Shown here: positions 1 to 56,791 of the stretch, in pieces | How positions within the stretch are numbered: the stretch's first letter is position 1 | How the letters are laid out: the number at the start of each line of letters is the position of its first letter | Origin: Desulfosoma sp. | GTDB taxonomy: Bacteria > Desulfobacterota > Syntrophobacteria > Syntrophobacterales > DSM-9756 | Direction of reading: 5' to 3' | NCBI GenBank assembly: GCA_037481835.1 | Contig: JBBFKW010000018.1 | Span: 49,322-106,112, forward strand | Length of the DNA: 56,791 nucleotides | The notes under the pieces: model-generated | The model's database searches: none | What the model was told of the DNA's origin: nothing | Seen by the model: only the letters and a program-made list of their open reading frames with translations | Translations under genes and position numbers: made by a program

Positions 1-148
1 GGTTCGGTTCTTTCATTGTTGGGGTTCGGTTCTCTCATTGTTGGGGTTCGGTTCTCTCAGTGTTGGGATTCGGTTCTCTCAATGTTGGGATTCGGTTCTC
101 TCAATGTTGGGATTCGCTTCGCTCATTGTTGGGGTTCGCTTCGCTCAC
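1..148. repeat. 22-bp tandem repeat array (consensus TGTTGGGRTTCGSTTCKCTCAN), at least 7 units, truncated by the window start, ending in a complete REP
   Basis: Units read at 1-16 (partial), 17-38, 39-60, 61-82, 83-104, 105-126 and 127-148. Confidence 0.95.
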
Positions 149-158
149 CCCAACCTAC
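127..158 (-). repeat. GTAG-type REP palindrome, copy 1 (GTAGGTTGGGGTGAGCGAAGCGAACCCCAACA)
   Basis: GTAG foot plus GTTGGGGT...ACCCCAAC stem; three near-identical copies elsewhere in the window. Confidence 0.9.
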
Positions 159-207
159 GGGTTTGTTGAAGGAATTGGGCTCGCCGTTCTGAGAGGGGTG
201 GCGGGAC

Positions 208-1851
208 ATGGCCGAAAAAAATTCTTGCCGGGGTTTCCTGCTTCCACGCGTGCTGTGCATTGCCCTGATCTGGGCGGTGGGGGTCGCCGTCCCGGGCGCT
301 CAGGCGGCTGGTGGGAGCGTCATCGTTCTTGTCGCTGATGGGGCGGGCATCGCCCACACCACGATGGCCCGTTGGGCTTCGCCGTCCCGGACACTCCCTG
401 TGGATTCCATGAAAGCCTTTCTGGTGCGTACCTACGGGGCCGAATCCCTGGTGACCGATTCCGCGCCGGCGGCCACGGCCTTTGCCACAGGGCACAAGAC
501 CAGCGACAAGTTCGTCGGGGTGCTGCCGGGGCCCGTGACGCTTCCCGGAATTGCGCCGGTGCCTCCCGAACGGCAGCAAAAGCCTGTGGCCTCCGTCCTG
601 GAAGGGGCCAAACTCGTGGGCAAGGCCACAGGGCTTGTGGCGACGTCCAACGTCCAGCACGCCACCCCGGCCGCCTATTCGGCCCACTGGCCCGATCGGA
701 ACCATTACAACGAAATCGCGGAACAACAGGTCTATCAAGACATAGACGTGGTTTTCGGGGGCGGCGGGAAATATCTGCGCCCCGTGTCCCAAGGGGGAGC
801 GCGAACCGACGGGGAAAATCTCATCCAGGTTTTAAAGGATCGCGGCTATACCATCGTTCAAACTCGGGAAGAGATGCGCCGGACTCAGGCGCCGAAGGTG
901 TGGGGGCTCTTTGCCGAAGACGCCATGGAACGGGACCTGGATCGGGCGGTTTTCGCTCCCCGGGAACCTTCCCTGGCCGAGATGACCGCCAAGGCCATTG
1001 AAATCCTTTCTCGCCATCCCAGGGGCTTTTTTCTGTTCGTGGAAGGCAGCCAGGTGGATTGGGCATCCCATGGGAACGACCCGGTGGGGGTCGTGACCGA
1101 GCTCCTGGCTTTTCATGAGGCGGTGCAAGTGGCTCTGGACTATGCTCGAAGCCGCGACGATACGGCCGTTTTCGTCTTTTCGGACCACGGAAACGGCGGC
1201 ATGAGCCTGGGGAATGCCTCAACTGACGGGACCTATTCCCGCATGTCTTACGAATCCGTGGTCGCGCCGCTCAAAAGAGCCGTCCTCACGGCGGAAGGCA
1301 TTGCCAAGCACATCGGGGACAACCGCACGGAATCCCGTATCAGAGAAGTTCTCCGGCGCTCTTGGGGGCTGGACGACCTGACCGCCGAAGAAGTCGCCCG
1401 GATTCAAGATTATCGAGGGCCCCATTTGAGCAATGCCGTCGCTCCCATCATGAGCGTTCGGGCCAACATTGGATGGACCACCCACGGGCACACGGGTGAG
1501 GATGTCATCCTATACACCTACGGGCTGGACATGCCTGCGGGGACTGTGGAAAACACGGACATCGCCCACGCGTGCGCTCAGTGGATGGGGTTTCGCCTCG
1601 AAGACGTGGACGCCAAGCTGTTCCGGCCGGCCGAAGACGTCGCGGCGCAGCTCGGAGGCCGTGTTTCCATCGACAGGTCGGAGCCGGAGAATCCCGTCTT
1701 GGTGATCCGAAAAGAAGAGGGCGCTGAGGCGCGATTTCCGTTTTCCAAAGATCTCATGATCATGGACGGGAAAACCATCCGGCTGAAGGGGCCCACGGTC
1801 TACGCCCCTCACACGGGCACGGTCTACCTCACGCTGGAAAAGGAGGAATAG
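208..1851 (+). CDS. phoA: Alkaline phosphatase, exported
   Basis: Signal peptide; VIVLVADGAG, VTDSAPAATA (catalytic Ser), HATPAA, FLFVEGSQVDWASH, SDHGNGG and GHTGEDV motifs. Confidence 0.93.
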   Translation: MAEKNSCRGFLLPRVLCIALIWAVGVAVPGAQAAGGSVIVLVADGAGIAHTTMARWASPSRTLPVDSMKAFLVRTYGAESLVTDSAPAATAFATGHKTSDKFVGVLPGPVTLPGIAPVPPERQQKPVASVLEGAKLVGKATGLVATSNVQHATPAAYSAHWPDRNHYNEIAEQQVYQDIDVVFGGGGKYLRPVSQGGARTDGENLIQVLKDRGYTIVQTREEMRRTQAPKVWGLFAEDAMERDLDRAVFAPREPSLAEMTAKAIEILSRHPRGFFLFVEGSQVDWASHGNDPVGVVTELLAFHEAVQVALDYARSRDDTAVFVFSDHGNGGMSLGNASTDGTYSRMSYESVVAPLKRAVLTAEGIAKHIGDNRTESRIREVLRRSWGLDDLTAEEVARIQDYRGPHLSNAVAPIMSVRANIGWTTHGHTGEDVILYTYGLDMPAGTVENTDIAHACAQWMGFRLEDVDAKLFRPAEDVAAQLGGRVSIDRSEPENPVLVIRKEEGAEARFPFSKDLMIMDGKTIRLKGPTVYAPHTGTVYLTLEKEE

Positions 1852-1894
1852 ACAGAAGCGGCTCCGGCTCCAGGCGCCGCCGCCACGGGATGCG

Positions 1895-3577
1895 TCAGCG
1901 GTTTTGTTCCAGGCGGCTTCTCGCTTGGGTGCACTGCATGGTGTAAAGGGTAGCGAGGAGCCGGTAGAAGACCTCTTCCGGATCTTCTTCCGTATGGCAC
2001 ACCGTGTGGCTTGCGGGCGGCAGGGGTTCGTCCAGCGGCTCGTATTCTTTGAGGAAGTGCGGCAGATGATGGAGCCTCGCGTCGGAAAGAGTGGGGCGCC
2101 CGTTGCGGGCGGCAAGGCGCTTTTCCAGCGTTTCCCGGGAACAGCGGCATTCCACGATGATAAAGGCGGCGTCGTGGTCTTGAGCCAGCCGGAGGGCCTC
2201 TTCGCGCCATTTTCTTTCGGCGAAGGTGGCATCCAGGACGACGGATCGCCTTTCTTTGAGCTCTTCATGGGCCTGGTTCAGGAGATGGCCGTAAACCAGC
2301 CGGCGGCGTTCCTTGCGGTAGAGCCCGGCCCCGTAAGCCGAATCTTCCGACGGTGCCTCAAGAGATCCCGAAAAGAGGTCGCGGCGCACGGCGTCCGATT
2401 GGAAGAGAAGGATGCGGAACGCCTGGGCAAGACGGGCGGCGTGCAAGGATTTTCCGGACGCCGGCAGTCCGCAAAAAACATAAAGGGTCGGGCGGGTCAT
2501 GGTTGCGGCGTAGGTGTAGGCCAAATCCAGGTATTGAGCCGCTTGTGATTTGCAGCGAAGCGATTCTTGCCCTCTTTCGGCTTCTGCCTTTTCTTCCTTC
2601 AATTCCTGGAGGCGCAGGCAGGAGACCTTGACCCTCACCATAGCCCGATAGCACGCATAAAAATCCACAACCCGGTACAGTGACGGATCCCGGGCGTTTC
2701 GGACATAGGCATCGAGAATGATGAGACTCTGGGGGAAAGCCCCGCGGGCATCCAGGTCCATGTGAAGAAACGCCAGGTCCGCCGCCGCATCCCCGAACCG
2801 GAACCGGTCGTTGAATTCGATGGCGTCGATGATCTGGATGCCGTCGTCGAGGAAATACACGTGGTCCGATCGCAAGTCACCGTGGCCGTCACAGATGCGA
2901 TCGTCCCCGAGCCGCCCGTCAAAGAGATCCTTGTGGCCTTCCATGAAGGCTTCGTTGACGTTGCGGACGAGGCGCCATTTTTCGGCATCCAGGACGGAAC
3001 CCACGAAAGGCTCGGTCTGTTCGAAGTTTTCAAGGACGTTTCGGCCGATGACGTTGAGGGTTCCGAATCGGCGGATTTCCTCGTTTCTTTCGGCTTGGGC
3101 GTAAAAGGCGGCCAGACGTTCCCCCAGAGCGCGACACCGGCCTTCATCCAAGGCCCCCGATTCCGTCAGGGCCTGGAGGCTGCGTTCGGGAGGAAGCTGC
3201 TTCATGAGCACGGCGCACTCCACGAGCTCCCCGGGGCCGTCCAGGGACAGGATTCCCGAATCGCCCCGGCGCACCGCCACCACTCTTTCATAGACGCCAC
3301 GGCTGAAGCGCCGGTTCAGGGACACTTCCCTGTGGCAGAATCGGCAGCGGGCCTCAAGGTCGGTGAAGTCGAGGAAGCCGAAGTCGACGGGTTTTTTGAG
3401 CTTGTAGACCCATTGCCCGGTGAGGAAAACGGCGGAAATGTGGGTGTCGATCCTTTCGATGGCCGTTACGGGGTGGGGATAAAAACGGGGATCGGTGAAG
3501 GCGCGGCAGACCCTTTCGAATGCGGCCAAGGCGTCGTCCATGGCGGCGGGATCCTCATGGACCCGACGGCGCCTCAC
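1895..3577 (-). CDS. Bifunctional aminoglycoside-phosphotransferase-like / AAA_33 P-loop kinase (COG2187+COG0645 type)
   Basis: THISAVFL, YKLKKPV, DGHGDLRSDH and IIDAIEFNDRFR in the N-terminal half; GLPASGKS P-loop and VVLDATF in the C-terminal half. Confidence 0.88.
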   Translation of the reverse strand: MRRRRVHEDPAAMDDALAAFERVCRAFTDPRFYPHPVTAIERIDTHISAVFLTGQWVYKLKKPVDFGFLDFTDLEARCRFCHREVSLNRRFSRGVYERVVAVRRGDSGILSLDGPGELVECAVLMKQLPPERSLQALTESGALDEGRCRALGERLAAFYAQAERNEEIRRFGTLNVIGRNVLENFEQTEPFVGSVLDAEKWRLVRNVNEAFMEGHKDLFDGRLGDDRICDGHGDLRSDHVYFLDDGIQIIDAIEFNDRFRFGDAAADLAFLHMDLDARGAFPQSLIILDAYVRNARDPSLYRVVDFYACYRAMVRVKVSCLRLQELKEEKAEAERGQESLRCKSQAAQYLDLAYTYAATMTRPTLYVFCGLPASGKSLHAARLAQAFRILLFQSDAVRRDLFSGSLEAPSEDSAYGAGLYRKERRRLVYGHLLNQAHEELKERRSVVLDATFAERKWREEALRLAQDHDAAFIIVECRCSRETLEKRLAARNGRPTLSDARLHHLPHFLKEYEPLDEPLPPASHTVCHTEEDPEEVFYRLLATLYTMQCTQARSRLEQNR

Positions 3578-4347
3578 AAGGCGCGTTCGATAAACGCGTA
3601 GGCGCTGTGGTTGTGAATGGATTCAAAATTTTCCACATCCACTTGAAACCATCGGATGTGGGGGTTTTTTTTCAGCCGATGGGCCACATCCCGCACCACA
3701 TCTTCCACGAACTTGGGATTTTCATAGCCCTTTTCGGTGACGAACTTCTCGTCGGGCCTCTTGAGCAAGGAATAAACTTCGCACGAGGCCGCCTCTTCCA
3801 CGATGCGGATGAGGTCCTCGATCCAAATGAATTTCTTGAACCGCACGGCCAGGCGCGCCATCCCCCGTTGGTTGTGGGCGCCGTGCTCCGAGATTTCCCG
3901 GGAGCACGGGCATACCGTGGTGATGGGCACGTTGACTTCCACGACAAGATCGAAGCCGTCCTGGCCGCTCAAGGACCCACTCACGCGGCACATGTATTCC
4001 ATGAGGCCCGAGGTGCCGGTTACGGGAGAGAGCTTTTCGATGAAGTAGGGGAAGCTGATTTCCAGATGGGCCGATTGGGCGTTCAGCCGGGACTGCATGG
4101 CTTCCAGGATCTTGGAAAACTCGCGGATATCCAAATGGCCGTAAAACTCGTTGAGGATCTCGACGAAGCGGCTCATGTGGGTGCCCTTGAATTCCCGCGG
4201 CAGATTCACATACATGTTGATGCTCGCCACGGTGTGTTGCACCCCGTTTTTCTTGTCCATGACGGTGAGGGGATAGCGGATGTTCTTGACCCCCACCTTG
4301 TCCACGTGGATATTTCGGTGGTCGAAAAGACTCTGCACGTCGATCAT
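3574..4347 (-). CDS. folE2: GTP cyclohydrolase IB
   Basis: KGTHMSRF, TTVCPCSREIS, GAHNQR, NPKFVED and ESIHNHSAYA motifs. Confidence 0.96.
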   Translation of the reverse strand: MIDVQSLFDHRNIHVDKVGVKNIRYPLTVMDKKNGVQHTVASINMYVNLPREFKGTHMSRFVEILNEFYGHLDIREFSKILEAMQSRLNAQSAHLEISFPYFIEKLSPVTGTSGLMEYMCRVSGSLSGQDGFDLVVEVNVPITTVCPCSREISEHGAHNQRGMARLAVRFKKFIWIEDLIRIVEEAASCEVYSLLKRPDEKFVTEKGYENPKFVEDVVRDVAHRLKKNPHIRWFQVDVENFESIHNHSAYAFIERAL

Positions 4348-4359
4348 GGCCGAACCGTT

Positions 4360-5142
4360 TTATTCGCTGAGCTGGTGACGACGGCTCAGTTCTTCGGCGA
4401 TGGTTTCCAGGGCCTTGCGGGTGTTTTCGCCCATGCGGTCGGCGAAGACCCCTGCACAATCCGCTTCGATGAGGCTTTCGTCGTAGGGGATGAATCCAAG
4501 GAACTGAAAGCCGTTCAGGTTTTGCTGCAAAAAGGCGCTGTCCCGGTCGTTGCGGATCTTGTTTCCCACCACGTACACATTGCCGATGCCGATGTCGGCG
4601 GCCAGATCTTTGACCTTGAGCGCCGTTTCGATGCTGCGCCGACCCGGTTCCACAACGATGATCAAGGCGTTGACCGCTCTTGAGGTGCCCCGGCCCAGGT
4701 GTTCGATTCCGGCTTCCATGTCCATGACGACGACTTCGTCTCGCCTCAGGATCAGGTGATGCACCAGGTTCTTGAGGAGCACGCTTTCCGGACACACGCA
4801 GCCCGTGCCCCCTTTTTTCACTCCGCCCATGACCATGAGCCGCACGCCGGGACAGCACGGCACGGCGATTTTTTCCGGCAAGTCGTCCACTTTGGGATTC
4901 ATCTTGAAAAATCCGCCGAAACCGCCGGGAACGGATTCGGTGCGTTCGGCGATGAGTTGTTTCATTTGGGAAATGGGGGTGATGGAGCCCGCGTCGGCCA
5001 CCCCCAAGGCATGGCCCAGATTGGCGTCGGGATCGGCATCGATGGCCAGAACCGACTTGCCGTGGTCGGCGAACCATCGCGCCAAGAAAGCCGAAAGAGT
5101 CGTCTTGCCCACACCGCCTTTGCCGCTCACTGCGATTTTCAC
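4360..5142 (-). CDS. cooC: CooC/AcsF-family nickel-insertion ATPase
   Basis: GKGGVGKTT, IDADPDANL, GCVCPE metal motif, DMEAGIEHLGRGT. Confidence 0.92.
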   Translation of the reverse strand: MKIAVSGKGGVGKTTLSAFLARWFADHGKSVLAIDADPDANLGHALGVADAGSITPISQMKQLIAERTESVPGGFGGFFKMNPKVDDLPEKIAVPCCPGVRLMVMGGVKKGGTGCVCPESVLLKNLVHHLILRRDEVVVMDMEAGIEHLGRGTSRAVNALIIVVEPGRRSIETALKVKDLAADIGIGNVYVVGNKIRNDRDSAFLQQNLNGFQFLGFIPYDESLIEADCAGVFADRMGENTRKALETIAEELSRRHQLSE

Positions 5143-5316
5143 CGATCGGTCCTCCCTGCTGGGAAAAGCTTTGCCTTGCGTTGCGCCGCACAGCCCTTTT
5201 AATACGTCCCACAGGGCCTGACAACCCTTAATGCCGAAGGCGCCGAGAAGAACCGGCGCTCCAGGGCGCTCCTCCAGCCGGCTTCCCGGGGCTATGCCAC
5301 ATCAGGCGAAACCCGG

Positions 5317-5345
5317 TTGATCCTCAAGGGGAGATTTGCTAAAGA
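5317..5345 (+). promoter_or_regulatory. Putative sigma70 promoter of the hybrid kinase
   Basis: TTGATC-17 nt-TAAAGA with a TG extended -10. Confidence 0.4.
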
Positions 5346-5393
5346 ATCGCCAACATCCACCTTTCTGCGCACCGTGAAGGGCCCTTACCCCCA

Positions 5394-7289
5394 ATGGCGA
5401 GGAATCTCATGCTGCCTCAACTGATCCAGGCCTTCGATCACATCAAGGAATTGATGGTTTTTTATGAACCGGATTTTCGAGTGGTGTGGCTCAATCAGGC
5501 GGTCGTGCGCTGGGCGGGGAAGCCACCGGAAGACATCGTGGGCAGGCGGTGTTACGAAGCATTTTACGGCCGCTCGGGCCCCTGTCCGGGCTGCCTCGTT
5601 CAGAGAGTCATCGCTACGGGAAAGGCCGTGGAAGCGGAGCACCGCGGAGCCGATGGGAGAATCTGGGGTGTAAGAGCCTATCCCGTGCGCTCGGAAACGG
5701 GAGCCCTGAAGGGGGTCATGGAAATTTCCCTCGACCTCAGTGCCATGAAGGCGGCTCAGGAGGCGCTGAAGGATCGGGAAAGGCGCTATCAGGCGGTGCT
5801 CCAAAATACACTGGACGGCATTTGCGTCGTGTCGGCGGATGATTGGAAAATCGAGGAAATCAACCCCGCTTTGACGTCCCTGCTGGGCTGCTGCGACAGG
5901 GCGCCCATGGGCGTTTCACTCTTGGATTTCGCACAAGGCAATCCAGAGTCCTTGGAACGGCATCTTGGGGACGTGCTGCGCACGAAGAAGGGAAAAGTCG
6001 TCGAAACCCGTCTTGCGGCCAAAGACGGGCGACTCCTCGATGTGGAACTCAGCCTCAATCCGCTGGCCCTCCAAGGAGAGAATCGGATCATCGTGGTGTG
6101 CCGGGACGTTCGAGAGCGCAACGCGGCACTCGCCGAACGCCTTCGAACCCAAAAGCTGGAATCCCTCGCCATCATGGCTGAAGGCATGGCCCACGACTTC
6201 AACAACATCCTGGCCGGCGTCGTCGGGAACTTGTCCTTGGCCAAAATCGATGCCGATCCTCAGAGCCGGCTTTACCATCGGCTTTGTGCCGCCGAAAAGG
6301 CATGCGCCCGGGCTGAAGACATCACCCGTCGGCTCTTGACGTTTGCCGATGGGGGCGATCCCGCGCGGCGGTCGGTGAAGGCCCATGAGTTCCTTGCGAC
6401 GAGGGTTCTTCCGGGTCTGAATGCCTTGCCGGTCAAGGTTTCCGCTGCGTTTCCCGAGGATCTCCCGTGGCTGTGCATTGATGAAGACCTATTGACCCAG
6501 GCCTTTGTGGATCTCGCTGCGGATGTTCTCATCCGAAAAGGAGCTGCGGCCCTTCATGTGGAAGGGCGCAGCGATTCCGTTGAGGCCCCGGAAGGCCTCG
6601 CTATAACCGGGTCCGGCTCATGGGTCCGCATCGCTCTGAGCGCCCCGGATGTCCACCTGACCCCTCATGAATTGGATCGCCTCTTCGACCCCTATTCCAC
6701 AAAAAATTGTGCCGTGGGAAAGGGTTTGGGGATTTGCACCGCCTATGCCGTCGTGCGCCGCCACGGCGGACACATCCAGGCTCGGTGCGAATCGGGTGCA
6801 GGCACGCGGCTCATCGTGGTGCTCCCTGCCGACGGAGACTCCCGGGCCGGAGTCGAAGGCGACGCCTTGGAGCATGGTGTGGGCGCACTCCACCAAGGCC
6901 GGGTCCTCATCATGGACGATGAACGGATCGTTCGGGAAACCCTCGGCGAAATTCTTCGGCTCAAGGGCTACGATGTGGCGTTGGCCGCCGACGGATGCGA
7001 AGCCGTGGCTTTGTATACGGCAAGCCTGAAAAAAGGCGATCCCTTCGATGCGGTAATCTTGGACCTCACCGTCCAGGGAGGGCCTGGAGCCGTGGAAATC
7101 CTGGAGGATCTGCGCCGTGTGGATCCGAACGTGCGGGCTTTTGTTTCGAGCGGCTATACCTCGGATCCCGTCATGATCGAGCACGTCCGCTACGGGTTTT
7201 GCGGAGCGGCCCCCAAGCCTTTTCGTTACGATGAACTGGCGTGGCACATCCAGCGCGTTATCGGCAAGGACAGAAAGTCCCTGCCGTGA
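5394..7289 (+). CDS. Cytoplasmic PAS-PAS hybrid histidine kinase/receiver with a partly degenerate HATPase
   Basis: Two PAS domains (first has GRRCYEAF...CPGC), H-box MAHDFNNIL, G2 GKGLG, receiver LIMDDE...VILDLT...KPF. Confidence 0.88.
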   Translation: MARNLMLPQLIQAFDHIKELMVFYEPDFRVVWLNQAVVRWAGKPPEDIVGRRCYEAFYGRSGPCPGCLVQRVIATGKAVEAEHRGADGRIWGVRAYPVRSETGALKGVMEISLDLSAMKAAQEALKDRERRYQAVLQNTLDGICVVSADDWKIEEINPALTSLLGCCDRAPMGVSLLDFAQGNPESLERHLGDVLRTKKGKVVETRLAAKDGRLLDVELSLNPLALQGENRIIVVCRDVRERNAALAERLRTQKLESLAIMAEGMAHDFNNILAGVVGNLSLAKIDADPQSRLYHRLCAAEKACARAEDITRRLLTFADGGDPARRSVKAHEFLATRVLPGLNALPVKVSAAFPEDLPWLCIDEDLLTQAFVDLAADVLIRKGAAALHVEGRSDSVEAPEGLAITGSGSWVRIALSAPDVHLTPHELDRLFDPYSTKNCAVGKGLGICTAYAVVRRHGGHIQARCESGAGTRLIVVLPADGDSRAGVEGDALEHGVGALHQGRVLIMDDERIVRETLGEILRLKGYDVALAADGCEAVALYTASLKKGDPFDAVILDLTVQGGPGAVEILEDLRRVDPNVRAFVSSGYTSDPVMIEHVRYGFCGAAPKPFRYDELAWHIQRVIGKDRKSLP

Positions 7290-7296
7290 AATCCTC

Positions 7297-7758
7297 TCAC
7301 AGCCGCGACGGCCCTGAACTTTTTCCCGCCTCGCCTTCGGTCCGATCGGAAAAGGCGGGATTTTCGCGGTAGATCTTGTCCAGCACCCCGTTGATGAAGG
7401 CTCCGGAATCCTGGGATCCGAAGCGCTTGGCCAATTCGATGGCTTCATTGATGGAAACGCGGGGCGGGATATCGTCTCGATAAAGCATCTCATAGAGGGC
7501 GATGCGCAGGATGTTTCGATCCACGGGCGACATGCGGTCCAGGCGCCAGTGTTCGGATGCGGACGCCAGGTGCCGGTCGATGTCCTTTTGGTGGGCATGG
7601 ACGCCGTCCACGAGGATTTTGGCGAAAGCCCGGGGCTCCTTGGGCAGCTCGAAACAGGTGCACGCCAGTTCAAAGGCGCGATCCGGCGCCATGCGGTTGA
7701 GGTCCATTTGGTAGAGCACCTGGAGGGCCATTTCTCGGGCCTGGCGACGTATTCCCAT
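7297..7758 (-). CDS. nusB: Transcription antitermination factor NusB
   Basis: [38 protein letters not shown]. Confidence 0.97.
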
Positions 7759-7764
7759 AAACCT

Positions 7765-8226
7765 TTACATGCTTTTCAGGAGATTAGCCATTTCCACCGC
7801 CGCCATGGCGGCTTCGAAGCCTTTGTTGCCCGCTTTGGATCCCGCCCGTTCGATGGCCTGTTCCAGCGTGTCCGTCGTGAGCACCCCAAAGGTGACGGGC
7901 ACGGAACTTTCCAGGCTGACCGTGGCGATGCCCTTGGCCACTTCGTTGGCGACGTAATCGAAGTGGGGGGTGGCCCCGCGAATGACGGCCCCGAGGCAGA
8001 TGACGGCATCGTAGCGGCCGGTTCCGGCGAGCTTTTTCGCCGCAAGGGGAATCTCGTAGGCTCCGGGCACCCGGAACACATGGATCCGGTCCTCCTCGGC
8101 GCCGGTTCTTTTCAAGGCGTCCAAGGCGCCTCCGAGGAGCCGCTCACAGATAAAGTCGTTGAATCGGCTGACCACGATGCCGAACGTGAGACCTTCGGAA
8201 CGCAAATGGCCTTCATACACTTTCAT
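7765..8226 (-). CDS. ribH: 6,7-dimethyl-8-ribityllumazine synthase
   Basis: [29 protein letters not shown]; start taken at MKVYEG (8226). Confidence 0.97.
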
Positions 8227-9451
8227 GCGTGACCCCTTCCGATGTGAAGCACTGGAGGACATGGCCCATCTTTCGGCATTTGGTTTTCAGATAATGGACG
8301 TTGCATTCGTTGGGTTCCACTTCGATGGGCACCCTTTCCGTCACGGTGATGCCATAGCCTTGGAGCCCTACGATTTTTTTCGGGTTGTTGGTCATGAGGC
8401 GCATTTTGCGCACCCCAAGGTCCACGAGGATCTGGGCCCCGATCCCGTAGTCCCTGAGGTCCGCCTTGAAGCCCAGGGCTTCATTGGCTTCCACGGTGTC
8501 ATAGCCCTGTTCCTGGAGCGCGTAGGCTTTGATCTTGTTGACAAGGCCGATGCCTCGACCTTCGTGATTCCTCATGTAGAGAAGCACTCCTCGGCCTTCC
8601 CGGTCGATCTGGCGCATGGCCGCCCGCAGTTGATCCCCGCAGTCGCACCGCAGGGAACCGAACACATCCCCGGTCAGGCATTCGGAATGCACCCGCACCA
8701 AAACCTCGTCGTTGGGCCCGAAAGATCCCTTGACCAAGGCCAGGTGAGTGAATTCGTCAATGGCGTTCGTGTAGGCGATGACTCGAAAATCCTCACCGTA
8801 CTTGCTGGGCAGTTTCGCCTCCGCCACGCGCTGCACGAAACTTTCGGTCCGCATGCGGTATTCGATGAGATCCGCGATGGTGACGATCTTGAGGTTGTGT
8901 TCGGCGGCGAACTTTTCCAAGTCCGGCATGCGGGCCATGGTCCCGTCGTCTTTCATGATTTCGCAGATGACACCCGCAGGTTTCAAACCGGCGAGCCGGG
9001 CCAGGTCCACGGACCCCTCGGTCTGCCCTGTTCGGACCAAGACACCCCCTTTTTTCGCTCGAAGCGGAAACACGTGGCCCGGACTGACGAGGTCTTCGGG
9101 TTTGGCGTCATCGGCGACGGCCGTAAGGATCGTGTGGGCGCGGTCGGCCGCGCTGATTCCCGTGGTGACCCCCGTGCGGGCTTCGATGGAGACGGTGAAA
9201 GCGGTTCCGAAAGAGGATTTGTTATGCTGGACCATCATGGGCAATTGGAGGCGGTCGACCCATTCGGGGGTGAGGGCCAGGCAGATGAGGCCCCGACCGT
9301 ATTTGGCCATGAAATTGATCGCTTCCGGAGTGACCTTTTCGGCGGCGATGCAAAGATCCCCTTCGTTTTCCCGGTCCTCGTCATCGACCAGGATGATCAT
9401 CTTGCCCTGTCGGATATCCTCAAGAGCTTCGGGAATGGTTGCCAACGGCAT
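8213..9451 (-). CDS. ribBA: Bifunctional DHBP synthase / GTP cyclohydrolase II
   Basis: [44 protein letters not shown]. Confidence 0.97.
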
Positions 9452-9537
9452 GAGAAAACTCCCTTCACGTGAAGAATCGGGAAGGCGGCACCTGCCCGGA
9501 TTCGCACCGCTTCGTGGACGGGGCGCGAGACGCGTGA

Positions 9538-9566
9538 CCTATAACACGGAGGCTGGGGAGACTCAA
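9538..9566 (-). promoter_or_regulatory. Putative internal sigma70 promoter for ribBA-ribH-nusB
   Basis: Minus strand TTGAGT-17 nt-TATAGG in the 127-bp gap. Confidence 0.4.
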
Positions 9567-9578
9567 GACGGCATTGGG

Positions 9579-10247
9579 TCAAAGGAAACCGTGGCGCCTG
9601 AGCAGCGCCGCATCCACACCGCCGGATTTTTCCGGGGAATCGCCGGAGCTGGGCTTTGTCCAAGCCCGGAGCATCTTTTCCACGTACTTGGCGATGATAT
9701 CCGTTTCGATATTGACACGCTCGCCCACGGCAAGCCTTCCCAGCGTGGTGACGTCCGCCGTGTGCGGGATGACGTTCACGTCGAAGCGGCCGGGAGCGCA
9801 GCCGTTGACCGTGAGGCTGACTCCATTGACGGCGATGGATCCCTTGGCGACGATGAAAACTGACAGTTCTTCCGGCACGGAGAAATAGAAGCGCCAGGAA
9901 CGGCCTTCCATTTTCTTTTGAATGAGGGTGCCCATGCCGTCCACGTGCCCCTGCATGAGGTGGCCTCCCAAGCGGTCGCCCAGCCGGAGTGCCCTTTCCA
10001 GGTTCACGACGGATCCCGGGGTCTTGGACCCCAAGGTGGTTTTGTCCAGCGTTTCTGCAGAAACATCCACGGAAAAGACGGGGCCGTCGAAGGCGACCAC
10101 GGTAAGGCAGGCGCCGTCCACGGCCACACTCTCACCAAGCGCCATGTCGGCAAAAACCCGGTCGGACCGAAGGGTCATGCGTGCGTCGACGCCGTGGCGC
10201 TCCGTGCGCAGCACGGTCCCTCGACATTCCACAAGCCCTGTAAACAT
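9579..10247 (-). CDS. ribE: Riboflavin synthase (alpha chain)
   Basis: Diagnostic MFTGLV N-terminus, [36 protein letters not shown]. Confidence 0.96.
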
Positions 10248-10346
10248 GGAAAGCCCTCCATATGCCCCGTGCGCCGGCCGGGGGGGCGCTGTGCTCACCC
10301 TGGAACAGGAAACCACCCCCACGAGACGTTTCCAGGGGTTGGTCGT

Positions 10347-11480
10347 TCAATAAAGGTGGGGGCGAAACCGGCCGCGAACGACAAAATCATCCCCCAGGCG
10401 CCGCACCTGACAGTCAACCCCGGGAACCGCATCTTTCATGAAATGTTTCGGCGCCCCCTGAAACATGGGCACCGCAAGGGAGTCCCCCAAGATCTTGGGC
10501 GCATAGAAGAAATAAAAATCGTCGGCCAACGCCCCGTCGAGAAAGGCCCCATGAATGCGTGCCCCGCCTTCCACGAGAACGCTGGTAATGGAACGACGCC
10601 CCAGTTCGTCGAGGAGGGCGGCGAGATTCAAGCCGTACGGTTCGCCCGTCGGGACGCCGAGCACATCCACCCCGTGGGGTGAGAACCGTTCCCGGACCTC
10701 TTTCACGACGGCATCCCCACACACCACAAGCACGGGGCTCTGACGCGCCGTCTTGACCAGTTGGGACGCCGCGGGCAGCCGTCCGTGGGTATCGAGGACG
10801 ATGCGAAGGGGCTGTTGGACCTTTTTCCGGCCCGTGCGGGCCGTGAGCAAGGGATCGTCGGCCAAGGCCGTGCCGATCCCCACAAGGACGGCATCTGCGG
10901 CGGCCCGCAGCTCATGGACCAGGCGGCGCGATCTTTCGTTGGTGACCCAGCGGGAATCTCCCGTACGGGTGGCTATGCGCCCGTCCAGGGTGGCGGCGCA
11001 TTTGAGCGTCACATAGGGGCGACCGAGTGTGACCCACTTGATGAACGGCTGATTCAGCTTTCGGCATTCCTCTTCCAAAACGCCTGAAACGACGTCGATT
11101 CCGGCCTGGCGCAACCGATCCGCACCGCCTCCCGTCACTTTCGGGTTAGGGTCGGCCATGCCGATCACGACCCGCCGGATTCCCGCTTCTAGGACGGCTT
11201 CCGTGCACGGCGGTGTTCGGCCATAGTGGTTGCAAGGTTCCAACGAGACGTAAAGGGTTGCCCCAAGGGCCGAATCCCCGGCTCGGCGCAGGGCGTTCAC
11301 TTCGGCGTGAGGCCCCCCGATGTGTTCATGAAAGCCTTCCCCCACCACACGGCCGTCCCGCACGACAACCGCTCCTACCATGGGGTTTGGGCTCGTTCTG
11401 CCCAAGCCCCTTCTGGCCAGACGAACGGCCCGCTGCATGAACCGTTCGTCCTCCGGTGTCCAGGCCATCATGCGCTCCAT
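10347..11480 (-). CDS. ribD: Bifunctional riboflavin deaminase/reductase
   Basis: SPNPMVGAV, HAEVNAL, LEPCNHYGRTPPC, DGRIAT, VLVEGG; start could be up to 12 nt further in. Confidence 0.96.
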   Translation of the reverse strand: MERMMAWTPEDERFMQRAVRLARRGLGRTSPNPMVGAVVVRDGRVVGEGFHEHIGGPHAEVNALRRAGDSALGATLYVSLEPCNHYGRTPPCTEAVLEAGIRRVVIGMADPNPKVTGGGADRLRQAGIDVVSGVLEEECRKLNQPFIKWVTLGRPYVTLKCAATLDGRIATRTGDSRWVTNERSRRLVHELRAAADAVLVGIGTALADDPLLTARTGRKKVQQPLRIVLDTHGRLPAASQLVKTARQSPVLVVCGDAVVKEVRERFSPHGVDVLGVPTGEPYGLNLAALLDELGRRSITSVLVEGGARIHGAFLDGALADDFYFFYAPKILGDSLAVPMFQGAPKHFMKDAVPGVDCQVRRLGDDFVVRGRFRPHLY

Positions 11481-11639
11481 GGATTTTTACCCACGCCTGA
11501 TGGGTTTTTTCTCAATCCTATGAAGACCACGCACACCTTCTTCCCGTCGGGGCGGGATCTCTCATCATGCCGAATCCGTGAGAGTGATCGTCCCCGCAAT
11601 GCCCATCGGTTTATTGGGCGTCCCGGGGGCGTTCCCGCA

Positions 11640-12944
11640 TCAGCCGACGGAACTCGACGGCACGGCGTCAACGGGCCAGGGCGAAGTCACATCCTCAGCC
11701 GAGGCGTGCAACGGAAACTGACTACAAAAAGCAGCCACGTCTCGTTTGAGGGCGGCCAGGCGATTTTCGTCGCCGACGGCGTTGAGCGCCTGGTGGATGA
11801 ACCGGGCGATCTGGCCCATGTGAGAGGCGTCCATGCCGCGTGTGGTGACGGCGGCGGTCCCGATGCGAATCCCGCTGGCGATGTTGGGCTTTTGGGGGTC
11901 GAACGGAATGGAGTTCTTGTTCACCGTGATGCCCGCACGGTCCAGGGTCTCTTCGGCGATTTTTCCCGTAAGGCCCTTGTTCCTTAAATCCACGAGCATG
12001 AGATGGTTGTCGGTGCCGCCGGAGACCAGCCGATAGCCCAGGTTCAGCAATTCGGCCGCCAAGGTCTTGCTGTTGGCCATGATGCGCCGTTGGTATTCCT
12101 TGAACGCCGGCTGGAGGGCTTCGCGAAACGCCACGGCCTTGGCGGCGATGACGTGCATGAGGGGGCCGCCTTGGATGCCGGGGAAAATCTGGCTGTCCAG
12201 CTTCTTGCCGAGATCCAGGTCGTCGGACAGGATCAGACCGCCTCGAGGCCCCCGCAACGTCTTGTGGGTTGTGGAGGTGACGGCGTGGGCGTAAGGCACG
12301 GGATTGGGATGCAGTCCGGCGGCGACCAAACCGGCGATATGGGCCATATCGACCATGAGATAGGCTCCGATGTCGTCGCACACCTCGCGGAATCGGGCGA
12401 AGTCGATGGTGCGGGGATAGGCGCTTGCCCCCGCGACGATAAGTTTCGGGCGATGCTGCCGGGCGAGCCCAACCATCTGGTCAAAGTCGATGGTTTCCGT
12501 TTCGGGATGGACCCCATAGGAAACAACCCGGAACAGTCTGCCGGAAAAACTCACGGGACTGCCGTGGGTCAGGTGCCCGCCTTGGCGCAGGTCCATGCCC
12601 ATGATGACGTCCCCGGGTTCCAGGAGGGCGAAATAGACGGCCATATTGGCTTGGGATCCCGAGTGAGGCTGCACGTTGGCGTATCGGCAGCCGAAAAGCG
12701 CCTTGACACGTTCCTGGGCCAGCCTTTCGGCCACATCCACGTGTTCGCAGCCGCCGTAATAACGCCGTCCGGGATAGCCTTCGGCGTACTTGTTGGTGAG
12801 TACCGAGCCCTGGGCAATCCGCACGGCATCGCTGACGAAGTTTTCCGAGGCGATGAGTTCCAGCTTGGTGCGCTGCCGAGCCTCTTCGTCGCGAAGGACC
12901 TTGGCCATTTCCGGGTCCGTGTATTCCAATGACCGCAAGTTCAT
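11640..12944 (-). CDS. glyA: Serine hydroxymethyltransferase
   Basis: [39 protein letters not shown] overlap with the rpiB stop. Confidence 0.97.
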
Positions 12945-13393
12945 CGGTTGTTTCTCCACGAGGAAGGATTGTCCAACAGATCCAGACGACGGCAGTGGCG
13001 GCCGCCTTCGAAGTTTTCGGCCAGCCACACGTCCACGATTTCCAAGGCCAGATCCGGGCCGATGAAGCGCCCGCCAAGGCACAACACGTTGCTGTCGTTG
13101 TGGCGGCGGCTCATTTTGGCGGCATAGGGTTCCGAGGCGAGCACCGCCCGCACGCCGGGGACACGGTTGGCCGCCATGGACATGCCGATCCCGCTGCCGC
13201 ACACGAGGATCCCTCGATGGACGGCGCCCTGGGCCACGGCCCGAGCGACCGTGAAGGCGTAATCGGGATAGTCCACAGAATCCGCACTGTAAGTGCCGAT
13301 GTCTTGAACGTCATGGCCCCGATCGCGCAGGTGGGCGGCGATGATTTCCTTAAGATGGAAGCCGGCGTGGTCGGCGCCGATCATGATTTTCAT
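12941..13393 (-). CDS. rpiB: Ribose-5-phosphate isomerase B
   Basis: [37 protein letters not shown]. Confidence 0.96.
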
Positions 13394-13443
13394 GGCGGAA
13401 GCTTCACCCCCCTCTTCCCAGGTGCCGAAAAACCCTTCGGCCC

Positions 13444-14697
13444 TCAGGGTGCCCATTTTCGGAAGACCACCGTGCCGTTGGTCCCGCCGAATCCGAAAGA
13501 ATTGGACAGAGCGACCCGCACCTCGGTTTTTCGGGCCGTGTTGGGCACGTAGTCCAGGTCGCAGTCGGGATCGGGCGTCTCGTAGTTGATGGTCGGCGGG
13601 ATGGTGTCGTGATAGATCGCCAGCACCGTGTAAGCCCCTTCCACGCCGCCGGCGGCCCCCAACAGGTGGCCGGTCATGGACTTGGTGGAACTGACCGCGA
13701 GCTTGCCCGCATGATCGCCGAAAACGGTCTTGATGGCCACGGTTTCCAACCGGTCGTTGAGGTCGGTGGATGTGCCGTGGGCGTTGATGTAGTCCACGTC
13801 GTGCGGTGCGATGCCCGCATCGTTTAAGGCGCTGCGCATGCAAATGGCGGCACCCTCGCCGTCGGGAGCGGGCGCCGTCATGTGGTAGGCGTCGCCTGAG
13901 GCCCCAAAGCCGATAATCTCCGCATAGATCCGAGCGCCGCGTCGTTTCGCCCGTTCGGCCTCTTCCAGAATGAGCACCGCGCTGCCTTCTCCGAGGACGA
14001 ATCCGTCCCGGTCCTTGTCGAAGGGGCGCGAAGCCTTTTCCGGAGCATCGTTTCGTGTGGACAGGGCGCGCATGGCATTAAAACCCGCCACGCACAGGGG
14101 CGTGATGGTGGATTCCACTCCCCCGGTGATCATGATGTCCGCGGCCCCGTCCCGGATCAGGTGAAAGGCGTGGCCGATGGCATGGGTGCCCGCCGCACAG
14201 GCCGTTTGAATGGAAAGATTAGGGCCCTTGGCCCCGTGCTGGATGGAAATGAGCCCGGGGGCCATGTTGCCGATGAGCATGGGGATGAAAAACGGGCTGA
14301 TCTTGCGAGGCCCCGACTGCAGCAGGGTCTTGTGGCAATCTTCGATGGTGGTCAGCCCCCCCAGGCCGCAGCCCATCACGACGCCGGCTCGCGCGCTTTC
14401 CTCAGGGTCGATGGTCAAAGAGGCGTCTTTTACCGCCAGCTGAGCCGCTGCGATGGCGTAGGTGAGGAAAATGTCCATCTTGCGGAGGTCTTTCTTGGGG
14501 ATGAATTCTTCCGGCTTAAATCCTTTGACTTCCCCGGCGATTCGCGTGGCGAACCCTTCCGTGTCGAACCGCGTAATATAGCCGATGCCCGAGACGCCGT
14601 TGACCACGTTGGTCCAGTTTTGCTCCACTCCGACCCCCAAAGGTGTGACCAAGCCCAACCCCGTCACCACCACCCGCCGGCTTTCCCTTGTCGCCAT
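13444..14697 (-). CDS. fabF: 3-oxoacyl-ACP synthase II
   Basis: [15 protein letters not shown] (catalytic Cys), [29 protein letters not shown]. Confidence 0.96.
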
Positions 14698-14811
14698 AGT
14701 GTCCTCGTTGTCCCTTCGTGGTGAGCTGTGTGTCCTTTTCCAGGGCCTATCCGATCATGGCCCCGGGGCCCTTCCCCCGAACCACACTGTTCCCGGACAG
14801 ACTCCGCGTCG

Positions 14812-15555
14812 CTATCCCATATACATCCCGCCGTTGACGTGCAACACCTGCCCCGTGATGTAGCCCGCCTCGTCGGAGGCGAGAAACCGCACGGCGGCGG
14901 CCACTTCTTCCGGTGTGCCCGTGCGGCCTGCGGGGATCTGTTCCAAGAGGGCCCTTCGGGCCTCTTCCGAAAGGCCGTGGGTCATTTCCGTTTCAATGTA
15001 GCCGGGAGCCACGGCGTTGACCGTAATGTTTCGGGAAATGACCTCCCGAGCGAGCGAGCGCGTCAAGCCCATGATTCCGGCTTTCGCCGCGGCATAATTG
15101 CACTGGCCGGCGTTTCCTGTAAAGCCCACAACGGACGTGATGGTGATGATGCGGCCGAAACGCTGCTTGAGCATGGGCCGCATGGCGGCCTGGCAGCACA
15201 GAAAGACGCCTTTGAGGTTGACGGCCAGGACGTCGTCCCAATCGGATTCCTGGAGCCGCGGAAAGATGTTGTCGCGAGTGATGCCGGCGTTGTTCACCAA
15301 CACGTCCAAGCGGCCGAAGGTGTCGGTGATGTCCTTGAAGGCCGCCTTAACGGCTTCGGGCTGGGCCACGTCGAAGGGACGGAGCACGGCCTGGGCGCCC
15401 CGTTGTGTGACGGATTCGGCAGTCTCTTCGGCTGCGTCCCGACCGGATCGGTAATTGATGATCACCGCAGAGCCCGGTTCGGCAAACGCCAAGGCGATGG
15501 CCCGGCCGATGCCGCGGCTTGCCCCCGTAATCAGGACCACCTTGCTCTGAGCCAT
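14812..15555 (-). CDS. fabG: 3-oxoacyl-ACP reductase
   Basis: TGASRGIG, NNAGITRD, GNAGQCNYAAAKAG, LHVNGGMYM; GAGGGAGG SD before ATG 15555. Confidence 0.95.
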   Translation of the reverse strand: MAQSKVVLITGASRGIGRAIALAFAEPGSAVIINYRSGRDAAEETAESVTQRGAQAVLRPFDVAQPEAVKAAFKDITDTFGRLDVLVNNAGITRDNIFPRLQESDWDDVLAVNLKGVFLCCQAAMRPMLKQRFGRIITITSVVGFTGNAGQCNYAAAKAGIMGLTRSLAREVISRNITVNAVAPGYIETEMTHGLSEEARRALLEQIPAGRTGTPEEVAAAVRFLASDEAGYITGQVLHVNGGMYMG

Positions 15556-15628
15556 GGAAACCTCCCTCATGCGCACAGCCGTTTTACCATTGGTGGATAC
15601 GCCCGTCCCCTTCGCGTTGGGAATGCCC

Positions 15629-16810
15629 TTAGCCGGCGCGTTTGACGCGTTCGATGAAGGCCGGGACGAATTCGAAGAGGTCCGCCACCACCCCGCACGT
15701 GGCCACATCGAAGATGGGCGCCTCCGGGTCCTTGTTGACGGCCACGATGATCTTTGAGCCCTGCATGCCCACGATATGCTGGATCGCTCCCGAGATGCCG
15801 ATGGCCATGTAAAGGGTTGGGGACACCGTCTGGCCCGTCTGGCCCACCTGGTGGGATACGGGGGCCCAGCCTTCTTCTACGGCACTACGGGAAGCGCCTA
15901 CGGCCCCTTTGAAGAGGCGCGCCAGTTCTTCCACCATGCGGAAGTTTTCCGCCTTCTGTAAGCCCCGGCCTCCCGAGATGATCACTTCGGCTTCCGAGAG
16001 TCTCGCCGTCGTGTCTTCTTCGGGAATCACCTCCAGGACCTGAACCCGCGTGCGGAAGACGTCTTCAGGCAACGCAACCCGTTGAATGCGGCCGTTTCGC
16101 GGCTGGATTTCCGGGCGCATGACTCGAGGGCGCACGGTGGCCATCTGGGGGCGGCCGTAGGGACAGATGATCGTGGCCATAACGTTGCCGCCGAAGGCCG
16201 GGCGCGTCTGCAACAGGAGGCCGTCCTCGCTGATGTCCAAATCGGTGCAGTCGGCCGTCAGGCCTGTCTGGAGCATGGCGGCCACGCGGGGGATGAAGGA
16301 TCGGCCCATGGATGTGGCCCCGGCCAGCAGAATTTCGGGCTTCTTGTCTCGAACCAGCTCCACTAGGCAGCGGCTGTAGGCTTCATCCGTAAAGTCCTTG
16401 AGAGCGGGGTGGTCCACAACGTAGACCACGTCGGCACCGTAGCGCAGGAGCTCTTCGGCGGCGCTGGAGAGGTTTTCGCCGAGCAGGACGGCGGCGCATT
16501 CCACTCCCTTCTTGTCGGCAAGGCGCCGTGCGGCGCTCAGCAGTTCGTAGCTCACGCGGTGCACCGTGCCGCGCCGCCATTCCGCAAAGGCCCACACCCC
16601 GCGGTACGCCGCTGCATCGCTGACGACCCCGGCGCCCACGTCGGGAAGGCGGATCGCCTGAAATTCGCACGTGTCCACGCACATGCCGCACAGCGTGCAG
16701 TCGTCCGAGACCACCGCGTGGGTTTCGGGAACCGAAATGGCGCCCACGGGGCACACATCTTGACAGACGCCGCAGGCGGTGCACTTTTCGAGATCGATCA
16801 GCGCTTTCAT
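15629..16810 (-). CDS. etfA: ETF alpha subunit with an N-terminal 2x[4Fe-4S] ferredoxin domain (CarE-like)
   Basis: [12 protein letters not shown] and [41 protein letters not shown]. Confidence 0.93.
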
Positions 16811-17598
16811 AGACCCGGAACCTTGGCTTCCTTGAGATATTGGTAGAGTTTTTCCACTTGGTCGGCCACAGGACCTTCAAGCATCCACCGGTCCGCCCGC
16901 TTGGGGGGGCTGAAAAGGCGGACGACCTGGGTGAAGGATCCTTTGAGGCCCACCCGATCTTCGGGAAGGCCCACGTCGGCTGCGCTCCACACGGGAACGG
17001 TCGCTTTCTTGGCACGCATCTTGTGCTTGACGGACGGCAACCGAGGGTCTCCCACATCGCGCAGGACGGTCACCAGGGCGGGCAGGGGCAGGCGCCACAC
17101 TTCCGTGCCTTCGTCGGTTTTTCGAACGACCCTGAGGTGCCCTTCGTCTTCCAGCTCCACCTGCTTGACAAAGGTGGCGTAGGGGATGTCCAAAAGAGTG
17201 GCCAATTCGGGGCCGACCTGGGCCGTATCGCCGTCCACGGCCTGCTTGCCGCAAAAGACCAAGGAGACGTCGCCCAGCTTGCGAATGGCCGCGGCAAGGG
17301 CCGTGGCCGTCGCCCACGTGTCCGCCCCGGCGAAAGCCCGATCGCTCAACAGCACGGCGTCGTCCACACCGCGGGAAAGAACGTCTCTCAAGGCTTCTTC
17401 CGCCTGGGGCGGCCCCATGGTCATCACGGTGACGTGGGCGCCGTGCCGGTCCTTGAGGCGAAGGGCCGCTTCCACGGCGAACAGGTCGAAGGGGTTGATG
17501 ATGGATTCCACCCCTTGGCGCACCAAGGTGTGGGTGTGAGGGTCGATGCGCACATTCTTGGCATCGGGGACCTGCTTGATACAGACGACGATTTTCAT
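16807..17598 (-). CDS. etfB: ETF beta subunit, bifurcating-type signature
   Basis: VCIKQVPD, INPFD, AFAGADTWAT, GKQAVDGDTAQVGP; ATGA overlap with etfA. Confidence 0.94.
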   Translation of the reverse strand: MKIVVCIKQVPDAKNVRIDPHTHTLVRQGVESIINPFDLFAVEAALRLKDRHGAHVTVMTMGPPQAEEALRDVLSRGVDDAVLLSDRAFAGADTWATATALAAAIRKLGDVSLVFCGKQAVDGDTAQVGPELATLLDIPYATFVKQVELEDEGHLRVVRKTDEGTEVWRLPLPALVTVLRDVGDPRLPSVKHKMRAKKATVPVWSAADVGLPEDRVGLKGSFTQVVRLFSPPKRADRWMLEGPVADQVEKLYQYLKEAKVPGL

Positions 17599-17623
17599 CG
17601 CTCCATCCGTACGCCTTGAAGGG

Positions 17624-18793
17624 TTAGAAGAAGGTATCCTTCATGCGGCCGTATTCCTTGTTGAGTTCCTGGCCGATGATGTTGCGCTGGATTTCGTTGG
17701 TCCCTTCGTAAATCTGAAGGATCTTGGCGTCACGAAACATTTTTTCCACAGGGTAGTCCCGCATGTATCCGTAGCCGCCCAGCACCTGGACCGCCTCCGT
17801 GGTGACTTCCATGGCCGTGTCGCTGGCGAAGACCTTGCACATGGCCGCCACCTTGCCCGCATCGGGCGGGTCCGTGTCCAAGTGACGGGCGGCGGCGTAG
17901 ATCAAAGCTCGAGCCGCTTCCGTCTTGATGGCCATGTCCGCCAGCTTGTGCTGAATGGCCTGAAAGGTGATGATGGGCTTGCCGAACTGGATCCTTTTGC
18001 GGGCGTATTCCACGGCGACGTCCAAAGCGCCTTGGGCCAGTCCTACGCCGAGGGCGCCGATGCCCGGGCGGGACTTGTCGAAGGTTTTCATGGCGATGAT
18101 AAACCCCATGCCTTCCCGGGCGATCAAACGGTCCTTGGGGATCCGGCAGTCCTGGAAGACCAGTTCCCGGGTCGCCGATGCGCGGATGCCCAGTTTCTTT
18201 TCCTTTTTGCCGAAGGAGAACCCGGGGTCGCCTTTTTCCACGATGAAGAAACTGGCGCCTCGAGGCCCTTTGGTCTTGTCCGTGACGGCAAGGACGCTGT
18301 AGATGTCCGCTTCACCGCCGTTGGTGATCCACTGTTTCGTGCCGTTCAAAACGTAAAAATCCCCGTCCTTGACGGCCGTCGTCCGGATTGCCGTCACATC
18401 GCTTCCCGCTCCCGATTCCGTCACCGCAAAGGCCGCCAACCTCTTTCCGGCGGCGATGTCCGGGAGGTAAGCCGCCTTTTGCGCTTCAGAGCCGTAGAGC
18501 AAAATGGGGTAGGCGCCGAGGCCGCTGGCGGCGTAGGACGTCGCGACCCCGATGCACGCTCGAGCCAGTTGCTCCACGGCCAAGCAGTTTTCGAAGATCC
18601 CACCGCCCAAACCGCCGTATTCTTCGGGAATGCAGACGCCGAACAAATCGGATTGGGCCAGAATTTTCAAAATCTCCGTGGGGAACTCCTCGGCTTCATC
18701 CAACTGGGCCCGCACCGGTCGGATCTTTTCCCGGGCGATCTGTTCTGCCAGTTCCTGGATCATCTTTTGTTCGTCGGTCAGAAAGTAATTCAA
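17624..18793 (-). CDS. Acyl-CoA dehydrogenase (Bcd/CarC-like)
   Basis: [60 protein letters not shown] start overlaps the plsX TGA with a GGAGGTGA SD. Confidence 0.93.
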
Positions 18794-19893
18794 GGCTCAC
18801 CTCCCTTGTCGGTTTCCGCCTTTTTCGTGCCGAAACGCCACCGGCTTTTGAGTCCCGTGAGCATCCAATGGGTGTAATGGCCTCGCAATGCAGCCAGGTG
18901 TTCCAAGAGTTCTGCGTCTTGGCCCATGCGTTCGAAAAGACCTTCCCGGGCGAATTTTTCCGCATCCAGGACGGCGTTGGCGATCTCTCGGGCCGTGGAA
19001 CGGCCGTGGGCGATGAGAACCGTTTTGCGCACGCCCAGCAAAGGGGCGGCCCCCAATTCCCGGCTTACCAGCCGGTAAAGCCAACGGTGAGGCGCCTCGG
19101 AGGGGTCTTGCCCACAGGGGGCGGGCGCCTCGGGCGATGCCGGAACACAGCACTGGCGCACGGCGCCGACCACCCCTTCCAAGAGCTTGAGCATGGTGTT
19201 TCCCACAAAGCCGTCACAGACCACGCCGTCAACGGCGCCGTCGAACAGCGTGTGCGGCTCCACGTAGCGGATCGGCAAGGTGGATGTTTCGGCCAGCAGT
19301 TTCATGGCTCCCTGAACGGTGCGAGGGCCTTTGGTCGATTCGTGGCCGATGTTGAGGATGCCGATGGTCGGATCGGGGCGGCCGCAGGAGAGTTTCAAGA
19401 AAGAGAGCGCCAAGAAGACCGTCTGGGCCAGATGGATGCTTCCCGACTCGCTGTGGGCGCCGGCATCGATGAGGAGCAGGTCCCGTCCGAAGGACGGCAG
19501 CAGCACCCCCAAAGCCGGCCGTTTCAAACCCGCAATGAGGCCCACGTGGTGCGTGGCGGTGGCGACGACGGCCGCGCTGTTGCCCGCACTCACCACCGCG
19601 TCGGCGGTGCCGCGTTGGAGTTGGTCGATGGCCACGGAGAGCGAAGAAAGCTTTTTTTTTCGGAGGGCCAAAGGGCCGATGTCCCCCATGTCCACCGTTT
19701 CAGGGGCATGGAGGACATCGACGGCCGGCAAGTGCGGAAAGGGTGCCAAACATCGATGGAGGCGTTTCTCGTCGCCGACGAGAAGGATTCGCGCGGTGGT
19801 GCGGGTTGCCGCTTGGAGTGCACCCTGCACGACCGCTTCGGGGGCCGCATCCCCCCCCATGGCATCTACGGCGATGACCATCGGCCCAGCCAT
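18790..19893 (-). CDS. plsX: Phosphate acyltransferase PlsX (divergent)
   Basis: [46 protein letters not shown]; follows rpmF. Confidence 0.9.
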
Positions 19894-19915
19894 TCAAAGG
19901 TCAGCGCCCCCCGGC

Positions 19916-20098
19916 TTACACCTCTTCCGTGACCAAGACTTGCTGCCCCTTGTAGTATCCGCAGGACGGGCACACGCGATGGGGCAGGCACAGTTCACGG
20001 CACTGGGGGCAGGTGGAAAAGGAAGGAGCCGTCAGATGGAGATGGCTCCGCCGCTTGTCTCTTCTCGATTTGGACGTTCTTCTCTTGGGTACGGCCAT
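19916..20098 (-). CDS. rpmF: 50S ribosomal protein L32 (zinc-ribbon form)
   Basis: [19 protein letters not shown]...CPQC...[10 protein letters not shown]. Confidence 0.97.
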
Positions 20099-20123
20099 GA
20101 CAGGTTCTCCTTCACGTGTCGCT

Positions 20124-20663
20124 TCAGGGATTTCCAAGCTTGAAGTTCCTCAGGGCTTCGAACGCCGAAGATCCCTTCCGGTTTCGGCACAGGCACGGTT
20201 CCCGATTGAGGTTGGCGCCGCACCCCGGACACAAGCCCCGACAGTGTTCCGAACACAAACAGCGAATGGGAAGCTCCAGAAAGACCTCTTCGGCGATCAT
20301 GCGGTCCACCTCGAGGATCTCCCCGTCGAAGAATTCATAGTCCAGCTCGTCGGGCTCCAGTTCCACTTCCTCTTCACTGGGCCCCACACTTTCCCGAAAC
20401 AGGAGCACCCTCACGGGACGCACGATCTCCGAGAGGTATTCGTCCAGGCACCGGTCGCACGTCAGGGTCAGCTTTCCCGTTAGGGTTCCCGTGACTTCCA
20501 AGTGGTCGGGCTTTTTGTGGATTTCCAGATCCACGTTGAGTGGCCGCGCCAGGGAAAACCCCTTGGGGTCGTTGGGCGGCAGCATGCGTTCCAGGCGCTC
20601 TTGGGTCCAATGGACATGGAGGATGCGCCCGGATTCCGGGATTTCGTCAACGCGTATCTTCAT
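20124..20663 (-). CDS. yceD: DUF177/YceD family protein
   Basis: CDRCL and [18 protein letters not shown] motifs; upstream of rpmF. Confidence 0.93.
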
Positions 20664-20695
20664 CTGAGCCTCTCACGGTCACGAGTAAAGCGTTG

Positions 20696-20723
20696 AGTAT
20701 AGGCATCGCCCTTGTCGTGTCAA
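20696..20723 (-). promoter_or_regulatory. sigma70 promoter of the yceD-rpmF-plsX-fab operon
   Basis: Minus strand TTGACA-16 nt-TATACT. Confidence 0.7.
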
Positions 20724-20756
20724 GCACTTTGCGTGCTTTTCGGCCGGCCTGAGCCC

Positions 20757-21368
20757 CTACCGGATGAGGCACACCTCCTCGAAGGGGCGGCGCATCTTGC
20801 GAGGCGGCAGCACGGCGTCGGGGCGCTTTTTGCCGACGGCAATAAGCATCACAGGGAGGTACTTGGGATCCAGGCCGAAGAGTCGGCGCACACCGTCTAT
20901 GTCGAAGCCGTCCATGGGGTGAGTGTCCCAGCCCTGATCCAAGGCGGCCAGCATGAAATTCATGGCGAACAGGCCCACGTTTCGGGAGGCGAATCCCACG
21001 GCGCGCTCGCCGCTGTAGAGCTTTTCGGCCGCCGCCATGGACCGGGGGACCGCCTCGGCGGGCATATAGCCCTTGGCGACCCAGTCGTCAAAAACATCCT
21101 GGCTTTCCTCGTATTGGCGCGTATTCCCAAAGAGGACCAAGACGGCCGAAGCTTCCGTGATCTTTGGCTGGTTCATGGCCACGGCACGCAGCTTCTCCTT
21201 TTGTTCCTGAGAAAGGACGACCACGACTTTCCATGGCTGGAGGTTGAAAGACGATGGGGCCAGCTTGGCCGCTCTATAAATTCGACGGATATCGGCTTCC
21301 GTGATGGAAACGGTGGGGTCGAAAAAATTCACCGAGCGTCGCGTCTCGTTGAGGGTGCTCCATTCCAT
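20757..21368 (-). CDS. Nitroreductase family flavoprotein
   Basis: RRSVNFF, APSSFNLQPW, GWDTHPMDGFD. Confidence 0.92.
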   Translation of the reverse strand: MEWSTLNETRRSVNFFDPTVSITEADIRRIYRAAKLAPSSFNLQPWKVVVVLSQEQKEKLRAVAMNQPKITEASAVLVLFGNTRQYEESQDVFDDWVAKGYMPAEAVPRSMAAAEKLYSGERAVGFASRNVGLFAMNFMLAALDQGWDTHPMDGFDIDGVRRLFGLDPKYLPVMLIAVGKKRPDAVLPPRKMRRPFEEVCLIR

Positions 21369-21535
21369 GGTCTTGTCCTCCCTTTCAAGGCATTGGCGTT
21401 GTTCCCCACGGCACTTCTTGAGATCCGCATTCCTTTGTGTTAAGCGATAACCTGTTTTAACGGTACACGGCGAGCCCGTCGTGCAAAAAACGGCCGTCGT
21501 TTTCTTGAAAAATACTCCGAGGAGATTCTCCGCCG

Positions 21536-22966
21536 ATGGAAGCGGTCATCACCCGATTCGCCCCAAGCCCCACCGGGTACCTCCACATTGGAGGAGCCCG
21601 GACGGCGCTTTTCAACTGGCTTTACGCCCGCCGTCATGGCGGCGTTTTCATTTTGCGTATCGAAGACACGGACTTGGAAAGGTCCACGGAAGAGTCCATC
21701 AAGGCCATCTTGGACGCCATGGAATGGCTGGGCATGGATTGGGACCGAGGGCCATTTTACCAAACCCAGCGCATGGACTTATACCGGGAGTACGTGCAGA
21801 AGCTGCTCGACTCCGGCCATGCCTATTGGTGCGCGTGTTCTCCCGAAGAGGTGGAACAGCGCCGCCAAGAAGCCTTGAAGGCGGGACGCAAGCCCAAATA
21901 CGACGGCCGGTGCCGGGACAAGGGGTTGGGGCCGGGGCCGGGCCGCGTTGTGCGCTTTCGGTGCCCTCAGGCTGGAACGACCGTGCTCAACGACATGATC
22001 AAAGGGCCCATCGAATTCGACAATGCGGAACTCGACGACCTGGTGATCCTGCGAAGCGACGGCATGCCCACCTATAATTTCGCCGTGGTCGTGGACGATG
22101 TGTCCATGGGCATCACCCACGTCATCCGTGGAGACGACCATGTGAACAACACGCCCCGGCAGATCCTCCTGTACCATGCTTTGGGAGCCCCCCTGCCTCG
22201 ATTCGCCCACGTGCCCATGATCCTCGGCCAAGACCGCACGCGACTTTCCAAGCGCCACGGCGCCACCTCTGTGATGGCCTACAAGGACATGGGTTTTCTT
22301 CCGGAAGCGCTGGTGAACTACCTGGTGCGGCTGGGTTGGTCTTACGGCGATCAAGAAATTTTCAGCCGAGAGGAACTCATCCAAAAGTTCGATTTGGACC
22401 GGGTGGGATCGTCCGCCGCCGTCTTCGACATGGAAAAGCTCCTGTGGCTGAACGCGCATTACATTCGCGAAAAACCGGCTGCCGCTGTAAAGGAGTTGGT
22501 CAAGCCCTTCCTGCGTGCCTTGAACCTTCCGGACAAGGGCGATGATTTTCTGGAACGAGCCGTGACCACCGTGCAACCCCGATCGCGCACGCTCAAGGAA
22601 ATGGCCGAAGCCCTGCGGTTTTACCTGGTCGACGAAGTTTCGTACGACGAACAGGCGGCCCGAAAGTTCCTTACCCCGGACATGCTCCACGCTTTTCGGC
22701 TCTTGATGGACCGCTTGGAAGGTTTGGACGGGTTTACCGAACAAGGGCTCGAAAAAATCTTTCGGGACACGGCTGAAGAACTCGGCGTGAAACTGGGAAA
22801 AATCGCCCAGCCGGTGCGCGTGGCCTTAACGGGGGTGACGGCCAGCCCGGGTCTTTTCGAAATCATCGACATCCTGGGAAAAGACGTGGTCATCCGCCGA
22901 TTGCAGAAGGCATGCACCTTTATCCAACAGCGCACGAACGCCGGTCCCGGCGCCGAAAGGGCGTAA
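21536..22966 (+). CDS. gltX: Glutamate--tRNA ligase
   Basis: RFAPSPTGYLHIGG, LRIEDTD, VIRGDDH, LSKRHG. Confidence 0.97.
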   Translation: MEAVITRFAPSPTGYLHIGGARTALFNWLYARRHGGVFILRIEDTDLERSTEESIKAILDAMEWLGMDWDRGPFYQTQRMDLYREYVQKLLDSGHAYWCACSPEEVEQRRQEALKAGRKPKYDGRCRDKGLGPGPGRVVRFRCPQAGTTVLNDMIKGPIEFDNAELDDLVILRSDGMPTYNFAVVVDDVSMGITHVIRGDDHVNNTPRQILLYHALGAPLPRFAHVPMILGQDRTRLSKRHGATSVMAYKDMGFLPEALVNYLVRLGWSYGDQEIFSREELIQKFDLDRVGSSAAVFDMEKLLWLNAHYIREKPAAAVKELVKPFLRALNLPDKGDDFLERAVTTVQPRSRTLKEMAEALRFYLVDEVSYDEQAARKFLTPDMLHAFRLLMDRLEGLDGFTEQGLEKIFRDTAEELGVKLGKIAQPVRVALTGVTASPGLFEIIDILGKDVVIRRLQKACTFIQQRTNAGPGAERA

Positions 22967-22987
22967 GGTGTCGTCGCGTGTGGCAAT

Positions 22988-23019
22988 GTCGGTTGGGGTG
23001 AGTAAAGCGAACCCCAACA
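22988..23019 (+). repeat. GTAG-type REP copy 2 (foot variant GTCG)
   Basis: GTCGGTTGGGGTGAGTAAAGCGAACCCCAACA just after the gltX stop. Confidence 0.85.
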
Positions 23020-23196
23020 AAACCCCGAAAAACCCCTAACACGAACCGCAACCGGAGACGAACGGACGCCGATGAAACCCGACGCGCGCCCCATGTCTGC
23101 GGTCTCAGCCGACGCCTCGGGGGCTTCCGCACGAGCCCGAGAGGCTCCTCATCTTATCAAAGCCTTTCCGCATGAGTGCAAAAAGGGTGGTGAGCC

Positions 23197-25398
23197 TTGA
23201 AGTACCTGAGAACGCTCCCTCTGCGGTATCGGCTCATCGTACCGTTTATCGTCCTCGCCTTCTTCGGGACGTGTTCTCTCGTCTGGCTTGCCATCCTCAG
23301 CCAAAACACCCTTATCCAGCGCCAGGAATACCAAAGGCTCGAAGGCTTCTATAAGACGTTCCTTCACACTCTGGAAATTCGGGGACAATGGGCCGTTTCC
23401 CTGGCCTCAGGTTTTGCGCGCAACCCTGAAATCGCCAGGGCCCTGGCGGATAGGGACCGGCCCCGGCTCCTGGAGTTGTGCTATCCCGCCTATGAGTTCA
23501 TGAAGCGCCATTACGGGATCTACCAGTTTCATTTCGAAATCCCCCCGGGTCGGTCCTTCCTGCGTCTGCACCGGCTCTACCAATACGGCGATGAGCTGTG
23601 GACCTATCGGAAGCAGGTTCAGGATGTCCTCAGGGAGGGGAGGGAAGTCTACGGCCTGGAGATGGGAGCCACCGGGTATGGCATCCGCGGTGCGGTTCCC
23701 GTGTATTGGCAAGGGGAATTGGTGGGGATCCTGGAAGTGGGATTTTCTTTGAGTGAAAAAATCCTTGAACCCATGCGCCTGCACGGCGATGTGGACGTGA
23801 CCATCCTTTCGCCCCTGGAAGGTTCGCCGGATCGGTTCCAGGTGGTGGCCACGACGCTGGAGGAGCGTTTCGAGCGCCGTCACCCGGCCTATAGCGGGGT
23901 TTTTCAAAACGGCTCCCAGTCCTACATCAATTTGAAAGTCGGGGATCGCCCTTACGCCTTCCTCATCAACGCCATTCCCGACTACCGTGGGGAAACGGCA
24001 GGTCTGGTGGAAGTCGGCGTGGACCGCTCCGAGGCCTTGGCCCTTACCGCCCGTTACCGGCACTGGATGATGGGACTGGGCCTCGTGGGCATGATCCTTT
24101 CCGTGGGCGCCATCTACGTCATTGCCCTCGTCTTCACTCGGCCCATCGATCGCATGATCGCCTTCGCCCGGGAAATCGCCATGGGTCGGACCGTGAGGCC
24201 CCTGGAGGTGCGCCCGTCGGGCGAATTGGGCACCTTGGCCGACGCCCTGGACGAGATGCTCGGGTCCCTGGAAATGTCCCGGGAACAGATCAAACTCTAT
24301 GCGGCCACACTGGAAGAAAAGGTCCAGGCCCGCACCCAGGAGCTGCGCGAGTCCGAAGAAAAATATCGCACCTTGGTGGAGCGCGTGCCGCTGGTGGTGT
24401 ATCGCTTGGACAAGAACGGGACCATGGTCTTCGTGAACCGCTTCATCGAAGACCTTCTCGGCATGGCCCAGGAAGAGGTTCTAGAGCGGCCGCGGTTTTG
24501 GAAGGAAAAGGTCTGGATCGAGGATCGCGATCGGATCTGGCCCCTCATGGATCAGTGCCTTCGAGAGGGGCTCGAGTTTCGAGAAGAATATCGCGTGCGC
24601 CACCGGAACGGCCGAGCCATCTACGTGCTGGACCACGCCTTGCCCGTTTTGGACGCGGAAGGCAAAGTCCAGATGGTGGACGGCTTTCTCGTGGATGTGA
24701 CGCAACGCCATGAACTGCAGCAGCAGATCATCCAAACGGAGGAACTGAGGACCCTGAGCGAGATTTCGGCGCGGCTCGCCCACGAAATCCGCAATCCCAT
24801 CGCCGTGGCGGGCGGTTTTGCCCGCCGGCTCCTCACCCGGCTCCCGGAGGACGATCCCAACCGCCAGAAGGTCCAGATCATCCTCAAGGAAATGGCTCGG
24901 CTGGAAAGTATCCTGGAAAAGATCCAAGCCTATCTCAAGCCTGTGGTCATCGTGCCCCAGAAGAGCGATTTCAACGCCATCGTTGCCCGCGTCGTCAAGG
25001 ACCTGACGCCCAAATTCCAAGGCCAAGGTGTGCGCTGGGACGTCCGTCTCCAGCCGGATTTGCCTCAGCTGGTTTTGGATCAGGAGCTCATCAAGAAATC
25101 CTTGGAAGTCCTCCTGGAGGCTCTGTTGAGCTATTGTTCCGAGGAAGGCGGCCATCTCACCATCACGTCCGCCTCGGGGACCAACGCTGTCATCTTCGAA
25201 GTGACGGCATGCGGACTCCATGTGTCCGACGACGACATCGAACACTTCTTCTACCCCTTCACCAGCCGCATGGATGAGTCCCGCCTGCTCGATCTTCCTC
25301 TGGCCAAGATGATCCTCCACCGGCATCGCAGCCTCGTTCGGCTCCAGCGCAAGGGGGAGAAGGAACTCCTCCTTTCCGTTACCCTGCCTGTGTGCTGA
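23197..25398 (+). CDS. Membrane sensor, Cache-HAMP-PAS-HisKA with a degenerate HATPase domain
   Basis: Two TM segments flanking a Cache-like domain (SFLRLH...GDE), HAMP, PAS, H-box LAHEIRNP; N/G1/G2 boxes not recognisable. Confidence 0.85.
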   Translation: MKYLRTLPLRYRLIVPFIVLAFFGTCSLVWLAILSQNTLIQRQEYQRLEGFYKTFLHTLEIRGQWAVSLASGFARNPEIARALADRDRPRLLELCYPAYEFMKRHYGIYQFHFEIPPGRSFLRLHRLYQYGDELWTYRKQVQDVLREGREVYGLEMGATGYGIRGAVPVYWQGELVGILEVGFSLSEKILEPMRLHGDVDVTILSPLEGSPDRFQVVATTLEERFERRHPAYSGVFQNGSQSYINLKVGDRPYAFLINAIPDYRGETAGLVEVGVDRSEALALTARYRHWMMGLGLVGMILSVGAIYVIALVFTRPIDRMIAFAREIAMGRTVRPLEVRPSGELGTLADALDEMLGSLEMSREQIKLYAATLEEKVQARTQELRESEEKYRTLVERVPLVVYRLDKNGTMVFVNRFIEDLLGMAQEEVLERPRFWKEKVWIEDRDRIWPLMDQCLREGLEFREEYRVRHRNGRAIYVLDHALPVLDAEGKVQMVDGFLVDVTQRHELQQQIIQTEELRTLSEISARLAHEIRNPIAVAGGFARRLLTRLPEDDPNRQKVQIILKEMARLESILEKIQAYLKPVVIVPQKSDFNAIVARVVKDLTPKFQGQGVRWDVRLQPDLPQLVLDQELIKKSLEVLLEALLSYCSEEGGHLTITSASGTNAVIFEVTACGLHVSDDDIEHFFYPFTSRMDESRLLDLPLAKMILHRHRSLVRLQRKGEKELLLSVTLPVC

Positions 25399-26374
25399 CC
25401 CGTTGCGCCTCGCCGAGCCCGGTTCCTGCCGACCCGGTCCGCGGGGCCGGGGTTCGGGAAGGGGGAAAGAATTTTCCCTGGAACAGGCCTTTCTTTTCCA
25501 TGTGGGCGAGGAGGGTGGCGAGGTTTTTCTGTTTTTCCAGAGCCCAAAGCGGAGCGACGAGCTCTTCGGGATGAGGGTCCCCCGTGACGCGCTGGACGAC
25601 GACCTCGGGCGGAAGATGGGCCAGAAAAAGGCCGCACGATTTGACATAGTCCTCCCGGCTAAGACACCGATACCGTCCCTGCCGATACCACGACTCCAGG
25701 ACGGTCCCGCGAACCACGTAAAGGACGTGAATCTTCACCCCTTGAATGTCCAAACGGCTGAGGAACGAGGCGGTCGCCGTCATGTGTTCCAAGGTTTCTC
25801 CGGGAAGCCCCAAAATGACATGGACGCACACGGGAATCCCGCGCTTTCGCGTCCTTTCCACGGCATCGACGAAACAAGCGGCGTCGTGGCCGCGCCGGAT
25901 CGCCTTGAGCGTCTCGTCGTTCGCCGATTGCAGCCCGTATTCCACCCACACGAGGTGGGTACGGGAAAAATCCCGCAGAAGGTCCAGAACGGGATCGGGG
26001 ACGCAGTCCGGCCGGGTGCCGATGCTCAGCCCCACCACGTCGGGGTCGCTCACAGCCTCCCCGTAAAGGGCGCCAAGGGTTTCCAAGGGCGCGTACGTGT
26101 TGGTGAAGGATTGGAAATAGGCCAAAAATTTCTTGGCCTTATAGCGACCGGCAAGATAAGATTTCGCCGCCCGGATCTGTTCCGTAATGGACAGCCCCTT
26201 TCGGGAAGCTCCGGTGCCCGATCCTTTGGGGTTGCAGTAGATGCAGCCCGAGGTCCCCAAGGTCCCGTCGCGATTGGGGCAGGTGAGCCCCGCATCCAGG
26301 CTGATCTTGTGGACTCGGCATCCGAAGAGGCCGCGCAGATAACTGTTGAAGTCGCGGTAGGGTTTCGCGTCCAT
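25379..26374 (-). CDS. TIGR01212 (YhcC/YtqA-like) radical SAM protein
   Basis: [15 protein letters not shown]...[43 protein letters not shown]; start may be 26380. Confidence 0.92.
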
Positions 26375-26453
26375 GGGCATGGCCCCCCGGGGGCTCCTCC
26401 AGAGGCGGTTCGACTCAAGGGCACTATATCGGATTGTGGAAGGAAAGACGACA

Positions 26454-28343
26454 ATGAGTTCCCCCTACGACGTGATCGTGGTCGGCGCCGGCCACGCCGG
26501 ATGCGAAGCCGCGCTGGCCGCCGCCCGCATGGGCTGCCGCACGCTGCTCCTCAGCCTCTACCTGGACACGGTGGCCCACATGCCCTGTTCCCCGTCGGTG
26601 GGCGGCATCGGCAAAGGGCATCTCGTCAGGGAAGTGGACGCCCTCGGAGGCATGATCGCCAGGGTGACCGACCGGACCGCCATCCAGTTTCGGCGGCTCA
26701 ACACCAAAAAGGGCCCCGCCGTTCGCGGCACGCGCACCCAAAACGACAAGGTGCGCTACCGCACTCTTATGAAGCACACCCTGGAACAGACTCCCAACCT
26801 GGAGCTCAAACAATCCCTCGTGGAATCCCTGGTTGTGGAAGGAGGGCGGCTTACCGGGGTGATCGACCAGTTGGGAGTTTTTCACGGCGCCCGCGCCGTC
26901 GTCTTGGCCACAGGGACGTTCCTCCATGGACTCATTCACATCGGCACCGCCCACATCCCCGCGGGGCGGGCCTGGGAATTGCCGTCCATCGCTCTGGCGG
27001 ATCAGCTCGCCCGCCTGGGATTTCAGCTGGGCCGCATGAAAACCGGCACACCGGCGCGTCTGCACAAGAGATCCATCGATTTCAGCCGGTTCAAGGAACA
27101 ACCCGGAGATCCCGACCCCCGACCGTTTTCCCTCTTTACGGACCGCATCGAACTGCCCCAGGTGTCCTGCCACATGGGGCGCACGCACCGGCGCACCCAC
27201 GAGATCGTGCGAAAACACATCCACCTGTCGCCCCTCTACAACGGCACCATCACGGGCGTTTCCGCCCGCTACTGCCCGTCTCTGGAAGACAAGATCATGA
27301 AGTTTCCCCACAAGGAAGAACATCAGATCATTCTGGAACCCGAGGGGCTGGACACCGAAGAAATCTACGCCAGTGGCACGGGAAATTCCTTGCCCTACGA
27401 AATCCAACTGCAGATCATGCGAAGCATTCACGGTTTGGAAGAGGCCGAAGTCATGCGACCGGCCTATGCCATCGAATACGATTTCGTTCAGCCGACCCAG
27501 CTCAAACGCACCTTGGAAACCAAACAGGTGGAAGGGCTCTTCATGGCGGGTCAAATCAACGGGACCAGCGGCTACGAAGAGGCGGCGGCCCAAGGCCTGT
27601 GGGCGGGTATCAACGCTGCCCTCAAGGTTCAAGGACGGCCGCCCTTCATCCTCGACCGCTCCCAGGCCTACATGGGGGTCATGGTCGACGACCTGGTGAC
27701 GCGGGGGACCAACGAACCCTACCGCATCTTCACGTCCCGGGCCGAGTACCGATTGTGGCTGCGGGAAGACAACGCCGATCTGCGCCTGCTGGAATTGGGA
27801 TACCGGCTGGGGCTGCATTCCCACGACACCTTCAAGGAACTCGTGGAAAGACGCGATGCCGTCCGAAGAGAACTGGAGCGGCTGCGGACACGGAGGATCT
27901 TTCCGGCCCCCGACGTCAACGCCTACCTGGCTTCCAAGGGATCGGCCCCTTTGGAAGAGCCCCTGAGCTTGGATCGGCTGCTGAAAAGGCCGGAACTGAC
28001 CTACGAGGATGTCCAGCACCTGGCTCCGGCTCCCGAGCCCCTTCCCGAAAGGGTTCGGGAGCAGGTGGAAATCGAATGCAAATACGAAGGGTATCTACAG
28101 CGGCAACATAAAGAGATGCAGAAACTGAGGAACCTGGAGCGGGTGCGCATCCCCGAGGATTTTTCCTATGAAAAAATCCCGGGGCTTTCCAACGAAGTGC
28201 GGCAAAAACTCGCGGCCGTCCGCCCCGACACCTTGGGCCAAGCGTGCCGGATTCCCGGCATGACCCCCGCCGCTTTGTCCGTGCTTCTGGTTTACCTCAA
28301 GCGCGTCGAGACAGATGGGGAGGCGGCCGCAGTCCATGAATGA
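26454..28343 (+). CDS. mnmG: tRNA uridine-5-carboxymethylaminomethyl modification enzyme
   Basis: [54 protein letters not shown]. Confidence 0.97.
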
Positions 28344-28355
28344 ATTCTCATTCAT
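28336..28355. promoter_or_regulatory. TetR/FadR-like palindromic operator ATGAATGA-ATTC-TCATTCAT
   Basis: Perfect 8-bp inverted repeat upstream of etfBA-fadD; resembles the B. subtilis FadR(YsiA) box TGAATGANTANTCATTCA. Confidence 0.75.
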
Positions 28356-28520
28356 TTTCTACTTGGCTTTTTTCCGTCGGTTCGTGTAAGGTACAACACC
28401 GCGGTTCCCCGGACCCGGGGGGGCTTTATGGGACGGACCTCGAAGCCATGTCGGCGGGGGACCGCGGGCGACGTCGTGAAGGGTGAAGCGGGTTGTGACA
28501 CAGCAAAAGGAGGACGGAAC

Positions 28521-29318
28521 GTGAACATTGTGGTGCTACTCAAGCAAACGCCGGACACGGAATCGGTCATTCGCATTGCTCCGGACGGCCAGTCCATTGT
28601 GACGCAGGATCTCAAGTGGATCATCAATCCCTATGACGAATTTGCCGTGGAAGCGGCGCTTCGCCTGAAGGAAAAGCACGGCGGCACGGTGACGATCGTC
28701 AGCTGGGGGCCTCAGCGCGTGGTGGAATCCATTCGCACGGCCTTGGCCATGGGGGCCGACAAGGGCGTTCTTTTGGACGATGACGCCTTGGAGGGAAGCG
28801 ACAGCCTGGGGGTGGCTCGGGCTTTGGCGGCGGTCGTACAAGCCTTGCAACCCGACATCGTGTTGTGCGGGTCCCGGGCCGTGGATTACGATTTGGCCCA
28901 GCGGGGCCCCATGGTGGCCGAACTTTTGGGCTGGCCTCATTTGGGCCTGGCGGTCTCCTTGGATTCCGACGGCTCTTCCGTGACCATCGAACGGCCCATC
29001 GAAGGCGGCAAGGTGACTTTGCAGGCTTCCCTTCCGGCCTTGGTGACCATGGGTGGTTCCCATGCCGTGTGGAATCCGCGTTATGCGTCCCTTCCCGGCA
29101 TCATGAAGGCCAAGAAGAAGCCCCTGGAGATGAAAAAGCTTGCCGACATCGGTTTGAGCGCCGAGGAGTGTGGGGCGCAGGCGGCGAAGATCCGCATGGT
29201 GTCCTTGGAAATGCCGCCGGAACGCAAACCCGGTCGGATCATCGACGACGGGTTGGATACGGAAGGCAAGGCGGCGGCTTTGGTCAAGGCCTTGCATGAA
29301 GAAGCCAAGGTTATCTAG
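28521..29318 (+). CDS. etfB: ETF beta subunit (canonical, non-bifurcating type)
   Basis: LKQTPD, INPYDEFAVE, RTALAMGAD, PRYASLPGIMKAKKKP; GTG start after AAAGGAGG. Confidence 0.93.
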   Translation: MNIVVLLKQTPDTESVIRIAPDGQSIVTQDLKWIINPYDEFAVEAALRLKEKHGGTVTIVSWGPQRVVESIRTALAMGADKGVLLDDDALEGSDSLGVARALAAVVQALQPDIVLCGSRAVDYDLAQRGPMVAELLGWPHLGLAVSLDSDGSSVTIERPIEGGKVTLQASLPALVTMGGSHAVWNPRYASLPGIMKAKKKPLEMKKLADIGLSAEECGAQAAKIRMVSLEMPPERKPGRIIDDGLDTEGKAAALVKALHEEAKVI

Positions 29319-29374
29319 GGGTTCGGAATTTCCTGAACGGAGAGAAACGCTCTGGCAGCGTAAGGAGATGTGAA

Positions 29375-30361
29375 ATGGCCGATTGTGTGGTATCGATTGC
29401 TGAATTTCGTGCGGGAAACTTCCGTCGGGTGTCGTTTGAGGTGGCCAGCGAAGCGCGCAAGGTGGCCGATGCTTTGAATCTCCCCCTCTACGGCATCGCC
29501 GTCGGCTCCGGGGTGGGCGACAAGGCCAAGGAATTGGGCTGGTACGGCGTGGATAAGGTTTTTGTGGCCGATGATCCGGCGTTGGAGCATTACGTGCCCG
29601 AACTTTACATCCCGGTCGTCGCCTCCCTCATTGAACGGTGGACCCCTGCAGCGGTGTTCTTGCCCGCCTCGGTGGACGGCAAGGATCTCAGCGCTCGGCT
29701 GGCGGCCAGGTTGCAAACGGGGCTCGCCCAGGACTGCATCCAGGTTGTGTGCGAGGGCGGGACCGTCAAGGCCAAGCGGCCGATTTTCGCGGGAAAGTGC
29801 CTCGCTTGGTGTGAATGGGCCGATGGGGCGTTGCCCATGATTTCATGCCGCCCCAACGTCATGGACTGTAAGGATGCGGATGCAACGCGGCAGGCGGACG
29901 TGGAAAAGGTTGCGGTGGCTGTCCCTGAAGCCCGTTCCAAGGCGTTTGGGGTGGAACTGGATACCACGGGCAAGGTGGAACTGACGGAAGCGGAAATCAT
30001 CGTCTCGGGCGGCCGCGGCATGAAGGCGGCGGAAAACTTTGTCATTTTGGAACAGCTGGCCAAAGAACTCGGGGCCGCTGTGGGGGCTTCCCGAGCGGCG
30101 GTGGATGCCGGCTGGCGGCCCCATTCGGACCAGGTGGGGCAGACCGGCAAGGTGGTCAACCCGAATCTCTACATCGCCGTGGGGATCTCCGGTGCGATCC
30201 AACATCTGGCGGGCATGGGTTCTTCCAAGTACATCGTGGCCGTGAACAAGGATCCGGAAGCGCCCATCTTCACCAAGGCCGATTATGGCATCGTGGAAGA
30301 CCTGTTCAAATTCATTCCGGCTTTTACGGAAGAAGTGCGCAAATTGAAGAGCACGTGCTGA
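29375..30361 (+). CDS. etfA: ETF alpha subunit (canonical)
   Basis: [41 protein letters not shown]. Confidence 0.94.
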
Positions 30362-30577
30362 ACTGCCGCGGGCCGGCTCGGTCGGCCCGCAGCCTTTCGG
30401 CACGACCCGTTGTCGCGAGGGGTTGGAGAAGGACGGGGCGGGAAAGTCGACCCGCATGGGCCTTGTGCCCGGAGGTGCGGGATTTGGCCCTGCCCTTCCG
30501 GCATGGGATCGGCCCATGGAAGGCCTGAGAAGGCGTCTTAGGGGCTTTGTGGAAGGGGTGTCCGGAGGAGGGAGTGC

Positions 30578-32272
30578 ATGGATCGCCCGTGGTATCGCCA
30601 TTACAACGGAAGGGTTCCTCACGAGATTGATTTTCCCAATTGGCCGCTGCCGGTTCTTGTGGCCAGGACGGCCGAAAAATACGCGGGAAACACGGCGACG
30701 GAATTTTTCGGCGCCAAGTTGACTTATAGACAGCTCTGGGACCAAGTGCTGCGCATGGCCGCCGCTCTTCGGGGCTTGGGCGTGGGCAAGGGCACCCGGG
30801 TGGCCATCATGCTCCCCAACTGTCCCCAGACCATGATCGCCTATTACGCCACGCTCTATCTCGGCGGGGTGGCCGTCATGACCAACCCCATGTACGTGGA
30901 GCGGGAAATGGAGCACCAGTGGAACGATTCGGGTTCCGAGGTGCTTTTTGCTTTGGACCATTTGTATCCGAAAGTGGAAAAGGTCCTGCCTTCCACGAAG
31001 ATCCGCACCGTCGTGGTGACCAGCCTTCGGGAATACCTTCCCTTTCTCTTTAAGCATCTCTATCCGCTCAAGGCGAAAAAGCAGAATCTTTTCATGGCGG
31101 TTCCCTACGACGGCCGTCGCGTGGTGAACTTTTCCGAGATTCTCGCCAAAGCGTCGCCCATAAAGGATCCGTGCGAGGCGACCCTTGACGACCTGGCCCT
31201 GCTCCAATACACCGGCGGGACCACGGGCGTCTCCAAAGGGGTCATGCTGAGCCACCGGAACATCTTGGCCAATGTTCTGCAGGTGGCCGCATGGTTCCCT
31301 GATTTCCGCTGGGGCCGGGAACGGCTCGTGGCCATTCTGCCTTTCTTTCACGTGTTCGGCATGACCGTGTGCATGAACTTTTCCCTTTACGGCGGGGCCA
31401 CCACCATTGTGGTGCCGCGGTTCGATGCCGACGAATTCTTGAAGCTCCTTCATAAGAGCAAGCCCACCTTGTTTCCGGGGGTCCCCACCATCTACGTGGC
31501 GTTGCTCAACCACCCCAAGGTCAAGGATCACGATTTGTCCTCCATCCGGTTCTGCATCACGGGTTCGGCGCCCATGCCGGTGGAGGTGCTCACCAAATTC
31601 GAAGAAATGACCGGCTGCGTCATCGTGGAGGGGTACGGCCTTTCGGAAGCCAGCCCGGTGACCCACGTGAATCCCATCAGCGGGCTGAGAAAGCCGGGGT
31701 CCATCGGAATTCCCGTGCCGAGCACCGATGCGCGCGTGGTGAGCTTGGAAGACGGGCTGAGCGACGTTGCCGTCGGTCAGCCTGGAGAATTGGTCGTCAA
31801 AGGACCTCAGGTCATGCTGGGCTACTGGAACATGCCGGAGGAGACGGCGTCCACGTTGCGCGACGGCTGGCTGCACACGGGCGACATCGCCACCATGGAC
31901 GAAGACGGCTACTTTTTCATCGTGGATCGCAAGAAAGACATGATCATTGTCGGCGGCTACAATATCTATCCCAGGGAAATCGACGAAGTGCTCTATACCC
32001 ATCCCAAGGTGTTGGATGCGGTCACCGTTGGGGTTCCCGATCCCTATCGCGGCGAAACGGTGAAGGCTTTCATCGTGCCCAAGCCGGGCGAGACCGTCAC
32101 GGAGGAAGAGATCATCCAGTTTTGCAAATCCAAGCTGGCGGCCTACAAAGTGCCCAAAGCGGTGGAAATTCGGGAATTCCTCCCCAAAACCATGGTGGGA
32201 AAAATCCTTCGCAAGGAACTCCGGGCGGAAGAACTGCGTAAGATCCAAGAAAAGAAACCTTCCGCCCCCTAG
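30578..32272 (+). CDS. fadD: Long-chain fatty acid--CoA ligase
   Basis: LQYTGGTTGVSKG, EGYGLSEASP, WLHTGDIA, DRKKDMI, KTMVGK. Confidence 0.93.
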   Translation: MDRPWYRHYNGRVPHEIDFPNWPLPVLVARTAEKYAGNTATEFFGAKLTYRQLWDQVLRMAAALRGLGVGKGTRVAIMLPNCPQTMIAYYATLYLGGVAVMTNPMYVEREMEHQWNDSGSEVLFALDHLYPKVEKVLPSTKIRTVVVTSLREYLPFLFKHLYPLKAKKQNLFMAVPYDGRRVVNFSEILAKASPIKDPCEATLDDLALLQYTGGTTGVSKGVMLSHRNILANVLQVAAWFPDFRWGRERLVAILPFFHVFGMTVCMNFSLYGGATTIVVPRFDADEFLKLLHKSKPTLFPGVPTIYVALLNHPKVKDHDLSSIRFCITGSAPMPVEVLTKFEEMTGCVIVEGYGLSEASPVTHVNPISGLRKPGSIGIPVPSTDARVVSLEDGLSDVAVGQPGELVVKGPQVMLGYWNMPEETASTLRDGWLHTGDIATMDEDGYFFIVDRKKDMIIVGGYNIYPREIDEVLYTHPKVLDAVTVGVPDPYRGETVKAFIVPKPGETVTEEEIIQFCKSKLAAYKVPKAVEIREFLPKTMVGKILRKELRAEELRKIQEKKPSAP

Positions 32273-32464
32273 TGGCCCGTCCTCCGAGACCCTCAGGGTC
32301 TTTCCCGGGAGCGCCGGGGCGCACGGCTGTGCGCCCCGGTTCCTGCACGACGTTCGTTTCCTCGACTGCGAACCCCCAAGAAGACCGCGATGCCATTTTC
32401 GCTTTTTTTGCTATAATCGCCGTGTCCACAAACTTCCATGGTTTCGGTGGAGGGCATTCTGCGG

Positions 32465-33124
32465 ATGGCGCGGAAAGATTACTACGACATTCTTGGGGTT
32501 TCCCGAGGCGCATCTCAGGACGAAATCCGAAAAGCCTACAGGAAACTGGCACGCAGGCACCACCCGGACCGGAACGAAGGGGACCAGGAGTGCGAGGAAC
32601 GTCTAAAAGAAATCAATGAAGCCTATTCCGTTTTGGGAGACCCGGAAAAAAAGAAAGCCTACGATGCCGAATCCCGGGTTTCGGTGAGGCGTTCCCGCGC
32701 TTCGGCACTCGAACGGGGCGAGTTTTCGGCGGCGCGGGGTTTCGTCGGCCTTGGGCCTTGGGCCGATCTTTTGGAAGGGCTGTTTCATGACCCTTTTCCG
32801 GAAGGCTTCTTTTCCCGTTGGAGAGGGCGCGGCGCCCGGCCGGATCCCTTGCCGCGGCGGTCCTTCGGCGGCAAACGCAGCGCCGGTGCCAAGGGGCCTT
32901 CGGTGGAAGTGCACCTTGAGGTGACCGCGTCGCGCCGGGATCGAGGCGAGGAACGGTGGGTTTCCTATCGTGCGGGCGACCGCATGGAAACGGTCCTGGT
33001 AAAGATCCCCCCGGGCGCCGGGGAGGGCACGGTGCTGCGCATGGCCGGTCGGGGAGCGGATTCTCCCTGCGGGGGGCCTCCGGGAGACCTCTACGTCGTG
33101 GTGCATGTGGTCCCCGATGAATAA
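32465..33124 (+). CDS. DnaJ-domain protein (short CbpA-like: J domain plus one C-terminal domain)
   Basis: [12 protein letters not shown] motif, KEINEAY; VKIPPG...LRMAGRG...PPGDLYV. Confidence 0.9.
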
Positions 33125-33142
33125 ACCCCTGGGGGTTGGGGC

Positions 33143-33862
33143 ATGGCCGTGACGCCGGGGCATGAGGGGAATCATGGCCGAGGGGTCAAGGTATATCGAG
33201 CCGCCCGGGACTTCTTCCTTTTCCAATGCCTGGGTTACCCTCGGGATGCCGCCTTGGACTTAGTGGGCAATCGGTTCAACCTGCCCCGCATGGATCGGGA
33301 CCTTCTGCGGCGCGGCGTCTTTGCAAAACAGATCGCCGAGCGGCGCCTCGCCAAACGGGTATGCGGCACCCGGTGGCGCGGCAAGCCCCTCTGGGTGGAC
33401 GGACACAATGTGCACATCACCGTGGAAAGCCTCCTTCTCGGGCGGGTTCTTGTCCTGGCCAACGATGGGGCCTTGCGCGACGTGGCGGCTCTTTCCCGAA
33501 GCTACAAGCCTTCGGCGGTGACGCATACGGCTCTGACAGCCGTGATGGGTTTTCTCAAAGCCTTTCCCCCGCAGGAAGTCCATTTTCTTTTTGATGCTCC
33601 TATGAGCCGAAGCGGTGAGCTTTCCGCCCGATACCGTGAGGCACTCCGGGGCTTGGGCCTTCCGGGGGATGCGCGGGCCGTGGCCGTCCCCGAAAAACAA
33701 TTTCCCCGTTCAGGGGCGGTGATCGCCTCGAGCGACCAGGCCGTCGTGGACGCGTGCGCCCATTGGCTTGACCTGGCCCGGTGGGTTATGGACTTTCAAG
33801 GGTTCGCGTTTTTCGGCTACGATTTTCGCTCCTTTGTTGCCTCCAAAGCGGTCGTGTGGTAG
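33143..33862 (+). CDS. DUF434-family protein (PIN/NYN-like)
   Basis: GYPRDAALDLVGNRFNL, VDGHNVHITVE, DGALRD, FDAPMSRSGEL, ASSD. Confidence 0.75.
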   Translation: MAVTPGHEGNHGRGVKVYRAARDFFLFQCLGYPRDAALDLVGNRFNLPRMDRDLLRRGVFAKQIAERRLAKRVCGTRWRGKPLWVDGHNVHITVESLLLGRVLVLANDGALRDVAALSRSYKPSAVTHTALTAVMGFLKAFPPQEVHFLFDAPMSRSGELSARYREALRGLGLPGDARAVAVPEKQFPRSGAVIASSDQAVVDACAHWLDLARWVMDFQGFAFFGYDFRSFVASKAVVW

Positions 33863-33949
33863 GGAGGGCGCTGTCGAGGCGCACCGAACCGAACAAAGGC
33901 GAGGGCGCTCGGTGCGCCGCATACCATCCCAATGAAAGGGTAACGATTC

Positions 33950-35302
33950 ATGGCTGTTGTGGCTCCATTTCGCGCGCTCCGTTACAATCCCAATCCCGTT
34001 GGCGATCTTGGCCGTGTGATCACCCCTCCGTACGACATCATCAGCCGTGCGGAACAAGAAGCCTTCTACGCGTTGCACCCGTACAACATGATCCGGTTGG
34101 AGCTGGGCAAGGCCTCAGCGGAGGACACCGAAGAAAACAATGCGCACACCCGGGCGGCCCGGTACCTGGCGCAATGGCGTCAAGACGGGGTTCTCGTCCG
34201 TGAAGTTCAGCCGGCCTTTTTTCCTTACGAACTTGACTATCCCATGGGGGACAAGCGAAAGACACGGAAGGGCTTTTTCGGGCTGTTGCGTTTGGAAGAA
34301 TTCGGCTCGGGGTGTGTCCGGCCCCATGAACGCACCTTCCAGAAAGTGAAAGATGAGCGTCTGGCGCTCATGGTTCGATGTCGGGCCCATCTCAGCCCCA
34401 TTTTCGTCCTTTTCAGTGATCCTGAGGGACGGGTGCGGGATGTGCTTTTCGACCCGGGCGCCCGAGAAGAGCTGGCCCGGTGCGCCGACTTCCGGGGATG
34501 CGAACACCGTCTCTACCGCCTGGCAGACCCCGGCCGCGTGCGTCGCATCCATGAACTCATGGCGGACAAGGACATTTTCATCGCCGACGGCCACCATCGT
34601 TACGAAACCGCGCTCAATTACCGCCGCCTGAGGATGCAGGAACAGCCCGACGCGTCCGAGGAAGCCCCTTTCCACTACGTGCTCACCTACTTTTGTCCGA
34701 TGGAAGACGACGGGCTGGTCGTCCTTCCCACCCACCGGCTTTTGCCCCGATTGGCGCGCGCATCGGCGAAAGAATTTCTGGAAAAGGGGCGGCCGTTTTT
34801 CCAGGCTCTGTCTTTTGCCATGACCGATGCCGGGCGAAAGGCTTGGAACGAAAGCCTGGAAACCTTCAGGGCGCGACGGGAAACGGCCATCGGTTTTGTC
34901 CATAAGGAAGGCGAAGCCTGCTGGGTGCTCAAAATGGAGCCTGCTGCAACCCGGGCTTTCCTCGCGGAAAAGGGCTTTCCGGAAGTGCTCCGAGACTTGG
35001 ACGTGGTGGTCGTGGATCACCTCCTCCTGCGGGGCCTTTTGGGACTCGACGACGCCTACCTTTCCGACGCGGAAAACATTCGCTTCTGCCACGATGGGGA
35101 CGAGGCGTTGAGAACCGTCCTCCAAGGGGACGCCGCTATGGGGTTTTTCGTCAATCCCACTCGAGTGGATCAGGTGCGGGAGGTGGCCCGCGCGGGCTTG
35201 ATCATGCCTCATAAGGCCACGTATTTTTACCCCAAGGTTTTCAGCGGCCTTGTCATGCATCCCATGGATCCGGGAGACCGCGTGGCCGTGCCGACCCCCT
35301 GA
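33950..35302 (+). CDS. DUF1015 family protein
   Basis: PFRALRY, PPYDII, PHERT, IADGHHRYETA, MPHKATYFYPK. Confidence 0.9.
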   Translation: MAVVAPFRALRYNPNPVGDLGRVITPPYDIISRAEQEAFYALHPYNMIRLELGKASAEDTEENNAHTRAARYLAQWRQDGVLVREVQPAFFPYELDYPMGDKRKTRKGFFGLLRLEEFGSGCVRPHERTFQKVKDERLALMVRCRAHLSPIFVLFSDPEGRVRDVLFDPGAREELARCADFRGCEHRLYRLADPGRVRRIHELMADKDIFIADGHHRYETALNYRRLRMQEQPDASEEAPFHYVLTYFCPMEDDGLVVLPTHRLLPRLARASAKEFLEKGRPFFQALSFAMTDAGRKAWNESLETFRARRETAIGFVHKEGEACWVLKMEPAATRAFLAEKGFPEVLRDLDVVVVDHLLLRGLLGLDDAYLSDAENIRFCHDGDEALRTVLQGDAAMGFFVNPTRVDQVREVARAGLIMPHKATYFYPKVFSGLVMHPMDPGDRVAVPTP

Positions 35303-35400
35303 ATCGAGCCTTCTTCGGTTTCGTGCTCCATGTGCTCATGACGGCCCGCCGAGGTGACAAGGACGAAAAGTCCGGATCCCTTTTTAAAAGGGAAGGTGCC

Positions 35401-36177
35401 GTGGATTTGAACGGATGCGCCGTCGAAGAGCACGCTGCGGAGACGCGGGATCTCCTCTTTGGCGGGTCCTTGGTGCTGTGCCAGGATCGGCACGGCTACC
35501 GCTTTTCCATCGACGCTGTGCTGTTGGCGGGGCTCACTCGGGTGAAGGCCAAGGACCGGGTGATGGAACTGGGTACGGGCTGCGGGGTGGTGCTTCTCGC
35601 TTTGGCGGCGCGAAACCTGGGGGCTCATTGGGAGGGCGTGGAAATCCAGCCGCGTTTGGCCAGCCTGGCTCAAAAAAACGTGGACGCCAACGGGCTTGCC
35701 GGCCGGGTTTACATCCGTACGATGGACTGGAAAGACGTCCACCGAATGTGTCCTGCGCAAGGCTTCGATCTGGTGGTTTCCAATCCTCCCTATCGACGGG
35801 CCTTTTCGGGACGGATCAACCCCGATGCGCAGAAGGCCGCCGCGAGGCATGAACTCAAGGGGTCGGTACGGGACATGTTCGCGTCCGCGGCCCATCTCCT
35901 CAAGCACGGGGGACGATGCGCCGTCATCTACCCGGCGTCCCGCTTGGACGATCTCATGGCGGCCGCCCTTGGAGCGGGCTTTCGCCCAAAAAGGCTGACG
36001 CTCATCCATTCCCATACCCAAGCCCCGGCCAGCCTCGTCCACCTGGAATGCCTCAAGGGCGCCGGGCAGGAACTCCATGTGGCGCCGCCTTTTTTCATAT
36101 ACGATGGGACCGGACGATACACCGCGGCGATGATGCGGCTGCATCAGGGACTCTTTGACACGGCGCGGGAAGATTGA
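35401..36177 (+). CDS. tRNA1(Val) A37 N6-methyltransferase-like SAM methyltransferase
   Basis: GYRFSIDAVLL, ELGTGCG, VEIQ, SNPPY, ARHE; GTG start inferred. Confidence 0.85.
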   Translation: MDLNGCAVEEHAAETRDLLFGGSLVLCQDRHGYRFSIDAVLLAGLTRVKAKDRVMELGTGCGVVLLALAARNLGAHWEGVEIQPRLASLAQKNVDANGLAGRVYIRTMDWKDVHRMCPAQGFDLVVSNPPYRRAFSGRINPDAQKAAARHELKGSVRDMFASAAHLLKHGGRCAVIYPASRLDDLMAAALGAGFRPKRLTLIHSHTQAPASLVHLECLKGAGQELHVAPPFFIYDGTGRYTAAMMRLHQGLFDTARED

Positions 36178-36202
36178 CCACACAGAAGAGGGAGAGGGAT
36201 TC

Positions 36203-36994
36203 ATGGATCTGGGTTTGAAGGGCAAAGTGGCTTTTGTGGCCGGAGCCAGCCAGGGTTTGGGGAAGGCCGTGGCGATGGAATTGTGCCGGGAAGGGGCCAA
36301 GGTGGCCATCTGCGGGCTGGACGACCCGGAACTGCCCAAGGCCGTGGAAGACATCGCGGGTGCAACGGGCGGGGAGGTGATCGGCATTCCGGCTGATGTC
36401 ACCGTATCGGAGCAGGCGAAGAACTTCATCCGCAAGGGATTGGATCATTTCGGCACCGTGGACATCCTGGTGAACAACGCCGGAGGCCCTCCGGCCAAGA
36501 CGTTTCTCGAAATCGACGATGAACTGTGGCATTTCGGGTTTCGGCTGAACCTCATGAGCACCATTGTGATGACCCGGGAGGCTGTTCCGGTGATGATGGA
36601 AAAGCGATGGGGCCGCATTATCAACATGACTTCCGTGTCCGTGAAGCAACCCATCGACGGCTTGATCCTGTCCAACACCATCCGATCCGGCGTGGTGGGT
36701 TTGGCCAAGACTTTGTCCAATGAACTGGCCCCGTACAACATTACGGTGAACAACGTGTGCCCCGGCTACACCTTGACCGAACGCGTGCGGAGCCTTGCCG
36801 TGGTCACGGCCCAAAAGGAAGGGAAGACGCCCGAAGAGATCATCGATCGATGGCGGGCGACCATTCCCATGGGAAGACTGGGAACGCCGGAGGAATTTGC
36901 CGCTCTCGTGACGTTCTTGGCTTCCGAAAGGGCCGGCTACATCACGGGAGCCTCCATCCACATTGACGGCGGGTATTACAAAGGGGTGATGTGA
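36203..36994 (+). CDS. SDR family oxidoreductase (atypical, NNAGGPP class)
   Basis: LGLKGKVAFVAGASQGLG, NNAGGPP, LILSNTIR replacing YxxxK, YITG. Confidence 0.9.
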   Translation: MDLGLKGKVAFVAGASQGLGKAVAMELCREGAKVAICGLDDPELPKAVEDIAGATGGEVIGIPADVTVSEQAKNFIRKGLDHFGTVDILVNNAGGPPAKTFLEIDDELWHFGFRLNLMSTIVMTREAVPVMMEKRWGRIINMTSVSVKQPIDGLILSNTIRSGVVGLAKTLSNELAPYNITVNNVCPGYTLTERVRSLAVVTAQKEGKTPEEIIDRWRATIPMGRLGTPEEFAALVTFLASERAGYITGASIHIDGGYYKGVM

Positions 36995-37005
36995 AAGGAT
37001 CGGCC

Positions 37006-38004
37006 ATGAAGAGCAGGCGTCGGGCGCGCATCCGTTCGGTGGGGCGGTATCTCCCCGAACGGAAACTGACCAATAAAGATTTGGAAAAGATGGTGGACAC
37101 CACCGACGAGTGGATCGTCACACGCACGGGAATCCGGGAGCGGCGTATCTTGGAACCCGGCCTGGGCTGCTCTTTCATGGCTTCGCGGGCCGCCCAGGAA
37201 TGCTTGGAGCGGGCCGGTGTGGCGGCTTCCGAAGTGGACGCCATTATTGTGGGAACCGTCACACCGGACATGTTTTTCCCCTCCACGGCCTGCCTGGTTC
37301 AGAGGGACATCGGCGCGGGAAAGGCATGGGGGTTCGATTTGTCGGCGGGATGTTCCGGCTTCGTCTTTGCCATGACCACGGGAGTCCAGATGATCGAATC
37401 GGGCCGATACGATAAGGTTTTGGCCATCGGCGCCGATGTCATGAGCAGCATCATCGATTATACGGACCGAAACACATGCGTGCTCTTCGGGGATGCCGCC
37501 GGAGCCGTGCTTCTGGAGCCCTGTGAGGACGAAGACTACGGGGTTCTGGACTTTATTCAGAGGATCGATGGGGCCGGAGAGCCGCACTTGCACATGAAAG
37601 CCGGGGGCAGCCGCCGCCCCGCCAGCATGGAAACGGTCCAGGCGCGGGAGCACTACGTGTACCAGGAAGGAAAGAAGGTCTTCAAATTCGCCGTGACCGA
37701 AATGGCCGACGTCTCGGTCAAGATCCTGGAACGCAACGGTCTATCGGGAAAGGATGTCAAGGTGTTCATCCCGCACCAGGCCAATTTGAGGATCATCGAG
37801 GCGTGCGCCAATCGCATGGGATTGGACATGGACCGGGTGATCATCAACATCGACCGGTACGCCAACACCACCGGGGCCACGATTCCCCTGTGCCTCTACG
37901 AAGCCACGGTGGAAAAAAACCTTCTGGAAAAGGGCGACTACCTGGTCATGTCGGCCTTCGGAGCGGGCTTTACCTGGGGCAGCATCCTCGTGCGCTGGAT
38001 ATGA
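37006..38004 (+). CDS. fabH: 3-oxoacyl-ACP synthase III
   Basis: WIVTRTGIRERR, DLSAGCSGF, LFGDAAGA, IPHQAN, ANTTGA, FGAGFTWG. Confidence 0.93.
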   Translation: MKSRRRARIRSVGRYLPERKLTNKDLEKMVDTTDEWIVTRTGIRERRILEPGLGCSFMASRAAQECLERAGVAASEVDAIIVGTVTPDMFFPSTACLVQRDIGAGKAWGFDLSAGCSGFVFAMTTGVQMIESGRYDKVLAIGADVMSSIIDYTDRNTCVLFGDAAGAVLLEPCEDEDYGVLDFIQRIDGAGEPHLHMKAGGSRRPASMETVQAREHYVYQEGKKVFKFAVTEMADVSVKILERNGLSGKDVKVFIPHQANLRIIEACANRMGLDMDRVIINIDRYANTTGATIPLCLYEATVEKNLLEKGDYLVMSAFGAGFTWGSILVRWI

Positions 38005-38027
38005 AAAAAGGGGGCCTAGGCCCCCTT
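38004..38027 (-). terminator. Intrinsic terminator between convergent fabH and porB
   Basis: Perfect palindrome AAGGGGGCCTAGGCCCCCTT with a T-run on the minus strand. Confidence 0.65.
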
Positions 38028-38035
38028 GGTCCGTT

Positions 38036-38935
38036 TCACAGGCCGGCTCGGGTGAGGTACCCTTCCCATCGCTCGTCGATGGTTTTTTGAAACGCCTCGA
38101 TCTGTTCGGGTGTCATCTTCTTAAAGCGCGCCTGGGTCTTAATGTAGTCTTCCACAGGGCGTTTGCGTCGGGTTTTGGCCAGATTCAGGCTCTTTCCCGT
38201 AAGGCGGAAAACCCCGTCTTCCAGTTCGTAGAGAACCACCACGCCCGTTTCCACGGCGAGCCGCCCGATTTTTACGGTTTCCCTCGTGGCAAACCCCCAC
38301 CCGGCCGGGCAGGGGATGGCCAGATGGATGAATCGCGTCCCTTGAATGCGGCGGGCCTTGGAAAACTTTTCGTAAAGGTCCAGGGGATAGGAGGAGCAGG
38401 TGGTGGCCAGGTACGCCGGGTGATGAGCCTCCATGATTTGGATGAAATCCTTCTTCGGTTGCTCCTTGGGATGCACCGGCGTGGTCGTGGTGATGGCGCC
38501 AGCGGGCGTGGCACTGGAACGCTGCACCCCGGTGTTCATATAGGCTTCGTTGTCGTAACAGACGTAGATGAAGTTTGTTTGCCTTTCCGCGGCACCGCTC
38601 AAGGCCTGAATGCCCATATCGAATGTCCCGCCGTCGCCGGCCATGGCCAAGACGGTGTAGTCGTCCTTGCCCAGGGCCTTGAGTCCCGCCACCAGCCCGG
38701 AGGCGGAGGCGGCGGTGGCGCCGAAGACGTTATTGACGGCGTTCACCAGGACCGGCGTTTTCGGATACATGCCATGCAGGATGGTCAGGCAACAGGCCGG
38801 CAGGGTCACGATGGTCTTGGGGCCGAGAGCCTTCAGCATGTGCCGATAGGCGATGGGAAGACCGCATCCGGCGCAGGTTCGAGTGCCGGGGAGAATGTAT
38901 TCCTTTTCGGGAAGATCCATCAGAGCTGTCGCCAT
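38036..38935 (-). CDS. porB: 2-oxoacid:ferredoxin oxidoreductase beta subunit (TPP-binding)
   Basis: CAGCG, AGDGGTFDMG, YDNEAYMNTG.QRS, PCPAGW. Confidence 0.9.
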   Translation of the reverse strand: MATALMDLPEKEYILPGTRTCAGCGLPIAYRHMLKALGPKTIVTLPACCLTILHGMYPKTPVLVNAVNNVFGATAASASGLVAGLKALGKDDYTVLAMAGDGGTFDMGIQALSGAAERQTNFIYVCYDNEAYMNTGVQRSSATPAGAITTTTPVHPKEQPKKDFIQIMEAHHPAYLATTCSSYPLDLYEKFSKARRIQGTRFIHLAIPCPAGWGFATRETVKIGRLAVETGVVVLYELEDGVFRLTGKSLNLAKTRRKRPVEDYIKTQARFKKMTPEQIEAFQKTIDERWEGYLTRAGL

Positions 38936-38949
38936 GGCGAGTCCTCGTC

Positions 38950-40155
38950 TTAGATTTCGTTGGAAAGCCAAATCGGGTGTGCGGGGGCTTCCTGGTGGCT
39001 TTCCAGGCTCAGGGTCCGGCGCGCCGCTTCGCACAGGTCGATGGGTTTCACGTCTTTTCCCCCGAGGCCCACGATGAAGTTGGCCGCTATGGGCCGAGCC
39101 CCGTTCTGGGTGTAGAGGGCGGCTTTGACTTCCGTGGCCAGGGCTCCTTCCAGGCCGTAACTGATGGCTTTTTCCACCACGGCCATGCGCGGCACACGAC
39201 TCAGGGCCTCCGCCACGGCCCGTACGGGAAAAGGCCGGAACACACGCAATCCCACAACGCCGGCCCGCACACCCTGTTCCCTGAGGATATCGCTCGCCTC
39301 GGAGGCTTCACTTCCCAGCGATCCCATGGTCACAAAGAGCATTTCGGCATCGTCCGTGCGGTAGCGGTAGAGGGGGTCTTCGTAACTTCGGCCGAATCGT
39401 TCGCCGAAAGCGCGGCCTTCTTCGGCGATGACGTCCAAAGCGGATTCCAGGGTTTCTTGGAGGCGCCGCCGGATGCCCATGTATCCCGGCCATAGCCGCC
39501 CGTCCACGCCGGGGATGGGATCGGTCATGACCACGGGGTTGATGTTGACGGGCCGTTCCGGGTCCAATTCGTAGGCCGGCCTGAAGGGGGGAAGATACGC
39601 GTCCACGGCCTCCTGGTCGGGGACGTCCACGGGCATCATGGTGTGAGACAGGCGGAAGCCGTCAAAGCACACCATGACCGGCACGAGCAGCCTTTCGGCC
39701 ACCTTGTAGCCCAAGATGACCTGATCGAGGATTTCCTGATTATTGAGGCAGTAGAACTGCATCCAGCCGGTGTCCCTCTGAGCGATGCTGTCTTGCATGT
39801 CGTTGAGGATGGTCCAAGGAGCCCCTAAGCCTCTGTTGGTCACCGGCATGACGATGGGCACGCGCGCCCCCGCCGCCCAATGGAGCTGTTCATGCATGTA
39901 GGCCAACCCGTTGGCTGCGGTGGCCGTAAAGGCTCGAGCGCCCACGAGGGAGGCGGAAATGCATACCCCCATGGCCGAATGCTCGCTTTCCACGCGGACG
40001 AATTCGGCTTGGAGTTCCCCTCTTTCCACATATTCGGAGAGCACTTCCGGAATCTTGGACTGGGGCGTGATGGGATAGGCGGCGATCACCTGCACTCGGC
40101 AGAGCTTGGCCGCCAAGGCCGCCGTTTGATTTCCCGTAAGAATTTTTGCTGCCAC
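38950..40155 (-). CDS. porA: 2-oxoacid:ferredoxin oxidoreductase alpha subunit
   Basis: AAYPITPQ, ESEHSAM, RDTGW, DGFRLSH, LRVFRPFP, GLGGKD. Confidence 0.9.
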   Translation of the reverse strand: MAAKILTGNQTAALAAKLCRVQVIAAYPITPQSKIPEVLSEYVERGELQAEFVRVESEHSAMGVCISASLVGARAFTATAANGLAYMHEQLHWAAGARVPIVMPVTNRGLGAPWTILNDMQDSIAQRDTGWMQFYCLNNQEILDQVILGYKVAERLLVPVMVCFDGFRLSHTMMPVDVPDQEAVDAYLPPFRPAYELDPERPVNINPVVMTDPIPGVDGRLWPGYMGIRRRLQETLESALDVIAEEGRAFGERFGRSYEDPLYRYRTDDAEMLFVTMGSLGSEASEASDILREQGVRAGVVGLRVFRPFPVRAVAEALSRVPRMAVVEKAISYGLEGALATEVKAALYTQNGARPIAANFIVGLGGKDVKPIDLCEAARRTLSLESHQEAPAHPIWLSNEI

Positions 40156-40280
40156 GATTGTACGAACCTCTTGTTATTCTTTGTGGAACTCGGGGTGAGG
40201 ACCCACGCCGTTGGAAACGAGGTTTTCACATATCGGCGGTTGCGGCACAAGTCAATAGGAATCCGTCAAACCCAGGGGCC

Positions 40281-40319
40281 CGTAGGTGTTGGGGTTCGCT
40301 GCGCTCACCCCAACCTACG
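40281..40319 (-). repeat. GTAG-type REP copy 3, extended by a flanking CCTACG into a longer hairpin
   Basis: CGTAGG-TGTTGGGGTTCGCTGCGCTCACCCCAACCTACG. Confidence 0.9.
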
Positions 40320-40432
40320 CGTTGCAGCCAGAGCGGACAACTTCGGGAAAAAGGCAAAAAAAAGAGAGCAGGCGCTCATGGACCATGAGCCAAGAGGGCT
40401 GCTCTCCTTGTCATCCCGGAGGATTGTGCGAC

Positions 40433-40717
40433 TTACTTGGACTTGGACGCCCGCTTGGATGCTTTCAGCGGGTTGATCTTCACCTGCTGCGTGGTCAGGG
40501 GCGCTTTCACATGGGTTGCGAAATTGCAATGGCCCGTTTTCCACTTGATGCCCGGATTGGGATAGCTGGCGCAAAAACGCCCCGCCGGGACCTCGACGAT
40601 CCGCTGGCATCCTTCGCACTGCTCCACCACCTGATGGCAAGAACCCCCATTGTACCCACAGCCGGCTTTGGTCATGAAGGCGCAGTCCGTGCCCGCCTTC
40701 ACCGTTTGACAAATCAT
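40433..40717 (-). CDS. PxxKW-family cysteine-rich small protein
   Basis: 8 Cys, YPNPGIKW, CNFATHVK, KINPLKASKR; GGAGGTGA SD. Confidence 0.85.
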   Translation of the reverse strand: MICQTVKAGTDCAFMTKAGCGYNGGSCHQVVEQCEGCQRIVEVPAGRFCASYPNPGIKWKTGHCNFATHVKAPLTTQQVKINPLKASKRASKSK

Positions 40718-40766
40718 GGCGATCACCTCCGTTTTCTTCTTGTGATGTCCCCCGAAAATCGGCGTA

Positions 40767-40794
40767 ATACTACTCACGAAATCTTGGCTGTCAA
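40767..40794 (-). promoter_or_regulatory. Putative sigma70 promoter of the PxxKW gene
   Basis: Minus strand TTGACA-16 nt-TAGTAT. Confidence 0.55.
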
Positions 40795-41007
40795 GTCCGA
40801 TCCCGCTGAAATTTTTGAGCAGGGGAAAACTTTTTGCAGTGACCAAAGAGATATCCAACCCATTGGCTTTTATTGATTTTCTGAACGGTTCCGGGCGAAG
40901 GGCTGGGACAGCGCCGAAAAGATGTTAAAGTTTTTTTCAAAAGGGGCGATTTTCTCAGAGAGACCTTTGGAGATGGCAGGCGCGCAGGTGCGGATAAACG
41001 AACGCCT

Positions 41008-42759
41008 ATGATGACAGCGATGGATCAGCAGGGCAAAGGGGCCGATCGGCCTTCGCTCAAGCGGAACAAAATCGGGCAGCTCCTCCTCGAAGCGGGGTTG
41101 ATTGCGCCGAACGACCTGGAGCGCGCTCTGCAAGAGCAGAGCCGCAACGGGGATCGCTTGGGGACCATTCTCATTCGGCAGGGCATTATCGAAGAAAGGG
41201 TCCTCACCGAATTTCTGGCCAAGCAGTTTCGCGTGCCCACAGTTAATCCCGTGCGCCTTTCCGTGTCCAAGGACGCCCTGAAGATCGTCTCGCCGCAGGT
41301 CATGATCAAGTACCAGGTGTTTCCCTTGGGGCTCTCGGGAGCCACCCTGCACGTGGCCATATCCGATCCCGGCAATCTCTTCGCCATCGACGACATTCGA
41401 TTCATCACCCAAAAGAACATCCGCGTCCACGTCGCCCCGGAAAGCCTCATTAAGAAAGCCATCGAACAGGTCCACACCGCGGGCTCCGACGAAAGCCTGG
41501 AAGCCGTCATGGGCATGATCCGCGAAGAAGCGGATGTGGACGTGGTGGAAAGTTCCCAGGAAATCGACCTGGCCCATCTGGAAAACGCCGCCGGCGAAGC
41601 CCCCGTCGTCAAACTCGTCAACCTCATCCTCTTGGATGCCATCCGCAAGAAGGCAAGTGACATCCACGTGGAATGTTACGAGAAAGTCATGAGGGTGCGT
41701 TACCGCATCGACGGGCTTCTTTACGAAGTCATGCGGCCGCCCTATCAGCTGCGAAACGCCATCATTTCACGGCTCAAGATCATGAGCCGCCTGGACATTG
41801 CGGAACGGCGCCTTCCTCAAGACGGCCGCATCAAGCTCAAGAGCAAGAACGGCGAGATGGAATTCCGCGTCTCCGTTCTTCCCACCCTTTTCGGGGAAAA
41901 GGTCGTCCTGCGCCTTCTGGACAAATCCAACCTTCAGCTGGACATGACCAAGCTGGGATTCGAACCCAAGCAGCTGGACCTCTTCCGCGAAGCCATCTAT
42001 CGGCCCTACGGGATGGTGTTGGTCACCGGCCCTACGGGAAGCGGCAAGACGACCACCCTCTACAGCGCCCTTTCCGAACTGAACAAGATCAGCCACAACA
42101 TTTCCACGGCGGAAGACCCCGTGGAATTCAGCCTGCCGGGGATCAATCAGGTTCAGGTTCATGAAGCCATCGGATTGACTTTCGCGGCGGCGCTGCGCTC
42201 TTTCCTGCGCCAGGACCCGGACATCATCATGGTGGGCGAAATCCGCGACTTCGAAACGGCGGAAACGGCCATCAAGGCGGCGCTCACGGGGCACCTGGTC
42301 CTCAGCACCCTGCATACCAACGATGCCCCCAGCACCGTCAACCGCCTGCTCAACATGGGCATCGAGCCGTTCCTCGTGGCTTCCGCCGTCAATTTGGTGC
42401 TCGCCCAAAGGCTCGCCCGACGCGTGTGTCCCGAGTGCCGCGTCGCCGAGGACGTGCCGCCGGAGGCCCTGGTCGATTTAGGGGTTCGCGAAGAGGATGT
42501 GGGCACGTTCGTGTGCTACCGTGGTCGCGGCTGCCCGGCGTGTTCCAATACGGGCTATCGCGGCCGGATCGCCCTTTACGAAGTGATGGCCATGACGGAT
42601 GAAATCCGGGATTTAGTCCTGGTGGGAGCCTCGGCTGCGGAGATCAAGCGGGAAGCCATCCGCTTGGGGATGCTCACCCTGCGTCAAAGCGCCATCAATA
42701 AGCTCAAGGAAGGAATCACCTCCGTTGAAGAAGTGATCCGCGCGACGGTCAGAGACTAG
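41008..42759 (+). CDS. pilB: Type IV pilus assembly ATPase with an MshEN (c-di-GMP-binding) N-domain
   Basis: KIGQLL..AGLI/RLGTILIRQGII MshEN repeats, ASDIH, GPTGSGKTTT, LRQDPDIIMVGEIRD, CPEC/CPAC. Confidence 0.96.
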   Translation: MMTAMDQQGKGADRPSLKRNKIGQLLLEAGLIAPNDLERALQEQSRNGDRLGTILIRQGIIEERVLTEFLAKQFRVPTVNPVRLSVSKDALKIVSPQVMIKYQVFPLGLSGATLHVAISDPGNLFAIDDIRFITQKNIRVHVAPESLIKKAIEQVHTAGSDESLEAVMGMIREEADVDVVESSQEIDLAHLENAAGEAPVVKLVNLILLDAIRKKASDIHVECYEKVMRVRYRIDGLLYEVMRPPYQLRNAIISRLKIMSRLDIAERRLPQDGRIKLKSKNGEMEFRVSVLPTLFGEKVVLRLLDKSNLQLDMTKLGFEPKQLDLFREAIYRPYGMVLVTGPTGSGKTTTLYSALSELNKISHNISTAEDPVEFSLPGINQVQVHEAIGLTFAAALRSFLRQDPDIIMVGEIRDFETAETAIKAALTGHLVLSTLHTNDAPSTVNRLLNMGIEPFLVASAVNLVLAQRLARRVCPECRVAEDVPPEALVDLGVREEDVGTFVCYRGRGCPACSNTGYRGRIALYEVMAMTDEIRDLVLVGASAAEIKREAIRLGMLTLRQSAINKLKEGITSVEEVIRATVRD

Positions 42760-42769
42760 GGAGTCCGCC

Positions 42770-43987
42770 ATGCCGGAATTCGTGTGGAAGGGGATCAATC
42801 GCAAGGGGCAGAAGGTTCACGGCGAAATCGACGCCGACAATATCACCATCGCGCGGCAGATTCTCGAACGCCAGGGCCTTTCCCTCAAATCCCTCAAGCC
42901 CAAGCCCAAGGATATCCTTGAATACATTCCCGTCCTTCAGGAAAAGGTCAAGGAAAAGGACCTGGTGCTCTTCACGCGCCAGTTTTCCACCATGATCGAT
43001 GCGGGGCTGCCCATTATCCAATGTTTGGAAATCCTTCGGGACCAGACGGAAAACAAGGCGTTTCGCAAGGTCCTGCGCGTCCTCAAGAAGGACGTGGAAG
43101 AGGGGGCCACCTTTTCCGAGGCGCTGCGAAAGCACCCCAAGGTATTCGATCAGCTCTTCGTCAACCTGGTGGCGGCGGGAGAAGCGGGAGGCATCCTGGA
43201 CGTGACCTTGACGCGCCTTGCGGCCTACCTGGAAAAGGTCGCTTCGCTGAAGAAAAAGGTCAAAGGCGCCATGACCTATCCGGCCATAGTGGTGGCCATC
43301 GCCGTGATCGTCATCATGGTCATCCTCATCTACGTGATCCCCGTCTTTGCCGGGCTGTTCCGAGACGCCGGCGTGGCTTTGCCCGCGCTGACCATGCTGG
43401 TCCTTTCCGTCAGCGACTTCACCAAAAATTATTTTCACTGGCTGATCCTGGGGGCCGTCGCCCTTGCCGCCCTGTTCCGGCGGTTTCGCAAGACCCCGCG
43501 GGGCCGTGAACTCACCGACCGGATTTTTCTCAAGGTGCCCGTTTTCGGCATCCTGCTCAAAAAGGTGGCTCTGGCACGGGTCACCCGCACCCTGGGCACC
43601 ATGCTGGGAAGCGGTGTGCCCATCTTGGAAAGTATGGAACTGGTGGCGGCCACGGCGGGAAACACGGTCGTGGAAAAAGCCATCCGTGACGCCCAGCAGG
43701 CCGTCTCCCAAGGAAAAACCCTCGCCGAACCCTTGGAGCAAAGCGGTGTTTTTCCGCCCATGGTCGTCCACATGGTCTCCGTCGGGGAAGCCACGGGGGC
43801 CCTGGACAGCATGTTGTCCAAGGTGGCCGACTTTTACGACGAGGAAGTGGATGCCACCGTGGAAGCGCTGACGTCGCTCCTGGAACCCATGCTCATCGTG
43901 TTTTTGGGCGTCACCATCGGGGGGCTCCTGGTGGCCATGTACATGCCCATCTTCCAGCTGGCCGACGTGGTCTCCCGAGGATCCTGA
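42770..43987 (+). CDS. pilC: Type IV pilus platform protein
   Basis: FTRQFSTMIDAGLP, AGEAGGILD, AMTYP, GEATGALDSML, LLEP, MYMPIF. Confidence 0.96.
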   Translation: MPEFVWKGINRKGQKVHGEIDADNITIARQILERQGLSLKSLKPKPKDILEYIPVLQEKVKEKDLVLFTRQFSTMIDAGLPIIQCLEILRDQTENKAFRKVLRVLKKDVEEGATFSEALRKHPKVFDQLFVNLVAAGEAGGILDVTLTRLAAYLEKVASLKKKVKGAMTYPAIVVAIAVIVIMVILIYVIPVFAGLFRDAGVALPALTMLVLSVSDFTKNYFHWLILGAVALAALFRRFRKTPRGRELTDRIFLKVPVFGILLKKVALARVTRTLGTMLGSGVPILESMELVAATAGNTVVEKAIRDAQQAVSQGKTLAEPLEQSGVFPPMVVHMVSVGEATGALDSMLSKVADFYDEEVDATVEALTSLLEPMLIVFLGVTIGGLLVAMYMPIFQLADVVSRGS

Positions 43988-44019
43988 AAGCCTCGCCGGA
44001 GCTGACCGGGAAAGCATGC

Positions 44020-45816
44020 ATGAACGGCGAAGCCTCGGCCTTCCAACGCAAGGTCCACACCCACCTGGTTTTGAGGCTCCTTGCAGCGGTGTTCATCCTT
44101 GCGGTGACCTTTCTTTTCCAGCTGCGCCTGGCCCGGGACATTTCGGAGCCGGTCCTCTATCCGCTCTATGTTTACGCAGCGGTGCTCTTTTCCGTCACGC
44201 TCCTGAGCGCTTCGGTTCTTAGAGTCATTCGCCACCATGAGCTTTTCGCGGCCGCCCAGTTCATTTTCGACGTTCTTGCCGTCACCTTTCTCATCTATCT
44301 GACAGGCGGTGTGGCCAGCCCCTTCGCCTTCCTTTACATGGCCGTGATCATCGCGGCGGCGGTTCTGTTCCAGCGCCGTGGGAGCGTCCTTGCCGCCGCG
44401 GCGTGCACCATCGCCTACGGAGCCCTCTTGGACCTGCAGTACTTCGGGTGGGTGCACCCCGTTCCTTTCATGGGACGCTCGGTTTCTTCCGGTTCGAGCG
44501 GCCTCTATTTTTACACCCTTGCGGTGAGCACGGCGGCCTTTTTCCTCGTGGCCTGCATCAGTGGCTACCTGGCGGCGGAACTGGAAAAATCCGCAAAGCT
44601 TTCGGCGAAAAAGTCCCGCGACCTCAAAAGGCTTGAATCGTTCTACCGCTGGTTGGTGGAAAGCCTGGGAGCCGGCCTCATCACGGCGGACGCTCAAGGG
44701 AGAATCACCTACGCCAACCAGGCGGCTCGGGAACTCTTGGGCGCCGGAGCCGAAAGCCTGGAAGGCCTCCCCGTGGCCCACTGGCTTCCCGGCCTGGAAG
44801 GACATGCCTTGGAGATCCAACCGGAAAAGCCGGGACTTCCGGTATCTACGGAATTCCTCACTCCCGGGACGACCGAGGCGCCGGATCCGATGAACTCTCC
44901 GGAAGAGGACTCCAGGGACGGGCGCCGAATCACAGGCCCGGCGGTGCGGGAGATCACCTACGAAGCCCCCGGGGGAGAGAAAAAATCTTTTGTCGTCACC
45001 GTCTCGCCGATGGAGCCTCTTTCGGACGGGCCCGAAGGGCCCGTGAGCGTCCTCGTGTTTCAGGATCAGACCCTGCTCAAGGCGCTCGAGGAACGCATGA
45101 AGCGCTTGGAACAGTTGGCCTTCGCCGGAAAGATGGCCGGGGAAATCGTCCACGACATCAAGAATCCTCTGGCGGCCATAAGCGGCGTCGTCCAAATGAT
45201 GGAAACCCAGTGGGAAGGAGACGACCTCTCGCGGCGCCTCCGGGATATCCTGGTTCGGGAAATCGACCGACTGAACGCCTTGGTCGGTCGCTTTCTCTGG
45301 ATCGCAAGAGAAGGGAAGGGAAAGGAGCGCCCCGAAGCCGTCGTCGTCTCGGAAACGATCCGGCAGGTCCTGGACGCCCTCACCCTGGGCAAGATCCTCA
45401 CGGCCCAGCACCGCGTCCATACGGATGTTCCGGAAAAGCTCACCGTCTCCCTCGTGCCGCGTCACCTTTTCCAGATCCTCTGGCACCTCATCGCCAACGC
45501 CGCGGAAGCGTCCCCCGAAGGCGCCGTCATCCACATCGCCGCTCGGGAACAGGACCTCCATGACGGCCGCCCCGGGACCGTCCTAAAGGTTTCGGACAGC
45601 GGCCCTGGCATTCCCAACGACCTTGCCAAGAAAATCTTCGATCCCCTCTTTACCACCAAAGAAGGCCACCTGGGCTTGGGCCTCAGCCTGGTGTGCCGCC
45701 TCGTGGAAGAGGCCGGCGGCGACATCAGCGTCGGCTCGTCCCCAGGCTTTCCCACCTGCGTGCGACTCTTTTTCCCTCGCGCCTCATTTTCCTCTTGCCA
45801 AGAGAAAACCGCGTGA
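44020..45816 (+). CDS. pilS: PilS-like sensor histidine kinase
   Basis: Multi-TM N-terminus (LIYLTGGVASPFAFLY), PAS, H-box VHDIKNPL, N/G1/F/G2 boxes; follows pilC. Confidence 0.88.
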   Translation: MNGEASAFQRKVHTHLVLRLLAAVFILAVTFLFQLRLARDISEPVLYPLYVYAAVLFSVTLLSASVLRVIRHHELFAAAQFIFDVLAVTFLIYLTGGVASPFAFLYMAVIIAAAVLFQRRGSVLAAAACTIAYGALLDLQYFGWVHPVPFMGRSVSSGSSGLYFYTLAVSTAAFFLVACISGYLAAELEKSAKLSAKKSRDLKRLESFYRWLVESLGAGLITADAQGRITYANQAARELLGAGAESLEGLPVAHWLPGLEGHALEIQPEKPGLPVSTEFLTPGTTEAPDPMNSPEEDSRDGRRITGPAVREITYEAPGGEKKSFVVTVSPMEPLSDGPEGPVSVLVFQDQTLLKALEERMKRLEQLAFAGKMAGEIVHDIKNPLAAISGVVQMMETQWEGDDLSRRLRDILVREIDRLNALVGRFLWIAREGKGKERPEAVVVSETIRQVLDALTLGKILTAQHRVHTDVPEKLTVSLVPRHLFQILWHLIANAAEASPEGAVIHIAAREQDLHDGRPGTVLKVSDSGPGIPNDLAKKIFDPLFTTKEGHLGLGLSLVCRLVEEAGGDISVGSSPGFPTCVRLFFPRASFSSCQEKTA

Positions 45817-45823
45817 TTATATA
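45795..45823 (+). promoter_or_regulatory. sigma70 promoter of groESL, overlapping the 3' end of pilS
   Basis: TTGCCA-17 nt-TATATA directly before the CIRCE element. Confidence 0.65.
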
Positions 45824-45847
45824 GCACTCGTTTTCGATGAGTGCTAA
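45821..45847 (+). promoter_or_regulatory. CIRCE element (HrcA operator)
   Basis: ATAGCACTC-N9-GAGTGCTAA, one mismatch to TTAGCACTC-N9-GAGTGCTAA. Confidence 0.95.
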
Positions 45848-45905
45848 TAAGGCCTCGGCTTGATCGCTCAAAAAATCCTCGACGTGCAAGGAAAGGAGAA
45901 GCTGT

Positions 45906-46196
45906 ATGAAGCTCAGACCGCTCAACGATCGTGTGGTGATCAAAAGGATTGAAGAAGAAGAACGCACGGCCGGCGGGATCATCATTCCCGATACGGCCAA
46001 GGAAAAGCCCATCCAGGGCGAAGTCATCGCCGTGGGCAACGGCAAGCTCTTGGAAGACGGCACCCGCCGGCCCTTGGACGTCAAGGCGGGCGATCGGGTC
46101 TTGTTCAGCAAGTATGCCGGCACGGACGTCAAGGTGGAAGGCGAAGACCTGCTCATCATGCGCGAAGACGACATTTTGGCCATCATTGAAAAGTAA
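45906..46196 (+). CDS. groES: Co-chaperonin GroES
   Basis: [33 protein letters not shown]. Confidence 0.98.
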
Positions 46197-47849
<1,653 letters not shown>

Positions 47850-47899
47850 GAGCAAGGGCTTCGGGGAGAACCTCAGCCTCGCAAGCGAATGGAATTTCG

Positions 47900-47933
47900 C
47901 GGGCCTTCCCTCGCCGGGAAGGCCCGTTTTTTT
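47900..47933 (+). terminator. Rho-independent terminator after groEL
   Basis: CGGGCCTTCCC-TCGCC-GGGAAGGCCCG followed by T7. Confidence 0.9.
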
Positions 47934-48154
47934 GTGCTCCGCTCAAGCCTTCTTGTCTCGGAACCCTGTTTCCCTTGTCGGCACGCCACCAGGGGAAAGC
48001 CCCCTTCGTGGGGCCCTCCTTGTGCGCGAAAAAAATTCCTGAGCATGGCGAATCAGTGCTGCGGCGGTTCGTGAATCAGGTGAAAAAGTTACGATTCCTG
48101 AGAAAGGCATCTTGACTTGCATCCGCGCTGTGCTAGAAGTCTAGGTTCTTCGGT

Positions 48155-48580
48155 CCCCTTTGCCTCTGTGGGGGAAGACAAAATGTTTTCGCTTTTTCCT
48201 TAAACTCAATGGGGGATAGAAGGGTTTTAAATCTTCCATCCCGTGGGGGAGACCATCATGAACCTTTCCCTCTCCCCTGTGGCGGGCGCCAATAATTAAG
48301 CTTTTTTTCTCCCCTGTGGGGGGAGCCGAGAATTAAGGTCTCCCTCCCCCCTCAGTGGCGAGAGGCAAGAATCGAGGTTTCCCTCTCCCCATCGTGGGGG
48401 AAGAGACGAAAAAATAAACATTCCATCTCTCCTCTTCTGGGGGAGACCAAAATTAAACTTTCCTTCTCCCCTTTTTGGGGGAAGACGAAAATTAAACATC
48501 TCCTCTCCCCCCTCTGGGGAGAGCCGAAGATTAAACTTTCCCTCTCCCCCCTCTGGGGGGAGAGGGCAGGGTGAGGGGGG
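48155..48580. repeat. Degenerate ~39-bp tandem hairpin array ending in a complete BoxC-like element
   Basis: Unit anchors (ATTAAAC-like) at 48226, 48258, 48295, 48332, 48371, 48413, 48452, 48491 and 48530; each unit CCCTCTCCCC..TGGGGGAGA; full element at 48540-48580. Confidence 0.9.
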
Positions 48581-48594
48581 TTGAGAGAAAGGCG

Positions 48595-51384
48595 ATGGAT
48601 TACAAAAGCACGCTGAATCTTCCCAAGACCGATTTCCCCATGAAGGCCAATCTCACGCAGCGCGAACCCGAGCTGCTCGCCAAATGGGACCGCATGGACC
48701 TCTACCGGAAACTCCGTGAAGCCGCCTCAGGTCGCACGCCCTACATCCTCCATGACGGCCCTCCCTACGCCAACGGCCACATCCATTTGGGCACGGCCCT
48801 CAACAAGATCCTCAAGGACATGATCGTCAAGAGCCGCCAGATGAGCGGCTTTGACGCGGTCTATGTGCCGGGTTGGGACTGCCACGGCCTTCCCATCGAG
48901 CACCAGGTGGACAAGGAACTGGGCCCCAGGAAAAAAGCCATGAGCCAAGGAGAAATCCGGCGGCACTGTCGGGCCTACGCCGAAAAGTTCATCGACATCC
49001 AGCGGCGGGAATTCAAGCGTCTGGGTGTTCTCGGCGAATGGGACAATCCTTACCTCACCATGTCCTACGATTACGAAGCGACCATTGCCCGGGAACTGGG
49101 ACGCTTTTTCGAACGCGGGAGCGTCATCCGCAGCAAGAAGCCCATCTACTGGTGCTGCAGCTGCCGCACCGCCTTGGCGGAAGCCGAGGTGGAATACCAC
49201 GACCATGTGTCCCCGTCCATTTACGTGAAATTTCCCCTGAGCGACGAAAGCCGGGCCGCCTTCAAGGAATTCAAGGAAGATCCGGTCTTCGTGCTCATCT
49301 GGACGACAACCCCGTGGACCTTGCCGGCCAACCTGGCCGTCGCGCTCCATCCCGACTTCGACTATGCGGCCGTGCGCGTAGGGGGCGAAATCTGGATTCT
49401 TGCCGAAGGGCTGTTGGAAAGCTGCATGAAGGCCTTCGGGGTCGAAGGCTATGAAAAGGTGCGCACCCTTTCCAGCCGGGAACTGGAAGGGCTCTCGTGC
49501 CGCCATCCCTTCATCGACAGGGCGTCACGCATCGTGCTGGGGTCCCATGTGACGTTGGATGCCGGGACGGGCTGCGTTCATACGGCGCCGGGCCACGGCC
49601 GGGAAGACTACGACATGGCCTTGGAATACGGATTGGATGTGTATTCCCCCGTGGACGACGACGGCTGTTTTACCGCCGATGTGCCTTTCTTCGCGGGTCA
49701 ATTCGTCTTCCATGCGAACACGGCCGTCAATGAAAAGCTCCGGGAACTGGGAAGGCTCATCCTCGAAACGGACATTTCCCACAGCTACCCGCACTGCTGG
49801 CGCTGCAAGAAACCCGTCATCTTCCGGGCGACGGAACAGTGGTTCATTTCCATGGAAGCAAACGACCTTCGCAAAAAGGCGCTCCGGGCCATCGATGAAG
49901 TCCAATGGGTGCCGTCCTGGGGTCGGGACCGCATCTACCAGATGATCGAAAACCGGCCCGACTGGTGTATTTCCCGGCAGCGCTCCTGGGGGGTGCCCAT
50001 TACGGTGTTCAAGTGCCGAAAGTGCGGCCAGGTGTTGGCCTCTCGGGAGGTCTTCGACAAGGTCACGGCTCTTTTTGAAAAGGAAGGCGCCGATTGCTGG
50101 TTCGAGCGGGATGCGAAGGATTTAATGCCCGACGGGGCCGTATGCGGGGGATGCGGCGCGCAGGATTTTGAAAAGGAAATGGACATCCTGGATGTGTGGT
50201 TCGATTCCGGGGTATCCCATGCGGCGGTCCTGGAACGGCGGCCGTATCTACGGTCCCCCGCCGATCTGTACCTGGAGGGAAGCGACCAGCATCGCGGGTG
50301 GTTTCACTCATCCCTCCTGGCGTCCGTGGGAACGCGCGATCGAGCCCCCTACAAGGCGGTGCTCACCCATGGGTTCGTGGTGGACGGCCAAGGCTACAAG
50401 ATGTCCAAGTCCCTGGGAAACGTCATCGCTCCCGAGGAAATCATCAAGCAATACGGCGCGGAAATCCTGAGGCTCTGGGTTTCCGCCGAAGACTACCGGG
50501 ACGATATCCGCATTTCCCAGGATATCCTGAAGCGGCTCAGTGAGGCTTACCGGCGCATCCGAAACACATGGCGGTTTCTCCTGGGGAACCTCCATGATTT
50601 CGACCCGGCCCGACACATGGTGCCCGTGGAGCGCATGCCCGAACTGGACCGCTACGCCCTGCATACCCTGCAGAAAATCATTGAAAGGGTGCGGCGGGCC
50701 TACGACCGGTTCGAGTTCCACCGCGTCTATCATGCGGTCCACAACTACTGCACGGTGGACCTCAGCGCTTTTTACCTGGACATCCTCAAGGATCGGCTCT
50801 ACACGGCCCCGCCGGAAAGTGAGGAACGCCGATCGGCCCAAACCGTCTTCTATAGGATCCTCACGGCTTTATTAAAGCTCATGGCGCCCATCCTGTCCTT
50901 TACGGCGGAAGAGGCCTGGGCCCATCTTCCCGGGGATCACGGCGATTCGGTGCACCTGGAACCGTTCCCCGAACTGGATGAGAGCCTTGTGGACGAGGCT
51001 CTGGATGCGCGCTGGGAGAAAATTTCAAGGATTCGTGCCGATGTCAGCCGCGCTTTGGAAGCGGCCCGGCAGGCCAAAACCATCGGCCATCCTTTGGACG
51101 CCTGCGTGCGGTTGGCTTTGCCCGAGGCCTGGAAGGATGAGTTTTCCGAAGACGCCGAACTGTTCCGGACGGTTTTTATTGTGTCCCAGGTGATTCTGGA
51201 AGACGGCGCCCCTTCGCCGGACGCCGTGGACGGCCAGGACGTTCCCGGGCTCAAGGTTGTCGTGGAACGCGCGTTCGGGCACAAGTGCGAACGGTGCTGG
51301 GTCCTTTCGGACACCGTGGGGGCTTTTTCCGACCATCCCACGGTCTGCCGCCGCTGCCGCGCCGCTCTGGCCGCCATGGCGTAA
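48595..51384 (+). CDS. ileS: Isoleucine--tRNA ligase (type 1)
   Basis: [41 protein letters not shown]-terminal CERC..CRRC. Confidence 0.98.
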
Positions 51385-51447
51385 CCCCGTGGCGGCGGCC
51401 CAACCCGCCCCCATGGCCCTGAGGATGGCATACTGTAGGTTGGGTGC

Positions 51448-51479
51448 GTAGGTTGGGGTGAGTGAAGCGAACCCCAACA
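51448..51479 (+). repeat. GTAG-type REP copy 4, preceded by a partial GTAGGTTGGG at 51435-51444
   Basis: GTAGGTTGGGGTGAGTGAAGCGAACCCCAACA. Confidence 0.9.
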
Positions 51480-51664
51480 CCAACCCCCAACGCCAACCCG
51501 CCCCCAAGCCTAGCAATCCCAAGACCCCTTTCGGGGCGGGATCATGACATCCTTAAAAATCCCCGGGGCGCCGGCGGGGCCGTTGAGGAAAAAACTGGAG
51601 ACCCGAACGCGCATCCCGCCAATGCCCAAGGGTTCCAAGCCGACGTGGAAACCGAGAACCCATC

Positions 51665-52201
51665 ATGACGGTTGAAAAACCCGCCGCTGAAAATCCTGTC
51701 CCCGACCGATCGAACCCTTTCATGCTGCTCTGTGTGGTCGTCCTGGCCGTGCTCGCCCTGGATCTGGCCACCAAAGCCTGGGTTCTTCGAACCCTTCCCC
51801 TCTACACCCAAAAGGAAATCATCCCGGGGTTTTTCAATCTCGTCCATGTGCGAAACACGGGGGTGGCGTTCAGCTTTTTTGCGGGAACCGACAGCCCGTG
51901 GCGCGTCCACATCCTGGTCGCTTTGACACTAGCGGCGCTTGGGGTGATTTTTTTTCTCTATCGGGAATGCCGGCGGGAAGAAAAGGCCAAGCGTTTCGCG
52001 CTCGGTCTCATTGCCGGAGGGGCTTTAGGCAATCTGGCGGACCGGCTGCGGTTTGGAAACGTGGTGGATTTTCTCGACTTTTACATCGGCCCCTACCACT
52101 GGCCCGCCTTCAACGTGGCGGATGTGGCCGTGACGGTCGGTGCCGCTCTGCTTCTCGTCGCCGTGCTTCGCGGGGAAAAAGATCATCCGCACCGTTCTTG
52201 A
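51665..52201 (+). CDS. lspA: Lipoprotein signal peptidase
   Basis: DLATK, VRNTGVAFS, GGALGNLADR, VVDFL, WPAFNVAD. Confidence 0.96.
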   Translation: MTVEKPAAENPVPDRSNPFMLLCVVVLAVLALDLATKAWVLRTLPLYTQKEIIPGFFNLVHVRNTGVAFSFFAGTDSPWRVHILVALTLAALGVIFFLYRECRREEKAKRFALGLIAGGALGNLADRLRFGNVVDFLDFYIGPYHWPAFNVADVAVTVGAALLLVAVLRGEKDHPHRS

Positions 52202-52455
52202 TTCCGGCTCTGGGAAAAGGTGGGCGTTCTAGTTCCGTCCGTCGTTGTGACACCGCGATATGCGACCGGATCCCCAACCCAGACCTAAATCCGGCGAGAC
52301 AACGAACCATAAAAGTCCTGCTCTTCCGAAAGGCTGCGGCCACTGAATAGCGTCCTTCGCCCGCCCCCATGCCTTCGGCTGCGCCCTACGCCTCCTTCGG
52401 GAGTCGTCACAGGACACCGGCCGACATATTTTTGCCCAAAGGGCACTCCGTTGCC

Positions 52456-52554
52456 TTTCCCAAATCCCCTCTCCCCCGCCCTTCCCGAATCCCTTCTGCC
52501 CCGCCCTTCTCAAATCCCCTCTCCCCCTTTGGGGGAGAGGGCAGGGTGAGGGGG
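52456..52554. repeat. BoxC-like palindrome (52516-52554) preceded by 25-bp tandem duplications of its left arm
   Basis: Units 52456-52480, 52481-52505 and 52506-52530; element CCCCTCTCCCCC-TTT-GGGGGAGAGGGCAGGGTGAGGGG. Confidence 0.9.
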
Positions 52555-52582
52555 AGGAGGCGGATCGTAGCCTTCACGGGGC

Positions 52583-53263
52583 TCACTTTTCCTTTTCTTT
52601 TTTCAGTTGGACGGTGACAAAATCCGGCACCCATTGCTTTTCCCCGGCATCCCACACGTACTGGCGAACCACGACGGCATCCTTGTAGATGCGTTCCACA
52701 AGGCCGTCAGGAGTCACCGGCGTCCCTTCCTTGACGATGTAGCCTTTGCCGGAGGCGTCCTCGATGAGCGCCCGCGATCCCATCTCTCCCCAGAGGATGG
52801 CCTTGAGGCCGCGTTCCACTTCCCCAAGGCTCATTTTCTGTAAGGGGGTCAAAGGTAATCCCGCCGAAGGAATGGGCGACGGGGTGCCCTCCGCTTCGGG
52901 ATAGGTTTCCGTCACGGTCGTTTCCGGCTTGATGAAAGGAACGAAAGGATCCACAAGGCCCAAGGGCCGGTAATGAAAGGCATCGCTGAGGACGGCTTGA
53001 ACCATTTCTTTCCGGAGAGCAAGGGCCTGCTCCGGGCTGATTTCCGTATCCTCCGACGGCCGGGCCGCCGTGGCTGCGGGGGGCGGTGCGGACTCAAGGC
53101 CTTGAGTCTGCGATTCCGTGGGGACGGCGGCTGCCGAACCGAGCATGAAAAGAAAGGCCAAGGCGGCAGCCGCCGTCACGTGCCCCAGTTTGCCCGTCCG
53201 TGAAAGTCCCCACGGGTTCTCCATCCCAAAGCTTGTCCCATCACTGCGCCGTGTCTTTGCCAT
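52583..53263 (-). CDS. pilP: PilP-like type IV pilus protein (orphan, no lipobox Cys)
   Basis: DPFVPF, TPLQK, LKAILWG..ALIEDASGKGYIVKEGT..G.V..I..DAVVV; GGAGG SD before ATG 53263. Confidence 0.75.
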   Translation of the reverse strand: MAKTRRSDGTSFGMENPWGLSRTGKLGHVTAAAALAFLFMLGSAAAVPTESQTQGLESAPPPAATAARPSEDTEISPEQALALRKEMVQAVLSDAFHYRPLGLVDPFVPFIKPETTVTETYPEAEGTPSPIPSAGLPLTPLQKMSLGEVERGLKAILWGEMGSRALIEDASGKGYIVKEGTPVTPDGLVERIYKDAVVVRQYVWDAGEKQWVPDFVTVQLKKEKEK

Positions 53264-53446
53264 GTTCCCGTCCCTCCAGATCATGGGCCTGCAGGCGGCA
53301 GAAATCGTCCACACGGGTTACGGGCCCGGAGGTTCTCCCCTGCGCCGTTTTTTCTTTCTGTCACCAAAAGCTTTCCGATTCAACAAAAAGATCGTCGGAA
53401 AACCCCTATAAATTCCTATCGGCATTTTGCGCGAAAATCTAAAAAG

Positions 53447-53482
53447 TGACAAATTTTGTCAATAAACTGACAAATCCCGTCA
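53447..53482. promoter_or_regulatory. Tandem enhancer sites TGACAAATTTTGTCA and TGACAAATCCCGTCA (putative PilR-type UAS)
   Basis: Two TGAC-N7-GTCA palindromes 21 bp apart, about 90-120 bp upstream of a sigma54 promoter. Confidence 0.75.
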
Positions 53483-53568
53483 GTTTTGGCAGCCCTCACA
53501 ACGGGGAAAGCCGCGTCCAGCAGTCGTGAAGTCCTTTAAAATCGCGTGGAAAAAATTTTTTAAAGCCC

Positions 53569-53584
53569 TGGCACATGGATTGCT
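53569..53584 (+). promoter_or_regulatory. sigma54 (-24/-12) promoter of pilA
   Basis: TGGCAC-ATGGA-TTGCT matches TGGCAC-N5-TTGCW. Confidence 0.9.
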
Positions 53585-53756
53585 TAAGTTTCTGGCAAGG
53601 GTTTCCGATGACATGCAAAGAAGGGTTTATCCCCAATCGGGCCGAAGAAGGGAGGGAGGAGACATCGCGCGGCCGGGGATCGTGCTCCGCCAAGGAACCC
53701 GACACACCACGCGCCGACCCTTTCGGTCGGGGCCAACACAACCAAAGGAGGATCTT

Positions 53757-54209
53757 ATGCTGCTCAAAATGAAAGAAAGCAAAGGCTTCACCCTGGTGGA
53801 ACTCATGATCGTCGTGGCCATCATCGGCATCCTGGCCGCAGTGGCCGTACCGTTCTACCAGCGCTACGTAAAGAAAGCTCGCCTTACGAGCCTCGTTTTT
53901 CCCGGATTGCACGCGATTCAGAACAGCATCTCTAGTTATTATAGTGTGAAAGGTTCAGCTCCTGATTTGTCAGATGACGATATTCTAGAATCAATGGCAA
54001 GAGACGCTGACACGGCTTGTTTTGACGTGGAACAGGGAGATAGTACCCTTTCCCTTAAGATCACGCTAAATACTAGTAGAAATGCGAGCAAATGCGGTCC
54101 TCTGGCAAACTTGACGCCCAATTCCTTTAGCGTTGTCGCCACAGAAAATGCAGGAAAGCTGACCTGGTCATTTAGCGGTGGTCTCGCGAAGGAATTGGGA
54201 TTAGAGTAG
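53757..54209 (+). CDS. pilA: Type IVa major pilin
   Basis: Class III signal [42 protein letters not shown]. Confidence 0.95.
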
Positions 54210-54233
54210 GTGGTCTTTACAGTATCGTAGCAT

Positions 54234-54269
54234 TTACCCCTAGGGGCTAGCGGCCACCCCTAGGGGTAA
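54234..54269 (+). terminator. Hairpin after pilA (attenuator or mRNA stabiliser)
   Basis: TTACCCCTAGGGG-N10-CCCCTAGGGGTAA; no U-tract. Confidence 0.6.
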
Positions 54270-54288
54270 GCCGTGATGTGAGAGACCC

Positions 54289-56694
54289 ATGTGCAAAAAC
54301 CAATTAATTCAGCTTGGCAGAATTTTTGTCGTTCTATGCCTGATATTTTCAGCCTACTCCAACACATTGACTTCCCCCCCCGTTCTTGATGATTTTCACA
54401 GTTTTGTTACTAACCCTTCAACTCGCGTTGAAAAAATTGATACTGAAATGTTGGGTAAGTTAGCCGGATCCTATTTTGGCGTGTGGCGATTTTTGCCCAT
54501 GCTAAGCTTGGCTTTTGATTTTTGGTGGGGCGACGGAAAAATTATCGCATTTCACGTATCAAATATTATCATTCATATCTTGTGCTTCATTTGTTGTTAC
54601 TGGTTTTCTGGCGCCCTAGTGAATGTTGCTGCAACGGGATCGAGGAGTGGACCCTATTCTGAATCTCTGGTGAGATCATTTACGCTCGCCGTTTCAAGTT
54701 TGTGGGCTCTTCACCCAGTTCAGACCAGTGCTGTCACATACATTGTACAAAGAATGGCATCCCTGCAGGCTTTATTTTTCTTCGCTGCATGTGCGGCTTA
54801 TATTCATTTCAAGCTGGCTTGGCAGGAGCGGCGTAAAATCCGACAGGTCTCTTGGGCTCTGGTCTGTGCGGTTTCTTCCCTCGGCGCCTTCTTGTCAAAA
54901 GAAAACTCAGCGATGCTTCCAGTGGTTTTTTTGTTGATAGAACTCTGGTTCTTTAGGTGTTGGACATTTCAGAGCTGTGCTCGTAAGTTATTTATATTGC
55001 TCTCAAATCCGAGGTGGATGGCTTGGATTGCCATCGGCACTCTCAGCTTGGGCCTTATGTCCGTTACCGCTGTTCAACATTTTGCTTCCGGCTATAATGG
55101 GCGACACTTCACCATGACGGAAAGGCTCTTGACGGAATGTCGCATTGTTCTCCAATATGTTTATGCCATCATCGTCCCAAACCCGGGGAATCTTTCTCTT
55201 GAGCACGATGTTGTTGTATCCAAGAGCCTTGTGTCACCGCCAACAACGCTCATAAGTGTTCTTGCCATTGCGTTCTTTGTGGCCCTTTCCCTAAGGTTTC
55301 GTGGTTCCTACCTCATGTTTTCATTTGGATTAATTTGGTTTCTCGTGAATCTTATTATTGAATCCACTATAGTCCCTCTGGAGCTTAAATTTGACCATAG
55401 AATGTACCTGCCTTCTTTTGGCTTGATTCTTAGTCTCGTTGAGATTGTTCGACAGTTCGGAGCGCGACTTTGCCTGCCTTTCTCTGCTAAGGACCGTCAA
55501 AAGGTGGTGTGGTCGGGTTTGGCCGTAGCGTGCGCCATTCTTGCCTTGCTGAGTTTTACTCGTAATGAAGATTGGCAGGACATATTGACCATTAACCGAG
55601 ATGCTGTCCATAAGGCGCCTGAACACCCGCGGGCTCACGCAAATTACGCGGTAGCCCTGTCGAGGGCTGGTCGATATGATGAGGCGATCTATGAGGCGAA
55701 AAAGGCTATAGAACTAGGGCGTAAAGGGCTTGAATCTCATTTCGTTGCGGCTGGCATTGTCCTCAGTGCTTATATGCACCAGGGACGTTGGGACGAGGCC
55801 ATTCGGGAGGGAGAAAAGCTGTTTGAAGAAAGACCCGAGAAATTCGATGCGATGTCGTTGCCTGTGTTTTGTTTGAAGCTTGCTGAATGTTATCGGATGA
55901 CAAAAAACTATTATATGGCATACAGGTACGCAATGTTAGCACTAGACATTATCCAGAAGAATGAACGACTCAGGCAGGAACAAAAATGGGTATATTTCGT
56001 ACTGGAATCAGTCATTACCGATGCCTCCACCGAGGATGTGGATGTGGATGGGGATGGCTCACCGGATCCAGGGAATATGTCGTTGGATGAATGGGTGGCT
56101 CTAACTTTATACCGGGCGGGCGATTATGATGGAGCCAAAATTTTTGGTGGGAAGGTAGTGGGAAGCTCATATATATCAAGAATCCTGCATGAAATAGATA
56201 TCTACGAGAGAAGGAGCATTCTACAGGGTAAGCAATGGGCTATGGATACTAAGGAATGGACAAATGGGGGTCATGCGGCGGATATCATTCTACGGATCTC
56301 TCACGCTATTCTGAATAAGCCGGTCCTTAAGACTCTAATACCTTTGGGGGAAAAGCTAGTCGCATGGTGTGTTAAAATAGATCCGTATAACTTTTATGTA
56401 TATACTCTCCAGGGGTGGTATGCTTTTGAAAAGGGGGATGTAGACGCGGTGGCCAAGGCGAAGCAGGCTGTGGAACTGGCGCCACAGTCGGCCAAGGCGT
56501 GGATTGCCCTGGGCTTCTTTGAGCAGCGGGCGGGGCGGCTGGAAAATGCGCTGACGGCTTTTCGCCAGACCTTGGAACTCTACCCGGGCTATCCCAAGCG
56601 CCATATCCTCAAAGACCTCATGGCCCAGCTGGAGTCCCAGATTCATGCGCAGAACTCGGAAAGTTCCACGATCGCCCAGGCCGCCCTGCACTGA
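54289..56694 (+). CDS. TMTC-like multi-TM GT-C glycosyltransferase with C-terminal TPR repeats
   Basis: PVLDD acidic loop after TM1, FHVSNIIIH, LWALHPVQTSAVTYIVQR, SKEN, DHRMYLPS, RNEDW, then TPRs. Confidence 0.8.
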   Translation: MCKNQLIQLGRIFVVLCLIFSAYSNTLTSPPVLDDFHSFVTNPSTRVEKIDTEMLGKLAGSYFGVWRFLPMLSLAFDFWWGDGKIIAFHVSNIIIHILCFICCYWFSGALVNVAATGSRSGPYSESLVRSFTLAVSSLWALHPVQTSAVTYIVQRMASLQALFFFAACAAYIHFKLAWQERRKIRQVSWALVCAVSSLGAFLSKENSAMLPVVFLLIELWFFRCWTFQSCARKLFILLSNPRWMAWIAIGTLSLGLMSVTAVQHFASGYNGRHFTMTERLLTECRIVLQYVYAIIVPNPGNLSLEHDVVVSKSLVSPPTTLISVLAIAFFVALSLRFRGSYLMFSFGLIWFLVNLIIESTIVPLELKFDHRMYLPSFGLILSLVEIVRQFGARLCLPFSAKDRQKVVWSGLAVACAILALLSFTRNEDWQDILTINRDAVHKAPEHPRAHANYAVALSRAGRYDEAIYEAKKAIELGRKGLESHFVAAGIVLSAYMHQGRWDEAIREGEKLFEERPEKFDAMSLPVFCLKLAECYRMTKNYYMAYRYAMLALDIIQKNERLRQEQKWVYFVLESVITDASTEDVDVDGDGSPDPGNMSLDEWVALTLYRAGDYDGAKIFGGKVVGSSYISRILHEIDIYERRSILQGKQWAMDTKEWTNGGHAADIILRISHAILNKPVLKTLIPLGEKLVAWCVKIDPYNFYVYTLQGWYAFEKGDVDAVAKAKQAVELAPQSAKAWIALGFFEQRAGRLENALTAFRQTLELYPGYPKRHILKDLMAQLESQIHAQNSESSTIAQAALH

Positions 56695-56791
56695 GAAGGC
56701 CTCTCCCCTCTCCCATCCTTTGGGGGTGGTGCCCAACCCAATGCTGTTGACTTAAGCATTTTTAAGCTTTTCCCTCTTTCCTGAGCACCAT

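Follow-up and report, generated by a model that had tools for sequence, protein, structure and literature searches.

Layout of the cluster

The window, a stretch of 56,791 nucleotides from a Desulfosoma genome, carries on its minus strand a cluster of genes in the order yceD-rpmF-plsX-acd-etfB-(ferredoxin)etfA-fabG-fabF-rpiB. Its features, listed in the direction of transcription, are the following.

20696..20723, minus strand: promoter-like site TTGACA-16-TATACT, 5' of yceD, with 11 of 12 consensus matches; a possible operon start
20124..20663, minus strand: yceD (DUF177; PF02620, 91 bits), at the head of the conserved cluster and also found 5' of plsX in related loci
19916..20098, minus strand: presumably rpmF (ribosomal protein L32), an ORF resembling L32, named from what we take to be sequence features of L32
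18790..19893, minus strand: plsX, phosphate acyltransferase (PF02504, 215 bits; TIGR00182, 222 bits, below the cut-off of 243)
17624..18793, minus strand: acd, ACAD-family acyl-thioester dehydrogenase/reductase with three ACAD Pfam domains, proposed catalytic subunit of an enoyl reductase
16807..17598, minus strand: etfB, smaller Etf subunit, most similar to bifurcating ones (PF01012)
15629..16810, minus strand: etfA with an N-terminal 2x[4Fe-4S] ferredoxin domain, CarE-like (Fer4 twice, with 8 Cys; PF01012; PF00766)
14812..15555, minus strand: fabG, 3-oxoacyl-ACP reductase (TIGR01830, 342 bits, above the cut-off of 298)
13444..14697, minus strand: fabF, beta-ketoacyl-ACP synthase II (TIGR03150, 656 bits)
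12941..13390, minus strand: rpiB (TIGR01120, 205 bits), which closes the cluster and follows fabF in most related loci

The initial annotation placed acd, etfB and the ferredoxin-etfA between plsX and fabG, and both the coordinates and the Pfam and TIGR matches bear this out. The operon is translationally coupled. The TTG start of acd overlaps the TGA stop of plsX as cc-TTGA, with the Shine-Dalgarno sequence GGGAGGTGA 3 nt upstream, and an ATGA overlap joins etfB and etfA; both overlaps had been described before and were found again, as were the motifs AGADTWAT and GKQAVDGDTAQVGP in the translation of EtfB and TRPAFGGN in that of EtfA. A scan for promoters and terminators returned 2 promoter-like sites against 1.5 ± 1.0 in shuffled sequences, and 14 terminator-like sites against 9.9 ± 3.6. 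Because the regional count is not above that of the shuffles, the site 5' of yceD is weak evidence of a promoter, and the scan gives no usable evidence for the operon boundaries beyond this one good -35/-10 match.

The interval between fabG and fabF, a gap of only 114 nt, does not contain acpP. Other contigs of the genome carry acpP, fabD and a second fabH, and the first fabH lies inside the window (36991-38004), adjoining an SDR gene (36203-36994); fabF is present as a single copy (one tblastn match). That the window's operon is devoid of fabH, fabD and acpP counts against an enoyl-reductase function for the product of acd.

Family membership of Acd, EtfB and EtfA

Acd belongs to the ACAD superfamily, with matches to PF02771 (122 bits), PF02770 (97 bits) and PF00441 (190 bits). 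Residues Y362, E363, G364 and T365 are invariant in 43 orthologues and align with IYEGT of 5OL2_C; we take the Glu of this motif to be the catalytic base. The closest solved relative is Bcd of C. difficile (5OL2_C, 415 bits), others being 4L1F_A (371 bits) and CarC (6FAH, 311 bits). The genome encodes nine other ACAD paralogues and a second Etf pair adjoining an acyl-CoA ligase, all of which could serve catabolism. Acd is 57-93% identical to its orthologues in the phylum, as against at most 47% to the paralogues of its own genome, and phylum-wide scores against Acd were at least 481 bits for orthologues and at most 442 bits for paralogues. In a quick tree, the genome's own five closest paralogues grouped together on a long branch, separate from the orthologues. 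By the scores and this tree, the Acd clade is a separate and tightly conserved orthologous group. At 25 positions, Acd is at least 90% conserved in the 43 orthologues and differs from eight of the genome's own paralogues; these positions give no indication of ACP or CoA as the carrier of the substrate.

EtfB chains of bifurcating complexes bind a second FAD and NADH; that of the window scored 207-246 bits against five solved ones (6FAH_B, 4KPU_B, 7QH2_B, 5OL2_B and 7KOE_A), versus at most 104 bits against non-bifurcating chains, and its DTWAT and DGDTAQVG motifs are common to CarD and A. fermentans EtfB. EtfA combines an FAD domain II (PF00766, 120 bits) with a ferredoxin domain (Fer4 twice, with CxxCxxCxxxC occurring twice), and it aligned with CarE (6FAH_A) across residues 7-392, ferredoxin domain covered, at 374 bits. 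Both Etf subunits score much higher with the solved bifurcating Etfs than with their non-bifurcating counterparts. The best NCBIfam equivalogs of the three proteins were those of the acryloyl-CoA reductase AcrABC, and none of the cut-offs was reached (NF042972, 450 against 640; NF042971, 223 against 475; NF042970, 352 against 600).

Related flavoprotein complexes of fermenting bacteria reduce enoyl-CoA alongside the formation of reduced ferredoxin. The composition of the module is that of caffeyl-CoA reductase-Etf of Acetobacterium woodii (CarCDE, 6FAH), which likewise consists of an ACAD, EtfB and an EtfA with an N-terminal 2x[4Fe-4S] domain, and which supplies the top solved match of both Etf subunits (246 bits for EtfB). 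The substrate of CarCDE is an aromatic enoyl-CoA, reduced during caffeate respiration, whereas the module lies within a fab operon, to the exclusion of FabI and FabK (see below), and its Acd is nearer to Bcd than to CarC. Bcd-EtfAB of C. difficile (5OL2) and Acidaminococcus fermentans (4KPU/4L1F), a fermentation enzyme for C4 CoA esters, supplies the top solved match of Acd, scores 218-236 and 267-279 bits with the Etf subunits and shares the catalytic YEGT; however, the EtfA of Bcd has no ferredoxin domain. That the nearest characterised relatives, Bcd (5OL2) and CarC (6FAH), are all CoA-thioester enzymes counts against a role of Acd as the enoyl reductase of fatty-acid synthesis.

Distribution of the module and of known enoyl reductases

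To our knowledge, only four classes of enoyl-ACP reductase have been described for type II synthesis: FabI, FabL, FabV and FabK. The initial annotation found none of them in the window, which is correct and also holds for the whole genome, 99.37% complete, in which fabH, fabD, fabG, fabF, fabZ and acpP were all found. FabK (TIGR03151) was not found in the genome, the best match scoring 22 bits, and the module itself contains no NMO domain. Nor was FabV (PF12241), which the same search detected in another genome of the phylum (G147), or FabI (NF005717) at E<=1e-40. The best match of the FabL model (NF005975) was FabG itself, at 185 bits (cut-off 328). Only six matches to SDRs were obtained, and the three that were scanned lacked any FabI or FabL model in their top 25 families. 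The same holds for the gene beside fabH, which was considered as a FabI or FabL and rejected; it has Ser and Arg at the positions of the catalytic Tyr and Lys of FabG. A nitroreductase gene 5' of yceD (20757-21368) was considered as a hidden reductase and rejected because no homologue occurs in any of 80 related loci. A canonical enoyl-ACP reductase in the same genome, named at the outset as grounds for abandoning the reading of the module as the missing enzyme, was therefore not found by these searches.

Nor is the arrangement peculiar to this strain, the other objection raised in advance. We compared 80 orthologous loci with Acd proteins 64-91% identical, from Thermodesulfobacteriota, Nitrospirota, Omnitrophota and MAGs labelled Actinomycetota. 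At 61 of the 80, spread over several phyla, acd is linked to fab genes (same strand, within 6 kb), most commonly in the order yceD-plsX-fabH-acd-etfB-FdetfA-(fabD)-fabG-acpP-fabF-rpiB. Since it is repeated so often, the arrangement is not due to chance. Eleven of the 80 have a fab-linked acd with no adjacent etf. Nineteen of the 80 have no fab linkage, which counts against the enoyl-reductase function; at the 10 of these that were examined, no beta-oxidation neighbours were present and the surroundings were housekeeping genes.

Among 201 genomes of the phylum to which the window belongs (Thermodesulfobacteriota), 101 have an Acd orthologue and 31 have FabI, and only one has both. Acd but neither FabI, FabV nor a FabK-like match at E<=1e-25 is found in 46 genomes from 19 families. 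Among 101 genomes of Nitrospirota, 43 have Acd, 44 FabI and seven a true FabK; none of the 43 Acd genomes has FabI or FabK. Moreover, Fd-EtfA (at least 357 bits) is present in 42 of these 43 genomes and in none of the other 58, even with the genes on separate contigs. As the genomes are kin and not independent samples, Fisher P values for the Nitrospirota counts overstate the case. Acd and Fd-EtfA are co-inherited, and Acd is mutually exclusive with FabI and FabK. As to the check proposed at the outset, whether carriers of the module lack the known reductases, neither FabI nor FabK occurs in any of the 43 Nitrospirota carriers, and FabI occurs in one of the 101 Acd genomes of the window's own phylum; a FabK-like NMO protein (E<=1e-60), however, is encoded in 32 of the 101, among them a member of the same family as the window's genome (G178, 265 bits), which counts against the enoyl-reductase function. 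The FabK-like proteins of Acd genomes could be working reductases.

The position of the genes bears on this point. Of 20 loci from genomes without acd, 10 have FabK (372-502 bits) in the slot of acd, in the order yceD-plsX-(fabH)-FabK-fabD-fabG-acpP-fabF, and these are all those of the 20 with a FabK of at least 372 bits. Conversely, in 20 acd genomes the best FabK-like gene (238-379 bits) was never near a fab gene; nine were examined and lay beside genes for CoA ligases, enoyl-CoA hydratases or a CoA transferase, or beside unrelated genes. FabK (enoyl-ACP reductase II, an FMN enzyme of the NMO fold) and the module thus have in common the slot between plsX/fabH and fabD/fabG and, as proposed, the function, but not the fold or the cofactor arrangement, FabK being a single polypeptide with no Etf or iron-sulfur domain. 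FabI, FabL and FabV, which would also share the proposed function, are flavin-free, nicotinamide-dependent hydride-transfer SDRs with no homology to the module; Acd occurs in one of 31 FabI genomes in the window's own phylum and in none of 44 in Nitrospirota.

Exceptions to the exclusion are one genome with Acd and FabI (G001) and one with Acd and FabV (G147). A genome without Acd whose genus-mates have it (G070) was considered as a clean swap within a genus and rejected because its FabK-like gene lies outside any fab operon. Four genomes of one family (G030, G069, G104 and G198) have an Acd of 59-63% identity and no EtfA match at E<=1e-70. No candidate reductase at all was found in 12 of the 201 genomes of the window's own phylum and eight of the 101 of Nitrospirota, and the fab operon was devoid of a reductase in four of five such genomes examined. 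There may be at least one further enoyl reductase beyond the known ones and Acd, so that absence of the known ones is by itself no proof. Finally, the Acd orthologue is the sole ACAD in five small genomes (four of Nitrospirota and one, of 1.1 Mb, of Omnitrophota), in which only partial, N-terminal matches to 3-hydroxyacyl-CoA dehydrogenase (26-27 bits) were detected.

A candidate enoyl reductase of type II fatty-acid synthesis

The absence of FabI, FabK, FabL and FabV, the fab synteny and the mutual exclusion all support the initial reading of the module, and suggest to us that the Acd-EtfB-Fd-EtfA complex is probably the enoyl reductase of type II fatty-acid synthesis. Could it instead be an ordinary catabolic or fermentative Bcd-EtfAB, acting on butyryl-, crotonyl- or acryloyl-CoA, with a functionally meaningless position in the fab operon? 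C. difficile Bcd as the nearest solved relative of Acd, the AcrC/B/A models as top NCBIfam matches and the 19 unlinked loci would be in keeping with such a role, and a passage of a Nitrospirota genome paper assigns such genes to butyrate degradation (PMC5812927). Against this, every equivalog score is under its cut-off, the fab linkage is kept over several phyla, acd occupies the operon slot of FabK and excludes both FabK and FabI, beta-oxidation genes do not adjoin acd at any of the 10 unlinked loci inspected, and Acd is the sole ACAD of five small genomes with no real 3-hydroxyacyl-CoA dehydrogenase. We regard a purely catabolic role as very improbable. A supply of primers, in which a short enoyl-CoA (crotonyl- or 3-methylcrotonyl-CoA) is reduced to the acyl-CoA for condensation by FabH, would account for the usual place of acd just after fabH, seen in many loci, and for the CoA substrates of its relatives. 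Yet fabH is not adjacent to acd in the window, acd lies between plsX and fabD without fabH at several loci (L054, L072, L074, L091 and L092), and the missing reductase and the exclusion of FabI and FabK are left unexplained; this role, too, we regard as very improbable.

The reaction might also run in the opposite direction, an acyl-ACP being oxidised to trans-2-enoyl-ACP for anaerobic unsaturated fatty acids or another lipid modification. Such back-tracking is reported for FabX of Helicobacter pylori, and the window's genome has one FabZ and one FabF, tblastn with the window's FabZ and FabF as queries having found no FabA or FabB. The ACAD fold can accept a phosphopantetheine-tethered substrate, as in prolyl-ACP dehydrogenase (4IRN, 197 bits with Acd) and the RedW, PigA and MbtN models (259, 246 and 85 bits), although these are distant relatives that act oxidatively in secondary metabolism; we know of none with a bifurcating-type Etf encoded alongside. 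A desaturation enzyme, however, is not expected to exclude FabI and FabK or to occupy the slot of FabK, and it would leave the genome without any enoyl reductase, so that we consider oxidation quite unlikely. A weightier alternative grants that the complex is an enoyl reductase but not that it bifurcates: electrons of NADH would simply travel by way of Etf to Acd, and the ferredoxin domain would act as a wire connecting the complex, in either direction, with another partner; or the electron donor would be ferredoxin. Bifurcation cannot be read from sequence, fab-linked acd is without an adjacent etf at 11 loci, and the four genomes with no EtfA match point the same way. Conversely, both Etf subunits group with solved bifurcating Etfs, and Fd-EtfA is co-inherited with Acd in Nitrospirota. 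Reduction without bifurcation is thus unlikely on balance, but well within reach.

In the reading we prefer, Acd, EtfB and ferredoxin-EtfA would form one flavoprotein complex that replaces FabI or FabK and completes each elongation cycle by converting a trans-2-enoyl thioester into its saturated acyl counterpart. After the model of Bcd-EtfAB and CarCDE, NADH would reduce the FAD bound to EtfB; one electron would then travel by way of the FAD in domain II of EtfA to that of Acd, which would hand it on to the enoyl substrate, and the second, of low potential, would exit via the two [4Fe-4S] clusters of the ferredoxin domain of EtfA to ferredoxin. Two such rounds would convert 2 NADH, the enoyl thioester and oxidised ferredoxin into 2 NAD+, the acyl thioester and reduced ferredoxin. 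As in Bcd-Etf, electrons falling from NADH to the enoyl/acyl couple release enough energy to drive the reduction of ferredoxin. Given a reductase function, the genomic context argues for an ACP- rather than a CoA-bound substrate, and we lean towards the former; that ferredoxin is co-reduced, an analogy with the solved complexes, seems to us a little better than an even chance. Possibly, numerous strict anaerobes (roughly half of the Thermodesulfobacteriota sampled, 43 of the 101 Nitrospirota, and also Omnitrophota and others) make the fatty acids of their membranes with a fifth, flavin-based class of enoyl-ACP reductase that both acts directly on enoyl-ACP and bifurcates electrons, but the two properties together fall somewhat short of an even chance.

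Drugs have classically been aimed at enoyl-ACP reduction, which also serves as a control point of fatty-acid synthesis. The initial annotation knew of no type II system with such a step, and our full-text literature searches, whose coverage did not extend to subscription journals, likewise turned up no account of an ACAD/Etf complex serving as the enoyl reductase of a type II pathway. If correct, the proposal would make the ACAD/Etf complex a mechanistically distinct fifth class of enoyl-ACP reductase. With one reduced ferredoxin returned per two-carbon elongation, lipid synthesis would recover energy that FabI and FabK dissipate, and, in sulfate reducers and syntrophs that live on little energy, would be linked to the conservation of energy through ferredoxin. 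It would also bear on how the lipid hydrogen-isotope signatures of anaerobes are interpreted, and provide those who engineer fatty-acid production with a ferredoxin-yielding reductase. Likewise, a likely misreading of such genes as butyrate degradation would be corrected, and an annotation gap would be closed in the sampled genomes with no recognisable reductase, 46 of 201 in the window's own phylum and, in Nitrospirota, the 43 Acd carriers among 101.

Organization of the acd-etfBA module and relation to bifurcating complexes

Domain content and coordinates confirmed the initial annotation of an acyl-CoA dehydrogenase (ACAD), an EtfB and a ferredoxin-EtfA (Fd-EtfA) between plsX and fabG. The module and the other fatty-acid synthesis genes discussed here are located as follows in the Desulfosoma genome:

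17624-18793, minus strand: acd, with three ACAD domains
16807-17598, minus strand: etfB (PF01012)
15629-16810, minus strand: etfA, with an N-terminal double CxxCxxCxxxC ferredoxin domain followed by ETF and ETF_alpha domains
36991-38004: fabH, with a second copy on contig C10
contig C8: fabD
contig C17: fabZ
contig C1, 285933-287101 (locus L015 of the same genome, G000): the sole acpP, alone 3' of a regulator gene, near the contig end and outside the fab operon

Upstream of acd are yceD, a short rpmF-like ORF and plsX; downstream of etfA are fabG, fabF and rpiB, then glyA and the riboflavin operon. From its sequence features, the short ORF between yceD and plsX is presumably rpmF, and the regulator beside acpP reads as presumably TetR-like. 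The TTG start codon of acd overlaps the TGA stop codon of plsX and is preceded by GGGAGGTGA, etfB and etfA overlap by ATGA, and the three motifs quoted earlier (two in EtfB, one in EtfA) were found in the translations. The fab operon of the window has no acpP, and 114 nt separate fabG from fabF. The riboflavin cluster (7765-11480, minus strand) comes next after glyA, immediately 3' of the fab/Etf cluster; its genes are, as we read the sequence, presumably ribD, ribE, ribBA and ribH.

Acd was closest to Bcd of the Clostridium difficile Bcd-EtfAB complex (5OL2_C, 415 bits); CarC of the caffeyl-CoA reductase complex CarCDE scored 311 bits. EtfB matched the solved bifurcating Etfs (CarD, A. fermentans, LctB, C. 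difficile and 7KOE) at 207-246 bits, and the best non-bifurcating Etf at 104 bits. For EtfA, the corresponding values were 267-374 bits, with CarE highest and its ferredoxin domain included in the match, and 171 bits. Because the scores lie closer to the bifurcating Etfs and to Bcd, homology makes a bifurcation-type mechanism the most likely. NADH would reduce the EtfB flavin; one electron would then pass through the EtfA flavin and the Acd flavin to the enoyl thioester, and the other through the two iron-sulfur clusters of EtfA to ferredoxin. The NCBIfam equivalogs AcrC, AcrB and AcrA all matched the module below their cut-offs, which places it outside any named equivalog. That acd-etfBA acts on an ACP-bound substrate together with ferredoxin co-reduction is a tentative proposal, somewhat more doubtful than probable.

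Co-occurrence with the known enoyl-ACP reductases

The absence of FabI, FabK, FabL and FabV, noted initially for the window, holds genome-wide in model searches of this assembly, which is 99.37% complete. The FabI model NF005717 returned nothing at E≤1e-40, the top match to the FabL model was FabG itself (185 bits, for a cut-off of 328), the top match to the FabK model reached only 22 bits, and the FabV domain had no match. The FabV search works, since elsewhere in the phylum it detected a FabV of 358 bits. SDR matches in the Desulfosoma genome number only six, and none of the three further full-length ones scanned had a FabI or FabL model among its 25 best families. An SDR in the window is translationally coupled to fabH, its stop codon overlapping the fabH start (36203-38004, plus strand). 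Aligned with the FabG of the window, it has Ser and Arg at the positions of the catalytic Tyr and Lys; the pair is possibly a second initiation module, or the SDR possibly inactive.

The same 201 genomes of the phylum, Thermodesulfobacteriota, were searched for Acd, FabI, FabK-like proteins and FabV. An Acd orthologue (defined by ≥481 bits and ≥57% identity; no hit of the class below exceeds 442 bits) was present in 101 of them. FabI, for which real members score at least 237 bits and SDR noise at most 160 bits, was found in 31, only one of which (genome G001) also has Acd. The single genome with FabV, G147, also carries Acd. FabK-like scores form a continuum, with a match at E≤1e-60 in 32 of the 101 Acd genomes. 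Forty-six of the 201 genomes, spread over 19 families, carry Acd, lack FabI and FabV, and show no FabK-like match at E≤1e-25.

Nitrospirota provided an independent replicate, with 101 genomes sampled around the one carrying locus L062, for which completeness figures were not given. The Acd orthologue occurred in 43, always at 556 bits or more, the interval from E 1e-100 to 1e-167 being empty, FabI in 44 (at least 229 bits) and true FabK in seven (at least 484 bits; the remaining hits to NMO, the fold family of FabK, reached at most 156 bits). FabI and FabK coexist in one genome, and eight have none of the three. An Fd-EtfA scoring at least 357 bits was found in 42 of the 43 Acd genomes versus none of the 58 others, and this co-occurrence includes genomes with acd and etfA on separate contigs. 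The Fisher P values (1e-20 and 9e-28) overstate the case, since relatives are non-independent and completeness was not given; the pattern itself is exception-free. The expectation that genomes with the module lack FabI and FabK held in Nitrospirota (0/43); in Thermodesulfobacteriota it held for FabI in all Acd genomes but G001, and 32 of the 101 carry a FabK-like match.

Twelve of the 201 Thermodesulfobacteriota genomes have no Acd, FabI, FabK-like protein or FabV, so that absence of the known reductases is by itself no proof. Four of the five examined have a fab operon without a reductase gene, suggesting that a further, uncharacterised reductase probably exists in the phylum. In these four (G021, G073, G018 and G034; loci L138, L140, L141 and L142), the fab operon is complete with the reductase slot empty, and the searches used gave no FabI, FabK-like protein, FabV or Acd orthologue. 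The fifth, G078, is below the threshold for an Acd orthologue; a much more divergent, 43%-identical ACAD lies beside its fabG-acpP-fabF (locus L139 on contig C96, 3765-4811), and the idea of a fab-linked ACAD may therefore reach past the tight orthologous group.

Synteny and the reductase slot

One genome per species was scanned, giving 598 confirmed relatives, the best 80 of which (64-91% identical) were kept. Of these 80, 61 carry fab genes on the acd strand no more than 6 kb away (50 also have etfBA, 11 do not); the other 19 are unlinked (seven with etfBA only, 12 with acd alone). The synteny is thus not specific to this strain, a point raised at the outset. The closest named relative, Desulfacinum hydrothermale DSM 13146, has a 91%-identical Acd and an identical gene order. 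The commonest order, yceD-plsX-fabH-acd-etfB-FdetfA-(fabD)-fabG-acpP-fabF-rpiB, was seen in Syntrophobacteraceae, Desulfobulbaceae (e.g., Desulfogranum marinum DSM 2058) and Thermodesulfatator, and also in Nitrospirota, Omnitrophota and MAGs labelled Actinomycetota; the module has a wide distribution among strict anaerobes. In a quick tree, the acd orthologues formed a short-branched group roughly tracking taxonomy, with unlinked members nested among linked ones, and the five closest paralogues from the Desulfosoma genome fell on a long branch.

The best FabK-like locus was then compared between 20 genomes without Acd and 20 with it. Without Acd, ten FabK loci, comprising all those scoring 372-502 bits, have the order yceD-plsX-(fabH)-FabK-fabD-fabG-acpP-fabF-rpiB, that is, FabK in the slot held elsewhere by acd-etfBA; in one of them (G157) the contig stops after yceD-FabK. 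With Acd, none of the 20 best FabK-like genes (238-379 bits) was near any fab gene. For the nine examined further, the neighbours are AMP-dependent ligases, enoyl-CoA hydratases, a CoA transferase or genes of unrelated function (loci L098, L104 and L106 are among the NMO paralogues adjoining such CoA-metabolism genes). These neighbours suggest that this NMO subgroup acts outside FAS, in a CoA-linked role.

Biosynthetic or catabolic function

A catabolic role is an alternative, and a Nitrospirota genome paper assigns such genes to butyrate degradation (PMC5812927). Beta-oxidation genes were found near acd in none of 10 unlinked loci, where the neighbours were housekeeping genes. In five small genomes, four from Nitrospirota and the fifth a 1.1-Mb Omnitrophota chromosome, the ACAD C-terminal domain matched the orthologue alone. 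Matches to the 3-hydroxyacyl-CoA dehydrogenase domain reached only about 26-27.5 bits there, and all but one fell within the first 77 of 180 positions; the exception, a sixth match at 27.5 bits in G258, spans positions 2-122. The Desulfosoma genome has nine other ACAD paralogues, at most 47% identical to Acd, and a second etfB-etfA pair (28428-30361, plus strand) without a ferredoxin domain, 40-43% identical to the fab-linked pair; these could serve catabolism. The second pair, probably a catabolic Etf, follows mnmG and precedes an AMP-dependent acyl-CoA ligase (28428-32272, plus strand).

Reductase absence, fab linkage, complementarity, the shared slot and the lone ACAD support, to the limit of comparative genomics, the original interpretation of acd-etfBA, which is likely the enoyl reductase of type II fatty-acid synthesis (FAS II). 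The enzyme type is known and the role is new; as the initial annotation had supposed, full-text literature searches turned up no account of an ACAD/Etf enoyl reductase in FAS II.

A tRNA search of the whole window found none. Positions 54001-56000 have a GC content of 0.47, versus about 0.60 in the rest of the window.

Follow-up and report, generated by a model that had tools for sequence, protein, structure and literature searches.

The gene that directly follows the major pilin gene in this Desulfosoma genome probably encodes a pilin glycosyltransferase, and the pair probably forms a pilin-accessory cassette resembling the TfpW system of Pseudomonas. We analyzed the whole stretch of DNA presented here (the window; 56,791 nt), in which the putative enzyme is an 801-aa open reading frame (54289..56694, + strand) that begins with the first in-frame ATG. 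Pilin glycosylation is the best reading of this gene because it combines a GT-C domain with a TPR tail, because it stands directly after a pilin gene, and because this pairing is conserved across phyla. An earlier sequence-only reading had proposed a bacterial TMTC homologue dedicated to pilin; the enzyme fold and the pilin pairing held up in our analysis, whereas the TMTC assignment did not.

The enzyme consists of a membrane domain and a large C-terminal region:

54289..55590, + strand: GT-C fold glycosyltransferase domain, residues 1-434, 11 TM helices, with conserved motifs in five predicted periplasmic loops
54388..54393, + strand: D34-D35, GT-C catalytic-type DD(x) motif in the first periplasmic loop, invariant in 34/34 homologues
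55570..56694, + strand: C-terminal TPR region, residues about 428-801, predicted periplasmic (Pfam TPR_2, TPR_16, TPR_17, TPR_19)
56035..56067, + strand: DVDVDGDGSPD, two overlapping DxDxDG-type motifs between two TPR blocks, read from the sequence

In the AF2 model, residues 1-434 form 11 membrane-length helices (pLDDT 91.8), and D34/D35 are located between helix 3-26 and helix 85-117. All motifs that had been quoted for the enzyme are present: LDDFHSF (33-39), HPVQTSAVTYIVQR (142-155), SKEN (203-206), DHRMYLPS (369-376) and DVDGDGSPD (585-593). Across 34 diverse homologues, D34, D35, N92, H96, P143, Q154, R155, K204, R279, R285, Y290, P297, E358, S359, H370, R371, Y373 and P375, are invariant (34/34), indicating that the motifs did not arise by chance. 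The DD position is the counterpart of TMTC motif M1 and of ArnT D55/E56, according to the available part of PMC7801869, and of the essential DDX of TfpW, as described in the accessible part of a preprint (10.1101/2020.04.19.049825). The protein thus has both a multi-helix membrane domain with the GT-C fold and an acidic motif in the first extracytoplasmic loop. The proposed GT-C enzyme with a TPR tail was borne out by the Pfam TPR matches, the AF2 model and comparison with solved GT-C structures. Sequence identity to these structures, ArnT (5f15), Pmt1-Pmt2 (6p2r), AglB (3waj), STT3 (6s7t), Pmt4 (9e61) and PglB (5ogl), is 7-11%, and the matched part of all six has no TPR tail, unlike the window enzyme. 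Pfam and NCBIfam searches with the whole protein and with its N-terminal 434 aa returned TPRs only, and a profile of the N-terminal domain found nothing relevant among PDB sequences (one match, at E 0.75). The Pfam models PMT (PF02366) and PMT_2 (PF13231) had no match in the window protein and each matched 1 of 34 family members (E 2.5e-4 and E 0.008, respectively). Language-model neighbours of the enzyme were clusters with PMT_2 in 27-30% of their members.

Pfam places the TPR matches at residues about 428-520 and 695-780. The tail is predicted to be periplasmic, given 11 TM helices and a cytoplasmic, K/R-bearing N-terminus. Between the two blocks, a D-x-[DN]-x-D-G motif occurs at the same place in 15/26 close homologues and in 14/42 pilin-linked full-length homologues; judged by its resemblance to calcium loops, this segment may bind calcium.

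The gene upstream of the enzyme encodes the presumed acceptor:

53569..53584, + strand: sigma-54-type promoter consensus TGGCAC-N5-TTGCT, ~185 nt upstream of the pilA start
53757..54209, + strand: pilA, type IVa prepilin with two Cys, 150 aa in all, of which 10 form the leader and 140 the mature protein; matched by the N_methyl and prepilin models

An AGGAGG ribosome-binding site lies 6 nt before the pilA ATG at 53757 and, together with the 10-aa leader, the 140-aa mature protein and the N_methyl match, confirms that the adjacent gene encodes a real pilin. In the genome, pilA is the sole full-length PilA-like gene, the four other matches covering an N-terminus only; its product shares homology with the pilins encoded ahead of related enzymes. 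The window contains a single match to TGGCACNNNNNTTGCW, which we take to be the sigma-54-type promoter consensus, and this match lies before pilA (0.08 expected by chance). The pilin had been described as Ser/Thr-rich, and the count of 22 Ser/Thr among the last 96 residues is exact; the S+T fraction of its C-domain, 0.21, is an ordinary value among co-located pilins (0.13-0.32, n=54). Ser or Thr is kept at the position of T76 in 89% of co-located pilins, at that of T34 in 81% and at that of S35 in 72%. Of the sequons ascribed to it, NTS, NAS and NLT are all present (mature N95, N99 and N108) but not conserved: the three fall in variable or gap-rich alignment columns, and pilins carry from 0 to 4 sequons each (n=54).

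As had been claimed, the enzyme gene directly follows the major pilin gene, and this pairing is kept across phyla. In 53/79 related Thermodesulfobacteriota loci, a prepilin gene on the same strand begins 537-777 nt upstream, and an upstream prepilin is present in 51/67 of those loci holding at least 800 nt of upstream sequence. The pilin-then-enzyme order was also found in 16/34 loci of a Gammaproteobacteria sample and in 50/75 Gamma/Betaproteobacterial loci. In the tree, the clade of the window enzyme is pilin-linked throughout (34/34, local support 99); over the whole tree, 56/177 rows have no upstream pilin, and the distribution of pilin linkage requires at least 12 changes. The family is very large, with 100,418 cluster representatives at E<=0.001, and is present in 129 of about 400 Gammaproteobacterial genomes, often in several copies each. 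The genome's own paralogue of the enzyme, on contig C11, adjoins a TonB-dependent receptor gene. Family members are now annotated only as 'tetratricopeptide repeat protein', and their membrane domain has no Pfam model; 13/120 homologues among the matches listed bear the JGI name 'protein O-mannosyl-transferase'.

The gap between pilA and the enzyme gene is 79 nt and is largely occupied by one element:

54212..54287, + strand: intergenic stem-loop with a core 13-bp stem formed from two CCCCTAGGGG copies

The 3' arm of this stem-loop extends to the weak ribosome-binding site of the enzyme gene. Its MFE is -39.2 kcal/mol (z = -3.68 versus dinucleotide shuffles), and a comparably stable fold (z < -2 versus mononucleotide shuffles) occurs within 90 nt after the pilin stop codon at 50/54 loci. 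The window sequence has no T-run after the stem-loop, which is therefore not of the canonical intrinsic-terminator type. The available part of PMC11841053 names a terminator behind the pilin gene as a hallmark of pilin-accessory cassettes, and the window locus carries a stem-loop at this position, in the manner of the Pseudomonas group I, III, IV and V cassettes.

The cassette diverges unusually fast. Across the three genomes of the same genus, IleS keeps 85-90% identity, whereas identity falls to only 47-50% for the enzyme encoded at that locus; the pilin C-domain has 27-55 of 87 residues in common with six relatives from the family, including two from the genus. Enzyme and pilin thus both diverge far faster than the flanking IleS. 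Low G+C content (0.475 versus 0.60) was considered as a sign of recent transfer and rejected as sole evidence, because the enzyme genes of relatives are also low (0.475-0.54 in 6/7). Pilin C-domain distance correlated with enzyme distance (r 0.40-0.46, 42 pairs). The TPRs had been proposed to recognize the co-inherited pilin, but TPR-specific co-evolution was not seen: with TM-domain distance controlled, the partial r between pilin C-domain and TPR distances was -0.03 (permutation p = 0.66, 42 pairs), whereas the TM part retained a partial r of 0.25 (p = 0.001, 42 pairs). Since these distances are close to saturated (0.69) and the rows are related to one another, the test neither proves nor excludes pilin recognition by the TPRs.

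We then compared the enzyme with TMTC1-4. Membership in TMTC/DUF1736 was not demonstrable: PF08409 matched 0/34 family members at E<=1 and did not match the window protein at E<=10. The same model matched 0/401 Gammaproteobacterial genomes, including the 129 with the family, a search in which the control genomes were also silent and which, having no positive control, is weak evidence. The sole links to TMTC are a language-model match at rank 18 (a eukaryotic DUF1736 cluster, score 0.92) and a motif resemblance at the level of the GT-C/PMT clan. As presented in the accessible part of PMC7801869, TMTC1-4 likewise have an 11-TM GT-C domain followed by TPRs, which are lumenal there and predicted periplasmic in the window enzyme. 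The TMTC motifs DD, KE(T/Q)xxT and ERxxY have analogues in the window enzyme (EL1: DD; EL3: KE(N); EL5: (E/D)HR-x-Y), which are invariant in homologues and sit in loops matching TMTC motifs M1, M4 and M7, as numbered in that part of PMC7801869. By contrast, SHKSYRP, RxD and DW, given as TMTC motifs in the same text, are not reproduced, the window enzyme reading WRFLP, QRM and HD. TMTC acceptors are cadherins, and the TMTC donor is Dol-P-Man.

By architecture and synteny, and with TfpW compared by its description, the closest known system appears to be the Pseudomonas pilA-tfpW cassette, not TMTC. TfpW is the pilin D-arabinofuranosyl transferase encoded by this cassette in Pseudomonas aeruginosa group IV / P. 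paraeruginosa (Pa5196, PA7), as far as the available excerpts describe it; the preprint cites its sequence as GenBank AAM52060.1, and TfpW has been co-expressed in a non-glycosylating host. The sequence-only reading had set TfpW apart as a different kind of enzyme; the accessible part of the preprint (10.1101/2020.04.19.049825) attributes to it 11 TM helices, an essential loop-1 DDX, a periplasmic TPR domain, a position directly after pilA, and ArnT as the best model template. Because the window enzyme shares this architecture, the locus is to be regarded as a TfpW-like cassette and not as a new class, the design of a pilin with a TfpW-like enzyme being already known from Pseudomonas. The window enzyme has 11 TM helices, a loop-1 DDX, a large C-terminal TPR domain predicted to be periplasmic, and a position directly after the pilin gene; as with TfpW in the excerpts at hand, ArnT is its best template and conserved regions lie in periplasmic loops 1-5. 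Its stem-loop after pilA compares with the terminator after pilA of the tfpW cassette, as given in the available part of PMC11841053. The window enzyme differs in its length (801 aa versus the 646 aa given for TfpW in the available text), in an extra DxDxDG-bearing segment between the TPR blocks, and in its host, a member of Thermodesulfobacteriota. The TfpW motif YX6PFX7P of periplasmic loop 4 is represented by its first half only, the invariant Y290-X6-P297, followed by N298 instead of F and by H306, not Pro, at +9. A search of this genome (99.4% complete) for a DprE1-type ALO domain gave nothing, and the sugar is therefore probably not D-Araf.

With the family profile, pilA-adjacent genes (617-716 aa) are also recovered at about E 1e-100 from Gamma/Betaproteobacteria, among them Acinetobacter, a genus in which TfpW homologues are reported in the accessible part of the preprint (10.1101/2020.04.19.049825). 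A scan with a Gammaproteobacterial alignment yielded 75 loci, among which P. aeruginosa and P. paraeruginosa were absent, and the Acinetobacter tianfuensis homologue as query gave only five loci, none from the species named in that part of the TfpW preprint. The tfpO gene likewise lies directly after pilA, and TfpO glycosylates pilin (available parts of preprint 10.1101/2020.04.19.049825 and of PMC11841053). TfpO/PilO and PglL, however, are pilin O-oligosaccharyltransferases (Wzy_C) of a family unrelated to the window enzyme, with Und-PP-oligosaccharide donors and with neither a GT-C fold nor TPRs. The five Wzy_C genes of this genome are located elsewhere, away from the pilA cassette; any of their five products, or an STT3-like enzyme bearing a WWDHG motif, could glycosylate the pilin in place of the window enzyme.

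Cable bacteria have the same enzyme family in the same gene order. For Ca. Electrothrix/Electronema, the accessible part of PMC10580974 describes a pilA cluster of 'PilA, two sugar-modifying enzymes and TPR proteins', noted in all clades, and interprets the TPR proteins as modules for protein-protein interaction rather than glycosyltransferases. The Ca. Electronema locus in our set (L068) consists of pilA followed by two tandem homologues.

Downstream of the enzyme gene, the assembly is broken by an insertion sequence:

56738..56791, no strand assigned: terminal part of an IS copy, where the assembly breaks 43 nt past the enzyme stop codon

The final 53-54 nt recur at 100% identity at contig ends (C17, C38 and C11) and at 96% identity within C5; a DDE_Tnp_1 transposase gene lies on C38 (1520 nt). 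As the window's contig stops in this IS copy, no donor-synthesis gene is linked in the window. Among relatives, the enzyme gene is overlapped or followed by GT2 genes; they resemble the polyprenyl-phosphate hexose synthases AglJ, PpgS, PgfS and ArnC, below curated cut-offs. MprF-like or ABC membrane proteins, methyltransferases and aminotransferases are likewise encoded in relatives. In this genome, the best GT2 candidate for a polyprenol-phosphate synthase (C11:156737-157387) is 35% identical to the GT2 following one such homologue (L047) and is unlinked to the pilin-enzyme cassette. Contig C2 opens with minor pilins and with PilW-like, PilY1 and STT3-like genes, as in Desulfacinum loci. It was considered as the continuation of the window's end, and adjacency was not shown, as C2 shares only 21 nt of the IS-end repeat.

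In the mechanism that we propose, a sigma-54-type promoter would drive pilA, and the stem-loop after pilA would pass only part of transcription or translation on to the enzyme gene. The enzyme, residing in the inner membrane, would take a sugar from a polyprenyl-phosphate-linked donor at the periplasmic face, a donor class suggested by the fold and by the ArnC/AglJ/PpgS-like GT2 genes beside relatives, and transfer it, via the D34/D35, K204-E205 and R371-Y373 loops, to Ser/Thr residues of the pilin while the latter is still membrane-anchored and unpolymerised. The parallel would be TfpW, described as doing so in Pseudomonas group IV strains in the excerpts available.

The enzyme might instead be a general periplasmic protein O-glycosyltransferase of the PMT/TMTC kind that serves many envelope proteins, with pilin at most one substrate and the gene order reflecting co-regulation. 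TPR tails of TMTCs do serve several substrates, and the very large, often multi-copy family, with many members that have no adjacent pilin and with the JGI name on those 13 of 120 listed homologues, speaks for such a role. We nonetheless consider it unlikely, since in the window's own clade pilin linkage is 34/34, the cassette has one shared promoter and a stem-loop architecture, and enzyme and pilin outpace the flanking IleS in divergence. An action on a non-protein acceptor (lipid A/LPS, surface polysaccharide or peptidoglycan), with pilA a neighbour through a variable surface-structure island, appears less probable still: the protein-modifying Pmt1/2, Pmt4, AglB, STT3 and PglB score equally well, and the TPR tail and the position after pilA match the sole characterised pilin transferase of such build in the sources at hand.

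Least probable, in our view hardly credible, is a non-catalytic factor for pilus assembly or stability, whose TPR tail would chaperone pilins or the secretin (PilF/PilW/Tgl or TfpY-like) with the membrane domain as an anchor. Some pilin accessory proteins do serve assembly and not glycosylation, according to the available part of PMC11841053, and the TPR part does match the Tgl and PilW models of NCBIfam, but at a sub-threshold 34 bits, far from the cut-offs of 225 and 154. Moreover, an anchor would need no GT-C catalytic-type residues, and these are invariant across 34 diverse homologues.

Pilin glycosylation by a TfpW-like enzyme remains the reading we favor. A bolder and decidedly tentative extension, which we consider doubtful, is that the ~800-aa enzymes of the Syntrophobacteria clade form a distinct protein O-glycosyltransferase lineage unmodelled by Pfam, a bacterial sister of animal TMTCs and not a TfpW offshoot. 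They would carry a calcium-binding DxDxDG insert in the TPR tail and attach to pilin a sugar other than D-arabinofuranose. Under pressure from pilus-specific phages, close species would exchange the cassette or diversify it, as the 85-90% identity of IleS set against 47-50% for the enzyme within one genus would suggest.

Adhesion, motility and claims of electron transfer have drawn study to the type IV pili of cable bacteria and of syntrophic and sulfate-reducing Thermodesulfobacteriota, usually with the pilins taken to be bare. If the enzyme is a pilin glycosyltransferase, these pili would be sugar-coated; their surface would differ chemically, their part in phage reception would change, their mass and structure would have to be reinterpreted, and a function would be assigned to part of a very large family of 'tetratricopeptide repeat proteins'. 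Should the distinct-lineage reading be true, glycosylated pili would be the rule in syntrophs, sulfate reducers and cable bacteria.

The open reading frame at 54289..56694 (+) encodes, from the first ATG of its open frame, an 801-aa protein in which all motifs listed by the sequence-only reading were found, in the order proposed:

Residues 34-35, DD
Residues 142-155, HPVQTSAVTYIVQR
Residues 203-206, SKEN
Residues 369-376, DHRMYLPS
Residues 585-593, DVDGDGSPD

Pfam recognized TPRs alone (residues ~428-520 and 695-780), and residues 1-434 had no match even at E<=10. A word-indexed search returned 587 homologues, the best 88% identical and the next best (~50%) from Desulfacinum, Desulfosoma and Syntrophobacteraceae. 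'Tetratricopeptide repeat protein' is the name given to most of them; 13 among the 120 matches listed carry the JGI name 'protein O-mannosyl-transferase'. When a profile of the N-terminal domain was searched exhaustively, 100,418 cluster representatives matched at E<=0.001, and 24,905 still did so at E<=1e-30. Over 34 diverse N-terminal domains, D34, D35, N92, H96, P143, Q154, R155, K204, R279, R285, Y290, P297, E358, S359, H370, R371, Y373 and P375 are invariant.

AlphaFold2 modeling on this 34-sequence alignment (pLDDT 91.8, pTM 0.91) predicted 11 membrane-length helices in the N-terminal domain. When the model was searched all-against-all in 48,161 PDB representatives, the first 20 places were all taken by GT-C enzymes.

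Structural search values for the enzyme model
ArnT, 18.3
Pmt1-Pmt2, 18.2
AglB, 18.0
STT3, 17.6
Pmt4, 17.1
PglB, 15.4
ALG12, AftA, AftB, PIG-U, AftD, ALG3, DPY19, ALG9, ALG6, PimE and EmbA/B, lower, down to 9.1
First unrelated chain, 7.0

Foldseek placed the same GT-C families on top, with TM-scores of 0.41-0.51 and weak E-values. If the K/R-bearing N-terminus is cytoplasmic, the model would place the conserved motifs in five periplasmic loops and the TPR tail in the periplasm.

TMTC proteins are described as an 11-TM GT-C domain followed by TPRs, with the motifs DD and SHKSYRP in EL1, RxD in EL2, KE(T/Q)xxT in EL3, DW in EL4 and ERxxY in EL5 (PMC7801869). Counterparts of DD, KE(N) and (D/E)HR-x-Y are present in the enzyme, whereas the remaining motifs have none. 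The Pfam TMTC_DUF1736 model matched 0/34 family members at E<=1 and, in a search run without a positive control, 0/401 Gammaproteobacterial genomes; PMT touches 1/34 members, PMT_2 1/34 and DUF6056 2/34. In a protein-language-model search, the top places went to bacterial clusters in which PMT_2 annotation is partial (score 0.98), and a eukaryotic DUF1736 cluster came 18th (0.92). The enzyme does resemble TMTC in build and clan, but this does not establish membership, and the family label that had been proposed is wrong.

The enzyme gene follows pilA, a type IVa prepilin gene, in this neighborhood near the 3' end of the window:

48571..51384, ileS
51665..52201, lspA
52583..53314 (-), conserved unannotated gene, 243-aa ORF
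53757..54209 (+), pilA
56738-56791, end of a multi-copy IS, 43 nt past the enzyme stop codon; the window breaks off inside it

The product of 52583..53314 (-) gave a single weak PilP match (E 0.005, below cut-off), and an ORF without Pfam match occupies the equivalent position at three related loci (L001, L005 and L012). The region also holds pilus machinery genes, as a PilB-type assembly ATPase (T2SSE plus MshEN domain) is encoded 11 kb upstream of pilA, at 41008-42756 (+). The contig terminates 97 nt past the enzyme stop codon. Over its last 53-54 nt, it matches the ends of contigs C17, C38 and C11 exactly and C5:36643-36697 at 96% identity; C38 (1520 nt) codes for the 435-aa DDE_Tnp_1 transposase of that IS. 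G+C content is 0.475 in the cassette versus 0.60 in the window, and is low in relatives' cassettes too.

Among 79 related loci from species-representative genomes, 53 have a same-strand prepilin gene upstream, starting 537-777 nt before the match, as do 51 of the 67 with at least 800 nt of upstream sequence; the pilin-less loci are chiefly the most distant matches. The same arrangement occurred in 16/34 loci of a Gammaproteobacteria sample (as read from strands and coordinates) and in 50/75 loci of a Gamma- and Betaproteobacterial set including Acinetobacter, Dokdonella, Methylobacter and Novimethylophilus, which is biased because it was found with an alignment made from pilin-adjacent loci. 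The enzyme family is present, often in multiple copies, in 129 of 400 evenly sampled Gammaproteobacterial genomes, counting three unpublished ones (G040, G142 and G297). In a FastTree phylogeny of 177 N-terminal domains, from which one row was left out for stop codons, the window enzyme falls in a 34-row clade (local support 99) with an upstream pilin in 34/34; explaining pilin linkage on the full tree takes at least 12 changes. The genome's own paralogue (contig C11, 678 aa, 31% identical) lies beside a TonB-dependent receptor, without a pilin. Two or more tandem GT-C/TPR genes follow the pilin in many genomes (Ca. Electronema sp. L068, 5285-10127; G114, G122, G233, G033, G362 and others), and a Gammaproteobacterial MAG (G001) has five copies over four contigs.

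The preferred reading of the prepilin starts at the ATG at 53757, preceded by an AGGAGG site; the leader is then 10 aa long, cleavage falls at G|FTLVELM and the mature protein has 140 aa. It is as Ser/Thr-rich as claimed (22 of the last 96 residues). The three N-x-S/T sequons pointed out earlier are present but lack conservation, falling in alignment columns that are variable or rich in gaps. The otherwise variable C-domain contains a conserved D-A-D-T motif at mature residues 73-76 (window ~54003-54014); over 54 co-located pilins, D73 is conserved in 89% and A74 in 87%, and position 76 is Ser or Thr in 89%. From this alignment, T76 is a candidate conserved modification site. Within the 56.8-kb window, the sigma-54 consensus is matched once (0.08 expected by chance), ~185 nt before pilA, at a candidate sigma-54-type promoter. 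Most of the 79-nt pilA-enzyme spacer forms one stem-loop (-39.2 kcal/mol, z = -3.68), whose 3' arm extends to the weak ribosome-binding site of the enzyme gene; the stem is not followed by a T-run. Pilin-accessory cassettes are described as commonly having a terminator 3' of the pilin gene that attenuates accessory-gene expression (PMC11841053). A similarly stable fold lies 3' of the pilin stop codon in 50/54 loci.

The usual scheme for such glycosylation has three parts: a lipid-sugar synthase, a flippase and a GT-C transferase. Gene neighbors in relatives agree with it: GT2 genes resembling polyprenyl-phosphate hexose synthases (AglJ, PpgS, PgfS and ArnC; below curated cut-offs), MprF-like or ABC membrane proteins, FkbM methyltransferases, B12/radical-SAM enzymes and one DegT aminotransferase. 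GT2 candidates in the window's genome are unlinked to the cassette. At the Acinetobacter tianfuensis locus (L211, 2001-6962), pilA is followed by a GT-C/TPR gene (654 aa), an AglJ/PpgS-like GT2 and an ABC exporter, with overlapping stops and starts, a candidate compact three-part pilin glycosylation operon. In Desulfacinum hydrothermale, an STT3-like gene directly follows the pilA-enzyme pair. In the window's genome, the start of contig C2 (C2:1-19606) encodes a ComP-like minor pilin, PilW-like minor pilins, two PilY1-like giants (1688 and 1269 aa) and then a 747-aa STT3/PglB-like protein with a WWDHG motif, possibly an N-glycosylation enzyme adjoining type IV pilus tip genes. Given this protein and five Wzy_C proteins elsewhere in the genome, other routes to a glycosylated pilin are possible.

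The GT-C fold, the TPRs and the conserved pilin-enzyme order bear out the substance of the original proposal, a pilin-linked GT-C/TPR glycosyltransferase. The closest known system is TfpW of Pseudomonas, described as an 11-TM protein with a DDX motif in loop 1 that is essential and a TPR domain in the periplasm; its gene lies directly 3' of pilA, ArnT is its best model template, and it has pilA-linked homologues in Azotobacter, Acinetobacter, Teredinibacter, Pseudomonas indica and Kingella (10.1101/2020.04.19.049825). The window cassette shares this design, and from the published description we infer homology to TfpW. Unlike TfpW, the window enzyme is longer, with a DxDxDG insert (in 15/26 close homologues), and of the YX6PFX7P motif has only the first half, Y290-X6-P297. 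No DprE1-type ALO domain was found in this 99.4%-complete genome; therefore, D-arabinofuranose is unlikely to be the pilin sugar here. In the literature covered, which largely excludes subscription journals, no title or abstract assigned a GT-C pilin glycosyltransferase in Thermodesulfobacteriota. TfpW-like pilin glycosylation cassette is the best label, and pilin glycosylation is the probable role of the enzyme.

Pilin and enzyme distances correlate (r 0.40-0.46). After controlling for the TM domain, no TPR-specific signal was left (partial r = -0.03, p = 0.66). Across three same-genus genomes, IleS is 85-90% identical and the enzyme, a few kb from ileS where coordinates show, just 47-50%, no closer than in another genus of the family, whose IleS is 81-82% identical. 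In six relatives with a pilin in reach, 35-48 of the 53 N-terminal pilin residues are identical and 27-55 of 87 are shared in the C-domain. This pattern agrees with long-standing allelic diversity or cassette exchange, as in the Pseudomonas pilin groups. By analogy with Pseudomonas, where pilin glycosylation is described as blocking pilus phages, phage pressure may be tied to the divergence of the cassette.
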